Assembly: GCA_965277715.1 (NCBI GenBank)
Contig: OZ255836.1
Span: forward strand, 192,001 to 256,000
Length of the DNA stretch: 64,000 nt
Reading direction: 5' to 3'
From: Gammaproteobacteria bacterium
Lineage (GTDB): Bacteria; Pseudomonadota; Gammaproteobacteria; JBCCGL01
The notes under the pieces are model-generated. The model had not been told where the DNA came from. It worked only from the letters and a program-made list of their open reading frames with translations, and did not search any database. Position numbers and translations under genes: made by a program. Positions 1-64,000 of the stretch are shown here, piece after piece; positions within the stretch are counted from its first letter, which is position 1, and each line of letters starts with the position of its first letter.

Positions 1-11
1 CAGCAAATAAT

Positions 12-83
12 CGCTAACAAGGCGTTCGTTCGGACGCAAACTACGCTGCGCTTCGTTTGCGCCGCACAGCTCTGTCGTTAGGC
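12..83 (+). mobile_element. Integron attC site (gene-cassette recombination site)
   Basis: GCTAAC (R'' core) directly after a TAA at 8-10, a central imperfect palindrome CGGACGCAAAC...GTTTGCGCCG, and GTTAGGC (R' core, GTTRRRY) at 77-83; 72 bp; followed by an RBS (AGAGG) and ATG at 103. Confidence 0.8.
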
Positions 84-102
84 GAAGAAAAGAGGCAATA
101 GC

Positions 103-180
103 ATGGATTTAGATAAGTATGATTTGAGAAATCAAATAAGAGTACTTCCGCTCGGCCACAGATTGGCTGGGCTAATGCTA
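103..180 (+). pseudogene. 5' stub of the next cassette ORF, cut by an IS5 insertion at CTAG
   Basis: RBS+ATG just after the attC; MDLDKYDLRNQIRVLPLGHRLA... runs into the IS5 terminal repeat at 181. Confidence 0.5.
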
Positions 181-352
181 GGGCCTGTTGACGTTTCACA
201 TGGGTAACCAAAGAAAGGAGCATGCCGAGGCGAGCATGCTCCGATAATTCCGCTTCAACTTATCATATCGAGTGGCAATCGCTCGAAAATGCTTCAATCG
301 AGCAAACACATTTTTCAACCAGGCGTCGGTATTTGTATAAACACCAGTCGAT
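181..352 (-). mobile_element. IS5-family fragment (terminal IR plus transposase 3' end)
   Basis: IR GGGCCTGTTGACGTTT after CTA; near-identical to the 3' end of the IS5 at 58065-58918 (..ARLKHFRAIATRYDKLKRNY..). Confidence 0.9.
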
Positions 353-359
353 GTAGAAG

Positions 360-2107
360 TGTGATTACCAAGGGATTGTGTCGGTCTAACTACCGAGCGA
401 CTTTGTCGTAGATAGGATATCATCCAGTTGCTACACTGGCTATGGTTTACGCACTTTTCTGAGAGCTTGCGATTTCTCTACTCTTAAAGCCGTGGTATTC
501 ATATTTTGCCGCAGCCATATACCGCGAACACCACCTGGGCTTATATCAGCACCCAGAGCGGCAGAGAGTTTCAAGGCCACCTTTTGTTGACCAAGATGAG
601 GATGTTCGACAGAGAATTGCACAACGGCATCCTCAATTGCCTTATCCACGCAGTTTTTATGCCGTATGTTGGGTGTTTCTTGTCGTTTTAAGGTCTCTAC
701 ACCGCCTTGTTTAACCCGCTTTAAATGGCGATAAATGGTGTCACGTGAGACGCCACTCAAACGAGATACTTCAGATACGTTACCCAACCTTTTAACTAAA
801 GCCAACACCTCTAATTTCTTCTGTACAGCTAAGTCTTCGGTAGCTAGTTTGCTTGGTTCAGTGACTTCTGATATCTCAAGTTTTCGCCCAGCGAAGTGGG
901 CAGTGAAGCCTTTCTTGTGGGTATTTCTGATTTCGATTTTTTGATTTGCAATAGAATATTTAAGCGGTGAATCAATCAAGTAAAACTTATTTCCATAGCT
1001 GAAGGTGTGGTCGTTGCGTATTTTTCGATGGTCTTTGATGACGCAGATGTCATCAAGATTGGCGTATCTTGGCAAGGGCGTAAATTCAGAAGGTAGCTGT
1101 TTTGCTTTGACTTGAATATGATTTTGCCAGAATTGGGGAATAAATACGTGTTTTAGATATGTGTTGGCACTTGCAATGTCTTTGATGTTGCTAAGTCTTA
1201 GCTCAGGCACAAGGCGGTCTTGGAAAGTATCGAAGGCACGTTCAATACGCCCTTTTCCTTGTGGTGAATTGGCGAAGATAATCTCAATACCTAATTCTTC
1301 ACAGGCCCGCTGCATTTGTGAAAAGTTACAACGCTTAGGGCCACCGAAGATACCCGCTCTATCCACATAAAGCGTTTTAAATAATCCCTTCGTTTCAATG
1401 CAATCTCGCATGACCTTCAAGCAACCAACGGTGGTTTCAGAGGGGAAGAACTCTGCATACACTTCACTGGTGGCATCATCAATCATGGCAATTAAACAGT
1501 GTTTCTTATCGCCAAACCAACGATGCGGGCTACCATCCATCTGCATCATTAAGCCCGGTGCTTCCATACGCTCTCTGCGTTTACGGGCTTTACCGCGCCT
1601 ACGTTTAGCGCGTTTTACATGGTGGATATCGTGCGCCCAACCGCGCAGAGTTTCGCGCTTTACCATAATATGATCATTCGCCTTAAGCTTTTCAGCAAGA
1701 TGCAGCAAATTTAAATCAAAATACTTGTCTTTGATTAAGGCTTGCACCGCTTTTTTTATCGACACTGGTATTTTATTCTGCGGCGGCTTACCGCTGTTAC
1801 CATGCACGGCAAACTGAATACCGACTTGCTGATATCGCTTCACATAACGTTCAATGCTGCGTCGAGACTTACTGAGTAATTTAGCCGCATTGGCAATCGT
1901 TATTCTGCCTTCAACTACTTTAGCAATTATATCAACGGTGAGTTGCGTTTTAGAATCCATCATGATCATCCTCAACATGCCTCTAGCATTCAAAAAAAGA
2001 ACACTAACAAACATGTAAAAAAGAGACCGACAGTTTCCCTTGGTAATTAGCGATTACGACAGAATCGCTTGGTAATTAAGGTACGACAAAGTCGCTTGGT
2101 GTTAACA
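360..2107 (-). mobile_element. IS1202/ISNCY-like insertion sequence
   Basis: TGT...ACA ends in register (TGTGATTACCAAGGGATTGTGTCG vs reverse complement TGTTAACACCAAGCGACTTTGTCG); the subterminal ACCAAG(C/G)GA..TGTCG-type motif occurs twice at the left end and three times at the right end; no target duplication seen. Confidence 0.8.
440..2014 (-). CDS. DDE transposase (ISNCY/IS1202-like) with an extra C-terminal IS481-like HTH region; true start probably ~1965
   Basis: N-terminal HTH, QMDGSPHRWF, IDDAT, LYVDRAGIF, SPQGKGRIERAFDTFQDRL motifs. Confidence 0.9.
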   Translation of the reverse strand: MFVSVLFLNARGMLRMIMMDSKTQLTVDIIAKVVEGRITIANAAKLLSKSRRSIERYVKRYQQVGIQFAVHGNSGKPPQNKIPVSIKKAVQALIKDKYFDLNLLHLAEKLKANDHIMVKRETLRGWAHDIHHVKRAKRRRGKARKRRERMEAPGLMMQMDGSPHRWFGDKKHCLIAMIDDATSEVYAEFFPSETTVGCLKVMRDCIETKGLFKTLYVDRAGIFGGPKRCNFSQMQRACEELGIEIIFANSPQGKGRIERAFDTFQDRLVPELRLSNIKDIASANTYLKHVFIPQFWQNHIQVKAKQLPSEFTPLPRYANLDDICVIKDHRKIRNDHTFSYGNKFYLIDSPLKYSIANQKIEIRNTHKKGFTAHFAGRKLEISEVTEPSKLATEDLAVQKKLEVLALVKRLGNVSEVSRLSGVSRDTIYRHLKRVKQGGVETLKRQETPNIRHKNCVDKAIEDAVVQFSVEHPHLGQQKVALKLSAALGADISPGGVRGIWLRQNMNTTALRVEKSQALRKVRKP

Positions 2108-2732
2108 CACTTTACTGCACTGGGTTGCATTTTTTTCGGCTGTCGTTCTTTTAGAACTTTCTCCTGGTGCTGATATGGCTTTCATGCTTGGCCAAACTGT
2201 TCGCAACGGGCGCATAGCCGGGTTTGCAGCATTGTTCGGGAGTTTAGCTGCCACATTTTTCCACATTGCGATGGCAGCTATTGGTCTATCTGCAGTAATA
2301 GCCACATCCGCAATCGCTTTTTCAATCATAAAATGGGCCGGTGTTATTTACCTGATTTGGCTTGGGTGCCAGGCATTGTTTTCTAATGAAAAAAATAAAA
2401 CGACAGCGGTAATCAAGTCACCGACGACAAGTTCAATCTTCTTACAAGGGGCGCTAATTTCTGCCCTTAATCCTAAAGTCGCAATCTTTTTCTTGGCATT
2501 CCTTCCTCAGTTTGTAGTAGAAGGTGCTGGTCCAGTGAGCTTGCAATTGCTACTACACGGAGCACTGATAGTTGTAGTCGGCTGTTTGCTACAAACACCC
2601 TTAATACTTATGGGATCACGGATAGCTTCTACGTTGAGAGGAAACCAAAATCTTCGACTTTGGTTTGATCGTTGCCTTGGAGCATTGTACTTCACGTTAG
2701 GCATTCGACTTGCAATTAGCAAAATGAATTAA
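2108..2732 (+). CDS. LysE/RhtB family translocator; native start removed by the IS end (possibly a pseudogene)
   Basis: The frame extends upstream of the ORF-track start as TLLHWVAFFSAVVLLELSPGADMAF (LysE SPG motif) up to the IS end with no start codon; LNPKVAIFFLAFLPQF motif. Confidence 0.8.
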
Positions 2733-2920
2733 TACGGCTGGTTTTTCGCATAAAAAGCGCATGCAGTGGGCTGCCGATTCGCTGCGCGCTTTGTCAGCCG
2801 CTGATGCCTGTCCTGCCCAATTGTTACTTTGTGCACACAGTTGTCGTTGGCAACACTGCATTGTTTACCACTATAATTAGTTATTCTATATTCCCATCTA
2901 TATTGCTGGAGTTTCAGCCT

Positions 2921-4693
2921 ATGGCTTACCAAGTTCCCCTTGCCGATATAGCATTTGCCCTAGAAGTGGCCGGTGCCGAGACTATCTCTCGCCTACCAGG
3001 TTATGAAGAGGTTACGCCCGATTTAATCAATACCATTGTCGAAGAGGCTGGAAAGTTTGCCACTGACGTATTGGCCCCCCTTAATGCGCCGGGCGATCAG
3101 CAAGGGGCAAAGTGGCACGAAGAGGGTGTAACAACCGTTGAAGGCTGGCAGCAAGCTTATGCACAATTTGCTGCAAATGGCTGGGGTAGCCTGGGTTTTG
3201 ATCCTGAGTACGGTGGGCAGGGTTTGCCCATGTTGGCCTCAACGGCGGTAATGGAATTGTGGAGTTCATCGAATATGGCATTTGGCTTATGCCCACTGTT
3301 GACTCAAGGGGCCATTGATGCGATTTACAGTCATGGTTCTGAGGCGATGAAAAGCACCTACCTGCCAAAGATGATATCAGGCGAATGGACAGGTACTATG
3401 AATTTGACTGAAGCGCAGGCGGGTTCTGATTTGGCGGCGATTCGCAGTAGCGCAACCCCTAGCGGGGATCACTATTTAATTAAAGGGCAAAAGATCTATA
3501 TCACCTACGGCGAGCACGATCTTGCAGAAAATATTATTCATCTGGTATTGGCGCGCACCCCGGATGCACCACAGGGTGTGAAGGGTATTTCCCTGTTTGT
3601 CGTGCCAAAATTCTTAGTCCAGGCAGATGGCTCTCCCGGCGAACGCAACGATCTGCGCTGTGTATCGATTGAGCACAAACTCGGTATTCACGCCAGCCCC
3701 ACGGCGGTAATGGCATACGGTGATAATGAGGGTGCGGTTGGTTATCTGGTTGGTGAGGAAAACAAGGGATTGATTTATATGTTCACCATGATGAATATCG
3801 CCCGTCACAGTGTGGGCGTACAAGGCTATGCCCTGGCCGAGCGCGCCTACCAGCAAGCGCGGGATTTTTCCCGTGAACGCACCCAGGGGGCCACGGTATT
3901 AGCGGGCGATAGCGGCAGTAAAACCATTATTAACCACCCGGATATCCGCCGTATTTTGTTGTTGATGCGTTCACAAACAGAAGCGATGCGGGCTTTGGCA
4001 TTTGAGTGTGCGGTTGCTTTTGATCACGCAGGCAAACACCCTGATGCCGATGTGCGCGCATTTTTCCAGCGCCGTGGTGAATTGCTAACACCGTTGGTCA
4101 AAGGGTGGTCGACTGAAATAGGTGTGGAGATATGCTCCCTGGGGGTTCAGGTGCATGGTGGTATGGGTTTTATTGAGGAGACGGGTGCTGCGCAGCATCT
4201 GCGCGATGTGCGTATAACGCCTATTTATGAGGGCACCACGGGTATTCAGGCAAACGATCTGATTGGCCGCAAGCTCGCCCGTGATGGTGGGCAGGGGGTG
4301 CGCGAGTTGGTGGCGGCGATGCGTGAATGCCAGGCTGCACTGCCCGATACCCTCGATGTTGCTATTGCCACTTCGCTTGAAGATTGTGTCAATGCGATAG
4401 AGACAACGACTGAGTGGATGTTGTCGCAAGACGATCCGGCGTTACCGGCTGCTGCATCGGTTAATTATTTAATGTTAATGGGGATTGCCAGTGGGTACTG
4501 GATGATGGCACGGGGAGCCGCACTCGCCAGTAAACATCAACTGGAGCAGTGTGGGGATGTTGACTACCTCAAGGCCCGTTGTGTGACTGCTCATTTTTAT
4601 GCGGTGCATGTGGTGCCGAGGGTGGTTGCTTTGAAGGAGATCATTTTGCATGGTTCGGTGGTAGCGATTAAGCTGGATGAAGCGCAGTATTGA
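2921..4693 (+). CDS. Acyl-CoA dehydrogenase (long, DmdC-like type)
   Basis: GTMNLTEAQAGSDL, KGQKIYIT, EHKLGIHASPT, QVHGGMGF, IYEGTTGIQA; RBS GGAG before ATG 2921. Confidence 0.9.
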   Translation: MAYQVPLADIAFALEVAGAETISRLPGYEEVTPDLINTIVEEAGKFATDVLAPLNAPGDQQGAKWHEEGVTTVEGWQQAYAQFAANGWGSLGFDPEYGGQGLPMLASTAVMELWSSSNMAFGLCPLLTQGAIDAIYSHGSEAMKSTYLPKMISGEWTGTMNLTEAQAGSDLAAIRSSATPSGDHYLIKGQKIYITYGEHDLAENIIHLVLARTPDAPQGVKGISLFVVPKFLVQADGSPGERNDLRCVSIEHKLGIHASPTAVMAYGDNEGAVGYLVGEENKGLIYMFTMMNIARHSVGVQGYALAERAYQQARDFSRERTQGATVLAGDSGSKTIINHPDIRRILLLMRSQTEAMRALAFECAVAFDHAGKHPDADVRAFFQRRGELLTPLVKGWSTEIGVEICSLGVQVHGGMGFIEETGAAQHLRDVRITPIYEGTTGIQANDLIGRKLARDGGQGVRELVAAMRECQAALPDTLDVAIATSLEDCVNAIETTTEWMLSQDDPALPAAASVNYLMLMGIASGYWMMARGAALASKHQLEQCGDVDYLKARCVTAHFYAVHVVPRVVALKEIILHGSVVAIKLDEAQY

Positions 4694-4886
4694 TTTAGAT
4701 TTGACGTTGCTCTATCTCCTGTATCCGTACAGTCGTCGGTAACTGCTCCTGTGGACAGCAGGCTTACACTAATTGTTAATTGCTGGTTGCTTGTGGTTGT
4801 GTCTCTGGGGTATTGGTTGTTTACTTAGGTGGCTTTGTTATTGTGAGTTACCTTCATGCTGGCAAGGCGCAGTGAGTTGTAGTTAT

Positions 4887-5618
4887 TTAATTGGATAGTT
4901 GTAATAAATACCCCGTGCCACCAAGTGCGCGCATTTGCTTCAATATCCAGCGCTGCCGTTTTAGGGTATAGGCGGAAGGCTGGTCAACCCGGTAGATCGC
5001 TGGGTTGGGCAATACGGCGGCAAGCAGTGCCGCTTCCCACCGGTTAAGGTTTGAGGCATTTTTGGCAAAGTAGTACTCACTGGCCGCCTGTGCGCCAAAT
5101 TGCCTGTCTCCCCATTGGGCAATGTTGAGGTAAACCTCCAATATGCGTTGTTTGGGCCACAGTGATTCAATCAGTACGGTCAACCACGCTTCGATGCCTT
5201 TGCGTATCCAGGATTGTGCCGGCCATAAAAATAGATTTTTCGCCACCTGCTGGGAAATCGTGCTGGCCCCGCGACGACTCTCCCCACGTTGGCGTGCCTT
5301 GAGGGCCTGTTTGATGGACTCAATATCGAAACCAGTGTGTTGTGCAAATAACTGATCTTCTGCGGCGATTACGGCAATTTTTAGCTGAGGGGATAACCGT
5401 TGCCAGTCTACCCACTGGTAGTGTAGTGCCGTTTGGTTTGCGTCGATAAACCCGCTGGGCCATTGGTGTTGTAGCATGAACGATGTGGTGGGAGGGTTTA
5501 CCCACCGGAACGCCAGGATGGTCAGTGCACTGAATAGCATTAAACACAGTGGCAAAAAAAACAGCCACTTTATAAATGGGCGGCGTTTTTTTGTGGATTT
5601 ATTTTTCCTGCGGTACAT
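4887..5618 (-). CDS. mtgA: Monofunctional peptidoglycan transglycosylase
   Basis: AAEDQLFAQHTGFD, GASTISQQVAKNLFL, RKGIE, ILEVYLN, LPNP motifs; N-terminal TM. Confidence 0.95.
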   Translation of the reverse strand: MYRRKNKSTKKRRPFIKWLFFLPLCLMLFSALTILAFRWVNPPTTSFMLQHQWPSGFIDANQTALHYQWVDWQRLSPQLKIAVIAAEDQLFAQHTGFDIESIKQALKARQRGESRRGASTISQQVAKNLFLWPAQSWIRKGIEAWLTVLIESLWPKQRILEVYLNIAQWGDRQFGAQAASEYYFAKNASNLNRWEAALLAAVLPNPAIYRVDQPSAYTLKRQRWILKQMRALGGTGYLLQLSN

Positions 5619-5749
5619 CTATAATACTTGGTCGATCAATAAGTTGCCTATAAGAATAACACTCAAAAATACGCATGATATTATAGGCCATAGCAGTAAA
5701 ACGCATTTGCTTGATGCCTGTCAGATTTTAAATTTTTGGAGCTAATCTT

Positions 5750-6526
5750 TTGAACTACGAAAATATTTTACTGGAAATCCACGATGCAGTCGGGCTGATT
5801 ACATTGCATCGCCCCAAAGCAATGAATGCCCTGTCCAGTGTGCTGATGGGGGAAATGACCCATGCGCTAGATGCACTGGAGGCAGACGATGCGATTGGTG
5901 CGATTGTCATTACAGGTAGTGAAAAGGCCTTTGCTGCTGGTGCCGACATTAAAGAGATGAGGGATAAGACCTTTATGCAGGCGTATAAAGAGAATTTTAT
6001 TACCGTTGGCTGGGAGCGGATCACCCGCTGCCGCAAACCCGTTATCGCGGCGGTGGCAGGCTATGCTCTCGGTGGTGGGTGTGAAACAGCGATGATGTGT
6101 GATTTTATTATTGCCGCCGATAACGCAAAATTTGGCCAGCCTGAGGTGACTATTGGCACCATTCCCGGCGCGGGAGGGACTCAGCGTTTAACGCGTCTGG
6201 TGGGTAAAGCCAAGGCGATGGAAATGTGCCTGACCGGGCGTATGATGGATGCCGAAGAAGCGGAGCGGGCGGGGTTGGTCAGTCGTATTGTGCCACTGGA
6301 TCAGCTATTGGATGAAGCGCTGAAAACGGCCGCGAAGATTGCTGCGTTCTCGCGGCCTATTGTGATGATGATAAAAGAGTCGGTAGACAGTGCATTGGAA
6401 ACCAGCTTGCACGAAGGTATCAAAATCGAAAGGCGTTTGTTTCACGCTGCGTTTGCCACCGAAGACCAAAAAGAGGGTATGGCGGCGTTTGCAGAAAAAC
6501 GATCACCGGCGTTTACGCATCAATAA
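5750..6526 (+). CDS. Enoyl-CoA hydratase (crotonase family)
   Basis: [35 protein letters not shown]. Confidence 0.93.
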
Positions 6527-6575
6527 GTAAGGCGTGAGTGACAACAACTTCTGACACCCTCTCTGGAGGGTGCCG

Positions 6576-6609
6576 AAAAAGCCCTTCTCTCTGAGGGTGA
6601 GGGGCTTTT
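6576..6609. terminator. Probable intrinsic terminator hairpin
   Basis: AAAAAGCCCTT...AGGGGCTTTT stem with A/T tails downstream of the enoyl-CoA hydratase. Confidence 0.55.
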
Positions 6610-6718
6610 AAAACGCCCTCTTCAGGAATAACGACAGTGCAGGCAAACGATAATACGATCAGCAGTGATCGGCAGAAAATGATTGTTTACTTTACGCCGT
6701 TTAAATTAAAGCGCTGAT

Positions 6719-8395
6719 ATGACAGAAAAAATGCAAACTGGTGGGCAGCTCCTGGTCGAATGCCTGAAACAACTGGGCGCTAAAAAATGCTTCGGCGTAC
6801 CGGGTGAGAGTTATCTGGATGTGCTTAATGCGCTATACGATACCCAGGGCGAGCTCGATTTTATTCTCTGCCGTAACGAGGGGGGCGCCGCCTTTATGGC
6901 GGAGGCTTTTGGCAAACTTACAGGCACACCGGGTATTTGTCTGGTAACCCGTGGGCCAGGGGCTACCAATGCCTCAATCGGGGTGCACACGGCCATGCAG
7001 GGTTCAACGCCCATGATCCTGTTTGTCGGTCAGGTGGGCACGGGTATGCAAGGCCGCGAGGCGTTCCAGGAGATAGACTATCGCGCCTTTTACGGCGGTG
7101 TGGCGAAATGGGTGGTTGAGATCGATCGGGTTGACCGCATTCCCGAACTGCTCAGCCGCGCCTGGTCGACGGCATTGTCCGGTCGGCCCGGCCCCGTGAT
7201 AGTGGCTCTGCCAGAAGATATGCTGACCTCGACGAGCGCTATCGCCCCTTGTCGGCCTCTACGTATTGCAGAACCCTCACCCTCCAGTACCGAGGTGAGT
7301 GAAATAGTGGGCTTGCTGGCAACGGCCAAACGGCCTCTGGTGCTGGCTGGCGGTGGTCGATGGGACACCAAAGGGCGTGAGGCCTTGCAGTATTTTATCG
7401 AGGCGAATGACCTGCCACTGGCCGCCGCATTCCGGTTTCAGGATGTGTGTAATAACCACAGCCCGTGTTATGTAGGGGATGCCGGTGTGGGCATGATCCC
7501 CTCGGTTAAAGCCCTGATCCGCGATGCCGATGTGATTCTCGCCCTGGGCATTCGTTTTGGTGAAATGAGCACGGATGCCTATACCCTGCTCGATGTGCCC
7601 CACCCCTCGGCGAAACTGATTCATATTCACGCCTCTGATCGTGAGCTGGGTAAAGTGTACGCCGCTGATTTGCCTGTGCACGCCGGGCCTAACCAGGTGG
7701 CGCTGGCGTTGCGGCAGCTTGTGCTGCCGGTTAGCTGGTCGGCATGGCGGTCGCGGGCGCGTGATGCTTACCTCAGCAGTTTTCGCGATGCGCCGGTACA
7801 GCCTGGCCCGGTCGATATGGTGGCGGTGATGGCCTGGTTGCGTGAACGGCTGGGTGATGATGTGATTGTCACTAATGGCGCGGGTAACTTTGCTGTCTGG
7901 CCTAATAAATTCTTTCAATTCGGCCCTGGCCAGCGTTTATTGGCACCCCAGAGTGGAGCGATGGGCTACGGCGTGCCAGCGGCTGTCGCCGCCAAGCTGG
8001 CAGAACCTGAACATACCGTTATCTGTTTTGCCGGCGATGGGGATTTTCAGATGAACTGCCAGGAGCTGGGCACCGCGCTGCAAGCGGGCTGTCAGCCGAT
8101 TATTCTGATTTTGAATAATGGCAGTTATGGGACAATTCGCATGCACCAGGAGCGCCACTACCCGGCGCGGGTATCGGGCACTGATCTGGTCAATCCCGAT
8201 TTTGTCGCGCTGGCCCAGGCCTATGGTTTTTATGCGGAGAGGGTGGCATCAACGGCAGATTTTGCCGGGGCATTTGCGCGTGCCCAGGCATCAGAATCAG
8301 GGGCTGTGCTCGATTTGGCGATAGCGACTGAGGCGTTGACACCCCGCCAAACGCTTAGCCAGATTCGTGCGGCGGCTATGGGCGGAAAGTTATAA
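6719..8395 (+). CDS. Thiamine-pyrophosphate-binding enzyme (acetolactate synthase-like)
   Basis: FGVPGESYL, RNEGGAAFMA, TRGPGATN, GDGDFQMN...NNGSYGTIR TPP motif. Confidence 0.92.
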   Translation: MTEKMQTGGQLLVECLKQLGAKKCFGVPGESYLDVLNALYDTQGELDFILCRNEGGAAFMAEAFGKLTGTPGICLVTRGPGATNASIGVHTAMQGSTPMILFVGQVGTGMQGREAFQEIDYRAFYGGVAKWVVEIDRVDRIPELLSRAWSTALSGRPGPVIVALPEDMLTSTSAIAPCRPLRIAEPSPSSTEVSEIVGLLATAKRPLVLAGGGRWDTKGREALQYFIEANDLPLAAAFRFQDVCNNHSPCYVGDAGVGMIPSVKALIRDADVILALGIRFGEMSTDAYTLLDVPHPSAKLIHIHASDRELGKVYAADLPVHAGPNQVALALRQLVLPVSWSAWRSRARDAYLSSFRDAPVQPGPVDMVAVMAWLRERLGDDVIVTNGAGNFAVWPNKFFQFGPGQRLLAPQSGAMGYGVPAAVAAKLAEPEHTVICFAGDGDFQMNCQELGTALQAGCQPIILILNNGSYGTIRMHQERHYPARVSGTDLVNPDFVALAQAYGFYAERVASTADFAGAFARAQASESGAVLDLAIATEALTPRQTLSQIRAAAMGGKL

Positions 8396-8581
8396 TGTGT
8401 GGGGTTTTTTTGCTTTGAAGCTACGTTTCACCAAGTTGATAGCGAATTCAATAACCAGACATCCTTTATCACGGCGATATTTTGTTGCTGGCTTTAGAAT
8501 ATACACAGTGATGCTTTAGTCTTCAGACAAAATATCTTCTGGATTAAATCAAGCGTTTTTGGGTGTGTTTGTTAATCCTGT

Positions 8582-8734
8582 TTAAAAATGCGCAAGGTGT
8601 GGCTTTATCACCTGCAACATCGCATGAAAAATTTTGGGGTTAGCCGCCACTACCTGCTTACCGTGTAACCAGTCTTCACCGCCACTGAAATCGCCAACCA
8701 GGCCACCCGCTTCACGGATGATTAAACTCCCGGC
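8582..8734 (-). repeat. Displaced duplicate of the suhB 3' end (left att-like direct repeat)
   Basis: 153 bp matching 15709-15861 with 9 substitutions by manual alignment; encodes AGSLIIREAGG...IKPHLAHF*. Confidence 0.92.
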
Positions 8735-9707
8735 AGGAGCCATTGTCACCAGCCACGCCAATTGAGTGAAGAAGAACGTTCTGTGGTATTGAATACGCTC
8801 AATAATTGGGAATTCTATGATCAACCACCAGCACAGGTCTACCACACCCTGCTCAGTCGCTGTATTTATCTCTGCTCCATCAGCACCCTGCACCGACTGC
8901 TGCGCCAGTCCGATCAGTCAGGGGAACGCCGAAGACAGCGCCCTGGGCAAGCCAACGCGGTGCCAAGGCTTTCAGCCAGCCAACCTAATGAGGTCTGGAC
9001 GTGGGACATTACAAAACTCGCCACCGTTGAGTGCGGTGTTTACTTATCGCTTTATGTAGTGATGGATTGATTCAGTCGCTATATTGTGGCTTGGATGCTT
9101 TCTCATAAAGAAAACAGCGCACTGGCACAGCCGCTCATTCAAGAGGCCAATACACGTTACGCGATTAGACCCGGCCAGTTGACGCGGCATCAAGATCGCG
9201 GGACTCCGATGACAGCACATTGCTACCTGGACTTATTGGTCGAGTTGGCAGTCACTGCAAGCCACAGCAGACCCCGCGTGAGTAATGATAACCCTCACAG
9301 TGAAAGCCAATTCTGAACACTGAAGTATCAGCCTGACTACCTGCGTCGCTTTGACCATTATCGCCATGCTAACAGGTGGTGCACTGAGTATGTCGATTGG
9401 TACAACCATCAGCACTGCCACAGTGCCTTAGAGGGCTTCACGCCTTGTCAGGTATTGACTGCACAGCACCTGTCTCTCGGTCAAGTTTGTCAACAGGCGC
9501 TGGATAAAAAGTATGCCCAACATCCAGAGCGATTCGTACATCAGCGGCCTCTTGTCAGGATGCCGCCTGCGAAGATCTACATTAACCCCGTACACGATGA
9601 ACTGGGGAATATAGAACACGATGCGCACGTCAACTTTCCAACTCTAAATCGAGCTAAATCTATGCTAACTTGAATAACTATGGCTTGAAACAGGTTGACA
9701 CCTTCCG
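8735..9707 (+). pseudogene. IS3-family transposase OrfB remnant, 5'-truncated, with in-frame stops
   Basis: PNEVWTWDITKL, HQDRGTPM, SHSRPRVSNDNPHSESQF; stops at 9068 and 9314. Confidence 0.88.
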
Positions 9708-9780
9708 TATACTTTTCCTGCCTTAAAATATTTTAATTAAGGAAAAACTCATGTTTGTGACTAATTGGGGATAAGACACC

Positions 9781-12700
9781 ATGCTATGCAGGTATACCAA
9801 CAAAGGGTTGTTGCTGATTGTATTTTCATTGCTGATAACGGCGTGTGGTGGCGAAAACGCCTCAACACTACCGCTACCACCACCTGCTGGCGATTCAACT
9901 AGCGGCTCCCAGGTCATCCTTGGCCCTATTGTCGGGGCAACAGTCAGTGCAGCGCTGGCCAGTAATACCGCCAACACTATCGAAACCACCACCACTACCG
10001 GAAGTGCCACCAACTTGAATAGTGCAGGCCGCTTTTCTCTACAGTTGACCGGTGTCACTGATGGTGTCTGGGTGCTGGTCAGTGTGACGGGGGGTAATGA
10101 CATCGATGCTGACGATAATGGCGTGCTGGATGCCACCCCCACCGCCAACCAAGGCACAATAAGGGCACTGGGCAAAGCGGCGGACTGGCGCTCTGGCAAC
10201 GCCAATATCACCGTTCTTTCAGAAATACTGGTCAACCGTCTGCTCAATGGCGGGATTGATCTCAATACCCTCACCGATAGCCAGGTCGAAAGTGGGTTGA
10301 ATGCCACCAGTGTGCAATTACTACAAACCAATGCCGATGTTAACGGTGACAATATCAGCAACTATCAGGACATCCTCGGCTTTACTCCGCAAAATCAAAA
10401 CTACCCGGCTAGCGTGGCATTGGCTGATCTCAACACTATTGCTGTCATGCTGGAAAGCGGTAACGCTGCACAAACAGATAATCTAATCACGGCGTTGCTT
10501 AATCAGCCACCGGTGGCCAATGCGGGCAGTGACCAGGTTGTTGCTGAAGGTAGCACGGTGAGCCTCAACGCCACCGGCACGGATACGGATGGCACTATCG
10601 ACCGTTATGCCTGGGTGCAAAACGCGGGCACCACTGTTACCTTAACAGGGGCTGCCACAGCGGCAGCCACCTTCGTCGCGCCCCTATTGCCCGCCAATAC
10701 TGCCACCGAGACCTTGAGTTTTACCCTGACAGTTACCGATAACCTCGGCGCCAGCGCCACAGATACAGTGGTCGTCACCCTCCAGGACAGCAATAACAAT
10801 GCACCTGTAATAACCAGCGCCAACAGCGCCAGCGTCAGTGAAAATACCACTGCTGTACTCACCCTCACCGCCAGTGACGCGGATACGACGGGTGAAACCA
10901 CCACTTACGCGCTCAGTGGCGATAACGCCAGCTTATTTACCCTTAACGGTTCGGCGTTGGCCTTCCAGAATATGCCGGATTTTGAGGTGCGTCCCTGTGG
11001 TGTCGATAACATCTGTAACCTAATAATAACCCCCAGCGATGGTACCAATACCGGGCCTGGACAGACATTTGCCGTCACCCTGGTGGATGTCAACGACAGT
11101 GCCCCGATCATTACCAGTGGCAGTACCGTTAGCGTTTTGGAAAATACCACGGTGGTACTCACCCTCACCGCCAGTGACGCGGATACGACGGGTGAAACCA
11201 CCACTTACGCGCTCAGTGGCGATAACGCCAGCTTATTTACCCTTAACGGTTCGGCGTTGGCCTTCCAGAATATGCCAGATTTTGAGGTGCGTCCCTGTGG
11301 TGTCGATAACATCTGTAACCTAATAATAACCCCCAGCGATGGTATCAATACCGGGCCTGGACAGACATTTGCCGTCACCCTGGTGGATGTCAACGACAGT
11401 GCGCCGGTAATGACCAGCGCCAGTACGGTCAGTGTCGACGAAAACACCACGGTGGTACTCACCCTCACCGCCAGTGATGCCGACAGCACCGGCGAGGCGA
11501 TAGACTTCACGCTTGGTGGTAGTGATGCATCGAGTTTTCGTCTTGTGGGTTCAGCGTTGAGTTTTAGCAGCGCGCCCGACTTTGAAACCCCGGTATGCGG
11601 TGATAATGTCTGTACGATTACCCTCACGCCCAGCGATGGGCTTAATACCGGCAGTGGGCAAACTGTAACGGTTAGTGTCCAGGATCTGAACGACACTGCG
11701 CCGGTAATGAGCAGCGCCAGTACGGTCAGTGTCGACGAAAACACCACGGTGGTACTCACCCTCACCGCCAGCGATGCCGACAGCACCGGCGAGACGATAA
11801 GCTTCACGCTTGGTGGTAGTGATGCATCGAGTTTTCGTCTTGTGGGTTCAGTGTTGAGTTTTAGCAGCGCGCCCGACTTTGAAACCCCGGTATGCGGTGA
11901 TAATGTCTGTACGATTACCCTCACGCCCAGCGATGGGCTTAATACCGGCAGTGGGCAAACTGTAACGGTTAGCGTCCAGGATCTGAACGACACTGCGCCG
12001 GTAATGACCAGCGCCAGTACGGTCAGTGTCGACGAAAACATCACGGTGGTACTCACCCTCACCGCCAGTGACGCGGATACGACAGGTGAAACCACCACTT
12101 ACGCGCTCAGTGGCGATAACGCCAGCTTATTTACCCTTAACGGTTCGGCGTTGGCCTTCCAGAATATGCCGGATTTTGAGGTGCGTCCCTGTGGTGTCGA
12201 TAACATCTGTAACCTAATAATAACCCCTAGCGATGGTATCAATACCGGGCTTGGACAGACATTTGCCGTCACCCTGGTGGATGTCAACGACAGTGCGCCG
12301 GTAATGAGCAGCGCCAGTACGGTCAGTGTCGACGAAAACACCACGGTGGTACTCACCCTCACCGCCAGTGATGCCGACAGCACCGGCGAGGCGATAGACT
12401 TCACGCTTGGTGGTAGTGATGCATCGAGTTTTCGTCTTGTGGATTCAGCGTTGAGTTTTAGCAGCGCGCCCGACTTTGAAACCCCGGTATGCGGTAATAA
12501 TATCTGTACTATCACCATTACCCCCAGTGACGGCGTCAATATTGGCAGCGCACAAACGATCACAGTAACCGTTAACGACCTCGCCGCCATCACTCTGGCG
12601 AATAGCAATATCAACGAGGGAAACAGCGGTACGACAGTAGTCAATGTCAACGTTAGCCTCGCGTCGATAGCTACCGCCAGTGTCAGTTTCAGTGTGAGCG

Positions 12701-13620
12701 ACGGCACAGCGACTACAGCAGATAATGACTACAGCGTAGCCAACAGCACCGGCACCCTTAACTTTACCGGTGGCTCGACAACCGCAGTGGTAGCTATCAC
12801 CATCAATGGCGACACACAAGTAGAGAGCGATGAAACCCTCAGCATTGTACTAAGTAACCCCATCAACGCCGAACTACAGGGCATTAGCACAGCAATATTG
12901 ACGATCAACAACGATGATTCAGCAGCCCCAACGCTTAACGACACCGGCGTTGTGTTTGGTGCAGACACCAACCTGAACAACAGTGGTTGCACCAGCGCCG
13001 ATACGGTTATCGCCCAGCAGGATTGTTCGCGGGGCCGGGATGTCACCAATAACGACGCCAGCGATGGCCACGCGGGGTTTAGTTTCACCAAAATCAGCAG
13101 CACAGGTCAACCCCTGGCGGCTAGTGCTAGCGCTTGGGCCTGTACACAGGACAATATCACCGGTCTGATGTGGGAGGTAAAAACCAATGATAACGGCCTA
13201 CACGATAGGGGTGATATGTACACTTGGTATAGCACCGACAGTAGCAATAATGGTGGCAATGCGGGTACCGAAAATACTACAACCAGCTGCTTTGGCTACA
13301 ATAATGCCGATGCAGCGACCTTTTGCAACACCCAGGCGTATGTGGCACGCATTAACGCGGCGGGCCTATGCGGTTTTACTGATTGGATCTTGCCGGGCCG
13401 TGAACAACTGCGCTCGATAGCCAATCGCAATAGTTTTAATCCGGCTATCGATACCGCTTATTTTCCAAATACCCGATCCGATAATTTTTATTGGTCGTCG
13501 TCGCCCCTCGCCAACAACAATGCCAACGCGTGGGACTTCTTCTTCTTCGACGGCAGCGATAGCAACTTCTTCAGCAAGAGTAGCAACCATTTTGTTCGTG
13601 TTGTTCGCGCCAGTCAGTAG
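9781..13620 (+). CDS. Large surface lipoprotein: PKD-like domain, six cadherin-like repeats, Calx-beta domain and C-terminal DUF1566 (Lcl/CLec) domain; DGR target 1
   Basis: Lipobox LLITA-C; NQPPVANAGSDQ; repeated PDFE and D(V/L)ND-AP motifs; INEGNSG..DGTAT..GDTQVESDET; DNITGLMWE..LCGFTDWILP..YWSSS..VRVVR. Confidence 0.9.
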   Translation: MLCRYTNKGLLLIVFSLLITACGGENASTLPLPPPAGDSTSGSQVILGPIVGATVSAALASNTANTIETTTTTGSATNLNSAGRFSLQLTGVTDGVWVLVSVTGGNDIDADDNGVLDATPTANQGTIRALGKAADWRSGNANITVLSEILVNRLLNGGIDLNTLTDSQVESGLNATSVQLLQTNADVNGDNISNYQDILGFTPQNQNYPASVALADLNTIAVMLESGNAAQTDNLITALLNQPPVANAGSDQVVAEGSTVSLNATGTDTDGTIDRYAWVQNAGTTVTLTGAATAAATFVAPLLPANTATETLSFTLTVTDNLGASATDTVVVTLQDSNNNAPVITSANSASVSENTTAVLTLTASDADTTGETTTYALSGDNASLFTLNGSALAFQNMPDFEVRPCGVDNICNLIITPSDGTNTGPGQTFAVTLVDVNDSAPIITSGSTVSVLENTTVVLTLTASDADTTGETTTYALSGDNASLFTLNGSALAFQNMPDFEVRPCGVDNICNLIITPSDGINTGPGQTFAVTLVDVNDSAPVMTSASTVSVDENTTVVLTLTASDADSTGEAIDFTLGGSDASSFRLVGSALSFSSAPDFETPVCGDNVCTITLTPSDGLNTGSGQTVTVSVQDLNDTAPVMSSASTVSVDENTTVVLTLTASDADSTGETISFTLGGSDASSFRLVGSVLSFSSAPDFETPVCGDNVCTITLTPSDGLNTGSGQTVTVSVQDLNDTAPVMTSASTVSVDENITVVLTLTASDADTTGETTTYALSGDNASLFTLNGSALAFQNMPDFEVRPCGVDNICNLIITPSDGINTGLGQTFAVTLVDVNDSAPVMSSASTVSVDENTTVVLTLTASDADSTGEAIDFTLGGSDASSFRLVDSALSFSSAPDFETPVCGNNICTITITPSDGVNIGSAQTITVTVNDLAAITLANSNINEGNSGTTVVNVNVSLASIATASVSFSVSDGTATTADNDYSVANSTGTLNFTGGSTTAVVAITINGDTQVESDETLSIVLSNPINAELQGISTAILTINNDDSAAPTLNDTGVVFGADTNLNNSGCTSADTVIAQQDCSRGRDVTNNDASDGHAGFSFTKISSTGQPLAASASAWACTQDNITGLMWEVKTNDNGLHDRGDMYTWYSTDSSNNGGNAGTENTTTSCFGYNNADAATFCNTQAYVARINAAGLCGFTDWILPGREQLRSIANRNSFNPAIDTAYFPNTRSDNFYWSSSPLANNNANAWDFFFFDGSDSNFFSKSSNHFVRVVRASQ
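10795..12588 (+). repeat. Intragenic tandem array of two cadherin-repeat types (300-bp A, 297-bp B) in the order A-A-B-B-A-B
   Basis: Near-identical DNA units: A carries TTYALSGDNASLF..PCGVDNICNL, B carries FTLGGSDASSF..PVCG(D/N)N(V/I)CTI. Confidence 0.9.
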
Positions 13621-13632
13621 CCTTGGTTTTTG
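13489..13632 (+). repeat. DGR variable region VR1 plus conserved 3' IMH-like tail
   Basis: Aligns to 14579-14724; differences sit at codon positions 1-2 of NNC/NNT codons; shared tail TTTGTTCGTGTTGTTCGCGCCAGYCAGTAGCCTTGGTTTTT. Confidence 0.88.
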
Positions 13633-13651
13633 GTGAGGTGAGGGTGCCGAA

Positions 13652-14127
13652 ATGAATCCGTTTATGCCGACGATTGTCCGAGATGTCGAGCGCCTTAGCT
13701 ATTGGGGGCATTACAGTCATGCTAATAGTTTTCGCCTACGTCAGCAACTGATGCAGCAATTTCCCTGGTTACCCGTTTTATTTTCAAGCCATCAGGGAAA
13801 GCTGATACGCAAGTATTACCCACCCAAACAACTTCATTGGTGTGAAGGCAGGGCTAATCTTGTCAGTCAGTTGCAGTATTTTCGCCACTTTTACCCACAG
13901 GTGTTGTTGTGTTAGTACAGTTGGGCTATCAGATGTTGCTGGTAACGCCTGATATGGCGATCGGTGATATCTTGCAAAAAGCCCCGCGTTATCAATGGAA
14001 CAAAGCCATAAAACCCACGCAATCGGCAGTATGGGTTAGTGAACAAGGCTATCTTCAAAACGGTGGTCGCCACCGTATCGCCACCCATTTTACCAACTAT
14101 ATTTCCCCCCTCAATAGTTATGACTAA
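13652..14127 (+). pseudogene. DGR core remnant: Avd-like N-terminus fused to a DGR RT C-terminus and MutS-I-like (MSL) tail; frameshifted near 13910
   Basis: MNPFMPTIVRDVERL resembles an Avd start; SYWGHYSHANSFRLRQ..FPWL resembles a DGR RT thumb end; FRHFYPQVLL/LVQLGY resembles MutS-I; no YxDD motif. Confidence 0.7.
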
Positions 14128-14146
14128 CCACCTGGAGGCAGTGACC

Positions 14147-14710
14147 ATGCCCGGATTAGAACACCCCAAAGTAACGCAATTACGTTACGCGCTAGTATTA
14201 CTGCTCTGCTGTGTGGCAAGCGGTATCGCTAGCGCAACGTGCAATAGCAATATCGTGCGTACAGCGCCAGACAACCGCTACCAGATTCAAGCAGGGGGCG
14301 CAGAGGTGCTGGATACACAAACCAATTTGATCTGGCAACGCTGTAGTCTAGGGCAAACCTTTAATAATCTAGGCACCGCAGAGACCAGCGATGATCGCTG
14401 TGATAACAGCGCCACAGCTTACACCTGGCAGGGGGCGTTACAGGCAGCGCAGGGTATTGCGACTAATAGTGGTCAGGCGTGGTTTTTGCCGAATATCAAC
14501 GAGCTGGCCAGTCTTGTCGAGCTGGCGTGTAGCCCGGTTATCAATGAAACCGTTTTTCCTGACACACCATCGTCTACTTATTGGTCGTCGTCGCCCGTCG
14601 CCTCCAACAATATCGCCGCGTGGATCCTCGACTTCAGCAGCGGCGGCGATGACTTCAGCAGCAAGAATGACAACAGCCGTTTTGTTCGTGTTGTTCGCGC
14701 CAGCCAGTAG
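14147..14710 (+). CDS. Secreted DUF1566 (Lcl/CLec) protein; DGR target 2
   Basis: GGAGG RBS at 14134, hydrophobic signal peptide, VLDTQTNLIWQRCSLGQ, WFLPNINELASLV, YWSSS..AW..F..G..VRVVRASQ. Confidence 0.9.
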   Translation: MPGLEHPKVTQLRYALVLLLCCVASGIASATCNSNIVRTAPDNRYQIQAGGAEVLDTQTNLIWQRCSLGQTFNNLGTAETSDDRCDNSATAYTWQGALQAAQGIATNSGQAWFLPNINELASLVELACSPVINETVFPDTPSSTYWSSSPVASNNIAAWILDFSSGGDDFSSKNDNSRFVRVVRASQ

Positions 14711-14724
14711 CCTTGGTTTTTTGG
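14579..14724 (+). repeat. DGR variable region VR2 plus IMH-like tail
   Basis: Same length and frame as VR1, with the same invariant scaffold codons and 3' tail. Confidence 0.88.
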
Positions 14725-14782
14725 AAGGGGAGTGTAAAAGGTGGAGGGTTGAACAATTTGGATACACCCATAAGCCCACTTT

Positions 14783-14830
14783 CTAGCCCCCATGTATTTA
14801 CTTGTATGCAAGCTAATACAAGGTAGGCGG
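14783..14830. repeat. Degenerate copy of a 48-bp palindromic element
   Basis: CTAGCCCCCATGTATTTACTTGTATGCAAGCTAATACAAGG; homologous to 27438-27485 and 52586-52633. Confidence 0.7.
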
Positions 14831-14990
14831 TGCTCCATTGTATATATGGAGTATTTCGACAATGCCATGTGGCTCGTCGATATGGTAGTACACATGATAA
14901 CGCCGGTATACCAGCATACGTATGTGCGGATACTGTGCGTATCGTGCCACGTTCGCATGAGGAAAAAGCGGTAGCGTATCTTCAATAAAA
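14813..14990 (-). pseudogene. RelE/ParE-type toxin C-terminal fragment (not in the ORF track)
   Basis: Manual translation: FIEDTLPLFPHANVARYAQYPHIRMLVYRRYHVYYHIDEPHGIVEILHIYNGAPPTLY*; no start codon. Confidence 0.65.
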
Positions 14991-15044
14991 CAGACACCCT
15001 AGCATGAGAAGAGTTTTCGCCAATTGTGCGTGATGTGATTCTCT

Positions 15045-15132
15045 TTGACAGAATAGTTTGCAAAAAACGGGCGCAAAAAAGAGGCAAATCGGCTTTTCTG
15101 TAGTAGAGCAGTCTTGAACCCGACAGGCTCCT
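15045..15132. repeat. Solo end of a dispersed MITE-like repeat
   Basis: AAATCGGCTTTTCTGTAGTAGAGCAGTCTTGAACCCGACAGGCTCCT matches the reverse complement of 52879-52967. Confidence 0.75.
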
Positions 15133-15177
15133 CGCCCTGATATCGCGCTTTTGTCAAATTCACGTTACAGTACCTAG

Positions 15178-15423
15178 ATGGCTACTATGATTTCTGAAGT
15201 TTATGAGGCGTTCCGTGTCGTAGGCGTACCGGAAGATAAGGCCCGTGAGGCGGCAGAGGCTCTTTCTGCTGAGAGTTTGGCGACTAAAGGGGATATTCAA
15301 TCGCTTAAAGAACAAACGAAACCTGACATTGCCCGATTGGAGACTAAAATTACCCTGTTGCAATGGATGGTCGGTCTGGTGATTGTGGTTGAAATATTGC
15401 CTTTGCTGAAGACGCTGTTTTAG
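15178..15423 (+). CDS. Small coiled-coil protein with C-terminal TM helix (DUF1640/CCDC90-like)
   Basis: EVYEAF..GVPEDKAREAAEA, LATKGDI, LLQWMVG pattern. Confidence 0.7.
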   Translation: MATMISEVYEAFRVVGVPEDKAREAAEALSAESLATKGDIQSLKEQTKPDIARLETKITLLQWMVGLVIVVEILPLLKTLF

Positions 15424-15447
15424 GTTCTTATTAACCATTGAAATAGA

Positions 15448-15530
15448 CGCAACTTCAAGAGCCTCAACCGCCTTATTCGTTTTTTTGCGCTAATCAGTAG
15501 CCTTGGTTTTTTTGGGGAGGGGTGTGAAGG
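15448..15530 (+). repeat. Eroded third VR 3' end plus IMH-like tail, with no target gene
   Basis: CGC AAC TTC AAG AGC CTC AAC CGC CTT ATT CGT TTT TTT GCGCT AAT CAG TAG CCTTGGTTTTTTTGG parallels the VR1/VR2 ends. Confidence 0.7.
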
Positions 15531-15708
15531 GTTGGCGTGATATTTGTGGTGCACAAATCCAGTTCAGTTTGTTTTGTTCGACCGGACTTCCTAAGCCAAT
15601 TCAAAATTTCTACTAGCTTATGAATGCCCCATTTCCCTTTTTCTCCTGGGCAGGAAATAGTATTAATTATGAGATGAGGCCATGGAAATATTCATATATT
15701 GATCATAT

Positions 15709-16497
15709 TTAAAAATGCGCAAGGTGTGGTTTTATCACCTGCAACATAGCATGGAAAATTTTGGGGTTGGCCGCCACTATCTGCTTACCGTGTAACCAAT
15801 CTTCACCGCCACTGAAATCGCCAATTAAGCCACCCGCTTCACGGATGATTAAACTCCCGGCGGCAATGTCCCAGGGGTTTAACCCGGTTTCCCAAAAGCC
15901 GTCGAGCCTGCCAGAGGCAACATAAGCCAGATCAAGCGCCGCCGCACCCGGTCGCCGGATACCGGTGGTGTGCTGGATAAAATCACGTAACAATGCCATG
16001 TAATGGTCGGTATTTTGTGTTTCAAGGTAGGGAAAACCCGTGCCAAGCAGGCTGTTTTCCAGTGTGCGGTGGTTGGATACGCGCAGGCGTTTGTTATCCA
16101 GCCAGGCGCCGCGCCCGCGTGAAGCGGTGAATAGTTCCTGGCTGACTGGATCATAGATAACTGCCTGTTCGAGCTTGCCGGATTTTTGCAATGCAATGGA
16201 TACGGCAAATTGTGGGAATCCGTGCAGGTAGTTGGTCGTGCCATCCAGTGGGTCGATAATCCACACGTAATCACTGTTACCCGATGCACCGGATTCCTCT
16301 GCCAAAACCGCGTGGTCGGGGTAGGACTGGTGTAGCGTCTGGATGATTTTTTCCTCGGCCTGCCGGTCGACATTCGAGACAAAATCATTGTGTTGTTTTT
16401 TTTCTATCGTCAGTGTATCGATGCGTTCGAATTGACGCATAATAACGTTGCCAGCGGCGCGGGCAGCGCGGATGGCAATATTCAACATAGGATGCAT
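15709..16497 (-). CDS. suhB: Inositol monophosphatase / Nus factor SuhB
   Basis: MHPMLNIAIRAAR, WIIDPLDGTTNY, RRPGAAALDLAYVA, PWDIAAG; divergent from trmJ. Confidence 0.96.
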   Translation of the reverse strand: MHPMLNIAIRAARAAGNVIMRQFERIDTLTIEKKQHNDFVSNVDRQAEEKIIQTLHQSYPDHAVLAEESGASGNSDYVWIIDPLDGTTNYLHGFPQFAVSIALQKSGKLEQAVIYDPVSQELFTASRGRGAWLDNKRLRVSNHRTLENSLLGTGFPYLETQNTDHYMALLRDFIQHTTGIRRPGAAALDLAYVASGRLDGFWETGLNPWDIAAGSLIIREAGGLIGDFSGGEDWLHGKQIVAANPKIFHAMLQVIKPHLAHF

Positions 16498-16555
16498 GTC
16501 GCAGACAACAGGTGATTTGGAAGGGGCGGCATGATAGCAGAATTTGAGGTGATCA

Positions 16556-17278
16556 ATGCAGCAAAACGTGCGTTTTGTGCTGGTGGAAACATCGCACCCC
16601 GGCAATATCGGTGCCGCCGCCAGGGCGATGAAAAATATGCAGTGCAGTCAGCTTTACCTGGTGCGGCCCCGGTTTTTTCCACACGCCGATGCCACTGCGC
16701 GCGCAGCGGGTGCAGATGATATTCTGGCGCAGGCTCAGGTGTGTGAATCGCTGGAGCAGGCTTTGCAGGGCTGTCATCTGGTGTATGGTGCCTCGGCGCG
16801 ATTGCGCAGTATTGCCTGGCCATTGGAAACCCCGCGCCAGTGTGCCAGTGCTATCGCTGCAAACCGTGAACAAAGCACCCCGGCAATTGTATTTGGTCGC
16901 GAGCGCACGGGCTTGACCAATGAAGAGCTCGATCTATGCCACAAGATGCTGCATATCCCCTGTAACCCGGACTACAGTTCACTCAACATTGCGGCGGCAT
17001 TGCAAGTGGTTGCGTATGAACTCTTTGTGGCAAATGCCGAACCGGAGGTACAAACTGACCACTATGAAACCGGTGAGCGCGCTGCCACGCTTGAAGAAAT
17101 GACGCTGTTTTACGCACACCTTGAGCGCACTATCACCGCAACACAGTTTCTGGACCCGGATAACCCCCGCCAACTGCCGCGTCGTCTACGTCGTTTTTTT
17201 AATCGCAGTAAACCGAGTAACGTGGAGCTTAATATTCTGCGCGGTATTTTAACTTCGGTCGAAAAACACACAGGCTAA
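16556..17278 (+). CDS. trmJ: tRNA C32/U32 2'-O-methyltransferase (SPOUT)
   Basis: SHPGNIGAAARAMKNM, FGRERTGLTNEEL, SSLNIAAA, ELNILRGIL. Confidence 0.93.
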   Translation: MQQNVRFVLVETSHPGNIGAAARAMKNMQCSQLYLVRPRFFPHADATARAAGADDILAQAQVCESLEQALQGCHLVYGASARLRSIAWPLETPRQCASAIAANREQSTPAIVFGRERTGLTNEELDLCHKMLHIPCNPDYSSLNIAAALQVVAYELFVANAEPEVQTDHYETGERAATLEEMTLFYAHLERTITATQFLDPDNPRQLPRRLRRFFNRSKPSNVELNILRGILTSVEKHTG

Positions 17279-17320
17279 GAAAGGCGGTTTTATATTGCCA
17301 GTGGATGTGATCGGCGTAGA

Positions 17321-17345
17321 ATAACCTACTAATTTAGTCAAGTAT
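17321..17345 (+). promoter_or_regulatory. IscR type-1-like operator upstream of cysE
   Basis: ATAACCTACTAATTTAGTCAAGTAT, a 25-bp imperfect palindrome resembling the IscR type-1 consensus. Confidence 0.65.
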
Positions 17346-17358
17346 TTGAGTGGTACAT

Positions 17359-18120
17359 ATGTTCAGTTATTTGAAGGAAGACATTGGGTGTGTTTTTGAC
17401 CGCGACCCCGCATCGAGGAATACGTTTGAAGTCATCACAACGTACCCTGGAGTGCACGCCATTATTTTTTACCGTGTTGCCAACCGACTTTGGCGGTGTG
17501 GTTGCAAGTGGCTGGCCCGCATGGTGTCGCATATTGCGCGTTGGCTGACGGGCATTGAAATTCACCCCGGTGCGACTATTGGGCGGCGGTTTTTTATCGA
17601 CCACGGTATGGGGACAGTGATCGGTGAAACAGCCGAAATAGGTAACGATGTGACGCTCTATCAAGGTGTGACACTGGGTGGTACTTCACCAATGGGCGAT
17701 AAGCGCGGCGATAAGCGCCATCCCACACTTGAAGATGGTGTGATCGTGGGGGCCGGTGCCAAAATACTTGGCCCGTTCAATGTGGGGCGTGGCGCCCGCG
17801 TTGGTTCTAATGCGGTTGTTATCAAGCCTGTTCCGCCCGGTGCTACTGTAGTCGGTATACCTGGGCGGGTCGTTGCGCCTAAATCCGGTACGGAAAAGCG
17901 TGATGCTCTGGCGAGAAAGGTGGGCTTTGATGCCTATGCAACAACACCGGATATGCCCGACCCCGTCGCCAATGCAATCAGCGGCCTGCTGGATCATATC
18001 CAGGCAATGGATAAACGCATGGAAGAGATGTGCTGTGCACTGAAAGCCATGGGTTCGCCTGTGGCAGAACTGCCCCCTTGCGATGTGGTGTTTTCAGAGG
18101 AGACAAATAAAGGTGAATAA
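17359..18120 (+). CDS. cysE: Serine O-acetyltransferase
   Basis: [32 protein letters not shown] hexapeptide repeats. Confidence 0.95.
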
Positions 18121-18221
18121 TGACCGACCGGTGTAGTGCGCCTGGCAAGCCCGTAAAAAACCCCAGCATTGATGAGCACCTCGCTATAATCATTCAACTG
18201 AAAATAAAAAAGCCCTCTTTC

Positions 18222-19415
18222 ATGCCCAGCCATCATACCGACTTTATTTTTATAGACGAACAAGACACGTTCAACGACTTTTGCCAGCGCATAAAAGAAA
18301 ACGAGTGGGTGGCGCTGGATACAGAGTTTATCCGGGAAAAAACCTACTACCCACAACTGTGCCTGGTACAAATTGCGACGCCCAATAGCAGCAAATCCAA
18401 TGGCCAGGTCGCCTGTATTGATACACCGGCTATTAGTGATCTATCGCCCTTTATCGATATTCTGTTAAATCCCAATATCCGCAAAGTACTGCACGCCGGA
18501 TCACAGGATATGGAAATATTCTGCACACTTTGTGGACAGTCTCCCGTCAATGTGTTCGATACACAAATTGCTGCGCCACTGTTTGGCTATCCAGAACAAA
18601 TGGGTTATGCGGCCTTAGTTGAAAAGCGTTTGGGTGTTAATCTGCCAAAAAACCAATCCCGTACCAATTGGGCGGCGCGCCCACTCACGGCAAAACAATT
18701 GCGTTATGCGGCGGATGATGTGGTTTATCTGGCAGAATTATTTCCGGCTATGTATGAAGAGCTGCACACCAAACAGCGCCTCGACTGGCTGCGCGACGAG
18801 TTCGATACACTGTGCAGCACGGATACGTATCAAAAGCCCCCTGAAGATGCATGGCAACGCGTGCGCGGTGTCGACAAACTGCGCGGACATTCGCTGGCTT
18901 TCGCGCAGGCACTCGCTGAGTGGCGGGAAATTGCGGTGCGCAAGCGCGATTTACCCAAGAGCTGGCTATTAAAAGATGACACCATTATCGATATTGCCCG
19001 CTTAAAACCGACATCAGAAAAAGACCTGCAATCACTGCGTGGGCTGGGCCGGTTTGTGAGTGAAAAATACGCTAAAGACATCGTAGCCTTATGCGTTAAA
19101 GCACAATCGTGCCAGCCCAAACCACTGCCTCCACGGTTTGCCAGGCGCAAGCTAAATGCGCGGGAGGATGCATTGACTGATTTACTCAGTGCTGTCGCTA
19201 AACTGTACGCCGATCAACACGCGATCAACCATGCCGTACTGGCCCCGCGCAAGGAGCTGGAAAAACTGGTTATGAGGGAAGATGAATCGCGTGTGCTGAA
19301 TGGCTGGCGCGGGCAGTTTGTCGGGCAGCCACTCCAGCAATTACTGCGTGGTGAGCTGTCATTGTCGGTTGATGTGCAGGGGAAAATAGCACTGCTGGGA
19401 AAATCTGGCATATAG
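18222..19415 (+). CDS. rnd: Ribonuclease D
   Basis: ALDTEFIREKTYYPQLCLVQ, FDTQIAA, WAARPL..QLRYAADDV, HRDC region, GWR end. Confidence 0.95.
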   Translation: MPSHHTDFIFIDEQDTFNDFCQRIKENEWVALDTEFIREKTYYPQLCLVQIATPNSSKSNGQVACIDTPAISDLSPFIDILLNPNIRKVLHAGSQDMEIFCTLCGQSPVNVFDTQIAAPLFGYPEQMGYAALVEKRLGVNLPKNQSRTNWAARPLTAKQLRYAADDVVYLAELFPAMYEELHTKQRLDWLRDEFDTLCSTDTYQKPPEDAWQRVRGVDKLRGHSLAFAQALAEWREIAVRKRDLPKSWLLKDDTIIDIARLKPTSEKDLQSLRGLGRFVSEKYAKDIVALCVKAQSCQPKPLPPRFARRKLNAREDALTDLLSAVAKLYADQHAINHAVLAPRKELEKLVMREDESRVLNGWRGQFVGQPLQQLLRGELSLSVDVQGKIALLGKSGI

Positions 19416-19533
19416 CAAAGGAAAACACCCGCTGAGATACCAAAAGAAGTGGTTTTAAACCATCTGTTTCCTGGCTTTCGGGTACAATTTGTATTTTTCG
19501 CGATACGTAAACCGGACAGCAAGAGCCACCACC

Positions 19534-20607
19534 ATGAACGAAGTAAAACTTGAAGACATCAATATTGATGAAGAGCTGGCATTGATTACGCCAGAAGCGC
19601 TACACCGCAATTTCCCATTGAGTGATACGGGCCGCGCTACGGTACAAGCGGGGCGCCAGGAGATTGAAGCAATTCTCGATCGCAAAGACCACCGTCTGAT
19701 TGTCGTTGCCGGGCCTTGCTCAATCCACGATGTGACGGCTGCCCACGAATACGCGGGCCGTTTATTGGCGCTGCGCGAGGCATTGGGGGATACGCTGTGT
19801 ATTGTTATGCGGGTTTACTTTGAAAAACCGCGCACCACTGTCGGCTGGAAAGGGTTGATCAATGACCCACGGCTCGATGGTTCTTTTCGCATTGAAGAAG
19901 GCTTGCAGACAGCCCGTGAGTTACTGGTGTCGCTGGCCGATCAGGGCATGCCCACGGGCACCGAAGTACTCGACCCGATCAGCCCGCAATACCTCGACGA
20001 TTTGTTCAGTTGGTCGGCCATCGGCGCCCGTACCACCGAGTCGCAAACCCACCGTGAAATTGCCAGTGGCCTATCGACCCCGGTCGGGTTTAAAAATGGC
20101 ACCGATGGTGGCCTTGGTGTGGCGATTAATGCGATGGAGTCCGCCGCCAGTGGGCATAGCTTTCTGGGCATTAATCATGCGGGTAAGGTATCGGTTATTC
20201 GCACGGCGGGAAACCCCCACGGCCATGTGATTTTGCGTGGCGGCAGGAAACCTAACTACGATTCGGTGAATGTGACACTGTGCGAGCAGGCGCTGGAAAA
20301 AGCCGGTTTGCCCGGTAATATTATTGTCGATTGCAGTCACGCCAACTCGCACAAAAAACCTGAGCTGCAACCCCTGGTGGCTGAAAATGTCGCCAATCAG
20401 ATTCTCGATGGCAATCGCTCGATTGTCGGTATTATGCTGGAGAGTCATTTGCAGGCAGGTGCACAAAAAATACCCGCAGAAGGGGTGTCTGGATTGCAAT
20501 ACGGTATGTCGATCACCGATGGTTGCATCGATTGGGATACAACGGAGAAAGCGTTGCGCGATCTCTCCAATAAAGTGGCTGGTGCGTTAAAGTCCCGCAT
20601 TGTTTAG
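19534..20607 (+). CDS. Class I DAHP synthase (AroF/G/H type)
   Basis: GPCSIHD, RVYFEKPRTTVGWKGLINDP, IGARTTESQTHRE, DCSHANS. Confidence 0.95.
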   Translation: MNEVKLEDINIDEELALITPEALHRNFPLSDTGRATVQAGRQEIEAILDRKDHRLIVVAGPCSIHDVTAAHEYAGRLLALREALGDTLCIVMRVYFEKPRTTVGWKGLINDPRLDGSFRIEEGLQTARELLVSLADQGMPTGTEVLDPISPQYLDDLFSWSAIGARTTESQTHREIASGLSTPVGFKNGTDGGLGVAINAMESAASGHSFLGINHAGKVSVIRTAGNPHGHVILRGGRKPNYDSVNVTLCEQALEKAGLPGNIIVDCSHANSHKKPELQPLVAENVANQILDGNRSIVGIMLESHLQAGAQKIPAEGVSGLQYGMSITDGCIDWDTTEKALRDLSNKVAGALKSRIV

Positions 20608-21080
20608 TGTTCTGGCGGGTGTAATTGTTTGCGCATGTAAATCCGCTGGTAGCCTTTAACTGTTTTGCGCTCAAACGCGCTGTATCCCCGCTTCTCGTAG
20701 TAGGGGATGTTTTCTGTCATTCGTTCGTGGGTGTACAGCTCGATATGCTGAAAACCTCGCCTGCCCGCTTCGCTTTCTGCCAGGTTTAGCAGTTGCTGAC
20801 CAATACCCGCACCCTGCATAGCGGGGTCGACGGCGACATTATCGAGTAGCAGGCCATCTGCTGTTTGTATAAGTACCAGCACGCCGACAATAGACGCCTG
20901 ATTATCGATAGGGCTATCAATCACAAAAACACTGTGCTGCTGGATGACCTCGGTGTAGTTATCCAGCATCGGCCCCGGTGGCTTACCGATGCGTTCAATG
21001 TAATGTGAATAGGCGCGCTCAACGCAGTGGGCTACCCCGTCTGCATCGTCGGCGGTTGCTGTGCGTATTGGAAATGTCAT
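20604..21080 (-). CDS. GNAT N-acetyltransferase
   Basis: LLDNVAVDPAMQGAGIG, LYTHERMTEN. Confidence 0.88.
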   Translation of the reverse strand: MTFPIRTATADDADGVAHCVERAYSHYIERIGKPPGPMLDNYTEVIQQHSVFVIDSPIDNQASIVGVLVLIQTADGLLLDNVAVDPAMQGAGIGQQLLNLAESEAGRRGFQHIELYTHERMTENIPYYEKRGYSAFERKTVKGYQRIYMRKQLHPPEH

Positions 21081-21115
21081 TGAACCCTCCATCGTCACCT
21101 CTATTGCCTGAACCG

Positions 21116-21430
21116 TTACCCTATCCACTGCAAGAGTAAAAACAGCGCCATACCGGGCACAATCGTCAACAGCAGATTGCGTGTTTTCCAGGCGATTACG
21201 ACCGATGCACAGGTCGCCAATAAAAAGGGGTTGTCAACACTGATGGCCCATTCACCGTTGCGGGTCAGCGCCATTGGCATAACAATGGCGCTCAACACGG
21301 CTACGGGCACAAACGTTAAGGCATTTAATACAGCGGCAGGCAGTTGTGCACGGCTCAATAGGGCGAGTACCGGGTAGCGCACGCCAAATGTGACTAATAG
21401 CATACCGATGATCAATAACCACTCGTTCAC
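21116..21430 (-). CDS. azlD: AzlD-family branched-chain amino-acid exporter small subunit
   Basis: Hydrophobic 104 aa, FVPVAVLSA, overlaps the azlC stop. Confidence 0.85.
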
Positions 21431-22134
21431 GATTCTACCTTTCTGTTCATTAAATAACCCACTGTAACCCCTGCCAGTGCACCGAGCATTAGGCCAAGCT
21501 GGTGTGGCAGGTCACGCAGTAAACAGGCTGTTATTCCCGCTACCAGGGCGCAGGCTAACATGGGCCTGGAAACCAGCATCGGCACGACAATGCCAATAAA
21601 TGACACGACCATCGCGAATTCCAACCCCCACTCGGCGATACCCTGTAGTTGTTGACCGGCGACAATGCCCAGTGCGGTACACAACTGCCAATTGGTGTAC
21701 ATAGCCAGTGCTGAGCCGAGAAAGTACCAGTGTTTGAAAGGGGCAGAATCTTTTTGCCGGTAGCGGTTGATGACGACGGCATAGGTTTCATCGGTCAGCC
21801 AAAAACCCAGGGGCAACAGCCAGCGCTGTGGCAGTTGCCGGGTATAGGGAGCGAGTGAGGCGCTGTATAACGCGTGGCGCAAATTGACAATGAGCGTTGT
21901 CAGTACAATCAAGGCGACACCGGTGCCCTGCGCGATCAGCCCGGTGGCGACAAATTGCGAAGAACCGGCAAATACAAACAATGACATGCCCATAGTGGCC
22001 AGGGGTGATAAACCACTGGCAATGGCCAGTGCACCAAAAATGATGCCGAATGGCATTGCGCCCACCAGTAGCGGTACGGTGTCGCGGGTTCCCTGGCACA
22101 ATTCGTTACGGCGTGATGGCGTGGGTGTGGTCAT
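21427..22134 (-). CDS. azlC: AzlC-family permease
   Basis: [27 protein letters not shown]. Confidence 0.9.
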
Positions 22135-22322
22135 TAATAGCGGGTAAACTGAGGGTAAAAACGTGTGGGCGTATTGTGCCTGTTAGCGGTGTCTGGAAGA
22201 AGTATTTTTACGCGCCTCACTATTTTCATTGCATCTGATGCCATGTATTTACCCGTATGCGAGTTAATACACAGAGACTAAAGTCAGTTATCATTCGCTT
22301 TTTGTTTAATAGTGGAACGGGA

Positions 22323-23162
22323 ATGCGCGCACTCACTGAAGTCAACCGGGTAAAAATGTGTGAAGGCTGGTTAATCACCTGCGAACACGAATCGACCAGC
22401 AATCAATGCACTATGCGGTTTTCGGTGTATTTGCCACCACAGGCTGAGCAGGTAAACGTGCCGGGGCTTTACTTTCTCTCTGGCCTCACGTGTACCGATG
22501 AGAATGTGATGGTTAAAGCTGGCGCCCAGCGCTATGCCGCCGAGCACGGTATCGCTTTGATAGCACCGGATACCAGCCCACGCGGTGATGCAGTGCCCGA
22601 TGATGCCGATGCCTATGATTATGGCAAGGGTGCCGGTTTCTATGTCAATGCCACTCAGGCGCCCTGGGCAGATAACTACCAGATGTACGACTATGTGGTC
22701 TCCGAGTTACCGGCGTTGATCGAAAGTGAGCTGCCGATTAACAGCAGGCGCTCCGTTACCGGGCATTCGATGGGGGGGCACGGTGCGTTGGTTGTCGCCT
22801 TGCGCAACCCGGGTATGTACCAGTCGGTATCGGCATTTTCGCCGATTTGTGCGCCGACACAATGCCCCTGGGGTGAGAAAATTTTCTCGGGTTATCTCGG
22901 CAGTGTCGAGGCTGGGGCCACCTACGATGCGGTGCAGTTAGTTGCCAGGGCAGAGGAAAAACTGCCCCTGTTGATCGACCAGGGGGATGATGATGAGTTT
23001 CTGGCGGAGCAGTTAAAACCGGCGTTACTGGAGGCGATGTGTCAGCGGCATAATCATCCACTGAATTTGCGTATGCAGCGCGGTTACGATCACAGTTATT
23101 TCTTTATACATACATTTATTGGCGACCATATTGCGTATCATGCGGCGGCGTTGTGTGGGTAG
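22323..23162 (+). CDS. fghA: S-formylglutathione hydrolase
   Basis: LSGLTCTDEN, PDTSPRG, GAGFYVNAT, GHSMGGHGAL, GYDHSYFF. Confidence 0.95.
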   Translation: MRALTEVNRVKMCEGWLITCEHESTSNQCTMRFSVYLPPQAEQVNVPGLYFLSGLTCTDENVMVKAGAQRYAAEHGIALIAPDTSPRGDAVPDDADAYDYGKGAGFYVNATQAPWADNYQMYDYVVSELPALIESELPINSRRSVTGHSMGGHGALVVALRNPGMYQSVSAFSPICAPTQCPWGEKIFSGYLGSVEAGATYDAVQLVARAEEKLPLLIDQGDDDEFLAEQLKPALLEAMCQRHNHPLNLRMQRGYDHSYFFIHTFIGDHIAYHAAALCG

Positions 23163-23304
23163 TTAAGGAATGTGCGCGAAATAACTTTCGGGATTCGTAA
23201 ATGCATCGATTTACCTTATAACTGAGTTGGCTTCAGTGTGTTACTGACAAATAACTCATTGTTTAAATAATATTATAAAAACGGAATTTATTTCGTGCCT
23301 ATTC

Positions 23305-24486
23305 CTAAGAGTAAAAATTCCCACGGGTTCCCTTGTCCCACCACTTCATCAAAACCGTATCCAGGGTGCTTTGCACGGCAATGCCCAGCTTTTCCGGTAG
23401 CGATTGCTTTTCGACGTATTTGACGGCAAATACATCGGATACATCACACGCTTTGGCAATGTATTCATCGCTGGTGATCAACTCATCAACCAACGCCTGA
23501 TCGATTGCCCGCTGACCAAACCAAACATCGCCATTGGCGACGGCATCAATATCCAATTGCGGGCGGTGCTGGGTGACAAAGGCTTTAAATAGCTGGTGAA
23601 CGTCCTCTATATCCTCGATAAATTTCTCGCGCCCCTTTTCGGTGTTTTCACCAAACATCGTCAGGGTGCGCTTGTGTTCACCGGCGGTGATCATTTCAAA
23701 GTCCACATTGTGTTTTTTCAGTAGGCGGTGAAAATTGGGTAACTGGGCGACCACCCCAATAGAACCGATAATAGCAAAGGGTGCGGCCAGTAGTTTGTTG
23801 GCAACGCACGCCATCATATACCCACCGCTGGCGGCCACTTTGTCGACGCACACGGTGAGTGGCACGCCGCGATCTTTAATGCGTTGCAGTTGCGATGATG
23901 CCAAACCATAGGTGTGCACCATGCCGCCGCCGCTCTCCAGGCGTACCACCACCTCATCATGGGCCTGGGCAAGTGACAGTACGGCGGTAATTTCGCGGCG
24001 CAAACTGGACACTTCTGAGGCTTTAATATCGCCATCAAAATCGAGAACGAAAACCCGTGGCTTTGTACCGTCACCGGCCTTGTTATCCGTTTTAGCATCA
24101 GTATCAGCACTCTGGTCACCTGATGGGTTATCGTCTGCTGACTTATCATCGACGACTTTACTGTTTTCAGCCTTATTATTGGGTGCCTGGCCACTTTTGG
24201 CGAGTTTCTTGAGTGCCTTTTTGCGCGCTTTACGTTCAGCCTTTTCTTCGTTTTTCTTTTGTTTGGCCTGTAACTTATAGGTATCTACATCGATGACTGT
24301 GGCATTGAGGGTTTCGCGCATATAGTCAATTTCATCATTGACCATCGTCACCTCAATATGCCCTTGTGGTGATTTTTTAGCCCGTGCACCGATAGCAATT
24401 GAAACACTCACCACCGCTAAAATGGCAATAACAACGGTTATCGACTTGATAGCGAATAAACCATAATCAAAAAAGAACTCAGCCAT
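23305..24486 (-). CDS. sohB: S49 protease SohB with a low-complexity charged insertion
   Basis: RLESGGGMVHTYGLASSQL, DKVAASGGYMMAC, GSIGVVAQLPNF. Confidence 0.95.
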   Translation of the reverse strand: MAEFFFDYGLFAIKSITVVIAILAVVSVSIAIGARAKKSPQGHIEVTMVNDEIDYMRETLNATVIDVDTYKLQAKQKKNEEKAERKARKKALKKLAKSGQAPNNKAENSKVVDDKSADDNPSGDQSADTDAKTDNKAGDGTKPRVFVLDFDGDIKASEVSSLRREITAVLSLAQAHDEVVVRLESGGGMVHTYGLASSQLQRIKDRGVPLTVCVDKVAASGGYMMACVANKLLAAPFAIIGSIGVVAQLPNFHRLLKKHNVDFEMITAGEHKRTLTMFGENTEKGREKFIEDIEDVHQLFKAFVTQHRPQLDIDAVANGDVWFGQRAIDQALVDELITSDEYIAKACDVSDVFAVKYVEKQSLPEKLGIAVQSTLDTVLMKWWDKGTRGNFYS

Positions 24487-24556
24487 GTATTTTCTCCAGT
24501 GTCTTTCGGCTAATCGGCGTGCATGATACCCGGGCGCGCCCATGCATGAAACATAA

Positions 24557-26716
24557 TCAATAGGTTATTTCCCAGCAGCGGTGTATACGCGGGTTGCGGG
24601 CGAAATCACGCGGTACGGTTTGTTTGCTGATTTCCCGGCAGGAAAAATGGCTTTCGACGGCACTGTCGAGCTTGAACCGCTGTCGGTTGGTGGAGAAGAG
24701 TAAGCGGCCGCCGTCATTTAAACGCGCCATCGTACAGGCGATCAGGTCCGCGTGATCGCGTTGTACATCCCAGCTAGTGGACATGTTTTTTGAATTGGAA
24801 AAAGTCGGTGGATCTAACAATATCACATCGTACTGCTGTTCTTCGGGGGCCTGATTTAACCAGGCGAGGCAGTCGGCGCGAATAAACGTGTATTTATCCC
24901 CCGACAAACCGTTGAGTGCAAAATTTCTTTTTGCCCAGTCGAGGTAGGTCGATGACATATCCACGGTGGTAACATGGCGGGCGCCCCCTTTTGCCGCGTG
25001 CACACTGGCGGCGCCCGTGTAAGCGAACAGATTGAGCACACGCTTTCCCGCCGCGAGGGCGTGAATTTTCCGGCGTACCTTGCGGTGATCCAGAAATAGA
25101 CCACAGTCGTGGTAGTCGGCCATGTTTACCAGTAGTTGGCAGTCGGCCTCCGCCACGGCGTGATACTGCCCGCGCCGGGCAAGCTTTTGGTATTGTTCGC
25201 TGCCCCGCTGGCGTGTGCGCACTTTTAAGTAAATTTGGCGGGGGTCGCAGTTCAGGGTAGTTGGGATAACCGCCATAATGTTCTGCAGGCGTTGCTCAGC
25301 CCGCTGTGCATCGACGGTTTTTGGTGCGGCATATTCCTGCACATGGACACGCAGTATGGCGTCCTGGCCTGGGTAGAGGTCGATTGCCACGGCGTACTCG
25401 GGCAAGTCGGCATCGTAAACGCGGTAGCAGTGCACACCGGCACTCTTTGCCCAGGCGCCCAGGGATTTGAGGTTTTTTGCCAGCCGGTTGGCAAACATGG
25501 TCGCCCCATCCGTGGTTGCATGGTGCTCCTGTGTATCGGTGGCATTGGTGGGCGTTGAGGTATCCACCTTATAGCATTGCAGTTTGCAGGCAATTTCCCC
25601 ATTGTTGAGGTTCTTTGAGGCGTTTGTCGTCAGCTTTAAACGGTGAGCCATCGCGGGGTTGCCGGTAAATACGGCGGCGTGCCAGCCGGGGTGCTTACGT
25701 ATCGTCCGGCCCAGGGCGGAATAAAGTTTCCCCAGGCCCGTCTCGGCGTCCATGCGTTTGCCGTAGGGCGGATTGACCACGAGCAAACCGGTACTGGACA
25801 AGGTCTTTGGGGTGTAGGTTTCGATGTTACCCCTCGTCACTTGAATGTGCTCGCCAAGGCCGATGTTGGCGATATTGTTGTTGGCAATGCCAACGGCCCG
25901 GGCATCGATGTCAACGCCGTAAATAGCAGGCAGCGACGATATCCCGGTGTCTCTGCGTTGCGTTGCGTCCTCGCGCAATGCCTGCCATAGCGTGGCATCG
26001 TGCTGACGCCAGCCGATAAACCCGTAGTGGCTGCGCTTGAGGCCGGGGGCAATATCGGCGGCCATCATCGCCGCTTCAATCAACAGTGTGCCCGAGCCAC
26101 ACATAGGGTCGATCAGGCTGCCGCCCTGCCTGGCAATAGCGGGCCAGTCGGCAAACAGCAATATTGCCGCCGCCAGGTTCTCCTTTAAGGGCGCGCCGCC
26201 GTCGGACTGTCGGTACGCCCGTCGATGCAGGCTGCCACCTGATAAGTCCAGGCTCAGGCGCAGGCGATTGCGAAACAGGTAGGCATTAATGCGTAGATCG
26301 GGTCGTTCGCGGTCGACGCTGGGGCGCTCACCATCAATCGCACGAAACTGATCGACAATCGCGTCTTTTATCCGTTGTGCAGCGAAGTGTGTGTGGGTAA
26401 TCGTGGATTTGGCGCTGTGCACATTCACCGCCAGCGTCGAGGCGGCACTCATGTGCGCTGACCAGTCCAGTGCACGCACACCGTTGTACAGTGACTGTTC
26501 GTCTGCTGCGGGAAATGCAGCAATGGGTAACAAAATGCGGTTGGCCAATCGTGACCACAGGCAGGCCCGGTAGGCAATGGTTAAATTGCCCGCAAATGAC
26601 ACACCTGCACTGCCAGGTGACACCTGCCGGGCGCCAAGCTGTTTGAGCTCTGTTACCAGTAGTGGCTCCATGCCTTTGGGGGTGGTGGCAAAATAGCTGT
26701 GCTCAATCACTCTCAA
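24557..26716 (-). CDS. rlmKL: Bifunctional 23S rRNA methyltransferase RlmK/RlmL
   Basis: THUMP, APLKENLAAA, DPMCGSGT, NPPYG, MFANRL, GLFLDHR, LNLFAYTG, DPPTFSNSK. Confidence 0.96.
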   Translation of the reverse strand: MRVIEHSYFATTPKGMEPLLVTELKQLGARQVSPGSAGVSFAGNLTIAYRACLWSRLANRILLPIAAFPAADEQSLYNGVRALDWSAHMSAASTLAVNVHSAKSTITHTHFAAQRIKDAIVDQFRAIDGERPSVDRERPDLRINAYLFRNRLRLSLDLSGGSLHRRAYRQSDGGAPLKENLAAAILLFADWPAIARQGGSLIDPMCGSGTLLIEAAMMAADIAPGLKRSHYGFIGWRQHDATLWQALREDATQRRDTGISSLPAIYGVDIDARAVGIANNNIANIGLGEHIQVTRGNIETYTPKTLSSTGLLVVNPPYGKRMDAETGLGKLYSALGRTIRKHPGWHAAVFTGNPAMAHRLKLTTNASKNLNNGEIACKLQCYKVDTSTPTNATDTQEHHATTDGATMFANRLAKNLKSLGAWAKSAGVHCYRVYDADLPEYAVAIDLYPGQDAILRVHVQEYAAPKTVDAQRAEQRLQNIMAVIPTTLNCDPRQIYLKVRTRQRGSEQYQKLARRGQYHAVAEADCQLLVNMADYHDCGLFLDHRKVRRKIHALAAGKRVLNLFAYTGAASVHAAKGGARHVTTVDMSSTYLDWAKRNFALNGLSGDKYTFIRADCLAWLNQAPEEQQYDVILLDPPTFSNSKNMSTSWDVQRDHADLIACTMARLNDGGRLLFSTNRQRFKLDSAVESHFSCREISKQTVPRDFARNPRIHRCWEITY

Positions 26717-27009
26717 AACCCCAGCAAAGTAGCTTGTAGGGGGAAACGAACGCCGGTAACAACACTCTCATTGTGATTCAACTGATTAACCAGGATTTAA
26801 ACGACGGATAATATCACTTCACTGTCTACAGATTCGACCTATACTCAAAAGCTTGCAGGCAAATACAGGGTGCCTACACAGGCATTTTTCGCCGTATTAA
26901 TGAAAAGTGGGTAATGTGTCGTGATATATTTTTACTTTAGAATCGATATGCCGTTTTTATTGCGTAAAAAATTTTATAGCTACTTCTCCCGATGAGAAAA
27001 TAAACAACC

Positions 27010-27441
27010 ATGTCAGACAAACACGATCAAAAACCAGGCACTGGCAGTACAAAAACGGATAAGGAAACAGACAGCCTATACAATCTTGATACCAGTGGTC
27101 TGTCACTCATGTCGAACCACTCTGACCAAAAGCCTGTTGCCCCTGCTACTGATGAGGCAAGCGAGCCTGAATCTGCCAATGATGCGCTTGAATTTGATGC
27201 GCCGGATCTTGCGCTGTTGCCTACCGATTTTGTCGAGGAAGCACCTGAAATACTCCCCGGACAATTTACTGAACACGATAAAACCCTGAAAACCCTTGAG
27301 GAAAAATGGAAGCGGTTTGACCGTCGAAAAATCGTTCGCCGTCAGTGCCCTGATAGGCGCCAGGATATACGCTTTGGTGGCCGGGATCGCCGCCTGGCTA
27401 AATTTGACCGGCGGCGCAGTAAGCGTGGCTTTCTTGGCTAG
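27010..27441 (+). CDS. Hypothetical protein with acidic N-terminal half and DRR-repeat basic C-terminus
   Basis: 143-aa ORF; four DRR motifs at the C-terminus. Confidence 0.6.
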   Translation: MSDKHDQKPGTGSTKTDKETDSLYNLDTSGLSLMSNHSDQKPVAPATDEASEPESANDALEFDAPDLALLPTDFVEEAPEILPGQFTEHDKTLKTLEEKWKRFDRRKIVRRQCPDRRQDIRFGGRDRRLAKFDRRRSKRGFLG

Positions 27442-27485
27442 ACCCCATGTATTGGCTTGTGTGCAAGTCAATACATGGGGTTTAG
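27438..27485. repeat. 48-bp palindromic REP-like element
   Basis: CTAGACCCCATGTATTGGCTTG-TGTG-CAAGTCAATACATGGGGTTTAG; its CTAG overlaps the upstream stop codon. Confidence 0.8.
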
Positions 27486-27506
27486 AAAACGCTGTTTAGC
27501 GTCTGT

Positions 27507-27737
27507 TTATGCATTATCAGGGTCAATACCTGCCCGCTCCAGCAAAGTACGTAAACGGGCTTGCTCTTGTAGTGCGATTTTCTCGCCTTTTATTGCCGCT
27601 TGCTCCGATTTCAACGCACGATCCAGCAACGATTGCCGCGTCCTTTCTTCACGGATAGCATTTTGTTGGGATCGATACAGATGGTAGTTTTTTTCCTGCT
27701 CAGAAAAGCGTTTCAATATAGACATGGCTTGCCTCAT
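27507..27737 (-). pseudogene. C-terminal fragment of an Rpn / PD-(D/E)XK transposase-like protein
   Basis: MRQAMSILKRFSEQEKNYHLYRSQQNAIREERT...LLERAGIDP resembles the coiled tail of this family; nuclease domain absent. Confidence 0.55.
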
Positions 27738-27859
27738 TTTTCTATATATCAAAATGCCACGCTGGTAAATAACCTGGCGGCATTATACGGCTCGTAGCGA
27801 TAGTTATTTGCCTCAACTACTGGGGTGTTCTCAATTACCTGGGCGAGATCTATTGCAAG

Positions 27860-27994
27860 GTCTTTTTTGTGCTGGCAAGGTGCAATGAAGCATAATAGTG
27901 GTTCTATTACAACGAATTGCAACGCAGTCAGCGCAAAAAATGACTCAAATAGGTCTTTCCCCCCGCTACGAGCGCCTAAACCCGACAGGCTCCT
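27860..27994. repeat. MITE-like end with a long imperfect hairpin
   Basis: TTTTTTGTGCTG...CAGCGCAAAAAA stem, then GGTCTTTCCCCCCGCTACGAGCGCCTAAACCCGACAGGCTCCT shared with 50585-50631 and 53010-53055. Confidence 0.75.
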
Positions 27995-28309
27995 AAGGTA
28001 ATAACTGGTTTGAATACACAGGAAAAAAGACGCTTACTTACCCGGTTATTGAAGATTATGGCGTGGATCATCATCGTGGTGAGTGTCTTTGTGTTTTTTT
28101 AGGTGGTGGCCAGGGGCGCCTATCGGCCAGAGGGCATACCAATCACGCTATGCTTAACCATTGATCAAACACGGATTTAACGGCCTTTTAAGGCATCCTC
28201 TAGGTTATGCGCAAATAATGTTGGTTTTGTCGTATTTGGTATCGTAAACAGCGGTTTAATTGATAATAATCCGCCAGGTTTTGATCCTTTTTAACGATGA
28301 GGCAGTGCA

Positions 28310-29200
28310 ATGAATAACGCGGTTTTTATTACCTGTGCCGTAACCGGCTCTGGCAATACCTTTAATAGACACCCGGCAATTCCGGCCTCACCGGAGCAGA
28401 TTGCCAATGCCGCCATTGAGGCAGCGCAGGCGGGTGCTGCAATCGCCCATATCCATGTGCGCGAGCCGGAGACGGGCGCGCCTTCGCGCAATCCCAAATA
28501 TTACAAAGAGGTGTGTGACCGCGTGCGTGACTCCGGCACCGATGTGATTCTCAATCTTACCGCCGGTATGGGCGGTGATATGGTGTTTGGTGAGGGTGAA
28601 AACCTGTTGCCACTGGCGGCGGGTACGGATATGGCAGGCCCCCTGGAACGCTTGCAGCATGTCGAGGAGTGCCTGCCGGAAATCTGCACGCTGGACTGTG
28701 GCACCATGAACTTTGCTGAAGCCAATTACGTGATGACCAACACGCCGGGGGTGCTTAACACGATGGCAAAACGCGTTAGGGAACTGGGCGTACGACCTGA
28801 ACTGGAGGTTTTCGATACCGGCCACCTGGTCTATGTGAAAGAGATGATTAAGCAGGGCCTGCTCGAAGACCCGATAATGATCCAACTGTGCATGGGGATC
28901 CCCTACGGCGCCCCCGATGATATCAATACGTTTATGGCCCTGGTTAACAACCTGCCACCGAATGCGACCTTTTCAGCTTTTTCCATTGGGCGGCGCCAAT
29001 TGCCCTTTGTGGCGATGGCGATGCTGGCCGGTGGCAATATCCGGGTGGGGCTTGAAGATAATCTGTATCTTGAAAAAGGCGTATATGCGAGTAATGGGTC
29101 ACTGGTTGAGCGCGCCGTAACGATTGCCCGTGCGATGAATGTCGATATTTTAGGCCCGGCGGTGGTGCGTGAAAAATTGTCGCTCAAAGTACAGCACTGA
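28310..29200 (+). CDS. cdhC: BKACE family 3-dehydrocarnitine cleavage enzyme (CdhC-like)
   Basis: [33 protein letters not shown]; adjacent to carnitine dehydrogenase. Confidence 0.85.
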
Positions 29201-29211
29201 GGTTTATTGGT

Positions 29212-30204
29212 ATGGCGCAAATAAAAAAAGCCGGTTTGATCGGTGGGGGCGTGATCGGTGCGGCGTGGGCGGCGCGGATGATGATCAACGGTATCGATGT
29301 GAGCATCTGTGACCCAGACCCGGAGGCCGGGCGGAAAACCAGCGAGGTACTGCAAAATGCCCTGCGCGCCTATGGCAGATTGATACCGGTACCGCTGGAT
29401 AATATCGGCACTTTTTCGATTACCACCTCGGTTGAAACGGCCTGCGAAGGCGCTGAGTTTATTCAGGAGAGCCTGCCCGAGCGCATTGCCTTAAAACAAC
29501 AGGTACTCGCCAAAGCCAGCGCGGCGGCGGGGGCTGATATTGTTATTGGCTCCTCGACCTCCGGTTTATTGCCCACCGATATGCAGCGCGACTGCCCGCA
29601 CCCGGAGCGCATTGTGGTCGGTCACCCCTTCAACCCGGTGTACCTGATGCCGCTGGTGGAAATCTGTGGCGGTGAAAAAACCAGCGATGACACCAAACAA
29701 CGCGCCAGTGCGTTTTACCAGTCGATTGGTATGCACCCGCTGTTAGTGCGTAAGGAAGTGGATGCGTTTATCGCCGACCGCTTGATGGAGGCCCTGTGGC
29801 GTGAAGCCCTGCACATGATCAAGGATGGCGTTGCCACCACGGATGAAATCGACCAGGCGATGTGCTTTGGGCCGGGTTTGCGCTGGTCGTTTATGGGCAC
29901 TTTTCTGGTGTACCGGTTAGCGGGGGGGGAATCGGGCATGAAACATTTCCTCAATCAGTTTGGCCCCACACTGGAGCTGCCCTGGACCCACCTCAAAGCA
30001 CCCGAGTGGACGGATGAACTGGTCGATACCATTTGTGCGCAATCCGATCAACAGGCGGGTGATGTATCGATTCGCGATTACGAACGCCTGCGTGATGATT
30101 GTCTGGTGTCGGTGATGCAGGGCCTGGCACAGCACGACTATGCGGCGGGCGCGGTGTTAAAGCGCTACGATGCATCGCTGCGCGCACTGCACGGCAAGCC
30201 CTGA
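29212..30204 (+). CDS. cdhA: L-carnitine 3-dehydrogenase
   Basis: GGGVIGAAWAAR, SSTSGLLPT, GHPFNPVYLMPLVE, FIADRLMEALWRE, YRLAGGESGMKHF. Confidence 0.88.
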   Translation: MAQIKKAGLIGGGVIGAAWAARMMINGIDVSICDPDPEAGRKTSEVLQNALRAYGRLIPVPLDNIGTFSITTSVETACEGAEFIQESLPERIALKQQVLAKASAAAGADIVIGSSTSGLLPTDMQRDCPHPERIVVGHPFNPVYLMPLVEICGGEKTSDDTKQRASAFYQSIGMHPLLVRKEVDAFIADRLMEALWREALHMIKDGVATTDEIDQAMCFGPGLRWSFMGTFLVYRLAGGESGMKHFLNQFGPTLELPWTHLKAPEWTDELVDTICAQSDQQAGDVSIRDYERLRDDCLVSVMQGLAQHDYAAGAVLKRYDASLRALHGKP

Positions 30205-30206
30205 AC

Positions 30207-30980
30207 ATGCAGCGTGTCGTTATTACAGCCGGTGCCTCCGGTATCGGGCGGGCTATCGCCGAGGCGTTTTTACGTGTGGGCGCACAGGTGTATATCGGTG
30301 ATATTGACGCCGATGCGTTCGCCGCGATGCGCGCCGACAACCCAGCCGCCGCTGGCAGCGTTGTCGATGTTGCCGATGAGCAGGCGGTTGACCGCCTGTT
30401 TGCCGCAGCGCGTGCGCACTTTGCGGGCGCTGTTGATGTGCTGGTCAATTGTGCCGGTATCGGCGGCCCGGCGGCGTTTGTTGAAGACCTGAGCTATGAC
30501 GACTGGCGCCGCTGCCTGGCCGTCAATCTCGATGGCACCTTTCTCTGCACGCGGGCGGTATCGGCGGCAATGAAGGCGGCAGGCAGTGGGTCGATTATCA
30601 ATATTTCCTCCACGGCGGGCCTATACGGCTACCCATTGCGCGCTGCGTATGCATCGGCCAAGTGGGCGATTATCGGTTTTACCAAATCGATGGCGATGGA
30701 AATGGGGCCAAGTGGTGTGCGCGTCAATGCAATTTGCCCCGGCTCGGTAAATGGCACACGGATGGACGCGGTGATTGCCAATGAAGCCAGGGCCAAGGGG
30801 ATCGCCGAGTCGGTGATTCGTCAACGCTACACCAAAACCTGCTCATTGCGTACCTTTATCGATGCCGAAGACATTGCCGATATGGCGGTTTTTTTGGCAT
30901 CCTCTGCGGCGAAACGCATCACAGGACAGGCAATCAGCGTCGATGGGCATATCGAAGACCCCGGTGGCCTGGAAGCGTAG
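30207..30980 (+). CDS. SDR family oxidoreductase
   Basis: TAGASGIG, VNCAGI, YASAK, NAICPG. Confidence 0.9.
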   Translation: MQRVVITAGASGIGRAIAEAFLRVGAQVYIGDIDADAFAAMRADNPAAAGSVVDVADEQAVDRLFAAARAHFAGAVDVLVNCAGIGGPAAFVEDLSYDDWRRCLAVNLDGTFLCTRAVSAAMKAAGSGSIINISSTAGLYGYPLRAAYASAKWAIIGFTKSMAMEMGPSGVRVNAICPGSVNGTRMDAVIANEARAKGIAESVIRQRYTKTCSLRTFIDAEDIADMAVFLASSAAKRITGQAISVDGHIEDPGGLEA

Positions 30981-31028
30981 ACGACAAAATCAATTCCCTT
31001 ACCTCTATTATTATCTGTAGGAAACCGT

Positions 31029-32189
31029 ATGGATTTTTCTATTAGCGAAGAACAAACCCTGCTCATCGAATCGGCCAAACGTTTTGTTGAGGAAGAACTT
31101 TACCCCTACGAGGCGCAGGTTGAAAAAGATGACAAGGTGCCGCCGGAGCTGGTCGCGCAAATTACTGCACGCGCCATTGATGTCGGCCTATACGCCGCGA
31201 ATATGCCGGAAGCACTGGGTGGCGGCGGGCTGGATATGGTGACCATGTGTATGCTCGACCGCGAACTGGGGCGCGCCAATATGGCGCTGAATTATATCGT
31301 TGGGCGGCCCAGTAACATCCTACAGGCCTGTGTTGGTGAGCAGCGTGAAAAATACCTGTTTCCGTGTATTAACGGGGAGAAAGTCGACTGCCTGGCGATG
31401 ACCGAGCCGGGGGCGGGGTCTGATGTGCGCTCGATGGCGTGTAGTGCGGTGCGCGATGGCGATGATTTTGTGATCGATGGCAGCAAACACTTTATCAGCC
31501 ACGCCGACCTGGCCGATTTTGTCATCCTGTTCGCCGCTACGGGGGTCACGGAAAGCGCCCGGGGGCCACGTAAAAAAATCACCTCATTTCTGGTGGATAA
31601 AGGCACCCCCGGTTTTACCGTGCGCAAGGGCTACGACAATGTGTCACACCGGGGGTATCACAATTTTATTCTTGAATTTGATCGCTGTCGTTTACCTGCA
31701 TCGCAAGTACTGGGTGAAGTCGATCAGGGTTTTGAGGTCGCCAATGACTGGCTGGGTGCCACCCGATTACAGGTCGCCTCGCTCTGTCTGGGGCGTTGCG
31801 ACAGGGCACTGGAAGCCGCTGCTGAATACGCCGCGACCCGCAAACAGTTTGGCCAGACCATTGGTAAATTCCAGGGAGTAAGTTTTAAACTGGCCGATAT
31901 GGAAGTGCGCCGCCGCGCCGCCGGGCTACTGACCTACCAGGCCGCGTGGAAACACGACCAGGGGCAAATGACCGATATGGACGCCGCCATCGCCAAGCTC
32001 GAAGCCACTGAGGCGCTGGCGATGATCGCCGATGAAGCCCTGCAAATTCACGGCGGCATGGGGCTAATGAATGACTTACCCCTGGAGCGCATCTGGCGGG
32101 ATGCGCGTGTCGAACGTATCTGGGAAGGCACCAGTGAAGTGCAGCGTTTGATTATCTCACGCGCCATGCTGCGCCCGCTCGAAGTCTGA
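31029..32189 (+). CDS. Acyl-CoA dehydrogenase (probably gamma-butyrobetainyl-CoA)
   Basis: AMTEPGAGSD, RKQFGQTIGKFQ, QIHGGMG, IWEGTSEVQR; carnitine context. Confidence 0.88.
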   Translation: MDFSISEEQTLLIESAKRFVEEELYPYEAQVEKDDKVPPELVAQITARAIDVGLYAANMPEALGGGGLDMVTMCMLDRELGRANMALNYIVGRPSNILQACVGEQREKYLFPCINGEKVDCLAMTEPGAGSDVRSMACSAVRDGDDFVIDGSKHFISHADLADFVILFAATGVTESARGPRKKITSFLVDKGTPGFTVRKGYDNVSHRGYHNFILEFDRCRLPASQVLGEVDQGFEVANDWLGATRLQVASLCLGRCDRALEAAAEYAATRKQFGQTIGKFQGVSFKLADMEVRRRAAGLLTYQAAWKHDQGQMTDMDAAIAKLEATEALAMIADEALQIHGGMGLMNDLPLERIWRDARVERIWEGTSEVQRLIISRAMLRPLEV

Positions 32190-32201
32190 TTCCTGGCTTT
32201 C

Positions 32202-34253
32202 ATGTCACTCTATCAATTACTCAATCCCCGGCATATTGCCGTCGTTGGCGGTCGCTCGGCTGAAGAGGTGATCCGCCAGTGTGACAAACTGGGCTTTGCC
32301 GGTTCTGTCTATGCGGTCAATCCCCGCCGTGACACACTTGTAGGGCGCGACTGCTACGCCCGCCTGAGCGATTTGCCTGAGATGCCCGATGCCGTGTTTA
32401 TCGGTGCGCCTGCCGAGGCGACTATCGCGCTTGTCGAAGACGTTGTGCGGCTTGGTTGCCACGGTGCGGTGTGTCTGGCATCCGGGTTTAGCGAAATCGG
32501 CCAGCCGGGGGTTGAACGCCAGGCGGCGCTCGTCGCGGCGGCGGCGGGCACGCCGTTGATTGGCCCTAACTGCTACGGCGTCATTAATTACATGAATGGC
32601 GCGGCTCTGTGGCCGGATCAGCACGGCGGCGAGCGCGTTGAGCACGGCGTGGCCATTATTACCCAAAGTGGCAATATGGCCGTTAACTTCACCATGCAGC
32701 AACGCGGCATACCGTTGGCGATGCTGATTTGCCTCGGCAACCAGGCCAATGTGGGCATCCAGGATTGCGTGGCGGCTATGCTCGAAGACCCCCGCATCAC
32801 TGCGATTGGCCTACATATTGAAGGGCTGAACGACATCGCTGCATTTACCGCTGTAGCCGCGCAGGCACTGCGCCTGAAAAAACCGATTGTGGCGCTGAAA
32901 ACAGGTCGCTCGGCTGTTGGGGCCAGTATTGCGCAAAGCCATACCGCCTCACTGGTGGGAGCGGATAATCTGTTTGACGCACTGTTTCAGCGGCTGGGTA
33001 TCGCCCGTGTCGACAGCGTTGATGAATTTCTGGAAACACTCAAATTTCTCTCCTTTGCCGGGCCGATAAACAGCAACCACATCGCCTCAATGAGTTGTTC
33101 AGGTGGTGAGGCATCACTGATTGCCGATCTGGCGGAAAACAGCCGTCTTGTGTTTCCGGCTATTGGTGAGGCTCAACGACAGCAACTGCTTGCAGCGCTC
33201 GGCGAGCGGGTTAGCCTGTCTAACCCACTCGACTACCACACCTACGTCTGGGCTGACCAGGCGGCCATGTGCAAAGCGTTTACGGCGATGTTGCTCGGCG
33301 ATTACGCCGTGGCGTTTCTGGTTTATGACTTTCCGCGTGCCGACCGCTGCCGACAGGAGGATTGGTGGGCCGGTGTGCGCGCCTTTGCGCAAGCGGCGAA
33401 AACGGGCGACAGCGTTGCGGCGATACTGGCGACGATGAGTGAAACCATCGACGAGGCCACCGCCAAACAACTGATGGCTGAAGGAATAGTTCCGATGCTG
33501 GGAATGCAGCAGGCAATTGTTGCCCTGGAGAGTGCCCTGCAGATTGGTCGGGCGCAGCGGCAGCCCCCGTGCACACCGCAAATCGACCCCACATATCGCG
33601 CAGGTGGTGCACACAACCTCACTGAATGGCAGGCCACACAATTACTCCAGCAAGCGGGCCTGGGTGTCCCCCAAAATGCGCTGATAAGTACGGTCGATCA
33701 GGCGGTCACCGCAGCAACACACATTGGCTACCCGGTGGTAATGAAAATTGTTTCAAACGACGTTGTGCATAAGACCGATGCCGGTGGGGTAGTATTAGAC
33801 CTCGACAGTGCACAGGCGGTACGCGATGCAGCGACGCATCTACTCACCCTGTCCAGCCAGTTGATGGTAGCGCGGATGGTGCAGGCTGCCGTGGCCGAAA
33901 TGATCGTGGGCGTATCGCGTGACCCCTTGTTTGGCCCCTATATGATGATCGGGCTGGGTGGGATTAGCGTTGAACTGATTGCCGACCGCCGCATTTTATT
34001 ATTGCCGACCTCTGAGCAGGCAGTGCGTGAAGCGTTGTTAGGTCTCAGGTTGGCGCCCCTGCTACAGGGGTATCGTGGGCGACCAGTGGCCGATATCGAT
34101 GCACTAGTCGAGGCCGTATTGGCGATTGCCCGTTTTGTCGATCAACACAGCGAGGCGATTATGGATATGGAAGTGAACCCGCTGTTGGTCTGTCGACAGG
34201 GAGAGGGAGCCTGGGTGGCCGATGCTTTTATGAACATTATTGGTGAAATATAA
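32202..34253 (+). CDS. Acetate-CoA ligase (ADP-forming) family acyl-CoA synthetase
   Basis: IGPNCYG, TQSGN, SHTASL, SCSGG, NPLD, HKTDAGGV ATP-grasp. Confidence 0.88.
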   Translation: MSLYQLLNPRHIAVVGGRSAEEVIRQCDKLGFAGSVYAVNPRRDTLVGRDCYARLSDLPEMPDAVFIGAPAEATIALVEDVVRLGCHGAVCLASGFSEIGQPGVERQAALVAAAAGTPLIGPNCYGVINYMNGAALWPDQHGGERVEHGVAIITQSGNMAVNFTMQQRGIPLAMLICLGNQANVGIQDCVAAMLEDPRITAIGLHIEGLNDIAAFTAVAAQALRLKKPIVALKTGRSAVGASIAQSHTASLVGADNLFDALFQRLGIARVDSVDEFLETLKFLSFAGPINSNHIASMSCSGGEASLIADLAENSRLVFPAIGEAQRQQLLAALGERVSLSNPLDYHTYVWADQAAMCKAFTAMLLGDYAVAFLVYDFPRADRCRQEDWWAGVRAFAQAAKTGDSVAAILATMSETIDEATAKQLMAEGIVPMLGMQQAIVALESALQIGRAQRQPPCTPQIDPTYRAGGAHNLTEWQATQLLQQAGLGVPQNALISTVDQAVTAATHIGYPVVMKIVSNDVVHKTDAGGVVLDLDSAQAVRDAATHLLTLSSQLMVARMVQAAVAEMIVGVSRDPLFGPYMMIGLGGISVELIADRRILLLPTSEQAVREALLGLRLAPLLQGYRGRPVADIDALVEAVLAIARFVDQHSEAIMDMEVNPLLVCRQGEGAWVADAFMNIIGEI

Positions 34254-34265
34254 GGTTTAAAGACT

Positions 34266-35051
34266 ATGAGTGAATCAGCACTGCACGTTGAACGCAACGG
34301 GAATATCCTGGAAGTGACGCTGAACAGGCCCAAGGCAAACGCCATTGACGCGGCAACCAGCCGCCAGATGGGCGATGTTTTTGCCACATTTCGGGATGAC
34401 CCGGCATTGCGTTGTGCCATATTAACCGCCACAGGCGAGAAGTTTTTTTGCCCCGGCTGGGATCTAAAAGCCGCCGCTGAAGGCGAGGCGGCCAACTCGG
34501 ATTACGGGGTCGGTGGCTTCGGTGGTTTGCAGGAACTGCCCAATTTGAATAAACCCGTGATTGCCGCCGTCAACGGCCTTGCCTTTGGTGGCGGTTTCGA
34601 GTTAATGATATCCGCCGATATTATTATCGCCGCAGAACACGCCACCTTTGCGTTGCCTGAAATCAATTCCGGGGTGATTGCCGATGCCGCTACCCTGAAA
34701 CTCCCCAAACGTATTCCCTACCATATTGCGCTGGATATGCTCTTTACGGGCCGGGTGCTCGATGCAGAAGAGGGTGCCCGCTGGGGGTTTATCAATGAGA
34801 TCGTACCGGCGGATCAACTCATGGTGCGCGCCAGAGAAAAAGCGCGGCTATTGGCCGCTGGCCCACCGCTGGTATTTGCAGCGATCAAGGAAGTGCTGCG
34901 CGAGAGTGAAAACCTGACGTTTCACGATGCACTGGCGAAGATGAACCGCGAGGAATTCCCTACCATTGCCACACTTTACCATTCACAAGACCAGCTTGAA
35001 GGGGCGCGTGCATTTGCTGAAAAGCGCGCACCGGTTTGGAAGGGATGTTAA
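34266..35051 (+). CDS. caiD: Carnitinyl-CoA dehydratase
   Basis: RPKANAIDA, GWDLKAAAEGEA, KPVIAAVNGLAFGGGFE, EKRAPVWKG. Confidence 0.88.
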   Translation: MSESALHVERNGNILEVTLNRPKANAIDAATSRQMGDVFATFRDDPALRCAILTATGEKFFCPGWDLKAAAEGEAANSDYGVGGFGGLQELPNLNKPVIAAVNGLAFGGGFELMISADIIIAAEHATFALPEINSGVIADAATLKLPKRIPYHIALDMLFTGRVLDAEEGARWGFINEIVPADQLMVRAREKARLLAAGPPLVFAAIKEVLRESENLTFHDALAKMNREEFPTIATLYHSQDQLEGARAFAEKRAPVWKGC

Positions 35052-35088
35052 GTTTAACCCGCCTGTTCATATCGTTGAGTCTATTGTC

Positions 35089-35940
35089 TTGAGCCCAATA
35101 CAACACAAAAAAGGTCGTTTATTCAGAGACCTGCACACTGCCGAAGGTATTTTTGTGATGCCCAATGCATGGAATGCGGGCAGCGCTTGTATGTTGGAGG
35201 CCGCCGGTTTTCAGGCGATTGGCACCACCAGCGCGGGCATTGCCTTCTGTGCCGGGCTGCCGGACTATGAAGGTGCGTTGACGCTGGACGCTGCACTGGC
35301 GGAAACGCACCGCATCGCGCAGGCGGTGAATATACCCGTGAGTGCCGATGCCGAAAACGGTTATGGACATGAACCGGAGGCGGTGAGTGATACCATCCGC
35401 CTTATTGCCGACAGCGGTGCAGTAGGGGCCAGCATCGAGGATTTTGCCGCCAGCTACGGCAGTGGCCTATACCCCCGCGATCACGCTGTAGCACGTATTG
35501 CTGCGGCGAAGGCAGCGGCGGATGGGCTCGAATGCCCGTTTACCTTAACAGCCAGGGCGGAGTGCTACCTGATTGATCACCCCGACCCCTTTGCCGAGTC
35601 AGTGATACGCGCCAATGCCTACCGGGAAGCGGGTGCCGATTGTCTGTATGTACCCGGTGTGAAAGATGCCGATACCATTGCGGCTTTGGTCAGGGAAATT
35701 GACGGGCCGATTAACGTGGTTATGGGGTTGGCGGGGGCGCCTATTAGTGTTGCCCAGCTCGAAGATCTGGGGGTGAAACGGGTGAGTATTGGGGGTTCTT
35801 TGGCGAGGGCCACGTTTGGCGTTATTCAGCGGGCGGCTGAAGAGCTGCAACAGCATGGTACGTTTGGGTTTGCTGAGCAGCAGGTGCCTGATAGTGTGCT
35901 TTGTGCGTTTTTTTCGGGTCGTTCTTCGGCGACGACTTAA
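35089..35940 (+). CDS. Isocitrate lyase/PEP mutase family protein (start uncertain)
   Basis: MPNAWNAGSA, TTSAGIA, DAENGYG, AYREAGADCLYVPG. Confidence 0.85.
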   Translation: MSPIQHKKGRLFRDLHTAEGIFVMPNAWNAGSACMLEAAGFQAIGTTSAGIAFCAGLPDYEGALTLDAALAETHRIAQAVNIPVSADAENGYGHEPEAVSDTIRLIADSGAVGASIEDFAASYGSGLYPRDHAVARIAAAKAAADGLECPFTLTARAECYLIDHPDPFAESVIRANAYREAGADCLYVPGVKDADTIAALVREIDGPINVVMGLAGAPISVAQLEDLGVKRVSIGGSLARATFGVIQRAAEELQQHGTFGFAEQQVPDSVLCAFFSGRSSATT

Positions 35941-36156
35941 ACGCTATGCCCAATCCGAACACCTCGTCATTGGCGCTAACCGACTGTTTGGGGTAGTTAG
36001 CTGACGCTTTTAACACCAATTCATGCTCATCACCACCAGGCAACTTTTCACCAAGTGGAGTGAACGCTCTCCCAGCGTTTTTACTCCTCTCCTCGTTACG
36101 ATACCTTGGTACTTATCTGCCCGTATCAATGTTACTGCTCGAAGGATAAAGGGGCT

Positions 36157-36582
36157 TTATACTTTACTGCTGAGGTCTGCCAGTTTTATCAATGCCTGGC
36201 GCAGGCGCTGGTTTTCAATGGATGAGGCGGTCGATCGGATGATCTTTTGGGTGTGCGCTGATAACGGGAGGGCGGTGGTGCGCGGTTTGGTTGCAGGTTT
36301 TGCCACGCTGTGTGCTGGGTGGGTGGTGACTTTGATGGTGCGGAATTGGGTTAATCCGTTGTTGTGTAAAACGGTGAGAATGGCATCTGTGTAAAAGCGC
36401 AGGCGGCTGCTGTGTGCCGCGCTGTCAGTGGCTAGGTTAAGGGTTGACTCACTGCTACTGATGTATTCAATATGTGCTGTAAAATCAATGGGTAAACACT
36501 CTCCCACTAGGGACATGATGCGTGTGCCAGCGGATATATTCGCGTAAATAGTGGGGGCGATCAGTGTGTTTAACTTTTTCAT
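36157..36582 (-). CDS. DciA/DUF721-like protein
   Basis: TDSAAHSSRLRF and LRQALIKLA patterns; divergent from an M23 peptidase, as in the lpxC-secA interval. Confidence 0.6.
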   Translation of the reverse strand: MKKLNTLIAPTIYANISAGTRIMSLVGECLPIDFTAHIEYISSSESTLNLATDSAAHSSRLRFYTDAILTVLHNNGLTQFRTIKVTTHPAHSVAKPATKPRTTALPLSAHTQKIIRSTASSIENQRLRQALIKLADLSSKV

Positions 36583-36686
36583 TGTATTTCTATTTTTACT
36601 TAAGTTGCTGGTTTATAAGTAGGCTGTTAAACGGCACTTATTTGATTTATTATGGCCGGTCTTGTGCATAGCTTTTACTCACTGTG

Positions 36687-37625
36687 ATGAATATTATTTT
36701 GCTAACTGAACGCCGGGGAACGCCGGTGACCCATCAACTTAACACCAGGTTTCAGTTTACTGTGTTATTGATGGCCTTTGCCAGTGTTTGCGTTGGTTTG
36801 TGTTATTTGGGGTATTGGTTTGGCGTTGATCGTGGCCAGGCGCAGGCAGCGCAACAGCAGGCGCCTGCCTATGTATACAATTGGCATGGAGAGCTGGATA
36901 CACAACAATATTCACCGAGCATAGAACAGCAGGCACAGGCGGATATCGATGCGCTAACGCGCCGTTTGGGGCTGATGCAGGGGCATATCACGCGGTTGGA
37001 CGCTCTGGGCCAAAAACTGGTGGACATGGCTGGTCTGGATAGTGATGAATTCAATTTTGACGCTGTTCCGGCACTCGGCGGCCCCGATGCACAGGATAAC
37101 TACCAATCACTTAATATTCCCGAGCTGACCAAGGCAATATCCCGGCTTGTCGAACAAATCGAAGACCGCGAGCAACAGCTCACTGTGCTGGAACAGTTGG
37201 TGATGAACCGCAATCTGGCCGCTGAAGTACTGCCCTCGGGGCGACCTGTGACAAAGGGTTTTATCTCCTCCGGGTATGGCAGCCGTATAAGCTCGTTTAC
37301 GGGTAAACAACAATTTCACAAGGGAGTGGATTTTGCCGGCAAGGTGAACAGTGAAATCATCGTTGTCGCCGGTGGGGTTGTCACTTATTCAGGACGGCAA
37401 AGTGGTTACGGCTATGTGTTGGAAGTCAGCCATGGAGATGGTTATTCAACACGCTATGCGCACAATGCCAAAAACCTTGTGGGAGTGGGTGATGCGGTTA
37501 AAAAAGGACAGGTGATTGCGTTAATGGGATCGACAGGGCGCTCTACCGGGCCGCATGTACATTTTGAGGTACTTAAAAACGGCACGCAGATTAATCCCGG
37601 CAAGTATATCGTCAAGTCAAATTAA
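36687..37625 (+). CDS. M23 family metallopeptidase with N-terminal TM and coiled coil
   Basis: HKGVDFA, TRYAH, GSTGRSTGPHVHFEV. Confidence 0.92.
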   Translation: MNIILLTERRGTPVTHQLNTRFQFTVLLMAFASVCVGLCYLGYWFGVDRGQAQAAQQQAPAYVYNWHGELDTQQYSPSIEQQAQADIDALTRRLGLMQGHITRLDALGQKLVDMAGLDSDEFNFDAVPALGGPDAQDNYQSLNIPELTKAISRLVEQIEDREQQLTVLEQLVMNRNLAAEVLPSGRPVTKGFISSGYGSRISSFTGKQQFHKGVDFAGKVNSEIIVVAGGVVTYSGRQSGYGYVLEVSHGDGYSTRYAHNAKNLVGVGDAVKKGQVIALMGSTGRSTGPHVHFEVLKNGTQINPGKYIVKSN

Positions 37626-37660
37626 CCCATCTATTCCAACACTCTATAGATAAGCTGTAA

Positions 37661-39595
37661 TTACCGTACCGCCCGGTTTTCGATTAGATTGTCAACCACC
37701 GATGGATCGGCCAGGGTCGAGGTATCACCCAGGTTTTCAAGTTCATTTTCTGCCACTTTGCGCAGAATGCGCCGCATGATTTTCCCCGACCGCGTTTTTG
37801 GTAACCCTGGCGCCCACTGGATAATATCCGGTGAGGCGATTGGCCCAATCTCTTTGCGCACGTGCTGTACCAGTGCGGTGCGCAATGCATCGCTACTGTC
37901 GATTCCTTTCATCAATGTGACATAGGCGTAGATGCCCTGGCCTTTGATCTCGTGGGGAAAACCGACGACTGCCGCCTCTGCCACTGCCTCGTGCAGTACT
38001 AAGGCACTCTCCACTTCGGCTGTGCCCATACGGTGCCCGGAAACATTGATCACATCGTCAACACGGCCTGTAATCCACCAGTAGCCGTCTTCGTCGCGGC
38101 GCGCACCGTCGCCGGTAAAGTAGTTGCCGGGGTACATTTGAAAATAGGTGTCGTAGAAGCGCTGTGGGTCACCGTAGACGCCGCGCATTTGCCCCGGCCA
38201 CGAGCGGGTTATTATCAGGTTACCGGATGTGGCCCCCGGCAATTGCTCGCCCTGCTCATCGACAAGCGCGGGGACGATGCCAAAAAATGGCCGTGTGGCC
38301 GAGCCTGGCTTGGTGGCTGTCGCGCCCGGTAGAGGGGTGATAAGGATGCCGCCGGTTTCGGTTTGCCACCAGGTATCGACAATTGGGCAGCGCGCATCAC
38401 CGACGACCTTGTGATACCAGGCCCAGGCTTCAGGGTTTATCGGTTCGCCGACCGAACCGAGCAGGCGCAGGCTGCTGCGGCTGGTGGCTGTGACGGGCTC
38501 ATCCCCCTGGCTCATCAGAGCGCGAATCGCGGTGGGCGCGGTGTAGAAGATGTTTACCTGGTGTTTGTCGATGACTTGCCAAAAGCGGCCGGCATCCGGG
38601 TAGGTGGGGATACCCTCAAACATCAAGGTGGTAGCACCATTGGCGAGTGGACCGTAGACGATGTAGGAATGGCCCGTCACCCAGCCGACATCGGCGGTAC
38701 ACCAGTAAATATCCCCATCGTGGTAGTCGAATACGTATTTGTGTGTCATGGCGGCGTACAGAATGTACCCCCCGCTGGTGTGCAGCACGCCCTTGGGTTT
38801 ACCCGTAGAACCTGATGTGTACAAAATAAACAGCGGGTCCTCGGCGCTCATTGCCTCGGCGGGACAGTCATCAGAGGCGGCATTAACCGCCTGGTGGTAC
38901 CAGACATCCCGGCCCTCTTGCCAGGTGACGGGTTCGCCGCCGCGCCTGACGACGATCATGTGTTGAATCGATGGAGTGTCTTCGCAGGCGGTATCGGCGT
39001 TGTCTTTGAGTGGCACCGCTTTACCGCCGCGAATGCTTTGGTCGGCGGTAATTAGGATGGAGCAGGCGGAGTCATTAATTCTGTCGCGCAATGCCTCGGC
39101 GGAAAAGCCGCCAAATACAACGGAGTGGATGGCACCGATGCGGGTGCAGGCGAGCATTGCCACGGCGGCCTCCGGCACCATGGGCATGTACAGGCAGATG
39201 CGGTCGCCCTTTTTGGCACCGTGTGCTTTTAGTACGTTGGCGAACCGACAGACTTCGGCGTGCAGCTCGCGGTAGGTGATTTTTTTGTCTTCGCCGGGGT
39301 TGTCGCCTTCCCAGATAATTGCAATCTGGTCACCACGCGTTTGCAGGTGGCGATCAAGGCAGTTGTAGGAGACGTTGAGGGTGGCGCCTTCAAACCAGCG
39401 GATGTGGGCTTTGTGGTAGTCGACATCCTGCACTTTGTCCCAGGGGGTGAACCAGTCGATAAATTTCTCTGCCTGTTCTGCCCAAAATGTATCCGGTTCG
39501 TCGATTGACTGCTGGTACATTGCCTGGTACTGCGCATCGGTAAGGTGTGTGCGGCTGGCGGCAGCTTCGCTGACCGGGTAGATTTTGTCAGACAT
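37661..39595 (-). CDS. acs: Acetyl-CoA synthetase
   Basis: [32 protein letters not shown]. Confidence 0.97.
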
Positions 39596-39905
39596 TGTGT
39601 TCCCCTTTGGTGTTGTCATTTTCGGTGTTTTGATTTTGCTAACCGTATAATGAAACTGCTTGTGTTTTCAAGCCGACATTGGTCGATAGTGAGGAGGGAG
39701 GGTGAGGGTGCTTATGCCTGTTTACTTCGTGTACTGTCGATTTTGAGTTGACAGGCTATTCGTTTTAATAAGTTAGCTTCGTTGGAAAAGTGCTGGTAAC
39801 AAGGTAGGTACGCAATAGAGGCGTCAGAAATACACTTCGTGTTTTGCTGTAAAGCAGATACGCTAACTGATTTAGGATAATGCCAATGCGGTATATGATT
39901 TATTT

Positions 39906-41075
39906 ATGTCTGTAAGAGAATATTTTCACTTGCCCGCGATTGCTGCCGGTTTTGTCTGTGTGCTGGTCGGGTTTACCGGTTCGGCGGTGATTATTTTTCA
40001 AGCCGCGCAGGCGGCAGGGGCGACGACTGGGCAAGTCGGTTCCTGGATGATGGCGCTGGGGTTTGGTATGGGGGTGACGACTATCGGTCTGTCGTTGCGC
40101 TATAAGGCGCCCGTTATTACCGCCTGGTCGACGCCGGGGGCGGCGCTGTTGGTGACTTCGCTGTCGGGTGTTTCTATGGCCGAGGCGGTGGGGGCGTTTT
40201 TGTTTTCTGCGCTATTGATTACGCTCAGTGGAGTGAGCGGGTGGTTTGAGAAGGTGATCGATCGTATTCCTTTGCCGATTGCCGCCGCGATGCTGGCGGG
40301 GATTTTGTTTCGGTTTGGGGCCGATGTGTTTGTTGCAATGGCGTCGCAGTGGCTGCTGGTGCTGGCTATGTTTGTTGTGTATTTGCTGTGTAAACGCAGC
40401 TTGCCACGCTATGCCACTATTGCTGTTTTGGTGGTGGGGGTGTTGCTGAGCGGGGTGCAGGGTTTGTTGGATTTTTCCCATTTGACGTTTGTTATCGCCG
40501 CGCCGGTTTTTGTTGTGCCAGCGTTTTCACTGAGTACGCTGATTGGTGTGGGGGTGCCGCTGTTTGTTGTGACGATGGCGTCGCAGAATATTCCGGGTAT
40601 CGCGGCGTTGCGCACAGCCGGTTATCAAACCCCGTTGTCACCGTTGATTAGCTGGACGGGGATCGCGACGCTGGTGCTCGCGCCGCTGGGTGGGTTTGCG
40701 ATTAATCTGGCTGCGATTACGGCGGCGATTTGCACAGGCCCGGAGGCGCATGAGAACCCGGATAAACGCTATCTCGCGGGGCTTAGCGCTGGTTTTTTCT
40801 ATTTGTTAATGGGTGTTTGCGGCGCGACGGTAGCGGGTTTGTTTGCGGCGTTTCCCAATGCGTTTGTGTTGGCACTGGCCGGGCTGGCTCTGTTAGGGAC
40901 GATTGCGAGTAGTCTGCATACAGCGGTGTCTGAGGTCGGTACGCGTGAGGCGGCGGTAATTACATTTCTGGTCACGGCATCCGGGGTTACGCTGTTGGGT
41001 ATCGGTGCGGCGTTCTGGGGTTTGGTGGCAGGGGTTGTCGCTTTATGGGTTTTTGGATTTAGGCAGGCTGTGTGA
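39906..41075 (+). CDS. BenE-family benzoate/H+ symporter-like transporter
   Basis: AWSTPGAALL, VTMASQNIPG, NLAAITAAIC. Confidence 0.9.
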   Translation: MSVREYFHLPAIAAGFVCVLVGFTGSAVIIFQAAQAAGATTGQVGSWMMALGFGMGVTTIGLSLRYKAPVITAWSTPGAALLVTSLSGVSMAEAVGAFLFSALLITLSGVSGWFEKVIDRIPLPIAAAMLAGILFRFGADVFVAMASQWLLVLAMFVVYLLCKRSLPRYATIAVLVVGVLLSGVQGLLDFSHLTFVIAAPVFVVPAFSLSTLIGVGVPLFVVTMASQNIPGIAALRTAGYQTPLSPLISWTGIATLVLAPLGGFAINLAAITAAICTGPEAHENPDKRYLAGLSAGFFYLLMGVCGATVAGLFAAFPNAFVLALAGLALLGTIASSLHTAVSEVGTREAAVITFLVTASGVTLLGIGAAFWGLVAGVVALWVFGFRQAV

Positions 41076-41148
41076 AAACACTGAACCGTATTATCTGGGT
41101 GCTATCCGGTGATGGTGCGGTTATAACGTTTAGAAAAAGTGGCGCGTA

Positions 41149-41781
41149 ATGAATAAAAAACCTGAAGGTATTTTGCCCCGTGTGAACACGCTGGCTGTTG
41201 GCGATAAGTCTGTCGGTATTTATGATGACTGGGCCAGTTTTTATGAAAGTGACTTACTGGATAAGTATGGGTATGTCTCACCAAAAATAAGTGCGGAGGC
41301 GTTTTATCAGGCGTTACCGGATCCCGCGTTGAAGATCATTGATTACGGGTGTGGCACGGGCCTGGTTGGCCAGGCGATGCAGGCGTTGGGTTATCGTTGT
41401 ATCGATGGCATTGATATTTCTGAAGGGATGTTGGCGCAGGCGCGCAGTAAAAATGTGTATCAGCAGTTGTTTTGTGGTGATTTGACGCAAGCGATCGATT
41501 TGCCCGATGAACACTATGATGGCGGTTTGTGTGTGGGGTCGATGGGGGCGGGGCATATCGATGCCGGGCATGTGCAGAGTCTGCTTCAACCGATTAAAAA
41601 TAGTGGGTTGTTTGTGTTGTATATGAATGATATGCACTATCAATCAGAAGGTTTTGCCGATCAGTTCAAGCAGCTTGAAGCGCGGGGTGTCTGGCGGATT
41701 GAGCGGCAGGAGCGGTCTAATTACATGTCTGAGCTGGATCGGCCTGGGTGGTTGGTGGTGGCGTATAAGTTGGCAGTATAA
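41149..41781 (+). CDS. Class I SAM-dependent methyltransferase
   Basis: YDDWA, IDYGCGTGLVG, GIDISEGML. Confidence 0.88.
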   Translation: MNKKPEGILPRVNTLAVGDKSVGIYDDWASFYESDLLDKYGYVSPKISAEAFYQALPDPALKIIDYGCGTGLVGQAMQALGYRCIDGIDISEGMLAQARSKNVYQQLFCGDLTQAIDLPDEHYDGGLCVGSMGAGHIDAGHVQSLLQPIKNSGLFVLYMNDMHYQSEGFADQFKQLEARGVWRIERQERSNYMSELDRPGWLVVAYKLAV

Positions 41782-42218
41782 TCTCTGTTTTTTTGAACTG
41801 CGTTGTTTTTACTCACCATAGCACCACGATGATTGCGCAAAAACGCCTTGCTCTGCCACGCTTGTGGGCTAACTGAACCCGTCAATATAAGGTAGACGGT
41901 GTACTAAGATATAGCGGCAGCGGAATAAGGTATCGGATGCGCCATTACGGTCAATGAGTGGGGTGATCCGCCCGGCCTGTTTGTGGTCGATGGTTATTCT
42001 GTTTTGTGCTTCGTGTGCAGGCCCTGCTGTCATTCTGGTAGCTAAGCGTGATTTTTGACTGGGGTTTTGCATGGTGATACTCAATAAATTCTGTTCGTAT
42101 TGATTTCAATTCAGGTGTAGCAAGCGGTTTCTATCTTATGCCAGTAAAACGAAGCTTAACTTCGTTTTTATAGAAGTCTAACTTCAATATTCTGTTTGCC
42201 TCACTCCCGGAGAGGCAG

Positions 42219-42434
42219 ATGCAAACAAACTTGAAAACTCAGTTTGGCCTTAGGCTTAAAGTGCTTCGTAAACAGGCGGACTTAACGCAAGATCAGCTTG
42301 CCGAAAGCACAGGCTTGACCGTTGAGTCTATTAGCAATATTGAGCGAGGTGTGTTTGGCCCCAAATTTGATAATTTGGAAAATATCGCGAGGGTGATGAA
42401 CGTTGAGGTAAAAGTGTTATTTGATTTTGAGTAA
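42219..42434 (+). CDS. XRE-family HTH regulator (C-protein-like)
   Basis: FGLRLKVLRKQADLTQDQLAE..ISNIERG; GGAGAGG RBS. Confidence 0.88.
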   Translation: MQTNLKTQFGLRLKVLRKQADLTQDQLAESTGLTVESISNIERGVFGPKFDNLENIARVMNVEVKVLFDFE

Positions 42435-42591
42435 TACAAGCCCGGTGACGGGTATCAAATAAATTAACAGCTAACACCACTCTCTTTTAGGAATTAAAAA
42501 GTGCCTGTCCTTGATAAATTGTCCTTGATAAATTTTGTCGAAGAAAACAAAGGTCTTTACTACAAGGCACTTCTATGAAGAGTAAGTTTCA

Positions 42592-45384
42592 TTGAACGCA
42601 GTTGAAATAGAAGAGGCGATAACCAATTTATCCGAGCAAAATTTTGACCCGGAGGCTTTTCCTTACGCTTTTTTAGAGGCATTTGGCAATAAAGCCACCA
42701 CAATAAAACGGCTTAAAACTGGCTCCTCGAATGCGTCAGATATTAAGGGTGGCGTTTTACAGCGGAATAATATCCACCTTTCGGTCTGTCCCGAAGGTTG
42801 TGTAACGGAGACCTTGAGTAAACTCAAAGCCAGTTCTGAAACCAGCAAGAAAAAAGTTAAATTTGTGCTGGCAACTGACGGCATTGATCTGGAAGCGGAA
42901 GATCTCATATCGGGTGAAACGGTTGCGTGTGCCTACAAAAATTTTCCCGATCACTTCGGTTTTTTCTTGCCATTGGCGGGTATCACCACCGTTAAGCAAA
43001 TCCGCAATAACCCAATTGATATTCAGGCAACCAGCCGCTTAAACCGCCTCTATATTGAATTGTTGAGTACTAACGAGGAGTGGGCTACCAACGAACGTCG
43101 TCACGATATGAACCAGTTGATGACGCGCCTGATATTCTGCTTTTTTGCGGAAGACACTGATATCTTTCTCGGCGACAATCTGTTTACCGCAACCATTGAG
43201 CAGATGACGGACAGTCGTTCTGGCAACACGGGTTTTGTATTGGGTGAAATCTTTCGAGCTATGGATACACATCCCGATAAGCGGGCGGAAGCCAATTTGC
43301 CACGATGGGCTGATGCGTTTCCGTATGTAAACGGCGGGCTTTTTTCTGGCTGTAAAGAGGCGCCCAAATTCAGCCGGATTGCGCGCTCATACTTGCTACA
43401 TGCTGGTAGCCTGAATTGGAAAGAGATTAACCCCGATATTTTCGGCTCAATGATTCAGGCGATTGCCGACGAAGACGAACGCGGCGAACTGGGTATGCAC
43501 TACACCAGCGTGCCCAATATTCTTAAGGTGCTTAATCCTTTGTTTTTGGATGATCTGCGTGAGCAGTTAAAGCTGGCGGGGGATAGCGCCCGTAAGCTGC
43601 TCAATTTACGCAAACGCCTTTCCAATATTCGCGTGTTTGACCCGGCTTGTGGTTCGGGCAACTTTTTAGTGATTGCCTATAAAGAAATGCGCGCTATTGA
43701 AAACGAGATTAATCAAAGGCGAAAGGATGGCCATCAAAAAACAGCGATTCCGTTAACGAATTTTCGCGGCATAGAGCTTAGAGACTTTCCGGCCGAAATA
43801 GCCCGATTGGCATTGATTATCGCCGAATACCAGTGTGACGTGCGCTACCTTGGCCAAAAAGATGCCTTAGCCGAATTTCTGCCACTGAATGCTGTGAACT
43901 GGATTACTTGTGGCAATGCTTTGCGCCTGGATTGGCTGTCTATTTGTCCGCCAACAGGGAAAGCGGTGAAGCTGATGGCAGAGGATTTGTTGGAAATGCC
44001 GCTGGATCAAGTCGATATTGATTTTAAAAATGAAGGAGGGGAAACTTATATTTGTGGTAATCCTCCTTATCTAGGCAGTACTTGGCAGTCTAAGGAACAA
44101 AAAGCTGACTTGGAAAAGATATTTGGACATCGTACTAAAAGTTGGAAGTCGCTGGACTATGTTGCGGGCTGGTTTATGAAAGCCGCTGACTACGGAAAAT
44201 ATACCAACTCAGTTAGTGCTTTTGTTAGCACTAACTCTATTTGCCAAGGGCAGCAAGTTCCTATTCTCTGGCCATTAATTTTTAAAACAGATCATGAAAT
44301 CAGCTTTGCATATACATCTTTTAAATGGGCAAATCTTGCTAACCATAATGCAGGAGTAACTGTAGTGATTGTTGGCATTGCAAATCAGGCTAACAAGGTA
44401 CGGCGTTTATTTTCTACAGATGAAAATGGTCAGACTATTGAAAAGAAAGCAGGCAACATTAATGCTTATTTAGTCGTAGGGGCTAATGTCGAAGTAATAA
44501 AATTAGCTAGCCCCATAAGTATAGTAGGCACAATGGATCGAGGTAATGGCGCTACAGATGGCGGGAATTTGCTTTTAGATAAAATGTCTCTTCATGCTAT
44601 GAATTTAACTCTAAAACGACAAAATAATTTTATACGTCCGTTTTATGGTTCTGCTGAGTATATAAGAGGTCTACAACGATTTTGTCTATGGATTAGCGAT
44701 GAAGATGCTGAAGAATCCAAGAAAATAGAACCTATCAATGAACGAATAGCAGCAGTTAAAACAATGAGACTCGCGAGCAAAAAAGAAGCGACTCGTAAAG
44801 GCGCAGTTTATCCTCATCGTTTTGATGAAAAAAGGCAGATAGGAGATGAAACAGTTTTAATAATACCTCGTGTGTCATCTGAAACCAGAGAGTACCTTCC
44901 GGTTGGATTTTTACCCCCCGAATCAATTGTTAGCGATAGTGCCTTTGCCCTATATGATTCGCCACTTTGGAATATGGCTCTAATTGCATCAAAACTTCAT
45001 ATAGTTTGGATTGCGACGGTATGCGGCAAGTTAAAAACAGATTATCGTTATTCAAATACTATGGGCTGGAATACTTTTCCAGTCCCCAAACTAACTGAAA
45101 AAAATAAAAAAGACCTAACTCGCTGCGCAGAGGATATTCTCCTTACACGTGAAGCACACTTCCCCGCCACCATTGCCGATCTTTACGATCCAAAAAACAT
45201 GCCCGCAGACCTACGACATGCACACGACCGTAATGACGAAGTGCTGGAACGCATATATATCGGGCGACGATTTAAAAACGACACCGAACGCCTTGAAAAA
45301 CTCTTTGATCTTTACGCCAAGATGACGGCCACCACACATACAACAGTGAATAAAACCCGTAAAACCAACAAGAAGGTATCCTGA
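42592..45384 (+). CDS. MmeI-like N6-adenine DNA methyltransferase (YeeA/DnmA-like)
   Basis: FPYVNGGLF, GMHYTS, DPACGSGNF (motif I), GNPPY (motif IV), C-terminal TRD with YRYSNT. Confidence 0.9.
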   Translation: MNAVEIEEAITNLSEQNFDPEAFPYAFLEAFGNKATTIKRLKTGSSNASDIKGGVLQRNNIHLSVCPEGCVTETLSKLKASSETSKKKVKFVLATDGIDLEAEDLISGETVACAYKNFPDHFGFFLPLAGITTVKQIRNNPIDIQATSRLNRLYIELLSTNEEWATNERRHDMNQLMTRLIFCFFAEDTDIFLGDNLFTATIEQMTDSRSGNTGFVLGEIFRAMDTHPDKRAEANLPRWADAFPYVNGGLFSGCKEAPKFSRIARSYLLHAGSLNWKEINPDIFGSMIQAIADEDERGELGMHYTSVPNILKVLNPLFLDDLREQLKLAGDSARKLLNLRKRLSNIRVFDPACGSGNFLVIAYKEMRAIENEINQRRKDGHQKTAIPLTNFRGIELRDFPAEIARLALIIAEYQCDVRYLGQKDALAEFLPLNAVNWITCGNALRLDWLSICPPTGKAVKLMAEDLLEMPLDQVDIDFKNEGGETYICGNPPYLGSTWQSKEQKADLEKIFGHRTKSWKSLDYVAGWFMKAADYGKYTNSVSAFVSTNSICQGQQVPILWPLIFKTDHEISFAYTSFKWANLANHNAGVTVVIVGIANQANKVRRLFSTDENGQTIEKKAGNINAYLVVGANVEVIKLASPISIVGTMDRGNGATDGGNLLLDKMSLHAMNLTLKRQNNFIRPFYGSAEYIRGLQRFCLWISDEDAEESKKIEPINERIAAVKTMRLASKKEATRKGAVYPHRFDEKRQIGDETVLIIPRVSSETREYLPVGFLPPESIVSDSAFALYDSPLWNMALIASKLHIVWIATVCGKLKTDYRYSNTMGWNTFPVPKLTEKNKKDLTRCAEDILLTREAHFPATIADLYDPKNMPADLRHAHDRNDEVLERIYIGRRFKNDTERLEKLFDLYAKMTATTHTTVNKTRKTNKKVS

Positions 45385-47435
45385 TGACGGCGCATAAAGC
45401 TATCCCCTCAGTTTCCGTTAAATACGCCTGCAACGGCAGCTCAAAAAAATCTAATGAGCTGGGTATGCGCGTTATGCAGGAGCGCGCCTTTGAAAAGCGC
45501 GGCGAACAATACTTACTGATTAAATCGCCGCCTGCATCGGGTAAAAGTCGCGCTTTAATGTTTATCGCGCTGGATAAACTGCACCATCAAAATTTAACAA
45601 AAGCCATTATCGTAGTACCTGAAAAATCCATTGGCTCCAGTTTTAATAATGAGCCATTAACTGAAAACGGATTCTATTGGGATTGGGCGGTTGTACCAAA
45701 ATGGAACTTATGCAACGCCCCCGGCGAAGAGGGTGGCAAGGTTAATACTGTAAAAAACTTTCTTGATAGTGATGACCGCATTCTGGTTTGCACCCATGCT
45801 ACCTTTCGCTTTGCCGTAGATCGCTATGGTGTCGGTGTATTTGATAATTGCCTGGTTGCTATTGATGAATTTCACCACGTTAGCGCTAACCCCGATAACA
45901 AACTGGGTGCCCAACTCGGTCAGTTTTTGGTGCGCGATAAAGCGCATATTGTGGCAATGACGGGTTCTTATTTTAGAGGGGACGCCGAGGCCGTCCTTGC
46001 CCCGCACGATGAGGCGAGTTTTGATACCGTCACTTATACCTACTATGAGCAATTAAATGGCTACGAGTACCTTAAAACGCTGGATATCGGTTATTACTTT
46101 TATTCCGGCAACTATACAGATGAAATTCTGAGTGTTCTTAACCCCCATGAAAAAACGATTATTCATATTCCCAATGTAAACTCACGGGAAAGTAGTAAAG
46201 ACAAGATTAAAGAAGTCGAACATATTATCGAAGAACTAGGTAGCTGGAATGGCATCGATGCCGATACGGGGTTTCACTTGGTCAAAACCAGTGCAGGCAA
46301 ATTAATCAAAATAGCGGATTTAGTGGATGACGACCCCGCTAAACGCGATAAGGTTTCGGCGGCTTTAAAACGCCCCGAGGCAAAAAATGATCGCGGCCAT
46401 GTCGATATTATTATCGCCCTTGGCATGGCCAAAGAAGGCTTTGACTGGATTTGGTGTGAGCACGCCTTGACGATTGGCTATCGTTCCAGTCTCACCGAGA
46501 TCATTCAGATTATTGGCCGTGCCACCCGCGACGCCGAGGGAAAGACACACGCACGCTTTACCAATCTTATAGCAGAACCGGACGCCGCAGAAGAAGCGGT
46601 GACCGATGCCGTGAATGACACATTAAAGGCGATAGCAGCCAGCTTATTGATGGAGCAGGTGCTGGCACCCAAATTCAACTTTACACCCAAGGATAACCAG
46701 AACGGCCCTATGGCGGGTTATGGCTACGGTGATAATGGTTATAACCCTGATGGCAGCAATGTTGGCTTTAATGAGCCAACTGGTCAGCTCCAGATGGAAA
46801 TAAAAGGCCTCGCTGAGCCAAAGAGCGAAGATGCGCGGCGCATCTGTCAGGAAGACTTAAATGAAGTGATTACCGCCTTTGTTCAGGATAAGACTTCGCT
46901 TGAACGCGGCCTGTTCGATGAGGAAATGATTCCTGAAGAATTAACGCAGGTTCGGATGGGTAAAATTGTAAAAGATAAATACCCGGAACTGGACGAGGAA
47001 GATTGTGAAGCGGTCAGACAGCACGCTATTGCCGCACTTAACCTGACTCAGAAAGCGAAAGAAATGGTTAACCAAAGCGATCAGACAGAGCAAGGAAGCA
47101 GTACCGCTTTTATCGATGGTGTCAGAAAGTTTGCGATGAATGTACGCGACCTTGATATTGACCTGATTGATCGTATTAATCCATTTAAACAGGCATACGC
47201 GATTCTCGCCAAATCCATGAGTGAAGAAAGCCTCAAACAAGTGGCTATGGTCATCAACGCGAAAAAGCTATCACTCACTGAGGATGAGGCCAGAGAGCTA
47301 ACTTCGCGTGCGATCAAATTTAAGAAAGAGTGCGGACGCCTGCCCGAATTGACCTCTCCTGATCCTTGGGAGAAACGCATGGCTGAAGGTATCGCTTTCC
47401 TTCAGCGTAAAGTCGCGGAGGAAAGCAATGACTGA
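45384..47435 (+). CDS. SF2 helicase/ATPase (YeeB-like)
   Basis: SPPASGKS Walker A, DEFH, MTGS, QIIGRATR; start overlaps the MTase stop. Confidence 0.88.
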   Translation: MTAHKAIPSVSVKYACNGSSKKSNELGMRVMQERAFEKRGEQYLLIKSPPASGKSRALMFIALDKLHHQNLTKAIIVVPEKSIGSSFNNEPLTENGFYWDWAVVPKWNLCNAPGEEGGKVNTVKNFLDSDDRILVCTHATFRFAVDRYGVGVFDNCLVAIDEFHHVSANPDNKLGAQLGQFLVRDKAHIVAMTGSYFRGDAEAVLAPHDEASFDTVTYTYYEQLNGYEYLKTLDIGYYFYSGNYTDEILSVLNPHEKTIIHIPNVNSRESSKDKIKEVEHIIEELGSWNGIDADTGFHLVKTSAGKLIKIADLVDDDPAKRDKVSAALKRPEAKNDRGHVDIIIALGMAKEGFDWIWCEHALTIGYRSSLTEIIQIIGRATRDAEGKTHARFTNLIAEPDAAEEAVTDAVNDTLKAIAASLLMEQVLAPKFNFTPKDNQNGPMAGYGYGDNGYNPDGSNVGFNEPTGQLQMEIKGLAEPKSEDARRICQEDLNEVITAFVQDKTSLERGLFDEEMIPEELTQVRMGKIVKDKYPELDEEDCEAVRQHAIAALNLTQKAKEMVNQSDQTEQGSSTAFIDGVRKFAMNVRDLDIDLIDRINPFKQAYAILAKSMSEESLKQVAMVINAKKLSLTEDEARELTSRAIKFKKECGRLPELTSPDPWEKRMAEGIAFLQRKVAEESND

Positions 47436-48615
47436 GAAGTCAAACAAAGCATTGCTTGAGGAATTGGGCGTTGGTTCAGTTCCTACCAAAAAGAAGACCC
47501 GTTCACCACGCGAAGAACGCGTTATAGCAGGGTTTGAGGAAATCCAACGTTTTATCGAAGAGCACGGCCGTCTCCCGATGCACGGTGAAGATAAGGATAT
47601 ATTTGAACGGTTGTATGCCATGCGTCTGGATAAAATCCTTTCGCAAGAAGAGTATAGAAGCCTTGTTGCGGATATTGATAAGCAAGGGCTACTGAAAGAT
47701 TGGTCACGCATAGCAGAGCCGCAAGCAGAATATCGTAGTGACAAAGAGCTACTTACCGAGCTTGGTATTAATGCGCCAAAAGAAGGTGAAATTACGTTTT
47801 TAAAACATGTTAAACCGCGTGTGGAAGTAAGAGCAGCGGAGGAAATAGGCAGTAGAATACCGTGCGAGAATTTTGACGGTTTTAAACCCATTTTTGATGC
47901 TGTTCAAGAAGAGTTGAAAAGTGGTGTACGCATAACACGCCCCTTTAGAGATAATGCCGAAATCCGACAGGGAGATCTTTTTATATTATCCGGGCAGAAG
48001 GCCTATGTGGCTGAGGTAGGTGAAGAATTTGTTACCGAGTACGACCGCAAAGACAGCCGCCTGCGCGTTATTTACGACAATGGAACCGAAAGCGATATTT
48101 TATTACGCTCTTTGCAAAGAGCACTTAATAAGGACAAAGCGGGACGAAGAATAACCGATAAATCACTTGGCCCACTATTCTCAGGTGACGCTGCTAATGA
48201 AGATTTGGCGAGTGGTACAGTCTATGTTTTACGAAGTAAATCGGAACACCCAACAATACGGGAAAACAGAGCGATTATTCATAAACTGGGGGTTACGGGT
48301 GGAAGCGTGGAAAAGCGCATTGCCAATGCAAAACTGGATCCAACGTATTTAATGGCTGAGGTCGAAGTCGTGGCAACTTACGAACTTTACAATATCAATC
48401 GAACTAAGCTTGAGCATATCTTTCACCGATTCTTTGAACAGGCCAAACTTGATATAAAAATCCATGACCGTTTTGGCACCCTGGTAACACCAAGAGAGTG
48501 GTTTTTGGTTCCTTTGTTTGTTGTCGATGAAGTCGTTGAAAAGATTAAGGACGGCACTATCGGTCAATACTCTTATGCCATGGAGTCAGCCAAGCTGATT
48601 TTGAATCAACACTAA
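47428..48615 (+). CDS. GIY-YIG (T5orf172) nuclease (YeeC-like)
   Basis: GTVYVLRS..HKLGVTGGSVEKRI..LEHIFHRFF..PREWF. Confidence 0.85.
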   Translation: MTEKSNKALLEELGVGSVPTKKKTRSPREERVIAGFEEIQRFIEEHGRLPMHGEDKDIFERLYAMRLDKILSQEEYRSLVADIDKQGLLKDWSRIAEPQAEYRSDKELLTELGINAPKEGEITFLKHVKPRVEVRAAEEIGSRIPCENFDGFKPIFDAVQEELKSGVRITRPFRDNAEIRQGDLFILSGQKAYVAEVGEEFVTEYDRKDSRLRVIYDNGTESDILLRSLQRALNKDKAGRRITDKSLGPLFSGDAANEDLASGTVYVLRSKSEHPTIRENRAIIHKLGVTGGSVEKRIANAKLDPTYLMAEVEVVATYELYNINRTKLEHIFHRFFEQAKLDIKIHDRFGTLVTPREWFLVPLFVVDEVVEKIKDGTIGQYSYAMESAKLILNQH

Positions 48616-48713
48616 GTTAGAGGGCAGACACTACCTGCTATAAAACCGTCCAGTTGCTTGCCTTGTTGGGCTGGGCTACATTGCGTAATAATATTAGTTA
48701 TAACTTATTTGCA

Positions 48714-48764
48714 GGCCAAATCGGCTTTCCGGCAGTAGAGCCGCCCTGAATCTGACAGGCTTCT
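48714..48764. repeat. Solo MITE-like end at the right edge of the yeeABC-like block
   Basis: GGCCAAATCGGCTTTCCGGCAGTAGAGCCGCCCTGAATCTGACAGGCTTCT, similar to 15086-15132. Confidence 0.7.
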
Positions 48765-48766
48765 AA

Positions 48767-49765
48767 TTACAATTGCGCTATCTTTTTCAGCAGCTCTGCG
48801 TTTATCGCCCGCGTCGCTGTCGATAAACGATTATTATGACGACGAGCACCCGGCAGGCGAGCGCCATCGAGTGATTCAAATTGTTCAAAAAAGGCTTCGC
48901 AGTGTTGTTGCCAACCCTCTCCCGCAATAATTTCAGGCGATAGAGCAAACATAAAGTGCCCGCCTCGCGGTGGCCCGCCGTCTTTATTGTCGGCTTCATT
49001 GGCCTCAAAGCTGAAGCGCTCACCCATTGCCCCGGCCGCCAATAGTTCGACCATCATTGCAATTGCTGAGCCTTTGTGACCACCAAACGGCAGTAAGACG
49101 CCCTCGATAATTTTAGCGGGATCGCTGGTGTCATTGCCATTGGCATCCAGCCCGGTGCCCAGCGGGACACTGTGCCCATCCCTCGCCGCCACCATGACCT
49201 CACCCATCGACATAGCGGCAGTGGCCATATCAAAAACAAACGGTGACTTTCCAGACCTGGGCCATGCAAATGCAATCGGGTTGGTGCCAAACAATGGCTC
49301 CGCTGCACCAAACGGCGCCACAGCAGGCATGTAACAAACGCAGGCGAAGCCAACCAATCCGTGCCCTGCCAAAGCTTCTACTTCGGGCCACAGGGCTGCA
49401 AAATGGTGGGTATGCGTTGTCGTCATTACGGCTATCCCCAGTTTTTTGGCCGACTCAACGAGTAGCGGAATCCCCCGCTCCAGGGCGAGCGGCGCGTAGC
49501 CGTTATCCCCGTGGACGCTGATAATCGCCGGTGTTTTGTTCGACGTTCGAGGCGCAGCCGCACCATTTACCTTGCCGCTCCGCAGTGATGCCACATACCC
49601 GGGAATGCGAAAAAGGCCATGCGAGACTGAGCCATCGCGCTCGGCCGAGACAATCGTGCGCGTCAAGGCGTCAATATTGGCTTGATCGCAACCATTGCGG
49701 GAAAAAACCGCACGACAAACTGCTTCGATTTCATCCAGAGACATTTCTACGGTATTCATAAACAC
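48767..49765 (-). CDS. Ldh_2 family NAD(P)-dependent oxidoreductase
   Basis: DGSVSHGLFRI, HHFAALWPEVE, FGTNPIAF, LPFGGHKGS, RLPG. Confidence 0.88.
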   Translation of the reverse strand: MFMNTVEMSLDEIEAVCRAVFSRNGCDQANIDALTRTIVSAERDGSVSHGLFRIPGYVASLRSGKVNGAAAPRTSNKTPAIISVHGDNGYAPLALERGIPLLVESAKKLGIAVMTTTHTHHFAALWPEVEALAGHGLVGFACVCYMPAVAPFGAAEPLFGTNPIAFAWPRSGKSPFVFDMATAAMSMGEVMVAARDGHSVPLGTGLDANGNDTSDPAKIIEGVLLPFGGHKGSAIAMMVELLAAGAMGERFSFEANEADNKDGGPPRGGHFMFALSPEIIAGEGWQQHCEAFFEQFESLDGARLPGARRHNNRLSTATRAINAELLKKIAQL

Positions 49766-50584
49766 ACCACCCCATAACGAAAATTAAAATGATTATTCAC
49801 TGCTATGCCATCTGCCTGGAATATATTGCCTTACTTGGATGGGTAATACACCACGACATCGCCGTCGGTGGTAATGCCGAAACTGTTTAGCTGGCGGTTG
49901 ACGTAATTAAGAAAGAGGAAAGGGCAGGCATTATATACCAGGAGTTCAATCAAAAATTAAACCCGTAGCCCATATATAAATTCAACTGTAAGTTCAACCA
50001 GGCGTTCATGCCTGTCCCAGGAACTCCAGGGGCTATGTTCCACTGGATAGCAATGCACCCAGTCTGTTAGCTTGGGGTATTCTATTTTTTAAACTTGAAC
50101 TATCAATTGTAGTGCAGTTGTCCTGATACCAGGAGCGTAATGAAATTCACGTCCCAGAAACTTTGTTGGTAGCGTTTCATTACCAATTGCATATTGTTGT
50201 TAACATTAAATCCATGTGCATGTTTGACACTTGATAACTTTGCACCGGTATTGGTTTTTTCTGCCAGCTTGGAAACGCGAGTGGGTTCAGGAAGGTCGAG
50301 ATACAAACCAATAGCCTGGCTGTTTCCTCGCAGCGGAGAAACACCGCGAATATAACGCGCTGCATCAATCCAGGTAAAATTGATAACAGCTTCATTAAAA
50401 GGGTTTTAGTTTTTCCAAAAATGCCTAATTAAAATCATCAATAAGAAGTGTAGTTCACCAAAGAAGATATTTCTGAGAATAGAGCGTAATCTTTGGTGAT
50501 ATTTTTCACGATAGTATTAAAGCATTAGCAAATGTAATGCCAGGGAAATATATTTTTTATCAGAATCGAATGGTGAAATAACTT

Positions 50585-50631
50585 AAATCGGTCTTTCCCT
50601 CGCTACGAGTGTCTAAACCCGACAGGCTCCT
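50585..50631. repeat. Solo MITE-like end
   Basis: AAATCGGTCTTTCCCTCGCTACGAGTGTCTAAACCCGACAGGCTCCT. Confidence 0.72.
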
Positions 50632-50696
50632 GGTTTTTTTGGCGGTCAATGCAATTAAAATAAAACCGCTGCCCTCTCCCCTACCAGCACCCGTTC

Positions 50697-50990
50697 TCAC
50701 AGGGGTGTCCAATAAATCCACTTATGCTCCCCGGCATTGGTAAATACCTGATTTTCCGGTAATTGCGCCGCCAACTGCCCGGCGGGCGCGGCTATCCTGT
50801 CCTGTTTTCCATAAGCCAGAATAATAGGGTGTTTATATTTGCCGGGGGTGAGAAATGCATCAATCCAAAACCACGGTTGTTGATCGATATCCGGCTTGCC
50901 ATCAAATGTTTCAACCCAGCCGCGAATCCCCCCGTGGTGGCGAATTTCCTCTATTGCATCGGCGTCTCCCAGATACGGGGCAAACAGCAC
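50697..50990 (-). pseudogene. C-terminal fragment of an alpha/beta-hydrolase-like protein
   Basis: LFAPYLG..LAYGKQDR..GEHKW; nucleophile region absent. Confidence 0.5.
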
Positions 50991-51241
50991 TACGGTATCG
51001 ATATATTCAGATAACTGGTAGGTGGCCCATGTCTCGTTTCTGGGGGTGTGTCGCTTTACGCTAAATTAATCAGGCGGTTGAGGCAGTCGAGATAAACTAC
51101 GTGCTCAACTGTGTGTTTTTACGATAGCATATATTATATGCTCTATAACGATACGGCGGGTCAGGCAAGTACATGGGCAAGCACATGGGCAAGCACGTGA
51201 AACACGTATTGTTTTTTTCGTGAATTGCTGCTGTTGTATTT

Positions 51242-51261
51242 CTATATCTGTTCAGATATAG
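51242..51261. promoter_or_regulatory. Perfect 9-bp inverted repeat, candidate operator
   Basis: CTATATCTG-TT-CAGATATAG, about 30 bp before the Rieske gene ATG. Confidence 0.4.
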
Positions 51262-51293
51262 CGTACTCCATCGTTTTTATTAGGGTTTCTATA

Positions 51294-52487
51294 ATGAATA
51301 TTAATCAGTTAATTGCAGGTTGTAAGCCCGGCTTTGCTCTCCCTGCCGCGTTTTATAATGCAGATGAAATATACCGGCGCGATGTCGAGCAGATTGTGAT
51401 GCGTAGCTGGATTTATGCCTGCCATCAAAGCGAGCTGGCGGAGGTGGGCAGTTTCAGGTTGTTGGAATTGGCGGGCGAGTCGGTAGTGGTTGTCAAGACG
51501 GCGACGGGGGAGATCAAAGCGCACTTTAATGTGTGTCGGCATCGCGGTTCACGGGTGTGCCTGGCAGAGTCCGGGCGGGCGCAGAATCTGGTGTGTCCCT
51601 ATCACGGTTGGGCTTATGATTTACACGGGAAGTTACTCAATAGTCGTGAGATGCCTGCCGGGTTTGATAAGTCTGCATATGGTTTAAAACCTGCCAGTGT
51701 GTCGGTTGTTCACGGGATGGTGTTTGTCAATTTCGATGCGGATGCCGCGCCATTTTTGCCGTTTACAACGCCATTAAATAAAGCCCTGGATATTTATGAT
51801 TTGGCCAATGCACAGGTTGCCTATCAGGAAACCTGGAATGTGCAGGCGAACTGGAAGCTGGCGGTGGAGAATTTTATGGAGTGTTATCACTGCGCGCCCG
51901 CACACCCGGAGTATGCGCGGGCGCACAGCCTTAAGTTGCCCTCGCGTTTGAGTGAGAAGTTGCTGGGGCCGATGTATGAGAGGTGCGAGTCACTGGGCAT
52001 TTATTCTGAGACGATCGATGGGGAAGGTGGGGAGTCGGGTACTTGGCTTAATAGTATTTTTTATGGGCGCCATCCGTTGTTTGATGGTTATGTTACCGGG
52101 AGTGAGGACGGTAAACCGCTGGCACCATTGCTCGGTAATATGCCGGATTACGATGGTGCGGCGGCCGATATACAAATGGGATTGATGTGTTACGGTCTGG
52201 TGTATCCCGATCATGCGGTGATCTATAGTTTTTTACCGATGGGCAAGCATTCGACTGATATGAAAATAATCTGGTTGGTGCGTGGTGATGCCGTTGAGGG
52301 TGTCGATTATCAGCGGGATCAGTTGACTTGGCTGTGGCGAGTGACGACGGAGGCGGATAAGACGATTATTTTGAATAATCAGTTGGGGGTTAATTCGCGG
52401 GTTTATGAACCTGGACCGTATGCGGAGATGGAGGCGTTTACGCAGCTTTTTGTTACCTGGTATTTGAGTGTGATTGGGGAGGAGTGA
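51294..52487 (+). CDS. Rieske non-heme iron oxygenase alpha subunit (GbcA-like quaternary-amine group likely)
   Basis: CRHRG...CPYHGW Rieske motif; NWKLAVENFMECYHC..AH mononuclear Fe site. Confidence 0.88.
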   Translation: MNINQLIAGCKPGFALPAAFYNADEIYRRDVEQIVMRSWIYACHQSELAEVGSFRLLELAGESVVVVKTATGEIKAHFNVCRHRGSRVCLAESGRAQNLVCPYHGWAYDLHGKLLNSREMPAGFDKSAYGLKPASVSVVHGMVFVNFDADAAPFLPFTTPLNKALDIYDLANAQVAYQETWNVQANWKLAVENFMECYHCAPAHPEYARAHSLKLPSRLSEKLLGPMYERCESLGIYSETIDGEGGESGTWLNSIFYGRHPLFDGYVTGSEDGKPLAPLLGNMPDYDGAAADIQMGLMCYGLVYPDHAVIYSFLPMGKHSTDMKIIWLVRGDAVEGVDYQRDQLTWLWRVTTEADKTIILNNQLGVNSRVYEPGPYAEMEAFTQLFVTWYLSVIGEE

Positions 52488-52585
52488 ATGTGGGTGAATC
52501 TATCCATGTATGGCTTTTTAAGTAGTGTAGGGTGCTGTGTGGGCCATTTGTGAGGCTTTGCTTAACCAGGCTCAGGTTCGATTGA

Positions 52586-52633
52586 CTAGGCCCCATGTAT
52601 TGACTTATGTGTAAGTTAATACATGGGGTCTAG
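52586..52633. repeat. 48-bp palindromic REP-like element
   Basis: CTAGGCCCCATGTATTGACTTA-TGTG-TAAGTTAATACATGGGGTCTAG. Confidence 0.8.
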
Positions 52634-52878
52634 CCTGGATTTCTTTCTAACCGCAGATGAGTGCGGCACAGGCGGTGAGAATATCTTGCTAATTAATACG
52701 GTAGTACGCCAACTGTTTCTGTGTAAAGTAGGCTGGTGTTAATTGCTGATGGCGACAGGCAGTGATAAGAGCGATAGTGCCACCAGGTAAACCAGTGGTC
52801 TGGTTTGTCGTATCAGGGCATTACAGCACGGTGAAAAAAGTGCGTGGTGTGACCTCTCTTTAATCCTCTGGTGTACCA

Positions 52879-53055
52879 GGAGTATGTCGGATTCAGGACT
52901 GCTCTACTGCGGAAAAGCCGATTTGGCCCTTTTTTGTGCACCTATTTTTTGCGTACCATCCTGTCATATAGAACCACTATGTTCCTCAATAGTGCGTAAA
53001 AAATGACTCAAATCGGTCTTTCCCCCGCTACGAGCACCTCAACCCGACAGGCTCT
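52879..53055. mobile_element. Two-ended MITE-like element (~177 bp)
   Basis: Inverted ends GGAGTATGTCGGATTCAGG / CCTCAACCCGACAGGCTCT; each half matches solo ends elsewhere in the window. Confidence 0.7.
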
Positions 53056-53335
53056 TAGCTCAATATATAAAAACATAGAGTATTGGGTAATAGTTGAAAT
53101 ATTGAAATCATCAACTACGCTTAGTGAAAATAAAATAAATTCCCAGTGGTTTTAGCCTGATCATATCTTTAATCATATTTAGAGAATGTGTTCTTTTGGT
53201 GTGTCTTCTTATCGGGTGCGCCATATAGCGCTATGAAGCTGTTAAAGGGAGGATCCTTTTTATAAGGAGGCATCAAATCAGTTCTCTGGAAATATTAACT
53301 AATAGAAAAAATAACTGTATCAAGAGGAAAATTCG

Positions 53336-54598
53336 ATGAATATCCAATACTTACCGGTAGTTACGGCAATATCTTTATTATTGGTGGGCACTGCTGCTGC
53401 AGACAATACCAACTTAAACAAACTCGGCGCGTTTAAAACCACAGGTGTTAGTGGTGGTGAAAGCATTCCACAGGAAGGCAAATACGCCAATAATCTACGC
53501 AAAATTCTACAAACAATTAAAATGCCGCCGGGGTTCAAAATCGAACTCTTTGCGCTGGCACCTGATGCCCGGCATATGACTGTAGGCCGCAATAAAGCAA
53601 CAGTATGGATTGGCACCAGGAAGTCTAAAATCTGGGCGGCTACTGATCGTGATCTGGATAACATCGCCGATACGGTGGAAGAGTTTAGCCCCAGCGTTAA
53701 ATTTGATATCCCCAACGGAGTGTGCTATTCACCCGATGGTTTTCTGTTTGTCGCCGAGCGCAATCGGGTGATGATGTTTCCCGCCGCAGAGTTTTTTATG
53801 GAGAGCCCGGATACTGTCGCTATCCCGATAGTTCCCCAAGGCGAGCTGATCCCGGTAGACGAGGAATCTTACAATCACACCGCCAGGGTGTGCGCGATAG
53901 GTCCCGATAACAAATTGTATATCAGCCTTGGCCAGCCGTTTAATGTGACCCCTGATGATAAGATCGAGCGGTATAAGCAAACCGGCATCGGCGGTATGAT
54001 CCGCATGGATCGTGACGGCAGTAACCGTGAGGTGATCGCTACTGGTATCCGCAACTCAGTGGGGCATGCCTTCAACCCGGCAGATGGCAGCTTGTGGTTT
54101 ACTGATAATCAGGTTGATGGTATGGGTGATGAAACGCCGCCCGGCGAGTTAAACAAAATACCCGGTGACGGTATGTGGTTTGGCCACCCTTATTTTGGCG
54201 GTGGTGAAGTCAGAACCAATGAATACAAAGACCAGGCCATCCCCGAGGCAGACATGGCCAAATACGTTGCCCCTCAAGTAGAGATGACGCCTCACGCGGC
54301 CGATCTTGGCATGATGTTTTACACCGGTAAGATGTTTCCAGAGAAGTACAAAAACGCTATCTTTAGCGCGCAGCACGGTTCCTGGAATGCCACGGTGCCA
54401 CGCGGTGCGCGAGTGATGGTGACATTCCTGGACGATGACGGAAACGCGGCAGAAACAGTGCCCTTTGCCGAAGGCTGGTTACAGGATAACGGCGTGTATT
54501 CAGGCCGCCCTGTCGATGTACAGCAATACGTCGATGGTTCTATTTTAGTATCAGATGACAAGGCGGGTGCTGTGTACCGCATTTCTTACAGCAACTAA
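53336..54598 (+). CDS. Periplasmic PQQ-dependent sugar (glucose/sorbosone-type) dehydrogenase
   Basis: Signal peptide; GIRNSVG, WFTDNQVD, HAADLGM, QHGSWN, GRPVDV. Confidence 0.88.
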   Translation: MNIQYLPVVTAISLLLVGTAAADNTNLNKLGAFKTTGVSGGESIPQEGKYANNLRKILQTIKMPPGFKIELFALAPDARHMTVGRNKATVWIGTRKSKIWAATDRDLDNIADTVEEFSPSVKFDIPNGVCYSPDGFLFVAERNRVMMFPAAEFFMESPDTVAIPIVPQGELIPVDEESYNHTARVCAIGPDNKLYISLGQPFNVTPDDKIERYKQTGIGGMIRMDRDGSNREVIATGIRNSVGHAFNPADGSLWFTDNQVDGMGDETPPGELNKIPGDGMWFGHPYFGGGEVRTNEYKDQAIPEADMAKYVAPQVEMTPHAADLGMMFYTGKMFPEKYKNAIFSAQHGSWNATVPRGARVMVTFLDDDGNAAETVPFAEGWLQDNGVYSGRPVDVQQYVDGSILVSDDKAGAVYRISYSN

Positions 54599-54665
54599 AA
54601 AAAGAAAAATACCGGTCAGGGCAGCGCTGGTTTTGCCCTGATCGGCTGTAGTGATTGAATTGATT

Positions 54666-55028
54666 ATGCGTATGAAATATTTTGTTGCGGCAATACTGTT
54701 GCTGGGCTTGTCTGGTCTATTGATTGGCCAGTCTGTTTATGCCGATAACTTGGCCGATGACCTGACAGCAGGCAAGGTAAAGGCCGAATCATCGTGCCAG
54801 ACCTGCCACGGGATGGATGGTGTGGCGACAATCCCCACTGCACCGAATATCAGCGGCCAGCAAAAACACTATATGATCATACAGCTTGAAGCCTACCGTT
54901 CCGGTAAGCGACAACATGCACAGATGTCGATTATCGCCCAGAGTTTGAGCGATGAGGATATTGAACGTGTCGCGCAGTGGTACGCCTCAATCAATGTCAC
55001 TGTCGAACTACCCGAAGGGCACAATTAA
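54666..55028 (+). CDS. Monoheme c-type cytochrome
   Basis: Signal peptide, CQTCH, PNISGQ, distal Met. Confidence 0.92.
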   Translation: MRMKYFVAAILLLGLSGLLIGQSVYADNLADDLTAGKVKAESSCQTCHGMDGVATIPTAPNISGQQKHYMIIQLEAYRSGKRQHAQMSIIAQSLSDEDIERVAQWYASINVTVELPEGHN

Positions 55029-55144
55029 CCACCCTTGGTTTAAGTGTCCTGACCAATACAAGACCCCACCACTGGGAATAAACCTATCGGTATAAGCCGG
55101 TAAAAAATAATCGGGTGGCTAGTGGGTTCTGGATCGAGATTCGT

Positions 55145-57193
55145 ATGTTAAGAACAATAAAACCCCTGGTATATCTTATTGGGTTGTGTGTATATACATC
55201 CGTCGCGATAGCTGAGGTGACCGAGCTGGACGCGGTTACCGTTACGGCAACGCGTGTTGAAAAGAACCGTGATGAAATTCCGCTGGCCATCAGCACTGTC
55301 GAACAGGACGATATCCAGCTTGCCACTGAACAGCTTGGCCTGGATGAATCACTGGTGGGCATCCCAGGCGTATTCTTTTTTAACCGTTACAACTTTGCCC
55401 AGGATTTACGTGTATCGATACGGGGTTTCGGTGCGCGCTCAAGCTTCGGGATTCGTGGCATTAAAGTACTGGTCGATGGCATACCTGAAACGCTGCCCGA
55501 TGGACAGGGGTCAGTCGATGGTGTGGATATTGGCTCGGCGGAGCGGATCAGTGTTATCCGTGGCCCGGCGTCTTCGCTATACGGTAATGCATCGGGCGGG
55601 GCGATTCTTATCGAGAGCGAAAAAGGCCCGGAAGAACCCTTTATTGAAACGCGCATCAGCGGCGGCGACTATGACCTGAATAAGCAACAGCTTAAATTTG
55701 GTGGCGATACCGGCAGGTTCAATTACCTGGTCAATGCATCCAACACAGAGATCGACGGCTACCGTTTTCACAGCGAAGCGGAGAATCGCCAAATCAATGG
55801 GCGCTTTGAGTTCACCCCCTCTGACAAAACCAGTCTGCTGGCCACACTGCACTATACCGATCAGCCATTGGCCAACGACCCTGGCGGGATTACCGCAGCC
55901 GATGTAGCGGCAGATCGCAGACAGGCACGCGACAATAATGTCACCTTTGATGCGGGTGAATCACTGGAGCAGACGCGTGCGGGGCTAGTGTTTAAAAACG
56001 AGCTCGACGCACAACAAAAACTCCAAACGCGGTTCTATTACACCACCCGCGACTTTAACAACAGACTGCCTTTCCAAAACGGTGGCGCTGTTTCACTGGA
56101 TCGAGATTTCGTCGGCGGCGGTATTAGCTATATCAATACAGGCACCATTGGCGATTATCAAAACCGCCTGCTGGTCGGTGTGGACTACGACTACCAGGAT
56201 GATGAGCGCAGGCGATTCAATAATATGCAAGGGGTTATCGGCGCGCAAACACTGAACCAGAACGAAGAGGTAAGCGCGGTAGGTGTTTATTTACAAAATG
56301 AAATGCAATTGAGTAACCACACCGAATTAACACTGGGCTTACGTTACGATGAAGTGACCTTTGACGTCAGCGATGCATTTCTTAGTGACGGTAACGATTC
56401 CGGCAAAGTCAGCCTGGATGAAGTCAGCCCAATGATTGGCATCAGCACGGCGATTGCCGAAAAATCCCGTCTTTACGCGACCCTATCCAGTGCCTTTGAA
56501 ACACCCACAACAACAGAGTTTGCCAACCCTAACGGTGGTGGATTTAATCAGGCGTTGAAGCCACAAACATCTATCAACTACGAAATAGGCCTTAAATCAT
56601 CAATGGGGGCGCACCATTTTGAAGCGGCGCTATTTCATATCGACGTTGACGATGAGTTGACACCGTTTGAGCTTGCCACCCAACCTGGGCGTACCTTCTT
56701 TCAAAATGCCGGTTCATCGGAGCGCGATGGCGTGGAACTCAGCTACAACGGCCAGCTTGCCCACGGGTTTACACTTTCTGCCGCTTACACCTATTCAGAT
56801 TTCACCTTTGATCGTTTTAGCGATGCCAACGGCGGCGTATTTGATGGTAATCAATTACCCGGGATACCAGAGAGCCTGCTCCACCTGAATGTATCCTGGT
56901 TTAACAGTGCTGGTATTTATGCTTTTTTAAGCACCACCTATACGGGCGAATTATTTGCTAACAATGCCAATACCGAAAGGGTCGATTCACACACGGTATC
57001 CAATTTTCGCCTGGGGTATAACGGCTTTGTTGACGACTGGGAGTTCTCACCGTTTATTGGCATCAATAATTTGTCCGATGAGGAATACAATAACAATATT
57101 CGTATTAACGCCTTTGGTGGGCGCTTTTTTGAACCAGCACCCGACAGAAATGTGTATTTTGGCCTTACAATACGCAAAAATTTTACAGGGTAA
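55145..57193 (+). CDS. TonB-dependent receptor, YncD/PqqU-like
   Basis: VTVTATR TonB box; RYNFAQDLRVSIRGFGARSSFGIRGI..DGIP..PDGQG plug; FETPTTTE; FEPAP. Confidence 0.85.
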   Translation: MLRTIKPLVYLIGLCVYTSVAIAEVTELDAVTVTATRVEKNRDEIPLAISTVEQDDIQLATEQLGLDESLVGIPGVFFFNRYNFAQDLRVSIRGFGARSSFGIRGIKVLVDGIPETLPDGQGSVDGVDIGSAERISVIRGPASSLYGNASGGAILIESEKGPEEPFIETRISGGDYDLNKQQLKFGGDTGRFNYLVNASNTEIDGYRFHSEAENRQINGRFEFTPSDKTSLLATLHYTDQPLANDPGGITAADVAADRRQARDNNVTFDAGESLEQTRAGLVFKNELDAQQKLQTRFYYTTRDFNNRLPFQNGGAVSLDRDFVGGGISYINTGTIGDYQNRLLVGVDYDYQDDERRRFNNMQGVIGAQTLNQNEEVSAVGVYLQNEMQLSNHTELTLGLRYDEVTFDVSDAFLSDGNDSGKVSLDEVSPMIGISTAIAEKSRLYATLSSAFETPTTTEFANPNGGGFNQALKPQTSINYEIGLKSSMGAHHFEAALFHIDVDDELTPFELATQPGRTFFQNAGSSERDGVELSYNGQLAHGFTLSAAYTYSDFTFDRFSDANGGVFDGNQLPGIPESLLHLNVSWFNSAGIYAFLSTTYTGELFANNANTERVDSHTVSNFRLGYNGFVDDWEFSPFIGINNLSDEEYNNNIRINAFGGRFFEPAPDRNVYFGLTIRKNFTG

Positions 57194-57245
57194 TAGAAGC
57201 GGGGAATCGTCTTTCAGTTGCTAATCGTTTTCCCGACATTGAACC

Positions 57246-58055
57246 ATGCGTGCCATCTCGGTTGGTTTTGTCATATCGTTGTTACTGCATAGCACCGTAA
57301 TAACCAGCGTCCTATGGGCATTGCCACGCTATCAAACACCGCAAAATAAATTACTTTCACTGGTATTACTCCATCCTCCTCAGCAGGTGGATAAGACCAC
57401 TCCAGTACCAGCAGCCAATAGCCCAGCGCCTAAATCTAAACCTGAAGCGCAACCCGAATCCAAGCCAGCCCCCAAGCTCATCACTAAACCACAACCTAAG
57501 CCTAAGCCCCAATCCAGGCCTGTGTCTAAATCACAACCCGACTTCAAACCAGCGCCTGAGCCTATACCTGAACCACAGCCAGAACCTAAACCAGCGCCCA
57601 GACCTGCACCAAAGCCACAGGCCAAGCCCAAACTACCCTTAGAATCAACGCGTGTACCAGTTTTAAAGGCAAAGCCTGATGCGATACAAAAGCCAGCGTC
57701 TGAGGTAACACCCATTCAAACATCACCATCAACACCGGCGCCGTTAAGCACGCAGGCAGATATTCGAGCGGAAAAAGCCTATATAAACGCTGTACGCGAT
57801 TTGATTGAAAAAAATAATACCTACCCCAGAAAGGCAAAGCGGCGGCGAATACAGGGTGAAGTTATTGTTCGCTTTACCCTCTCGGCAAATGGCGTGGTAA
57901 CCCGTCGTAATGTGCATAAAACATCCGGGTTTTCTGTGCTTGATCAAGCGGCGTTATCCGCTGTTACTAAAGTGAGAAGGTTTCCTCCTTTTCCTAAACA
58001 CACTCAACGTACACAATGGGTGTTTACAATACCATTGCGCTATGCACTTAAATAA
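57246..58055 (+). CDS. tonB: TonB energy transducer
   Basis: SLLLH TM anchor, PK/PE-rich linker, YPRKAKRRRIQGEV, SGFSVLDQAA. Confidence 0.88.
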   Translation: MRAISVGFVISLLLHSTVITSVLWALPRYQTPQNKLLSLVLLHPPQQVDKTTPVPAANSPAPKSKPEAQPESKPAPKLITKPQPKPKPQSRPVSKSQPDFKPAPEPIPEPQPEPKPAPRPAPKPQAKPKLPLESTRVPVLKAKPDAIQKPASEVTPIQTSPSTPAPLSTQADIRAEKAYINAVRDLIEKNNTYPRKAKRRRIQGEVIVRFTLSANGVVTRRNVHKTSGFSVLDQAALSAVTKVRRFPPFPKHTQRTQWVFTIPLRYALK

Positions 58056-58064
58056 ATACCTCTA

Positions 58065-58918
58065 AAACATATTGACGTTTCACATGGGTAACCAAAGAAA
58101 GGCGCATGCCAAGGCGAGCATGCTCCGATAGTTCCGCTTCAACTTATCATATCGGGTGGCAATCGCTCGAAAATGCTTCAATCGAGCAAACACATTTTCA
58201 ACCAGGCGTCGGTATTTATATAAACACCAGTCGATATCCTCATCGCCTATTTTTGAGTTGCTTCGCCGTGGAATAACCGGAACGGACTTTTTCTGTCTAA
58301 TCTGATGGCGTAACGCCTCGCTGTCATACCCTTTGTCAGCCACCACATACTCGCTTTTTGGCAAGGCATCAATCAATTCAGGAGCTGTTGTGGAGTCATT
58401 AACCTGCCCAGCAGTGATATCAAATAATACGGGCAACCCAAACCCATCTACAATCATGTGTATTTTCCTTGTTTTCCCGCCTCGACTGTTGCCAATGGCT
58501 TGATTTTCATGCCCTCTAGCCCCTGCGCTATGTTGGTGTGCCTTCACAATACTTCCATCAATAAATGCCCATTCTTGATCGGGTTCTTCGACAAGCGCAT
58601 GGAAAATGTTCATTAACTTGCCTTTCGATGACCAGTCATTAACGCGTTTATAAACACTATTCCAGTCACCAAATGACGCCGGTAAATCTCGCCACGGACA
58701 CCCCACACGCAATCGATAAAGAATTCCTTCAACGACTAACCGTAACTTCGGCTTGTCATAAATGCCTTCTTTAAGCATGCTACTCCGTAGCTTCGACCAA
58801 TACCCATCGTTGAGCAATAATCGGGACATGGCAAACTCGTATTTGTTGTTTTTCTCACATCCAATGATACGAGTTTGCCTTTTGTTTCAAAAGCTTATAG
58901 CCAAACGTCAACAGGCCC
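58065..58918 (-). mobile_element. IS5-family element with one intact and one eroded IR
   Basis: IR GGGCCTGTTGACGTTT (reverse complement at 58903-58918) followed by TAG; other end AAACATATTGACGTTT after CTA. Confidence 0.85.
58080..58829 (-). CDS. IS5-family transposase
   Basis: GCPWRDLP, IDGSIVKAHQH, ADKGYDS, YKYRRLVEN. Confidence 0.93.
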   Translation of the reverse strand: MSRLLLNDGYWSKLRSSMLKEGIYDKPKLRLVVEGILYRLRVGCPWRDLPASFGDWNSVYKRVNDWSSKGKLMNIFHALVEEPDQEWAFIDGSIVKAHQHSAGARGHENQAIGNSRGGKTRKIHMIVDGFGLPVLFDITAGQVNDSTTAPELIDALPKSEYVVADKGYDSEALRHQIRQKKSVPVIPRRSNSKIGDEDIDWCLYKYRRLVENVFARLKHFRAIATRYDKLKRNYRSMLALACAFLWLPM

Positions 58919-59290
58919 TAGCACCATTGATTTGTGTTTATCGCTGTTTCCTTGGGCCGATTTTCGAACGACCAAAGGTGCGATTAAATTGCATGTTGGT
59001 TTGAATCATGCAGGATACCTACCCGAATTTGTGTCGATTACCGAGGGTAAAGTACATGATGTTACTATTGGTAAGCTGTTGAGTTTCCCTAAAGGTAGTA
59101 TCATCGCCATGGATAAGGGTTACAATGACTACAATTGGTATAAGCAATTGACTAACAAGGGAATATTCTTTGTCACGCGACTCAAGAAGAATGCTAAATA
59201 CAGGGTTGTCAGTCGTCGTTCGGTATTGAAAGATAAAGGGCTAAGCTGTGATCAGACCATTGAATTTACGGGTGTTCAAACATCAAAAAA
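58919..59290 (+). pseudogene. IS4-family transposase internal fragment
   Basis: STIDLCLSLFPWADFRTTKGAIKLH, MDKGY, FFVTRLK; cut by IS5 on the left and fused to toxin DNA on the right. Confidence 0.85.
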
Positions 59291-59502
59291 ATGGGGCTAC
59301 GCACGGTTATTATCATACTGCATCAAACTTAACAGTAAACACGCAAGTAAGTGCAGGGCAAGTGATAGGGAGCAGCAATTTTTCAGGTCGAGCTACAGGG
59401 TTGCATCTTCACTATACGATTCAGACAGGAGCTACAAGAGCCACGAGAATTGATCCCTTACCATACTTGAGAAATCTAAATCCAAGTACACCAGGTCAAT
59501 GA
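59291..59502 (+). pseudogene. Orphan toxin tip with an M23-peptidase C-terminal half
   Basis: GYYH..VSAGQVIG..SGRATGLHLHY..RIDP. Confidence 0.65.
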
Positions 59503-59512
59503 GGGTATAGGT

Positions 59513-59959
59513 ATGTGCAGAGTTTTTGTAATAATTTTATTTTTTGTGTCTGTAAATGCAATAGCACTAGGCGCGAAATTTGAAGAGCCTAGTGATGCTT
59601 CGGTTTCCGTGGTTAAACAGTTTGGCTTGGGACAATTTGAATTTACTAACAACGGTAATTTTTCTGGTGTTATTAATATTAAAAATCATGTGTCTGGCAA
59701 GAGCTTTAAAGTATTTTCTGGCAGATATCTTAATGCACAGAAAGGGGATAAAAAAAGCTTTGTTTTAATAACGAGTATTATCGGTGATAAGCTGAATAAA
59801 GAATCACTATATGAATTTTATACCAAAACTATAGAAAATATAGTATATGAGGATAAAAAAATATACGTAATTTTCAAACGCGAAACAGAAATGTATGGAT
59901 GGATAGAATGGCGAAATAATGAATTTACATTTGTCTTATTTCGAGACCCAGAATTATGA
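59513..59959 (+). CDS. Putative periplasmic immunity protein
   Basis: AT-rich, signal peptide, directly after the M23 tip. Confidence 0.6.
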   Translation: MCRVFVIILFFVSVNAIALGAKFEEPSDASVSVVKQFGLGQFEFTNNGNFSGVINIKNHVSGKSFKVFSGRYLNAQKGDKKSFVLITSIIGDKLNKESLYEFYTKTIENIVYEDKKIYVIFKRETEMYGWIEWRNNEFTFVLFRDPEL

Positions 59960-60067
59960 TAAGTGTCGTGGATATCTATGGACAAAAAATCATGGGCATC
60001 TATTATTTGAAGAACCATAGCGTAGCGTGTCATTTTCTGATCGTATAAATTCCCAAATTATCGATGG

Positions 60068-60595
60068 GCGGTTACTACTGCGGTGATTGAGGGTACTGCC
60101 GCTGAGCTTGGCGGGGGTAAGTTTGCAAACGGGGCACAAACCGCCGCGTTTGCGCATTTGTTTAATGCGGAGATGAGTAACCTGAAGAAAATAATAGACA
60201 GTACGAGTGAAGCGATAGGTCATTATTTCAATGGCAATGGCGAATAGGTAGAGCTTGGGCCTAATACAAAAATGGCCTTGCGAAATCACCCGCTGGTGCA
60301 ACGCCAATCTGAAGTTTTACGAACAGAAACAGCCAATCACCTTAATGATAATTTGAGCGTTGAGTTAAGAGGAGAGGTTTATCATGTAGGAAAAACAAGA
60401 GTGGATTTTTCAACTGCTTGCCAATCTGGCTCTTGTACAACGACTTATATAGGGTTCTCCAATGACGGGTTCTGGGGTCCTAGAGCCCCTGTGGGATTTG
60501 GTGATGGAATTGGAGGTGGTTGGGAAATTCCTGGTGGTATTGGATATCGTTATAATCCATATAGATGGTCAGAAACGTACCCGGATAGGTTTTAA
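60068..60595 (+). pseudogene. Orphan Rhs-type toxin C-terminus with an internal TAG
   Basis: ELGGGKFANGAQTAAFAHLFNAE junction; TAG at 60245 where the paralog at 63383-63861 has CAG. Confidence 0.75.
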
Positions 60596-60596
60596 G

Positions 60597-60887
60597 ATGA
60601 TCTACTATTTACTGTTTTATTCCATCATTTTCTTGAGCTTTTTACTGTTTGATAGGTTTTCCAAAATAGGTTGGTCGAGTGTAAAAATATCTTTTTTTTC
60701 ACTTTTTAGCTCTGTTGTTATTTTGCTGTTTTGGAATTTTTTTCTCAGCTCGTTCTTTTTTGATCTAGAAACTCTCGGTAGTGGTGTATCAATGGTGCTA
60801 AGTTCAATTTTCTCAATAATTGAATTATTTGTTTATTCGTCACTGTTTTGTATTGCATTGTATTTTTACAGGCGAATGGCTAAATGA
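60597..60887 (+). CDS. Putative membrane immunity protein (about 3 TM)
   Basis: ATG 1 bp after the toxin stop; very hydrophobic and AT-rich. Confidence 0.65.
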   Translation: MIYYLLFYSIIFLSFLLFDRFSKIGWSSVKISFFSLFSSVVILLFWNFFLSSFFFDLETLGSGVSMVLSSIFSIIELFVYSSLFCIALYFYRRMAK

Positions 60888-61339
60888 GTCAGGCGCCTGG
60901 GCAGGCAAACTAATTAGAACAAACAATAGCTAAAAGGACAGTCACTGAACCCTTTCTGGTTCAGTGAAAAAGCGAAGTAAGACATAGCTTATATTGCCTG
61001 GTTGCTCTAATCGTTCGTCGAACAGCAGCCTTTTAGCTGTCTTTTTTATGTGCTGACCACGAGCTGCTTTAGCTGATGCTGCTTAATGACCACATTGAGA
61101 AAATGGCAGATCATCTCCTGGTCGTGGTGTTTTAGCTGATCGACCTTTGGTATTGAGCTTGATCATTACTCAGCAACAATAGTGTCCACAAATAATTTTA
61201 TGGGTAAATACTATGGACAAACTGCTAGGGCACTCGATAAAATTTTCTATAGAGATAGTTGCCAATAGAATATTTATCCTAATTAAATTATAAAGGTATC
61301 TGCAAAAATGATGTCTACTTTGAAAAATTTATCCTTTTT

Positions 61340-61798
61340 ATGTGTTCTATTTTTTTTAGTTTGAATGCTCAATCTTCTGTAAATTATAAATATGTCGATA
61401 TATTTAATTCTTCAAAATGTTTCCTCATAAACCTTGACTTAAATCAGTTAATTTTAGATGGCATAGGAGGTTCGACATCTTTCTGTTCCAAAAAAAATAA
61501 ATATTTTTGCTTTTATAGTAAACATATTTCTTTTGCCATACCGAGAGGGAATTTTGAACTACAAAAAGAATGGGTATTTAAGAACATTCGCTATAGAAAC
61601 GAAGGAAAGAAAATAGTAAATTTTTTAGATAATTCAATCGAGATTTATAATATACTTGTCATAAAAAATAAAATTATCTATTCGTTTCTATATTCTAAGC
61701 CTCATGGCTTGATAGCTATAGGATTGTTTGACTCTTCGATGAGCCAAGGCCGTACTTATTTATTAGTTGGTAAATATGGTTTTGCTTTTCAGAAATAA
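61340..61798 (+). CDS. Putative immunity protein (5' end possibly frameshifted from ATG 61308)
   Basis: Very AT-rich ORF within the toxin array; partial signal peptide. Confidence 0.5.
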   Translation: MCSIFFSLNAQSSVNYKYVDIFNSSKCFLINLDLNQLILDGIGGSTSFCSKKNKYFCFYSKHISFAIPRGNFELQKEWVFKNIRYRNEGKKIVNFLDNSIEIYNILVIKNKIIYSFLYSKPHGLIAIGLFDSSMSQGRTYLLVGKYGFAFQK

Positions 61799-61827
61799 AA
61801 ACCCACGTGTAGCGTGCTATTTTTTGG

Positions 61828-62892
61828 AAATATACGGATCCTAGCGGGTATTTTTTAAAGAGCTTACTTAAAAAAGCATTCGGGAGACTTGCGGGTCTCA
61901 TATTAGGGTTGCCGGCGGCTTTGCAGTGACTTGAGAAGAAAGTTAAAAGAGCCGCTATTCGGGCTGTAGGTCCAAAAATTGCCAACCTCGTGGCGGCCAT
62001 TGGCTCAGCATTTTGTGGCCCCTATGCGGCGGCGGCGCTGTGTTATGCGACGGCGCAATACGACATAGCCAGAGCGCATGGGGCTTCGCCCTCGGAAGCC
62101 GCTAGAGGTGCCGCTGTAGCGGGGGTAACGTATTATCTTGGCCAACAAGCCAGTAGTTGGGTTGGTTCAACCTTTGACATTAATGCTGGTGCAGGTCAGT
62201 ATGCCTTGAATGTGGCTGCTAATGGTGTGGTTGGTGGTACTTTGACGGTTGCGCAAGGCGGAAAGTTTGGTTATGGGTTTGTTTCGTCGGCCTTTGCTGC
62301 AGGGGCAAAGTCGTTGAATTTTGATATTTGGGGGAAGTCCGCTAATTATAAAATTCATCGGACGGTTACTGCTGCGGTGATTGGGGGGACGGCATCTAAG
62401 CTTGGTGGGGGGAAGTTTGCAAATGGGGCGGCTAGTGCAGCGTTTACTCATCTGTTTAATGCAGAGTGGAGTGCTAAGCGAAATCCAGCAAAACAAATAG
62501 CCGATAAAGCCTTGGAAGATGAGCATTTAAGTTGGGGTGAAGCCAATAAGATTTGGCGCAATAATGATGCCCCGAACTTTGAGGTTACCGTTGATGCCAG
62601 TCAGTTAACGGTTGAGCAAACAAGTGATTTCAATGAAAATGGGATTGCAACAGGAAAAGTTCAGGGTAGTGATTGGCTTGTTCATGGCTCAGTCACTTTA
62701 AGTAGGGACGCTCAAGGTAATATTACTCTTCCACCTGGCCCATATGATTTTCAGCCTCATGGTTCATTTTTGAGTCGTCCAGTTCGTAACTTTGAAACTT
62801 ATGGTGGTTTTTATATGGCTTCCAATGCTGGAATATCAGTAGGGACAGATTTTCTAATAAAGTATTCAGGGCACCCTAATGTTATTAAATAA
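61828..62892 (+). pseudogene. Orphan Rhs module: core end, glycine-rich pre-toxin region and toxin tip
   Basis: KYTDPSG (Rhs DPxG) in frame with ORF 61990-62892, TGA at 61927; KLGGGKFANGAASAAFTHLFNAE junction. Confidence 0.75.
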
Positions 62893-63277
62893 GGTAATTA
62901 AATCTGTTTTAATTGTATTTGCTTTTTTTGTGTTTCTATATCTTTTAGCTAGCCAATTACTGGGGCCAGGTGTTGGGGATTTCTCTACTTCAATTGCCAA
63001 TGGATATAAGTATGAATATTTAGGTGGCAATGAAAGGGTTGTTGTTTATCAAGGAGAAGAGCGTTCAAACACAATTATTATTGACTCCAGGGTTGATGAT
63101 TATTTTATTGAAAATAATAATTTATTAGTTGCACGGCGACCTAGGGAAATATACAAAGATCATGGCATAACAAAAAGTCGCCTCTCTAATAATTGTGAAT
63201 ACTGGGTTATCAACATTAAGACGCATGAAGTCAAACAAACCACTGATTTTGGTGGTTTACGTTGCAAAAAAAACTAA
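62879..63277 (+). CDS. Putative immunity protein with N-terminal TM (DUF3997-like)
   Basis: Overlaps the toxin stop; GPGVGDFS..NGYKY, YWVIN. Confidence 0.65.
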   Translation: MLLNKVIKSVLIVFAFFVFLYLLASQLLGPGVGDFSTSIANGYKYEYLGGNERVVVYQGEERSNTIIIDSRVDDYFIENNNLLVARRPREIYKDHGITKSRLSNNCEYWVINIKTHEVKQTTDFGGLRCKKN

Positions 63278-63382
63278 TTAGGACATGCAGAGCGCCGAGG
63301 TAAATCGGCAAGAGATCGGAGGTGAAAGTCCTCTACACGGTAAGTTTAAGGTCAAGGAAGGCAGGTGTTGAATTACTGGTTT

Positions 63383-63861
63383 TTGCAAACGGGGCACAGA
63401 CTGCCGCTTTTGCGCATTTGTTTAATGCGGAGGGTATCCTTAAGAAAATGATAGACAGTACGAGTGAAGCAATAGATCACTATTACAATGGTAATGGTGA
63501 ACAGGTAGAGCTTGGCCCTAATACTAAAAGTGCCTTGATAAACCATCCCTCAGTAGTTCGTCAATCTAATGCTCTTAGAAGTGGTACAGCAAAGCACTTG
63601 AATAGCAACTTAGGAGTTGACATGACGGGTGATGTCTTTCATGTAGGAGATACTGCTGTTGTGTTTACTACCAGTTGCTCATCGAGCGAATGTACAACTA
63701 ACTATACAGGTTTTGTTGAGGCACATAATCCTGGGATGCCAAATATTACTGGTTCAGATGGGTTTAGAGATCCCCTGAGTTTAGGGTTTGAGATTGGTGG
63801 TACTCCTTATGACTATTCGCCCTATACATGGTCGGAAACTTATCCAAATAGGTTTAAGTAA
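63383..63861 (+). pseudogene. Orphan toxin tip, paralog of 60068-60595
   Basis: FANGAQTAAFAHLFNAE..IDSTSEAI..WSETYPNRF. Confidence 0.72.
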
Positions 63862-64000
63862 TGTTTACGTGGTTTATAGATTATGTTTATGCAGGATTGA
63901 TAATCCTTATTGTGGTTTTTTCTCCTTTTTTTATATGGATTATGCTAAGAAAAAATCTTGAATTTTTTATAAAAGCTAAAGTGGTTTTTGTTGCTTTAAT
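63861..64000 (+). CDS. Putative membrane immunity protein (runs off the window)
   Basis: TAATG overlap with the toxin stop; hydrophobic start MFTWFIDYVYAGLIILIVVFSPFFIW. Confidence 0.55.
   Translation, partial: MFTWFIDYVYAGLIILIVVFSPFFIWIMLRKNLEFFIKAKVVFVAL

Follow-up and report, generated by a model that had tools for sequence, protein, structure and literature searches.

In Escherichia coli K-12, phage 21 integrates in the 3′ end of icd. The same gene end carries the element e14, where the displaced end of the host gene is described as the pseudogene icdC (PMC13626634). Diversity-generating retroelement (DGR) targets carrying DUF1566 form a recognised class, and the Legionella DGR with its target LdtA is an example (PMC5758913).

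We analysed a locus of a sponge-associated bacterium in which the 3′ end of suhB is present twice, with ~7 kb of foreign-looking, partly broken genes between the copies. The whole 64-kb stretch of DNA that was analysed is called the window. The explanation that we prefer, and to which we assign about an even chance, is that an integrative island, similar to e14 at icd, used suhB as a new target gene and has since decayed. The features of the locus are as follows.

8572–8734, minus strand: orphan suhB 3′ end (50 codons, stop codon at 8582–8584 and about 10 nt beyond), from repeat search, alignment and Pfam Inositol_P
8735–9673, plus strand: IS3-family transposase pseudogene, from NF033516 profile pieces and weak rve matches
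9781–13620, plus strand: gene of a 1279-aa surface protein with C-terminal Lcl_C/DUF1566, from repeats and Pfam
13652–14127, plus strand: two small overlapping ORFs (87 aa and 72 aa), no family match
14147–14710, plus strand: gene of a 187-aa Lcl_C/DUF1566 protein with leader peptide (Lcl_C E 1.2e-28)
14813–14998, minus strand: possible ParE-toxin remnant, C-terminal half only (PF05016 E 0.036; phrog_2455 E 0.006)
15178–15423, plus strand: 81-aa coiled-coil ORF with hydrophobic tail (CCDC90-like/DUF1640 look-alikes; phrog_17872 E 0.006)
15481–15532, plus strand: degenerate third copy of the conserved tail found behind the variable regions VR1 and VR2, from repeat family and alignment
15699–15861, minus strand: repeat copy forming the working suhB 3′ end, from repeat search and alignment
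15709–16497, minus strand: intact suhB, inositol monophosphatase family, 262 aa (Pfam Inositol_P E 4e-74)

Two copies of the suhB 3′ end

A repeat search of the window returned a two-copy direct repeat (8572–8734 and 15699–15861) of 163 nt at 93% identity, which comprises the last 50 suhB codons, the stop codon and about 10 nt further. In pairwise alignment, the inner ends of the similarity lie at 8734 and 15861; on the outer side, the similarity is gone within about 10 nt past the stop codon, where 7 of 10 bases match. We observed 9 substitutions in the 153 coding nt (94% identity), 8 of them transitions; 7 are synonymous and the other 2 exchange Ile and Val. The sequence-only reading had reported 153-bp direct repeats with 9 mostly synonymous substitutions, and these numbers were reproduced exactly. 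As a 38-mer control pattern gave no chance match in 100 shuffles of the window, a 153-nt repeat with 94% identity lies well outside what chance would produce. The longest identical run between the copies measures 33 nt, a length not improbable given 94% identity, and it is located at the repeat's inner edge, where a crossover core would also be expected.

The orphan copy contains neither a stop nor a frameshift, and the ORF in which it resides (8582–8893) matches positions 223–261 of the 271 of Pfam Inositol_P. The dN/dS ratio between the two suhB ends is 0.068, with a dS of 0.25. If the orphan had decayed neutrally, this small a number of amino-acid changes would have a probability of 0.0005 by the binomial test and of 0.005 in a simulation that kept the transition share and allowed no stop. 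The predominance of synonymous changes together with the low dN/dS shows that both copies evolved within working genes of different lineages and, from these separate histories, that one copy was imported. Outgroups were uninformative as to which copy is the native one: the 9 differing sites divide 5 to 4 in comparison with the closest genome found, and in the closest proteins each copy is favoured by one of the two Ile/Val sites.

We then compared the locus with its relatives, in which suhB is divergent from trmJ–cysE in the same way as here. A scan of genome contigs with SuhB yielded at least 80 loci, and a scan of metagenome contigs with the 50-aa SuhB C-terminus likewise at least 80, the best identity being 65% among the matches listed in either scan. 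Among the matches listed, none of the relatives' 160 loci had a second suhB end, and the commonest neighbours downstream of suhB were secF–secD; the layout in the window is therefore derived. Six short (16–32 nt) DNA self-matches in the relatives' loci were judged to be chance.

The closest genome found, G264, came from a class-level sample of 400 genomes and has a SuhB identity of 79%. It shares only trmJ–suhB with the window, with no common gene order downstream; the left flank of the island is a thiamine-pyrophosphate (TPP) enzyme gene, whose ortholog in G264 is on another contig. None of the relatives of G264 was closer to the window, and SuhB relatives of 82–84% identity in the protein database occurred only on contigs of 1.3–4.5 kb. 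Hence, among the relatives examined, of which G264 is the closest, no empty site was found.

In the gammaproteobacterial sample, a fragment-only suhB copy was present in none of the 399 scored genomes. Nine of them had two SuhB matches, which were either full-length paralogues (frames of 256–309 aa) or short-frame matches (62 and 71 aa, the 62-aa one at a contig end). A second suhB end was likewise absent from 5,426 E. coli genomes, and none of 22 phage records with SuhB-like genes carries a C-terminal fragment only. Neither IMG/VR nor the literature searched offered an earlier case of suhB serving as an attachment site. The earlier remark that suhB is not a known hotspot thus agrees with the literature and with the lack of such second copies in both genome sets.

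In the contigs of 4/4 sponge-metagenome runs, the depth of the island is like that of its flanks (for island and flanks, 168–212 in run X6 and about 950–1160 in run X2). In each of the four runs, the k=31 contigs either end at 8731–8734 and begin at 15832, or overlap 8705–8731 and 15832–15858. Because they break at the common 33-nt run, they are unable to show an empty site or a circle, and the breaks count neither for nor against excision. The contig graph of the four runs is compatible with a 7.1-kb circle. The sole joint in the contigs connects the two variable regions. As a practical warning, the 33-base common run breaks short-k-mer assemblies exactly here.

Content of the island

The orphan suhB fragment directly adjoins the IS3 pseudogene, which is recognised by three colinear pieces on NCBIfam NF033516 (positions 151–240, 242–321 and 323–368 of 369). 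Each piece scores below the curated cut-off, and two in-frame TGA codons separate the pieces. The first ~120–150 of the 369 profile positions and the left end are missing; it is a remnant of an IS3 member and not a working one. The depth of this remnant in the contigs is 2–3x, which indicates that other copies exist in the genome. A 524-aa ISNCY transposase at 440–2014 is unrelated to it.

The 1279-aa protein has an N-terminal hydrophobic leader, six cadherin-like repeats (~300 nt each in the gene, 10705–12498), Calx-beta and the C-terminal Lcl_C/DUF1566, the latter with an E-value of 5e-25. The last ~45 codons of its gene (13486–13620) form a DGR-type variable region, VR1, and the last ~45 codons of the 187-aa gene (14576–14710) form VR2. 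The two variable regions differ at codon positions 1, 2 and 3 by 16, 17 and 4 differences, respectively, and the third letter is kept in 18 of the 22 codons that differ. Hence, a variable region with first-two-letter variation is located at the 3′ end of a DUF1566 target, as is characteristic of DGRs, where such variation falls in AAY-derived codons of targets with a C-type-lectin fold. The ~90-nt decayed tail copy, listed at 15481–15532, is the only template-like remainder, and stems from either the DGR template repeat or a third variable region; as only this decayed copy survives, adenine specificity is not directly readable. We found no RVT domain of a DGR reverse transcriptase among the 58 ORFs or the debris frames of the 64-kb window, and no intact DGR template repeat among the window ORFs scanned. 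Contigs of two further studies carry VR1 without change (≤1 substitution), from which the DGR system looks switched off.

The PF05016 match of the ParE-like remnant covers positions 43–84 of the 89-position profile and is below the cut-off. Look-alikes of orf87 in the atlas, as well as those of orf81 (CCDC90-like/DUF1640 clusters, feature score 0.91–0.92), were taken as leads only.

Integrase or recombinase domains were searched among 19 + 17 island and flank ORFs of ≥30 aa using Pfam and PHROGs, with Pfam E-values up to 1 admitted in the debris region, and none was observed. The same two collections revealed no excisionase, replication, transfer or phage genes or remnants in 8735–15708. On the island, PHROGs gave no matches better than E~0.006, and IMG/VR scans with SuhB (as a single protein and as an alignment), orf81, the small DUF1566 protein and orf87 returned nothing or matches of 20–34 residues; a phage origin of the cargo is unsupported by either resource. 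In base composition, island and flanks are alike. In its content, the island is typical mobile-DNA debris, namely an IS3 pseudogene, DGR-type targets and a weak ParE remnant.

Most of what the sequence-only reading had stated about this content was confirmed. Its IS3 remnant abutting the left repeat is supported by the NF033516 pieces from 8735 onwards, its DUF1566 genes by the Lcl_C matches of both proteins, and the stated absence of an integrase by the ORF scans. Its term DGR cargo holds for the target genes but not for the machinery, as neither a reverse transcriptase nor an intact template repeat was found among the window ORFs scanned. The toxin debris that it had listed is reduced to one ParE-like match, present but weak.

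Origin of the island

In the decayed integrative island that we prefer, a circular mobile element bearing a look-alike of the last ~150 suhB bases would have crossed over with the suhB of the chromosome around codon 212 in a Campbell-type, integrase-mediated event. The end supplied by the element (15709–15861, attL-like side) would then complete the intact suhB, with the cargo next to it, while the host's original end (8582–8734, attR-like side) would have been displaced by 7.1 kb and would remain beside its original downstream DNA. Later decay in place may have removed the integrase and most of the backbone; an IS3 copy would have inserted and then been truncated by a deletion now ending at the orphan fragment, and the DGR, once its reverse transcriptase and template had gone, would have been reduced to two frozen target genes. 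Here we infer the circular intermediate, the integrase, the identity of the host copy and the order of the decay events.

This explanation agrees with direct repeats of a gene end that bracket the DNA, with an intact suhB and with ends of separate histories; no integrase gene was found among the ORFs scanned within the island or beside a repeat. The proposal of the sequence-only reading that suhB served as attB of an eroded element is accordingly sustained in part: the repeat is the exact gene end, suhB is intact and one copy was imported, but the integrase of this model is hypothetical. What counts against the integrative island is the lack of an integrase or other mobility gene, of an empty site, of a sign of excision and of a precedent at suhB, together with the flank-like composition. 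Moreover, the left copy stops where a truncated IS begins, so that a deletion endpoint or an illegitimate joint, and not the crossover site, may define its inner edge; a route without an integrase is thus conceivable.

The foremost alternative is recombination without a dedicated integrase, which we regard as possible though rather unlikely. DNA of a related lineage, with its own suhB end and downstream sequence, would have entered either through a homologous anchor within suhB and an illegitimate joint on the other side, or as a circularised fragment by one RecA crossover. The illegitimate joint would be the place where the truncated IS3 meets codon 212 of the host suhB. Such a route needs no integrase, and neither an integrase nor a remnant of one was found; it would also explain why the limit of the left copy coincides with an internally truncated IS, as an illegitimate joint or a deletion endpoint would. 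The dS of 0.25 fits a donor related to the host, as does an island composition equal to that of the flanks, and the end of similarity just past the stop codon is expected if only the coding sequence was common. However, a close donor should keep similarity downstream of the stop, and here it disappears within about 10 nt. Also, 153 nt of 94% identity, in which identical stretches reach 33 nt at most, would make a poor RecA substrate, and, to our knowledge, records of natural duplications of this form are rare, in contrast to the common ones made by integrases.

A different view of the left copy would make it what is left of a second suhB, which was acquired complete by horizontal transfer and then cut by an IS3-associated deletion, so that the repeats would not be the ends of one element and foreign DNA may extend to the left of 8572. 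The inner boundary set by the truncated IS would allow a formerly longer copy, and the gene order left of the fragment is not common to the closest genome found; but a foreign suhB would have had to arrive, by coincidence, 7 kb downstream of the native one and in the same orientation, and no fragment copy was seen in any of the 399 scored genomes, so we consider this origin improbable. Duplication of the suhB end in place, followed by decay of the orphan and gathering of cargo between the copies, is the simplest source of a direct repeat. It is nevertheless strongly disfavoured by the 7/9 synonymous changes, the two Ile/Val exchanges and the uninterrupted frame, which have a P of 0.0005–0.005 under neutral decay, and we hold it to be very unlikely. 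We are equally disinclined to believe in an assembly artefact, in which the copies would have been mis-joined across the 33-nt run, whereas in truth the TPP-enzyme gene would adjoin suhB without interruption and the 7.1 kb would form a circle of their own. Both pairings are permitted by the contig graph in each of the four runs; against an artefact, island and flanks are of like depth in each run, the island has no replication gene, reads longer than about 60 nt span the 33-nt run plus distinguishing bases, and the window sits in a contig of 4.29 Mb.

If the integrative island is the true explanation, suhB joins the protein-coding genes whose 3′ ends are landing sites of mobile DNA, and a sponge symbiont gained DGR-type variable adhesin genes horizontally, after which the diversifying machinery decayed. 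A variable region that is frozen across host samples fits a settled symbiosis. It is a long shot that suhB is the attachment site of a new family of integrative elements in sponge symbionts, ferrying DGR-diversified adhesins between lineages. On this reading, the island copy might still excise via the 33-bp core with a trans-acting integrase or RecA, and such excision might give a chimeric but intact suhB, by analogy with the effect of e14 excision on icd. Beyond this, the locus is an ordinary kind of genome scar, of the sort usually left by DNA that enters a gene end together with a spare end.

Comparison with the Legionella DGR and e14

The Legionella DGR belongs to the category d cellular DGRs, and the island differs from this type in that the 64-kb window yielded neither a reverse transcriptase nor an accessory gene nor an intact template repeat. 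The target genes, however, are alike. In category d DGRs, the targets are DUF1566/CLec2 lipoproteins that carry a C-terminal DUF1566 (Lcl_C) and a leader peptide, and they are either short or have adhesion-type extensions, as the two island proteins are short and extended, respectively, at 187 aa and 1279 aa. The variation in category d is limited to the first two letters of NNC/NNT codons and is followed by a conserved tail, again as in the island.

The e14 element keeps its integrase and still excises, whereas no integrase was found in the suhB island and no excision was seen in contigs that break at the 33-nt run. The target gene also differs, as does the cargo, which consists of DGR targets rather than prophage genes. 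In the architecture of the insertion, the two systems are alike on the integration model: in both, a housekeeping gene stays intact because the inserted DNA gives it an alternative 3′ end, the original C-terminal fragment (icdC in the case of e14; PMC13626634) persists beyond the inserted DNA as a pseudogene, and the two copies differ mostly synonymously with a few conservative replacements.

Anatomy and divergence of the repeated suhB end

From a repeat search of the window, we observed a two-copy direct repeat of 163 nt (93% identical) at 8572–8734 and 15699–15861. In alignments with 40 nt of flank, the similarity stops sharply at the inner ends and is gone within about 10 nt at the outer ends. 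The right copy comprises the final 50 codons and the stop of an open suhB gene on the minus strand.

8572–8734, minus strand: left copy, an orphan 50-codon suhB fragment with its own stop (translation, alignment)
15709–16497, minus strand: intact suhB, 262 aa, likely start MHPMLNIAIRAARAAG... (Pfam Inositol_P, E 4e-74)

Upstream of suhB lie the divergent trmJ and cysE, an arrangement shared by most of the 80 relatives' loci among the matches listed. Contigs of strain X2, from one of the sponge-metagenome runs compared with the window, lack 8 nt at 15694–15702, immediately beyond the suhB stop, where the right repeat has its outer edge.

The sequence-only reading had described 153-nt direct repeats of the suhB 3′ end with nine mostly synonymous substitutions; this is confirmed, and we counted exactly nine, of which seven are synonymous and two are Ile/Val replacements. 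With 32.7 synonymous and 117.3 non-synonymous sites, dS is 0.25, dN 0.017 and dN/dS 0.068. Under an in-place origin and neutral decay of the orphan copy, ∼78% of the changes are expected to alter the protein; the binomial probability of at most two amino-acid changes out of nine is then 0.0005, and a simulation of the same null, keeping the 8:1 transition bias and requiring no stop, gave P 0.005. The two copies therefore diverged while each was part of a working suhB gene in a lineage of its own. One copy of the suhB end was thus imported from outside, which is the strongest single result of the analysis. Compared with G264, the closest genome, the left copy matched at five of the nine differing sites and the right copy at four, and the two Ile/Val sites were split one to one between the copies when compared with the closest proteins (82–85% identity); neither comparison marks one copy as the native one.

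Contents of the island

The region between the two copies (8735–15708) contained the following features, where VR denotes the variable regions ending the two DUF1566 genes (VR1, 13486–13620; VR2, 14576–14710).

8735–9673: IS3-family transposase pseudogene, one reading frame with two in-frame TGA (NCBIfam NF033516)
9781–13620: large surface-protein gene, 1279 aa, with six ∼300-nt cadherin-like repeats, Calx-beta and a C-terminal Lcl_C/DUF1566
14147–14710: small DUF1566 gene, 187-aa Lcl_C protein
15481–15532: decayed third copy of the VR tail (repeat search, alignment)
ParE-like remnant, weak match (E 0.036)
81-aa coiled-coil ORF, feature look-alikes CCDC90-like (a lead only)

Two small ORFs after the large gene were without any family match. 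The IS3 remnant, placed next to the left repeat by the sequence-only reading, indeed abuts the orphan fragment directly. It matches NF033516 (369 positions) in three colinear pieces, 151–240, 242–321 and 323–368, none of which reaches the curated cut-off, and it lacks the IS left end as well as about the first third of the transposase. Contig depth over 8836–9669 is 2–3 times that of the flank, and therefore further copies are present elsewhere in the genome. A 524-aa ISNCY-family transposase at 440–2014 (NF033594, E 4.5e-123), having an extra C-terminal helix-turn-helix region, is unrelated to this remnant.

No integrase, recombinase, phage gene or transfer gene was found by Pfam (19 + 39 window ORFs and 17 debris-region frames) or PHROGs, in agreement with the earlier remark that no integrase remains in the island. 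There is no tRNA gene within the 64-kb window, and the island does not differ from its flanks in base composition.

The last 45 codons of both DUF1566 genes are mutual repeats, and their conserved tail continues beyond the stop. VR1 and VR2 differ at codon positions 1/2/3 by 16/17/4, and the third letter is kept in 18 of the 22 differing codons (AAC, TCC, GCC, ATC, GAC, TTC, AGC and similar). Such an inverted pattern is what DGR adenine mutagenesis leaves on AAY codons. In passages of PMC5758913, the Legionella DGR serves as the example of a recognised class whose DUF1566 targets are either short or carry adhesion-type extensions; here likewise one is short and one is a long surface protein. 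Neither a DGR reverse transcriptase nor an intact template repeat was found by Pfam in the same ORFs and frames. Hence, of the DGR cargo proposed earlier, the two target genes with their codon pattern stand while these two parts were not found, and the proposed toxin debris comes down to the weakly matching ParE-like remnant.

VR1 carried at most one substitution in the contigs of runs X1 and X2; pieces covering 12466–13619 had nine and four differing letters, respectively, of which eight and three were upstream of 13280. As a live DGR is expected to alter VR1, this DGR looks frozen, which agrees with the lack of a detected reverse transcriptase. The island cargo is a burnt-out DGR. Near VR2, X2 had indels at 14529 and 14567, and one contig passed from 14602 to 13565. 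The sole joint reported in the contigs links VR1 and VR2 in X2.

We also noted an extra G behind 10731 in X1 and an extra C behind 12520 in X2 (one contig each) in the 1279-aa gene. If real, these would be frameshifts, and certain strains may carry a decaying version of the gene; errors in the contigs within the 300-nt repeats are a possible alternative. In the tail after VR1, 5 nt were missing at 13632 in X1, X2 and X4, and strain X2 had a 23-nt tandem insertion at 14059. A 38-nt stretch, 14783–14820, occurring once within the window, is common to several contigs in all four runs, followed by unrelated sequence on both sides; loose contig ends lie beside it at 14783 and 14818–14832, and some continuations start with GGGGTC. 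The stretch resembles a short element present in several copies in the genome.

Elsewhere in the window, a probable defence island spans 42592–48615. It encodes a 930-aa MmeI-type restriction-modification fusion with all five MmeI domains, after which come a 683-aa ORF resembling a DEAD-box helicase and a 395-aa ORF of T5orf172/MUG113 (GIY-YIG-like) type. Six consecutive same-strand ORFs (132–300 aa) at 59513–63861, without a Pfam match, come right after IS5-type transposase pieces at 58080–59453.

The locus in sponge metagenomes and in relatives

Four studies have sponge-metagenome runs that contain the window stretch, and one of them is perhaps its own source. All 30 of 30 bins had depth in each of the four runs compared, and the strains showed scattered substitutions relative to the window. 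Away from the repeated parts, island depth was similar to that of the flanks (168–212 in run X6; about 950–1160 in X2), and therefore the island and its IS remnant are fixed in every sample examined. The run contigs were assembled with 31-letter words, in which the integrated state and an empty site plus circle look alike; they break exactly at the 33-nt run common to both copies (ends 8731–8734, starts 8705 and 15832).

Genome and metagenome collections yielded 160 loci of SuhB relatives among the matches listed (best 65% identity). The proposed search for duplicated suhB 3′ ends came back empty: among these listed matches, none of the 160 loci showed the suhB end twice at the protein level, and DNA self-matches of 16–32 nt in six of them were taken for chance. 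No integrase was present near suhB in 111 ORFs from 70 loci (of 71 having at least 1.5 kb downstream, again among the matches listed), a scan that left out the 5.5-kb ORF of one relative's locus (L047), as well as the second ORF wherever a locus repeated the secF-secD pattern. The commonest downstream genes among the matches listed were secF-secD, then rhodanese and mutS.

In a same-class sample of 400 genomes (three unpublished; 399 scored), 347 had a match and nine had two. Eight of these nine were re-examined, and there the second match was a full-length paralogue with an open frame of 256–309 aa; two best matches in two-match genomes fell within open frames of only 62 and 71 aa, the 62-aa one at a contig end. 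The closest genome in the sample was G264 (SuhB 79% identity); behind trmJ-suhB it has a 297-aa ORF and ORFs matching secF and secD in size, with no repeat. Its ortholog (66% identity) of the thiamine-pyrophosphate enzyme gene flanking the island on the left is on another contig, with no neighbours in common. This genome is too far removed to stand in for an empty site. In its locus L162, an ORF-poor stretch (14804–16666) some 7 kb downstream of suhB has two ∼40-nt direct-repeat families, four copies each, spaced 270–620 nt.

The last 221 nt of suhB occurred once per genome in 5,426 complete E. coli genomes. SuhB-like sequences in 22 phage records gave matches spanning 54–98% of the protein, none being a C-terminal fragment only, and IMG/VR had no SuhB match. 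Full-text literature searches found no paper in which suhB or inositol monophosphatase is named as a site of attachment, the sole match, PMC3479022, being irrelevant. The literature, the E. coli genomes and the phage records are thus in line with the earlier view that suhB is not a common hotspot.

Origin of the island

We favour an origin in which an element carrying a look-alike of the suhB end would have integrated Campbell-type into suhB and then decayed, and give it about an even chance. The inner edge of the repeat has 33 identical nt in a row, which would fit a crossover core; such a run is by chance not improbable at 94% identity. The main rival, possible but distinctly less probable, requires no integrase: DNA of a related lineage would have been anchored by homology in suhB, its other end being joined illegitimately at the truncated IS. 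The failure of Pfam and PHROGs to find an integrase in the island, together with its flank-like composition, speaks for this route, but the similarity is lost abruptly about 10 nt beyond the suhB stop and the homology is short and imperfect.

Less likely than either of these routes, and doubtful, is that the left copy is the rest of a truncated second suhB gene. Lower still, and very improbable, are mis-assembly at the repeat and in-place duplication of the suhB end, the latter being rejected by the substitution pattern (P 0.0005–0.005).

The proposal that suhB was the integration site of an eroded element is therefore partly supported, by the anatomy and the imported copy, while the lack of a detected integrase counts against it. 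We found no precedent for suhB as a target; the locus itself belongs to a known kind, that of decayed islands at protein-gene 3′ ends. In e14 at icd, as described in passages of PMC13626634, the gene runs into the prophage, which supplies the gene end, icdC, the displaced C-terminal part, lies at the far side, and the copies differ mostly by synonymous changes. Similarly, suhB is whole, an orphan C-terminal fragment is at the far side of the island and the differences are mostly synonymous; it is this match to the anatomy of e14 at icd that makes Campbell-type integration the favoured reading.

Follow-up and report, generated by a model that had tools for sequence, protein, structure and literature searches.

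The window, that is the whole 64-kb stretch of gammaproteobacterial DNA analyzed here, carries two plus-strand genes whose products belong to the family PF07603 (Lcl_C/DUF1566), with scores of 88.5 and 99.5 bits against a gathering cut-off of 34.9. Target gene 1 (9781-13620) encodes a surface-type protein of 1279 aa with Lcl_C at its C-terminus (residues 1121-1276, Pfam E 5.1e-25), besides Cadherin (1.4e-18), Big_9 (Big_9/PKD, 3.2e-16) and Calx-beta (1.2e-10) domains. Target gene 2 (14147-14710) encodes 187 aa with an Lcl_C domain (Pfam E 2e-28) and a hydrophobic N-terminus, the signal peptide being judged by eye; protein P0001 is 99% identical to it and shares its start Met. The host of both genes is a sponge-associated bacterium.

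The closing 44 codons of each gene, stop counted, form a 132-nt repeat, VR1 at 13489-13620 and VR2 at 14579-14710. Both repeats are thus the 3′ ends of genes for predicted C-type-lectin-like domains, the place where variable repeats (VRs) of diversity-generating retroelements (DGRs) are found. A common sequence, a T-run followed by a G-rich part (13621-13650 behind VR1, plus strand), follows VR1, VR2 and, according to the alignment, a decayed third copy on the same strand (15456-15545). The latter consists of about 57 nt of repeat end plus this downstream sequence, with no gene ahead of it. It is not A-rich, and its repeat part (15456-15511) was found by blastn with 78.9% identity over 57 nt (E 3.6e-7), including 18 exact nt at 15494-15511.

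Codon pattern of the two repeats

The initial annotation, made from the window's letters, had described two otherwise divergent genes with similar 3′ ends and read them as variable repeats. The description holds: VR1 and VR2 share 74.7% identity over 150 nt (blastn), while the 107 aligned codons immediately upstream differ at 194 positions (61/61/72 at codon positions 1/2/3) and are only 39.6% identical, so that a sharp step marks the repeat boundary. The scaffold codons are identical in both repeats and the codon pairs listed earlier were recovered as given. Likewise, the identity does run past the stop codon, since a 42-nt 3′ block with one mismatch (13590-13631 and 14680-14721) extends 11 nt beyond it.

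Ungapped, the repeats differ at 35 positions, distributed 15/16/4 over codon positions 1/2/3 (31 of 35 at positions 1-2). If one codon gap per repeat is allowed, 26 differences remain (13/12/1), of which 25 fall on positions 1-2. Against an expectation of 2/3, the binomial tails are 0.0029 and 3.7e-4, respectively. Three of the four third-position differences in the ungapped comparison are due to codon indels, and the third letter of variable codons is C in 35, T in 5 and G in 2 cases. The proposed pattern of changes at positions 1-2 stands. The repeats are, however, not strictly collinear, as the conserved Lys is found at codon 30 of VR1 but at codon 29 of VR2. A hand count on the gapped alignment found A in one of the two copies at 19 of 25 differing sites (binomial p 0.007). 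Counted in this way, A stands in both copies at about 11-12 sites, in one at 19 and in neither at 6, which fits an independent loss of roughly half of the adenines in each repeat. In DGRs, a conserved, IMH-like 3′ boundary and an inverted repeat behind it would be expected; the 42-nt block may represent such a boundary, and no stable hairpin was detected within about 60 nt downstream of the repeats if compared to shuffled controls (z 0.77, 1.00 and 0.14).

Such a pair could in principle arise if paralogues were duplicated or converted and their binding residues then came under positive selection, with no retroelement involved. However, selection would not keep the third C or T while changing both other letters in about 15 codons. 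We regard this explanation, already disfavoured, as highly improbable, and the evidence below bears on it further.

Reverse transcriptase remnant and search for a template

The DGR cassette does not simply lie elsewhere. The initial annotation overlooked a plus-strand frame of 87 aa between the two targets (13652-13915), which appears to encode the C-terminal, post-RVT_1 part of a reverse transcriptase (RT), with a significant match at 13697-13909. In tblastn searches with about 75 query frames, the RT frames of two relatives' DGRs matched it with E 6e-4 and 2e-6. A profile of five DGR RTs gave E 1.1e-10 at profile positions 412-476 of 564, while these five enzymes had been chosen for their likeness to this very ORF. 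Independent support for the predicted remnant thus comes from the two tblastn matches and is modest. The best five matches to it among 399 genomes all lie within frames that carry RVT_1. The presence of an RT remnant between both genes speaks against an origin without a retroelement as well.

RVT_1 itself was found in none of the 45 window ORFs scanned, and hence no intact catalytic RT was detected at the locus. Pfam and NCBIfam returned neither a family nor an Avd-like match for the ORFs 13652-13915, 13909-14127 and 15178-15423, and a word-index search, which is weak evidence, found no longer homologues of the 87-aa ORF. The plus-strand stretch 13909-14127, in another frame, was considered as a continuation of the RT tail. 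It is collinear with profile positions 533-556, yet with E 51 the match is not significant and the stretch is kept as a possibility only. In one sequencing run (X2, see below) a 23-nt insertion behind 14059 breaks its frame.

The earlier statement that no template repeat (TR) lies in the window proved correct: blastn with word size 7 matched VR1, VR2 and the third copy only, the next-best match having E 0.19. Nor was the exact 21-mer of the invariant 3′ block present in the genome contigs (0) or viral contigs (0) collections; its two matches in metagenome contigs are read as unrelated coding sequence and thus as chance. When the 43-aa VR1 peptide was used in a short-protein search for ORFs or fragments encoded by a template, no candidate emerged. 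With this peptide, full HMMER gave 71 matches; their identity never exceeded 55%, and the scaffold of the window was absent from all of them. Protein P0181 resembles an ORF encoded by the template of a different organism. Since the nearest genomes by RlmL reach at most 54% identity, there are no close relatives for a synteny comparison. The template can also not be reconstructed exactly from VR1 and VR2, because codon indels separate them both before and after the conserved Lys.

Related loci and variation across sequencing runs

Two gammaproteobacterial TR-RT cassettes (G328:C121 and G162:C72, loci L130 and L131) allow a comparison with complete elements. Both are true DGRs: in the former, 20 of 22 TR-VR differences fall on template adenines, while the latter combines one template with two variable copies. 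Compared with gene 2, their targets reach 39-42% identity; their RT has the C-terminal region of which the window keeps a remnant, and their order of repeat, RT and target matches that of VR1, stump and gene 2. Some RTs of the relatives' TR-RT cassettes carry a MutS_I-like tail. Unlike the window, both loci are complete, with the template directly upstream of an RVT_1 RT of about 500 aa. Given the low sequence identity they are only distant relatives. One relative's template has Asn codons at 9 of 11 positions that vary in the window against 1 of 14 invariant ones (Fisher p 2.4e-4), and the second relative's template at 8 of 11 against 1 of 14 (p 1.2e-3); codons 7 and 17 vary in the window although an Asn codon is missing there from the relatives' templates. 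The agreement between variable positions and Asn codons of genuine templates is hard to reconcile with selection on mere paralogues. In 120 homologues the columns of these variable positions are hypervariable, using Y/N/S/G/D/H, while K/E/Q/M/W make up only 1-8%. Taken together, the codon bias, the 19 of 25 adenine sites, the relatives' Asn codons and the target family support the initial reading of VR1 and VR2 as DGR variable repeats well.

A similar pair occurs in genome G131, a single 2.68-Mb contig (locus L124), where two adjacent DUF1566 genes stand in tandem. As in the window, the 3′ ends are repeat-like with identical scaffold codons and differ mostly at codon positions 1-2 (12/17/6). 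However, the pair is more decayed: third positions account for 6 of 35 differences, and some of the variable codons end in A or G. No RT (PF00078), template or third copy was detected in the G131 genome. A similar though weaker pattern in a genome of this kind could be taken in favor of an origin without a retroelement, while the pair would more simply be a relic of a lost DGR.

The locus was further compared among contigs of four sequencing runs, each from a different study (X1, X2, X4 and X8). VR1 is identical in all of them, no difference being listed in any of the three non-source runs, while the flanks in X1, X2 and X4 differ at about 0.4-1%. In both X1 and X4, VR2 carries two transitions, 14598 T>C and 14675 A>G. 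In X2, VR2 is rearranged together with its upstream flank, where six changes and two in-frame insertions lie (14378-14567); the alignment leaves the repeat after 14602 and the contig matches the 3′ part of VR1 instead. This form could reflect a later rewriting, gene conversion or a divergent allele. Its likeness to VR1 indicates that the copies may exchange, which the explanation by duplication and conversion would predict. In contigs of the three non-source runs, VR1 thus shows no population diversification and VR2 very little. As contigs drop rare variants, low-level diversification would stay hidden. In X1, X2 and X4 the depth is raised over the VR1 bins and contigs break at both repeat ends; judging from the contig end coordinates, both are read as effects of the 42-nt repeat in a k=31 assembly, rather than as signs of a further copy.

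These data bear on a further scenario, namely that VR1 and VR2 are live targets which a complete DGR outside the window rewrites in trans, the stump being the leftover of a duplicated cassette. There are precedents: according to Wu et al. (2018, PMC5758913), targets can lie more than 100 kb away and one element can serve several, while Dore et al. (2024, PMC10907252) document degenerate loci that are diversified in trans. The near-perfect scaffold identity of VR1 and VR2, including the 11 nt beyond the stop, would be expected of a live system and counts against frozen repeats, and the VR2 of X2 is strongly unlike that of the window. However, VR1 remained the same in four runs from four studies despite diverged neighboring DNA, and VR2 acquired only two transitions in two runs, where a new homing event would re-randomise many sites. 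Furthermore, the codon indels imply that no single present-day template was simply copied into VR1 and VR2, although this point is softened by Wu et al. (PMC5758913), who report that 7% of DGRs have 3-nt indels beside AAC. We consider rewriting in trans unlikely, yet worth keeping in mind.

A probable decayed retroelement and its meaning

With an RT stump that lacks the catalytic part and with no template repeat, the locus is degenerate, and we conclude that it is probably a decayed DGR with frozen variable repeats. The large cadherin/Calx-beta/Lcl_C gene and the small gene for a secreted Lcl_C protein would once have flanked a TR-RT cassette. The RT of this cassette would have copied an Asn-codon-rich template RNA, miscopying adenines, and the cDNA would have replaced the final ~130 nt of each target gene, thereby changing the codons for the ligand-binding face of its C-type-lectin-like domain. 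A deletion took away the template repeat together with the catalytic two-thirds of the RT gene, while the C-terminal stump remains. Recombination between VR1 and the template was considered as the origin of the present order; as the sequence after VR1 is of VR type, a simple deletion is preferred. With template and catalytic RT lost from the locus, VR1, VR2 and the decayed third copy would be frozen records of the last rewriting, unless a second element acts in trans.

DGRs whose targets are of the DUF1566/CLec2 type form category ‘d’ of Wu et al. (2018, PMC5758913), with the Legionella DGR as the example. They resemble the window in the C-terminal VR of a DUF1566/Lcl_C protein, in variation at positions 1-2 of NNC/NNT codons, in several targets and in codon-sized indels beside AAC runs. 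Unlike these, the window locus has neither a template repeat nor a catalytic RT. The GC-rich inverted repeat that the window VRs lack downstream is present in only 34% of DGRs according to the same source. In Thiohalocapsa PB-PSB1, as Dore et al. (PMC10907252) describe it, key machinery of such loci is missing or pseudogenised while VRs are kept, as is the case here, and one target of a degenerate locus shows no diversification. Those loci differ in RT clade and in their targets, which are putative antigen sensors, and a complete partner locus was identified in that genome, while the analysis presented here covered 64 kb. DUF1566-target DGRs and degenerate DGR loci are both already published, so the window locus is a further example and opens no new mechanism.

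What the locus does show is how a DGR decays: the targets outlast enzyme and template, and the codon signature alone is no proof of a live element. It is rather doubtful, though conceivable, that a distant element still rewrites the VRs, only under rare conditions. If instead the repeats are frozen, two surface or secreted lectin-like proteins possess binding faces that were once hypervariable and are now uniform in several samples; both proteins are therefore candidates for the recognition of a host or partner. One might tentatively speculate, although we deem it rather doubtful, that with the loss of its local mutagenic machinery the symbiont fixed one particular set of binding-site variants on a large adhesin-like protein and a small secreted lectin, these variants being kept in sponge samples of several studies. 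If true, this would be a hypervariable receptor naturally locked onto its ligand after a stable association with the host had formed.

The shared 3' repeat of two DUF1566 genes

Two genes of the window end in a common repeat. Gene 1 (9781-13620, plus strand, 1279 aa) encodes the Pfam domain Lcl_C (DUF1566, PF07603) together with cadherin, Big_9/PKD and Calx-beta domains. Gene 2 (14147-14710, plus strand, 187 aa) combines Lcl_C with a hydrophobic N-terminus, and the database protein P0001, at 99% identity, confirms its start. The final 44 codons of each gene form the repeats VR1 (13489-13620, plus strand) and VR2 (14579-14710, plus strand), which share 74.7% identity over 150 nt in blastn. The initial annotation had noted identity past the stop codon, and indeed a 3' block of 42 nt with one mismatch extends 11 nt beyond it. 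A short GC-rich run opens this block, and conservation extends across the stop into a T-run.

If aligned without gaps, the repeats differ at 35 positions, distributed 15/16/4 over codon positions 1/2/3 (31 of 35 at positions 1-2; binomial tail 0.0029 for a uniform expectation of 2/3). A conserved Lys is encoded by codon 30 of VR1 but by codon 29 of VR2, and residue counts differ on both flanks. With one codon gap per repeat, 26 differences are left (13/12/1, hence 25 of 26 at positions 1-2; tail 3.7e-4). The shared repeat as originally described was thus confirmed, as was the retention of C or T at the third position (40 of 42 variable codons), while its collinearity had to be corrected for codon indels that set VR1 and VR2 apart. 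In known diversity-generating retroelements (DGRs), template-to-variable length differences occur in 7% of cases, mostly as multiples of 3 beside AAC (Wu et al., 2018, PMC5758913). The upstream Lcl_C part differs at 194 positions over 107 aligned codons (61/61/72; nucleotide identity 39.6%). Consequently, the repeat boundary is sharp and the codon bias of the repeat runs opposite to ordinary paralogue divergence, as had been proposed. Within gene 1, near-identical internal repeats (cadherin-like units) were found at 12400-12541 and 11205-12707, where several contigs per sequencing run stack up and end.

Adenine origin of the differences

By hand count on the gapped alignment, positions 1-2 show 25 differences, of which 19 carry A in one of the two repeats (binomial p 0.007, expectation 0.5); about 11-12 sites are A in both repeats and 6 sites are A in neither. 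Arithmetic on these counts fits a loss of roughly half of the adenines in each repeat, independently of the other.

The strongest indirect test of an adenine origin is the comparison with real templates of relatives. Employing gene 2 as query, we obtained matches in 49 of 400 genomes of the class (E <= 1e-15), and complete DGRs were found in two gammaproteobacterial genomes, G328 and G162. In G328 (contig C121), the template repeat lies directly upstream of the reverse transcriptase (RT) gene, followed by the target, and 20 of 22 template-to-variable differences sit at template adenines. In G162 (contig C72), a single template accompanies two variable copies. Within the stretch collinear across all four sequences, which is the first 25 residues, 9 of the 11 positions at which VR1 differs from VR2 are Asn in the template of G162, versus 1 of 14 invariant ones (Fisher p 2.4e-4), and 8 of 11 versus 1 of 14 in the G328 template (p 1.2e-3). 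Furthermore, the corresponding columns of 120 database homologues are hypervariable (about 3 bits entropy) with the residues Y, N, S, G, D and H, which is the set accessible from AAC/AAT codons. K/E/Q/M/W account for 1-8% in these columns versus 28-64% in variable columns upstream.

The variable repeats of the relatives show the same GC-rich start and conservation into a T-run as the 3' block. No stable hairpin was detected after the repeats (z 0.77, 1.00 and 0.14); downstream inverted repeats are reported for only 34% of DGRs, and DUF1566-type targets constitute category 'd', to which all CLec2 repeats belong, with a Legionella element as example (Wu et al., 2018, PMC5758913). Taken together, VR1 and VR2 are very likely DGR variable repeats.

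The C-terminus of P0181, a database protein of 151 aa from another organism, resembles a translated template, with the DUF1566 repeat in a form rich in Asn; template repeats are thus sometimes translated by gene callers.

A probable remnant of the reverse transcriptase between the targets

As initially stated, the 64-kb window holds no template-like copy detectable by blastn, and RVT_1 (PF00078), the catalytic RT domain, is absent from all 45 window ORFs scanned. When the relatives' DGR loci were split into stop-to-stop frames and compared against the window by tblastn, both RT frames matched a small frame that lies after VR1 and before gene 2 (13652-13915): at 13697-13783 (55% over 29 aa, E 6e-4) and at 13697-13909 (35% over 72 aa, E 2e-6). 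On the RT side, both matches cover residues ~430-495, downstream of the RVT_1 domain. The 87-aa ORF of this frame in turn matched 14 of 399 class genomes (E <= 0.01), and its five best matches all lie within long open frames with RVT_1, some also with a C-terminal MutS_I-like domain; the sixth frame, an FAD oxidoreductase, is a chance match. A profile of these five RTs, searched against all 1176 six-frame window segments, hit the stump frame alone (E 1.1e-10, profile positions 412-476 of 564; next best segment E 0.12). This value is inflated, because the five RTs were chosen by their likeness to the ORF, and the independent evidence for a putative RT remnant is the two tblastn matches. The adjoining frame 13909-14127 is collinear with the RT tail without significance (E 51), and in run X2 a 23-nt insertion behind 14059 disrupts it, as expected for non-coding DNA. 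By eye, this insertion reads as a tandem duplication, for its letters recur a short way downstream.

In the window, VR1 is followed by the stump and gene 2, an order that parallels template, RT and target in the relatives, and TR-RT architectures lacking avd are known (PMC5758913). A deletion has probably taken the template and approximately the first 400 RT codons. Its left edge would lie between ~13646 and 13697: right behind VR1, the DNA still continues as it does after VR2 and after a third copy. This decayed copy (15456-15511, E 3.6e-7) retains the repeat's last ~57 nt with the same downstream sequence. No Lcl_C coding sequence lies ahead of it, where the relatives' DGR-locus frames gave no tblastn match, and we read it as a putative relic of a third target. 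Several targets occur in ~15% of DGRs, and remote targets exist as well (PMC5758913). It is quite likely that the locus is a degenerate cassette with an RT stump but without template.

Other features were observed as well. Between VR2 and the third copy, an 81-aa ORF (15178-15423) without Pfam or NCBIfam match looks, by eye, coiled-coil-like in its N-terminal part and hydrophobic at the C-terminus. In the same interval, at 14783-14832 and 15035-15132, several unrelated contigs of each run align briefly, with depth peaks and loose ends, and then diverge; these are probably multi-copy small repeats, possibly MITE-like. Transposase genes lie at 440-2014 (rve/HTH type), 58080-58829 (IS4/IS5 DDE type) and 58875-59453 (adjoining partial DDE copy). 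The region 42592-48615, probably a defence island, encodes an MmeI-type restriction-modification enzyme in which the five Pfam domains of MmeI are all present; a DEAD/ResIII helicase-like gene and one of the T5orf172/MUG113 (GIY-YIG-like) type come next. Among relatives' DGR-type RTs, L145 (G108:C90, 1198-2712), L146 and L144 have MutS domain I at their C-terminus (E 6.8e-12, 1.5e-4 and 0.0087); Wu et al. (2018, PMC5758913) mention only three RTs with such an extension, at weak similarity.

Variation among sequencing runs and parallel cases

The stretch is listed in eight runs from four studies. Five of the runs are labelled sponge metagenomes; the other three, from a coded organism, probably include the source. 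Contigs of four runs, one per study (X1, X2, X4, X8), were aligned to 12400-16000. The stump is present in all four. Among the differences listed, none falls in VR1, while in X1 and X2 the adjoining 1.1 kb shows 4-9 substitutions and small indels. One 5-nt unit of a GGTGA tandem at 13632 is absent from X1, X2 and X4. In VR2, the differences listed for X1 and X4 are 14598 T>C and 14675 A>G, two transitions in variable codons that P0001 shares. The X2 contig tracks VR2 only to 14602, then matches 13565-13619, the 3' part of VR1, and is one codon shorter; between 14378 and 14567 it also shows six base changes and two in-frame insertions. This allele could stem from gene conversion, be a divergent one, or record a homing event that was older or acted in trans. 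Within the limits of contig data, in which rare variants are invisible, and among the differences listed, VR1 shows no evidence of continuing rewriting and VR2 shows little.

Degenerate DGR loci, whose machinery is missing or pseudogenised, are known; some are diversified in trans, and one is without variation (Dore et al., 2024, PMC10907252). The main rival is trans activity of an unseen element on the repeats, which would fit the X2 allele but against which the unchanged VR1 speaks; we consider it unlikely. A degenerate locus with frozen variable repeats is the reading we favour as reasonably probable. A likely parallel case of orphaned repeats is genome G131 (a single 2.68-Mb contig), where a tandem DUF1566 pair at 2668840-2670361 with repeat-like 3' ends (12/17/6 by codon position) resembles the pattern described here, yet is more worn; neither a PF00078 match nor a third copy was found in this genome. 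Judged by titles and abstract openings, none of the papers retrieved on DGRs together with sponge symbionts deals with such an element, and reports elsewhere are possible. The locus adds one more case to an already known type of DGR.

Follow-up and report, generated by a model that had tools for sequence, protein, structure and literature searches.

Probable scar of a DGR: an avd start joined to an RT end between two targets with variable repeats

Described DGR cassettes and their remnants

Passages of Wu et al. (2018; PMC5758913, architectures B and D) describe DGR cassettes in which avd, TR and RT follow one another, the targets carry Lcl_C (DUF1566) and the RT has a tail domain. L001, a Thiotrichaceae MAG, is an example, with the order target (Lcl_C), avd, TR, RT with tail and second target. 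According to the same passages, MSL (MutS-like) accessory proteins occur in DGRs also together with avd. The loss of DGRs with leftover targets has already been described. A section of PMC4891356 reports leftover targets without RT and TR in Treponema denticola isolates. The Anabaena paralogue all3226 retains remnant TR-VR homology, with no RT gene or pseudogene nearby in the account given by a part of PMC7517822. In the parts concerned with these remnants, the authors of both articles propose that selection of a good variant is followed by removal of the diversification components. A passage of PMC7517822 also mentions a degraded DGR in Anabaena sp. 90, of which the RT alone is left without other features.

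The locus described here lies in a gammaproteobacterial window, the whole stretch of DNA that was analysed (64 kb). It has the order and orientation of the cassettes of architectures B and D. Like L001, it pairs a large multi-domain target with a small one, each with Lcl_C and a variable repeat (VR) at its end, and has an avd start about 30 nt past the target stop. Both loci have an RT tail of the type SYWGH..HANS.RLR...FPWL...QRG...GYL.GL.RR and a short T-rich flank that is common to the VRs and, in L001, absent from the TR. Unlike L001, the window lacks avd from codon 16 onwards, the TR and the RT portion ahead of SYWGH, and a frameshift interrupts the tail. The locus is very probably the scar of a DGR with its engine cut out.

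As in T. denticola and all3226, the VR-bearing targets outlive the diversifying core. Unlike those cases, for which the passages concerned describe no engine scar, both edges of the deletion are kept here and reveal where the engine lay, in which order and how it was lost. Anabaena sp. 90, as far as that passage goes, is also a decayed chromosomal cassette, but the opposite remnant: here, the RT core has disappeared, and what survives are the targets and two gene ends. Full-text searches of the literature, judged by listings and passages, brought up no description of an avd-start::RT-end scar. The locus is a new, well-mapped case of a known process and reveals no new mechanism. It offers a codon-level picture of DGR switch-off by a cut from the avd start to the RT end with both targets intact. 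It lends support to the published proposal that the mutator is disposed of after useful variants have become fixed. Searches anchored on targets or scars (VR ends, avd starts, SYWGH tails) can find former DGR loci that RT-anchored finders skip.

Two gene ends between two targets

All features of the locus are on the forward strand. Target gene 1 (9781..13620) codes for a lipoprotein-like surface protein of 1279 aa with cadherin, Big_9 and Calx-beta repeats and a C-terminal Lcl_C domain (DUF1566; residues 1121-1276, E 5.1e-25, PF07603, above the Pfam cutoff). Its build is like that of target 1 of L001. Near-identical tandem cadherin-like repeats of about 100 aa occupy 10600-12700 and are mirrored by long spurious ORFs on the minus strand. 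Target gene 2 (14147..14710) codes for a signal-peptide protein of 187 aa with Lcl_C (PF07603, E 1.2e-28, also above the Pfam cutoff). It shares 41% identity with the target-2 part of L001 (tblastn). VR1 (13489..13620) forms the 3′ end of target 1; VR2 (14579..14710) was placed by alignment with VR1 and by strain comparison. The C-terminal end of both targets is ...FVRVVRASQ*, and the stop codons are followed by CCTTGGTTTTT and a G-rich stretch.

The spacer (13621..13651) comprises the flank that follows the VR, CCTTGGTTTTT..., and a GAGGG ribosome-binding-like site, presumably of the former avd. An ORF of 87 codons (13652-13915) reads MNPFMPTIVRDVERL, then SYWGHYSHANSFRLRQQLMQQFPWL..., and ends with ...FYPQVLLC*. 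A second ORF of 72 codons in another frame (13909-14127) reads VLVQLGY...EQGYLQNGGRHR...*. This layout agrees with an earlier note on this DNA, which had placed an ORF 31 bp past target 1 (target stop 13620, ATG 13652) and a frameshifted segment just before target 2 (ORF end 14127, target 2 start 14147). Neither ORF belongs to a Pfam or NCBIfam family. A promoter and terminator scan of 13300-15700 gave nothing beyond shuffles, and blastn of 13400-15600 against plasmids gave no match.

The first 15 codons (13652..13696) were compared with Avd proteins. Avd homologues, called by phmmer with the L001 Avd at E ≤ 1e-13, were found in 11 of 16 genome loci. The N-termini of the Avd proteins upstream of the locus RTs (n = 11) follow the motif M-x3-L-P-P-I-[YWV]-R-D-x2-R-L-L, and so do six further N-termini from metagenome loci. 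MNPFMPTIVRDVERL fits this motif in exact register from the Met and shares 9 of its 15 residues with L002. Scored without gaps against a PSSM of these 11 N-termini, it reached 17.98 bits, the first rank among 73,064 stop-free six-frame 15-mers of the window (next 9.69 bits). This score was attained by 5 of 100,000 shuffles. The position is also that of an avd: the window ATG is located 31 nt past the target stop behind ...TGAGGGTGCCGAA, the avd of L001 30 nt past the target stop behind ...TGAGGATAACGA, and the stretches before the two start codons resemble each other. A local HMM of 15 columns, built from the same 11 N-termini, gave E 2.9 and rank 9 of 1845 segments and aligned only IVRDVERL. 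The tblastn search with the L001 Avd had no match in the window at E ≤ 1. The PSSM score and the spacing support the avd start that the earlier note had claimed; the assignment of residues 1-15 to the conserved start of Avd is based on 15 residues. From the bAvd-like four-helix-bundle gene (PF22296/PF05635, about 110-130 aa) expected between target and TR, only these first 15 codons were found.

From residue 16 onwards, the ORF resembles the end of an RT. A search for homologues of the 87-aa ORF among longer proteins gave none, which carries little weight, as phmmer later found RTs. Against 1.84 billion representatives, phmmer of the 87-aa ORF yielded 28 matches besides the query (E ≤ 0.001), and 23 of them start at query residue 14-16. 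The Pfam scan took 21 of the 28 and left out seven short ones. RVT_1 is located N-terminal to the match in 14 of the 21, above the Pfam cutoff in 12, and the remaining seven have no relevant Pfam family. In tblastn of RT-type proteins against the window, all seven matches start exactly at 13697. Residue 16 is also where the tblastn match starts in 14 of the 16 genome loci and in 14 of 19 loci from metagenomes. Thus, the switch that the earlier note had placed at about 13697 is precise, and phmmer, tblastn and the tail profile agree on the RT end from residue 16. Its proposal to compare the two parts separately by BLASTP gave a divided result: the part from residue 16 on is the RT tail, and residues 1-15 did not align with the L001 Avd.

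All 1845 six-frame segments of the window, to which the E-values refer, were searched with a profile built from 20 RT tails that start at SYWGH and reach to the end. Profile positions 1-66 are matched by the frame-A segment 13637-13912 (E 4.9e-19), positions 65-131 by the frame-B segment 13858-14124 (E 6.6e-6); the next-best segment has E 0.48. The match to the SYWGH-family tail is collinear from SYWGH to GYL.GL.RR over the two frames, which identifies the two ORFs as one RT tail split by a frameshift. The first half (13697..13912; tblastn and profile) is in frame with the avd start and reads SYWGHYSHANSF...FYPQVLL. The second half (13915..14127; profile and alignment) reads VQLGYQ...VWVSEQGYLQNGGRHR... 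in the other frame. The frameshift site (13904..13914) is in the run GTTGTTGTGTT, with a stop codon at 13913-13915. Judged by homology, residues 16-87 together with the frameshifted ORF represent the C-terminal tail of a DGR RT, and the frameshift near 13904-13914 is real, with both profile matches far beyond chance. RVT_1 is encoded in the same ORF as the SYWGH tail in 10 of 11 related loci, above the cutoff in nine. The RT tails of some relatives contain long low-complexity inserts between the QRG and GYL.GL.RR motifs, such as PPFSKGG repeats in L013 (3289-3918) and a Lys/Ser-rich stretch in L001 (8037-8600). This loop seems tolerant of large insertions.

The earlier note had also named MSL domains as described DGR accessories; the evidence that the tail is of this kind is divided. 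Pfam MutS_I was detected in 1 of the 21 scanned phmmer matches (P0013, E 2.8e-10), located after the RT-tail match. It was detected in none of the 11 locus RTs and in neither window ORF. A PDB sequence search with the tail alignment retrieved neither a MutS nor a solved RT. An AlphaFold model of the L004 tail (mean pLDDT 86) had no Foldseek match at E ≤ 0.001. With VIA-align, the top 4 of 48,161 chains for this model were domain I of MutS/MSH, at Z values of only 4.7-3.2, an rmsd of 4.5-6.1 Å and 59-73 aligned residues. The structural likeness and the single Pfam relative weakly support a link of the SYWGH tail to MutS.

Two other readings of the 87-codon ORF were weighed. It might hold an RT tail only, with residues 1-15 being either diverged RT sequence before SYWGH or a DFLGY...RL motif with an internal deletion behind it; in that case, avd would be lost entirely and the 5′ breakpoint would fall ahead of the ATG. 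BLASTP indeed aligned PTIVRDVERL--SYWGH with PSVVAKLRATLASYWGH of the L001 RT, MAFFT placed FMPTIVRDVERL on DFVGYIVRPKYRL of P0006 with 6 of 12 residues identical, and three short phmmer matches start at query residue 3. The scores contradict this. In the register before SYWGH, a PSSM of the same type gave 2.18 bits with a gap of two residues, a value reached by 324 of 5000 shuffles, -24.6 bits with a gap of one and -43.75 bits without a gap. The DFLGY register gave -12 bits, reached by 1396 of 5000 shuffles, versus 17.98 bits as an Avd start. Furthermore, the ATG, the GAGG site and the distance from the stop match the position of avd in L001, and an RT-only origin is very unlikely. Equally far from probable is that the ORF is no debris, either as a separate accessory protein of the MSL type or as a co-opted fusion peptide of 87 aa started from the old avd start. 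Small stand-alone MSL proteins of 112-283 aa are described in DGRs also with avd (in passages of Wu et al., PMC5758913), several database matches of 160-230 aa comprise little beyond the tail, and the GAGG site and ATG are retained. The ORF of 264 nt has no substitution versus about three expected (36 sites in 3 kb, strains X1-X3), which is a weak signal with a P of about 0.04, uncorrected. A stand-alone protein is opposed by the 10 of 11 related loci with the tail inside the RT ORF, and the short database proteins have about 45 RT-like residues before SYWGH that are absent from the window ORF. The frameshift puts the conserved tail end (GYL..G..RR) out of frame, and strain X1 adds a 23-nt insertion. 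The scar of a deleted DGR is the preferred reading.

The deletion and the intact relatives

A scan of genome contigs with an alignment of the ORF and six phmmer matches yielded the 16 genome loci. L001 among them has the order target-avd-TR-RT that the earlier note had predicted for an intact homologous cassette. Its target 1 (2584-5889) has 1101 aa with Big_9/cadherin repeats and Lcl_C. The Avd-like gene (5920-6270) codes for 116 aa with a bAvd match of E 1.3e-9, below the Pfam cutoffs (bAvd 38.9 bits versus 40; 23S_rRNA_IVP 24.7 versus 33.8). The TR is at about 6590-6716, and the RT starts at 6720, with RVT_1 at 47.1 bits and the same tail. A second small Lcl_C target can be read in frame to 9179. 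In L001, RT, tail and second target form one open frame of 819 codons (6720-9179), with a possible own start of target 2 at MSTLKSS....

In L001, VR1 differs from the TR at 18 positions, 14 of them TR adenines, and VR2 at 21, 17 of them TR adenines. Within the VR bodies, all mismatches (14 of 14 and 17 of 17) are on TR adenines. The four non-adenine differences are the same in both VRs and are found at the extreme 3′ end and within the flank. This short flank, which follows the stop, is common to the two VRs and absent from the TR. By this pattern, L001 is recognisable as a DGR of the working type.

On the scale of L001, about 2.07 kb is absent from the window, beginning with avd codon 16 and ending with RT residue 439. 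In most other loci, this interval spans about 1.7-2.0 kb; the extremes are 0.9 and 2.4 kb. The ancestral cassette would have had the order target 1 (VR1), avd, TR, RT with C-terminal tail domain and target 2 (VR2). A deletion of about 1.7-2.1 kb would have fused avd at codon 15 with the RT at the Ser codon of its SYWGH motif and would have removed about 100 avd codons, the entire TR and the entire polymerase core of about 360-440 codons. The in-frame joint has a one-in-three chance and would require no function. The remaining RT tail would then have been frameshifted near 13905-13914 and would be decaying as a pseudogene. VR1 and VR2 would no longer be rewritten locally and would be fixed at their last variants, unless a remote DGR serves them.

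In the 64 kb, the 44 large ORFs have no RVT_1, and tblastn found no further Avd piece. Full RTs in tblastn against the window hit only the tail from 13697; an intact polymerase core was not found. A TR-like copy was sought by blastn-short of VR1 and VR2 against the window, which returned only VR1, VR2 and a decayed third 3′ end. As the locus has no TR and no RT, rewriting of VR1 and VR2 from the locus is impossible. The two pieces were identified, the breakpoints set to the codon, an intact homologue found and the joint recovered from several samples. The claim of the earlier note that one deletion removed most of avd, the TR and the RT core holds for the missing parts; a single event is the parsimonious reading.

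The deletion may have been mediated by microhomology. In L005, L006, L011, L012 and L029, the avd R-L-L codons and the RT codons before SYWGH have a 6-8-nt run (T/C)TGCTGG in common. The other six loci of this comparison have only 4-7 nt of other sequence in common. These runs give a hint of microhomology precisely where the two breakpoints lie, as read from related intact cassettes and not from the window's own ancestor. The tail of the window is 35-46% identical to those of intact cassettes, about 35-40% to that of L001. Acs is 70% identical to that of the L001 host and 67-70% in three other locus genomes; the L001 host is not close kin of the window organism. The metagenome scan had no cassette above 46% identity in the tail. 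A DNA pattern of the VR end and flank (25 nt, three degenerate places) had 0 matches in the genome contigs and 0 in the metagenome contigs, so those collections contain neither this organism nor the cassette of a near relative. The closest intact cassette is distant; therefore, the ancestral sequence, the exact deletion size and the microhomology are unreadable.

Variable repeats and strain differences

VR1 and VR2 align over 132 nt without a gap and have 35 mismatches, 31 of them at codon positions 1 and 2. Indirectly, this bias points to adenine-directed mutagenesis of AAC codons. Three of the four third-position differences are around AGC AAG and suggest an offset of one codon between VR1 and VR2. 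The 42 nt at the 3′ ends of VR1 and VR2 plus flank are 97.6% identical. The 17-mer CAGTAGCCTTGGTTTTT, of which 0.03 copies are expected, has three exact copies in the window (13615, 14705 and 15495). The third belongs to a decayed VR 3′ end (15430..15532) with the same following flank, which comprises the last 50-70 nt of a VR plus flank, without a target ORF in front. Where VR1 and VR2 are 97.6% identical, this copy carries substitutions and has lost 1 nt. The copy at 15495 was considered as the lost TR and rejected: it has the 1-nt deletion and the flank, which in L001 is common to the VRs and not to the TR, and it was therefore read as the decayed end of a VR, probably all that remains of a third target gene. 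An ORF of 81 codons ahead of it (15178-15423) is unrelated and has no Pfam family.

The stretch was present in eight runs from four studies. Three of these runs (X6-X8) have all sampled words and may be the origin of the window. X1-X3 are sponge metagenomes from three other studies and have 0.80-0.82 of the sampled words. The joint 13696/13697 is bridged by contigs of X1 (13602-14602), X2 (13590-14709) and X3 (13602-14709), and one X6 contig spans the whole stretch including the joint. These contigs have no loose end or alternative joint at 13696/13697. The earlier note had proposed a search for an undeleted allele; none was present in the contigs, which drop rare variants. Four independent assemblies with the joint argue against an assembly artefact. 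The deletion is real and common to the sampled strains. The frameshift is also common to the strains, since X1-X3 have no indel difference at its site. The presence of the scar in sponge metagenomes of several studies makes it a case in which the evolution of orphan VRs after the loss could be measured.

Strain differences are unevenly distributed. X1-X3 have no base substitution in 13372-13987 (616 nt) versus about one per 80-100 nt in the flanks. Substitutions among strains in the tail are at 13988, 14001 and 14040. X1-X3 have one 5-nt GGTGA unit fewer at 13632-13636, and X1 alone has the 23-nt insertion (ACGGTGGTCGCCACCGTATCGCC), behind 14059 in the RT tail. Both differences are due to slippage of repeat units. 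In VR2, X2 and X3 have the changes 14598 T>C and 14675 A>G. They correspond to V151A and S177G, the sole residue changes of a database protein (P0035, 99% identical), both in VR2, the former at codon position 2 and the latter at codon position 1. The variable core of VR2 is exchanged in X1, where 49 unlike letters stand in place of 14603-14654; the contig end fits a VR1-type end better.

By the preferred reading, the targets would now be frozen. The difference of VR2 among strains with the same deletion is at odds with a simple frozen state. Diversification in trans, by another DGR with a TR matching VR1 and VR2 (TATTGGTCGTCGTCGCCC...TTTGTTCGTGTTGTTCGCGCC), competes only with this part of the preferred reading; the local engine would be dead either way. 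Remote targets are known for DGRs (in a section of PMC4891356), the 3′ ends of VR1 and VR2 kept their identity while the third copy decayed, and the junction is common to four assemblies, yet VR2 differs. Nevertheless, VR1 is identical in the contigs of all four runs compared, despite SNPs around it. The two X2/X3 changes are 77 nt apart with unchanged variable sites in between, which fits point mutation better than homing; they look like ordinary mutation under selection rather than new homing. The X1 replacement may be due to VR recombination or to homing from a remote DGR. Its segment is 3 nt shorter with an end nearer to the VR1 type, and recombination between VRs fits equally. The apparent one-codon offset at AGCAAG is not expected from a single TR, and the 64 kb contain no RT or TR. 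Service by a remote DGR is unlikely. Likewise doubtful is the broader claim that the orphan targets are not frozen and that VR2 was rewritten at least once (in X1) after the shared deletion, by a remote DGR or by VR exchange. If it were true, a locus missed by RT-anchored finders would still be hypervariable. The scar is the reading retained, with targets that would now be frozen unless a remote DGR serves them.

Downstream of target 2, the stretches 14783-14832, 15071-15132 and 15708-15798 have counterparts on several other contigs of each run at 85-95% likeness, with a summed depth of up to about five times that of the neighbourhood. These stretches, which lie between target 2 and the inositol monophosphatase gene, resemble small repeats dispersed in this genome. 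Further along the window, 42592-48615 codes for a restriction-modification enzyme of the MmeI family with all five MmeI domains, and the region looks like a small defence island. The enzyme is followed by an ORF of 683 aa without a Pfam family and a protein of 395 aa with a T5orf172/MUG113 domain. At 58080-59453, a gene for a DDE transposase of the IS4/IS5 family (249 aa) is adjoined by the truncated ORF of a second DDE transposase (192 aa) on the other strand.
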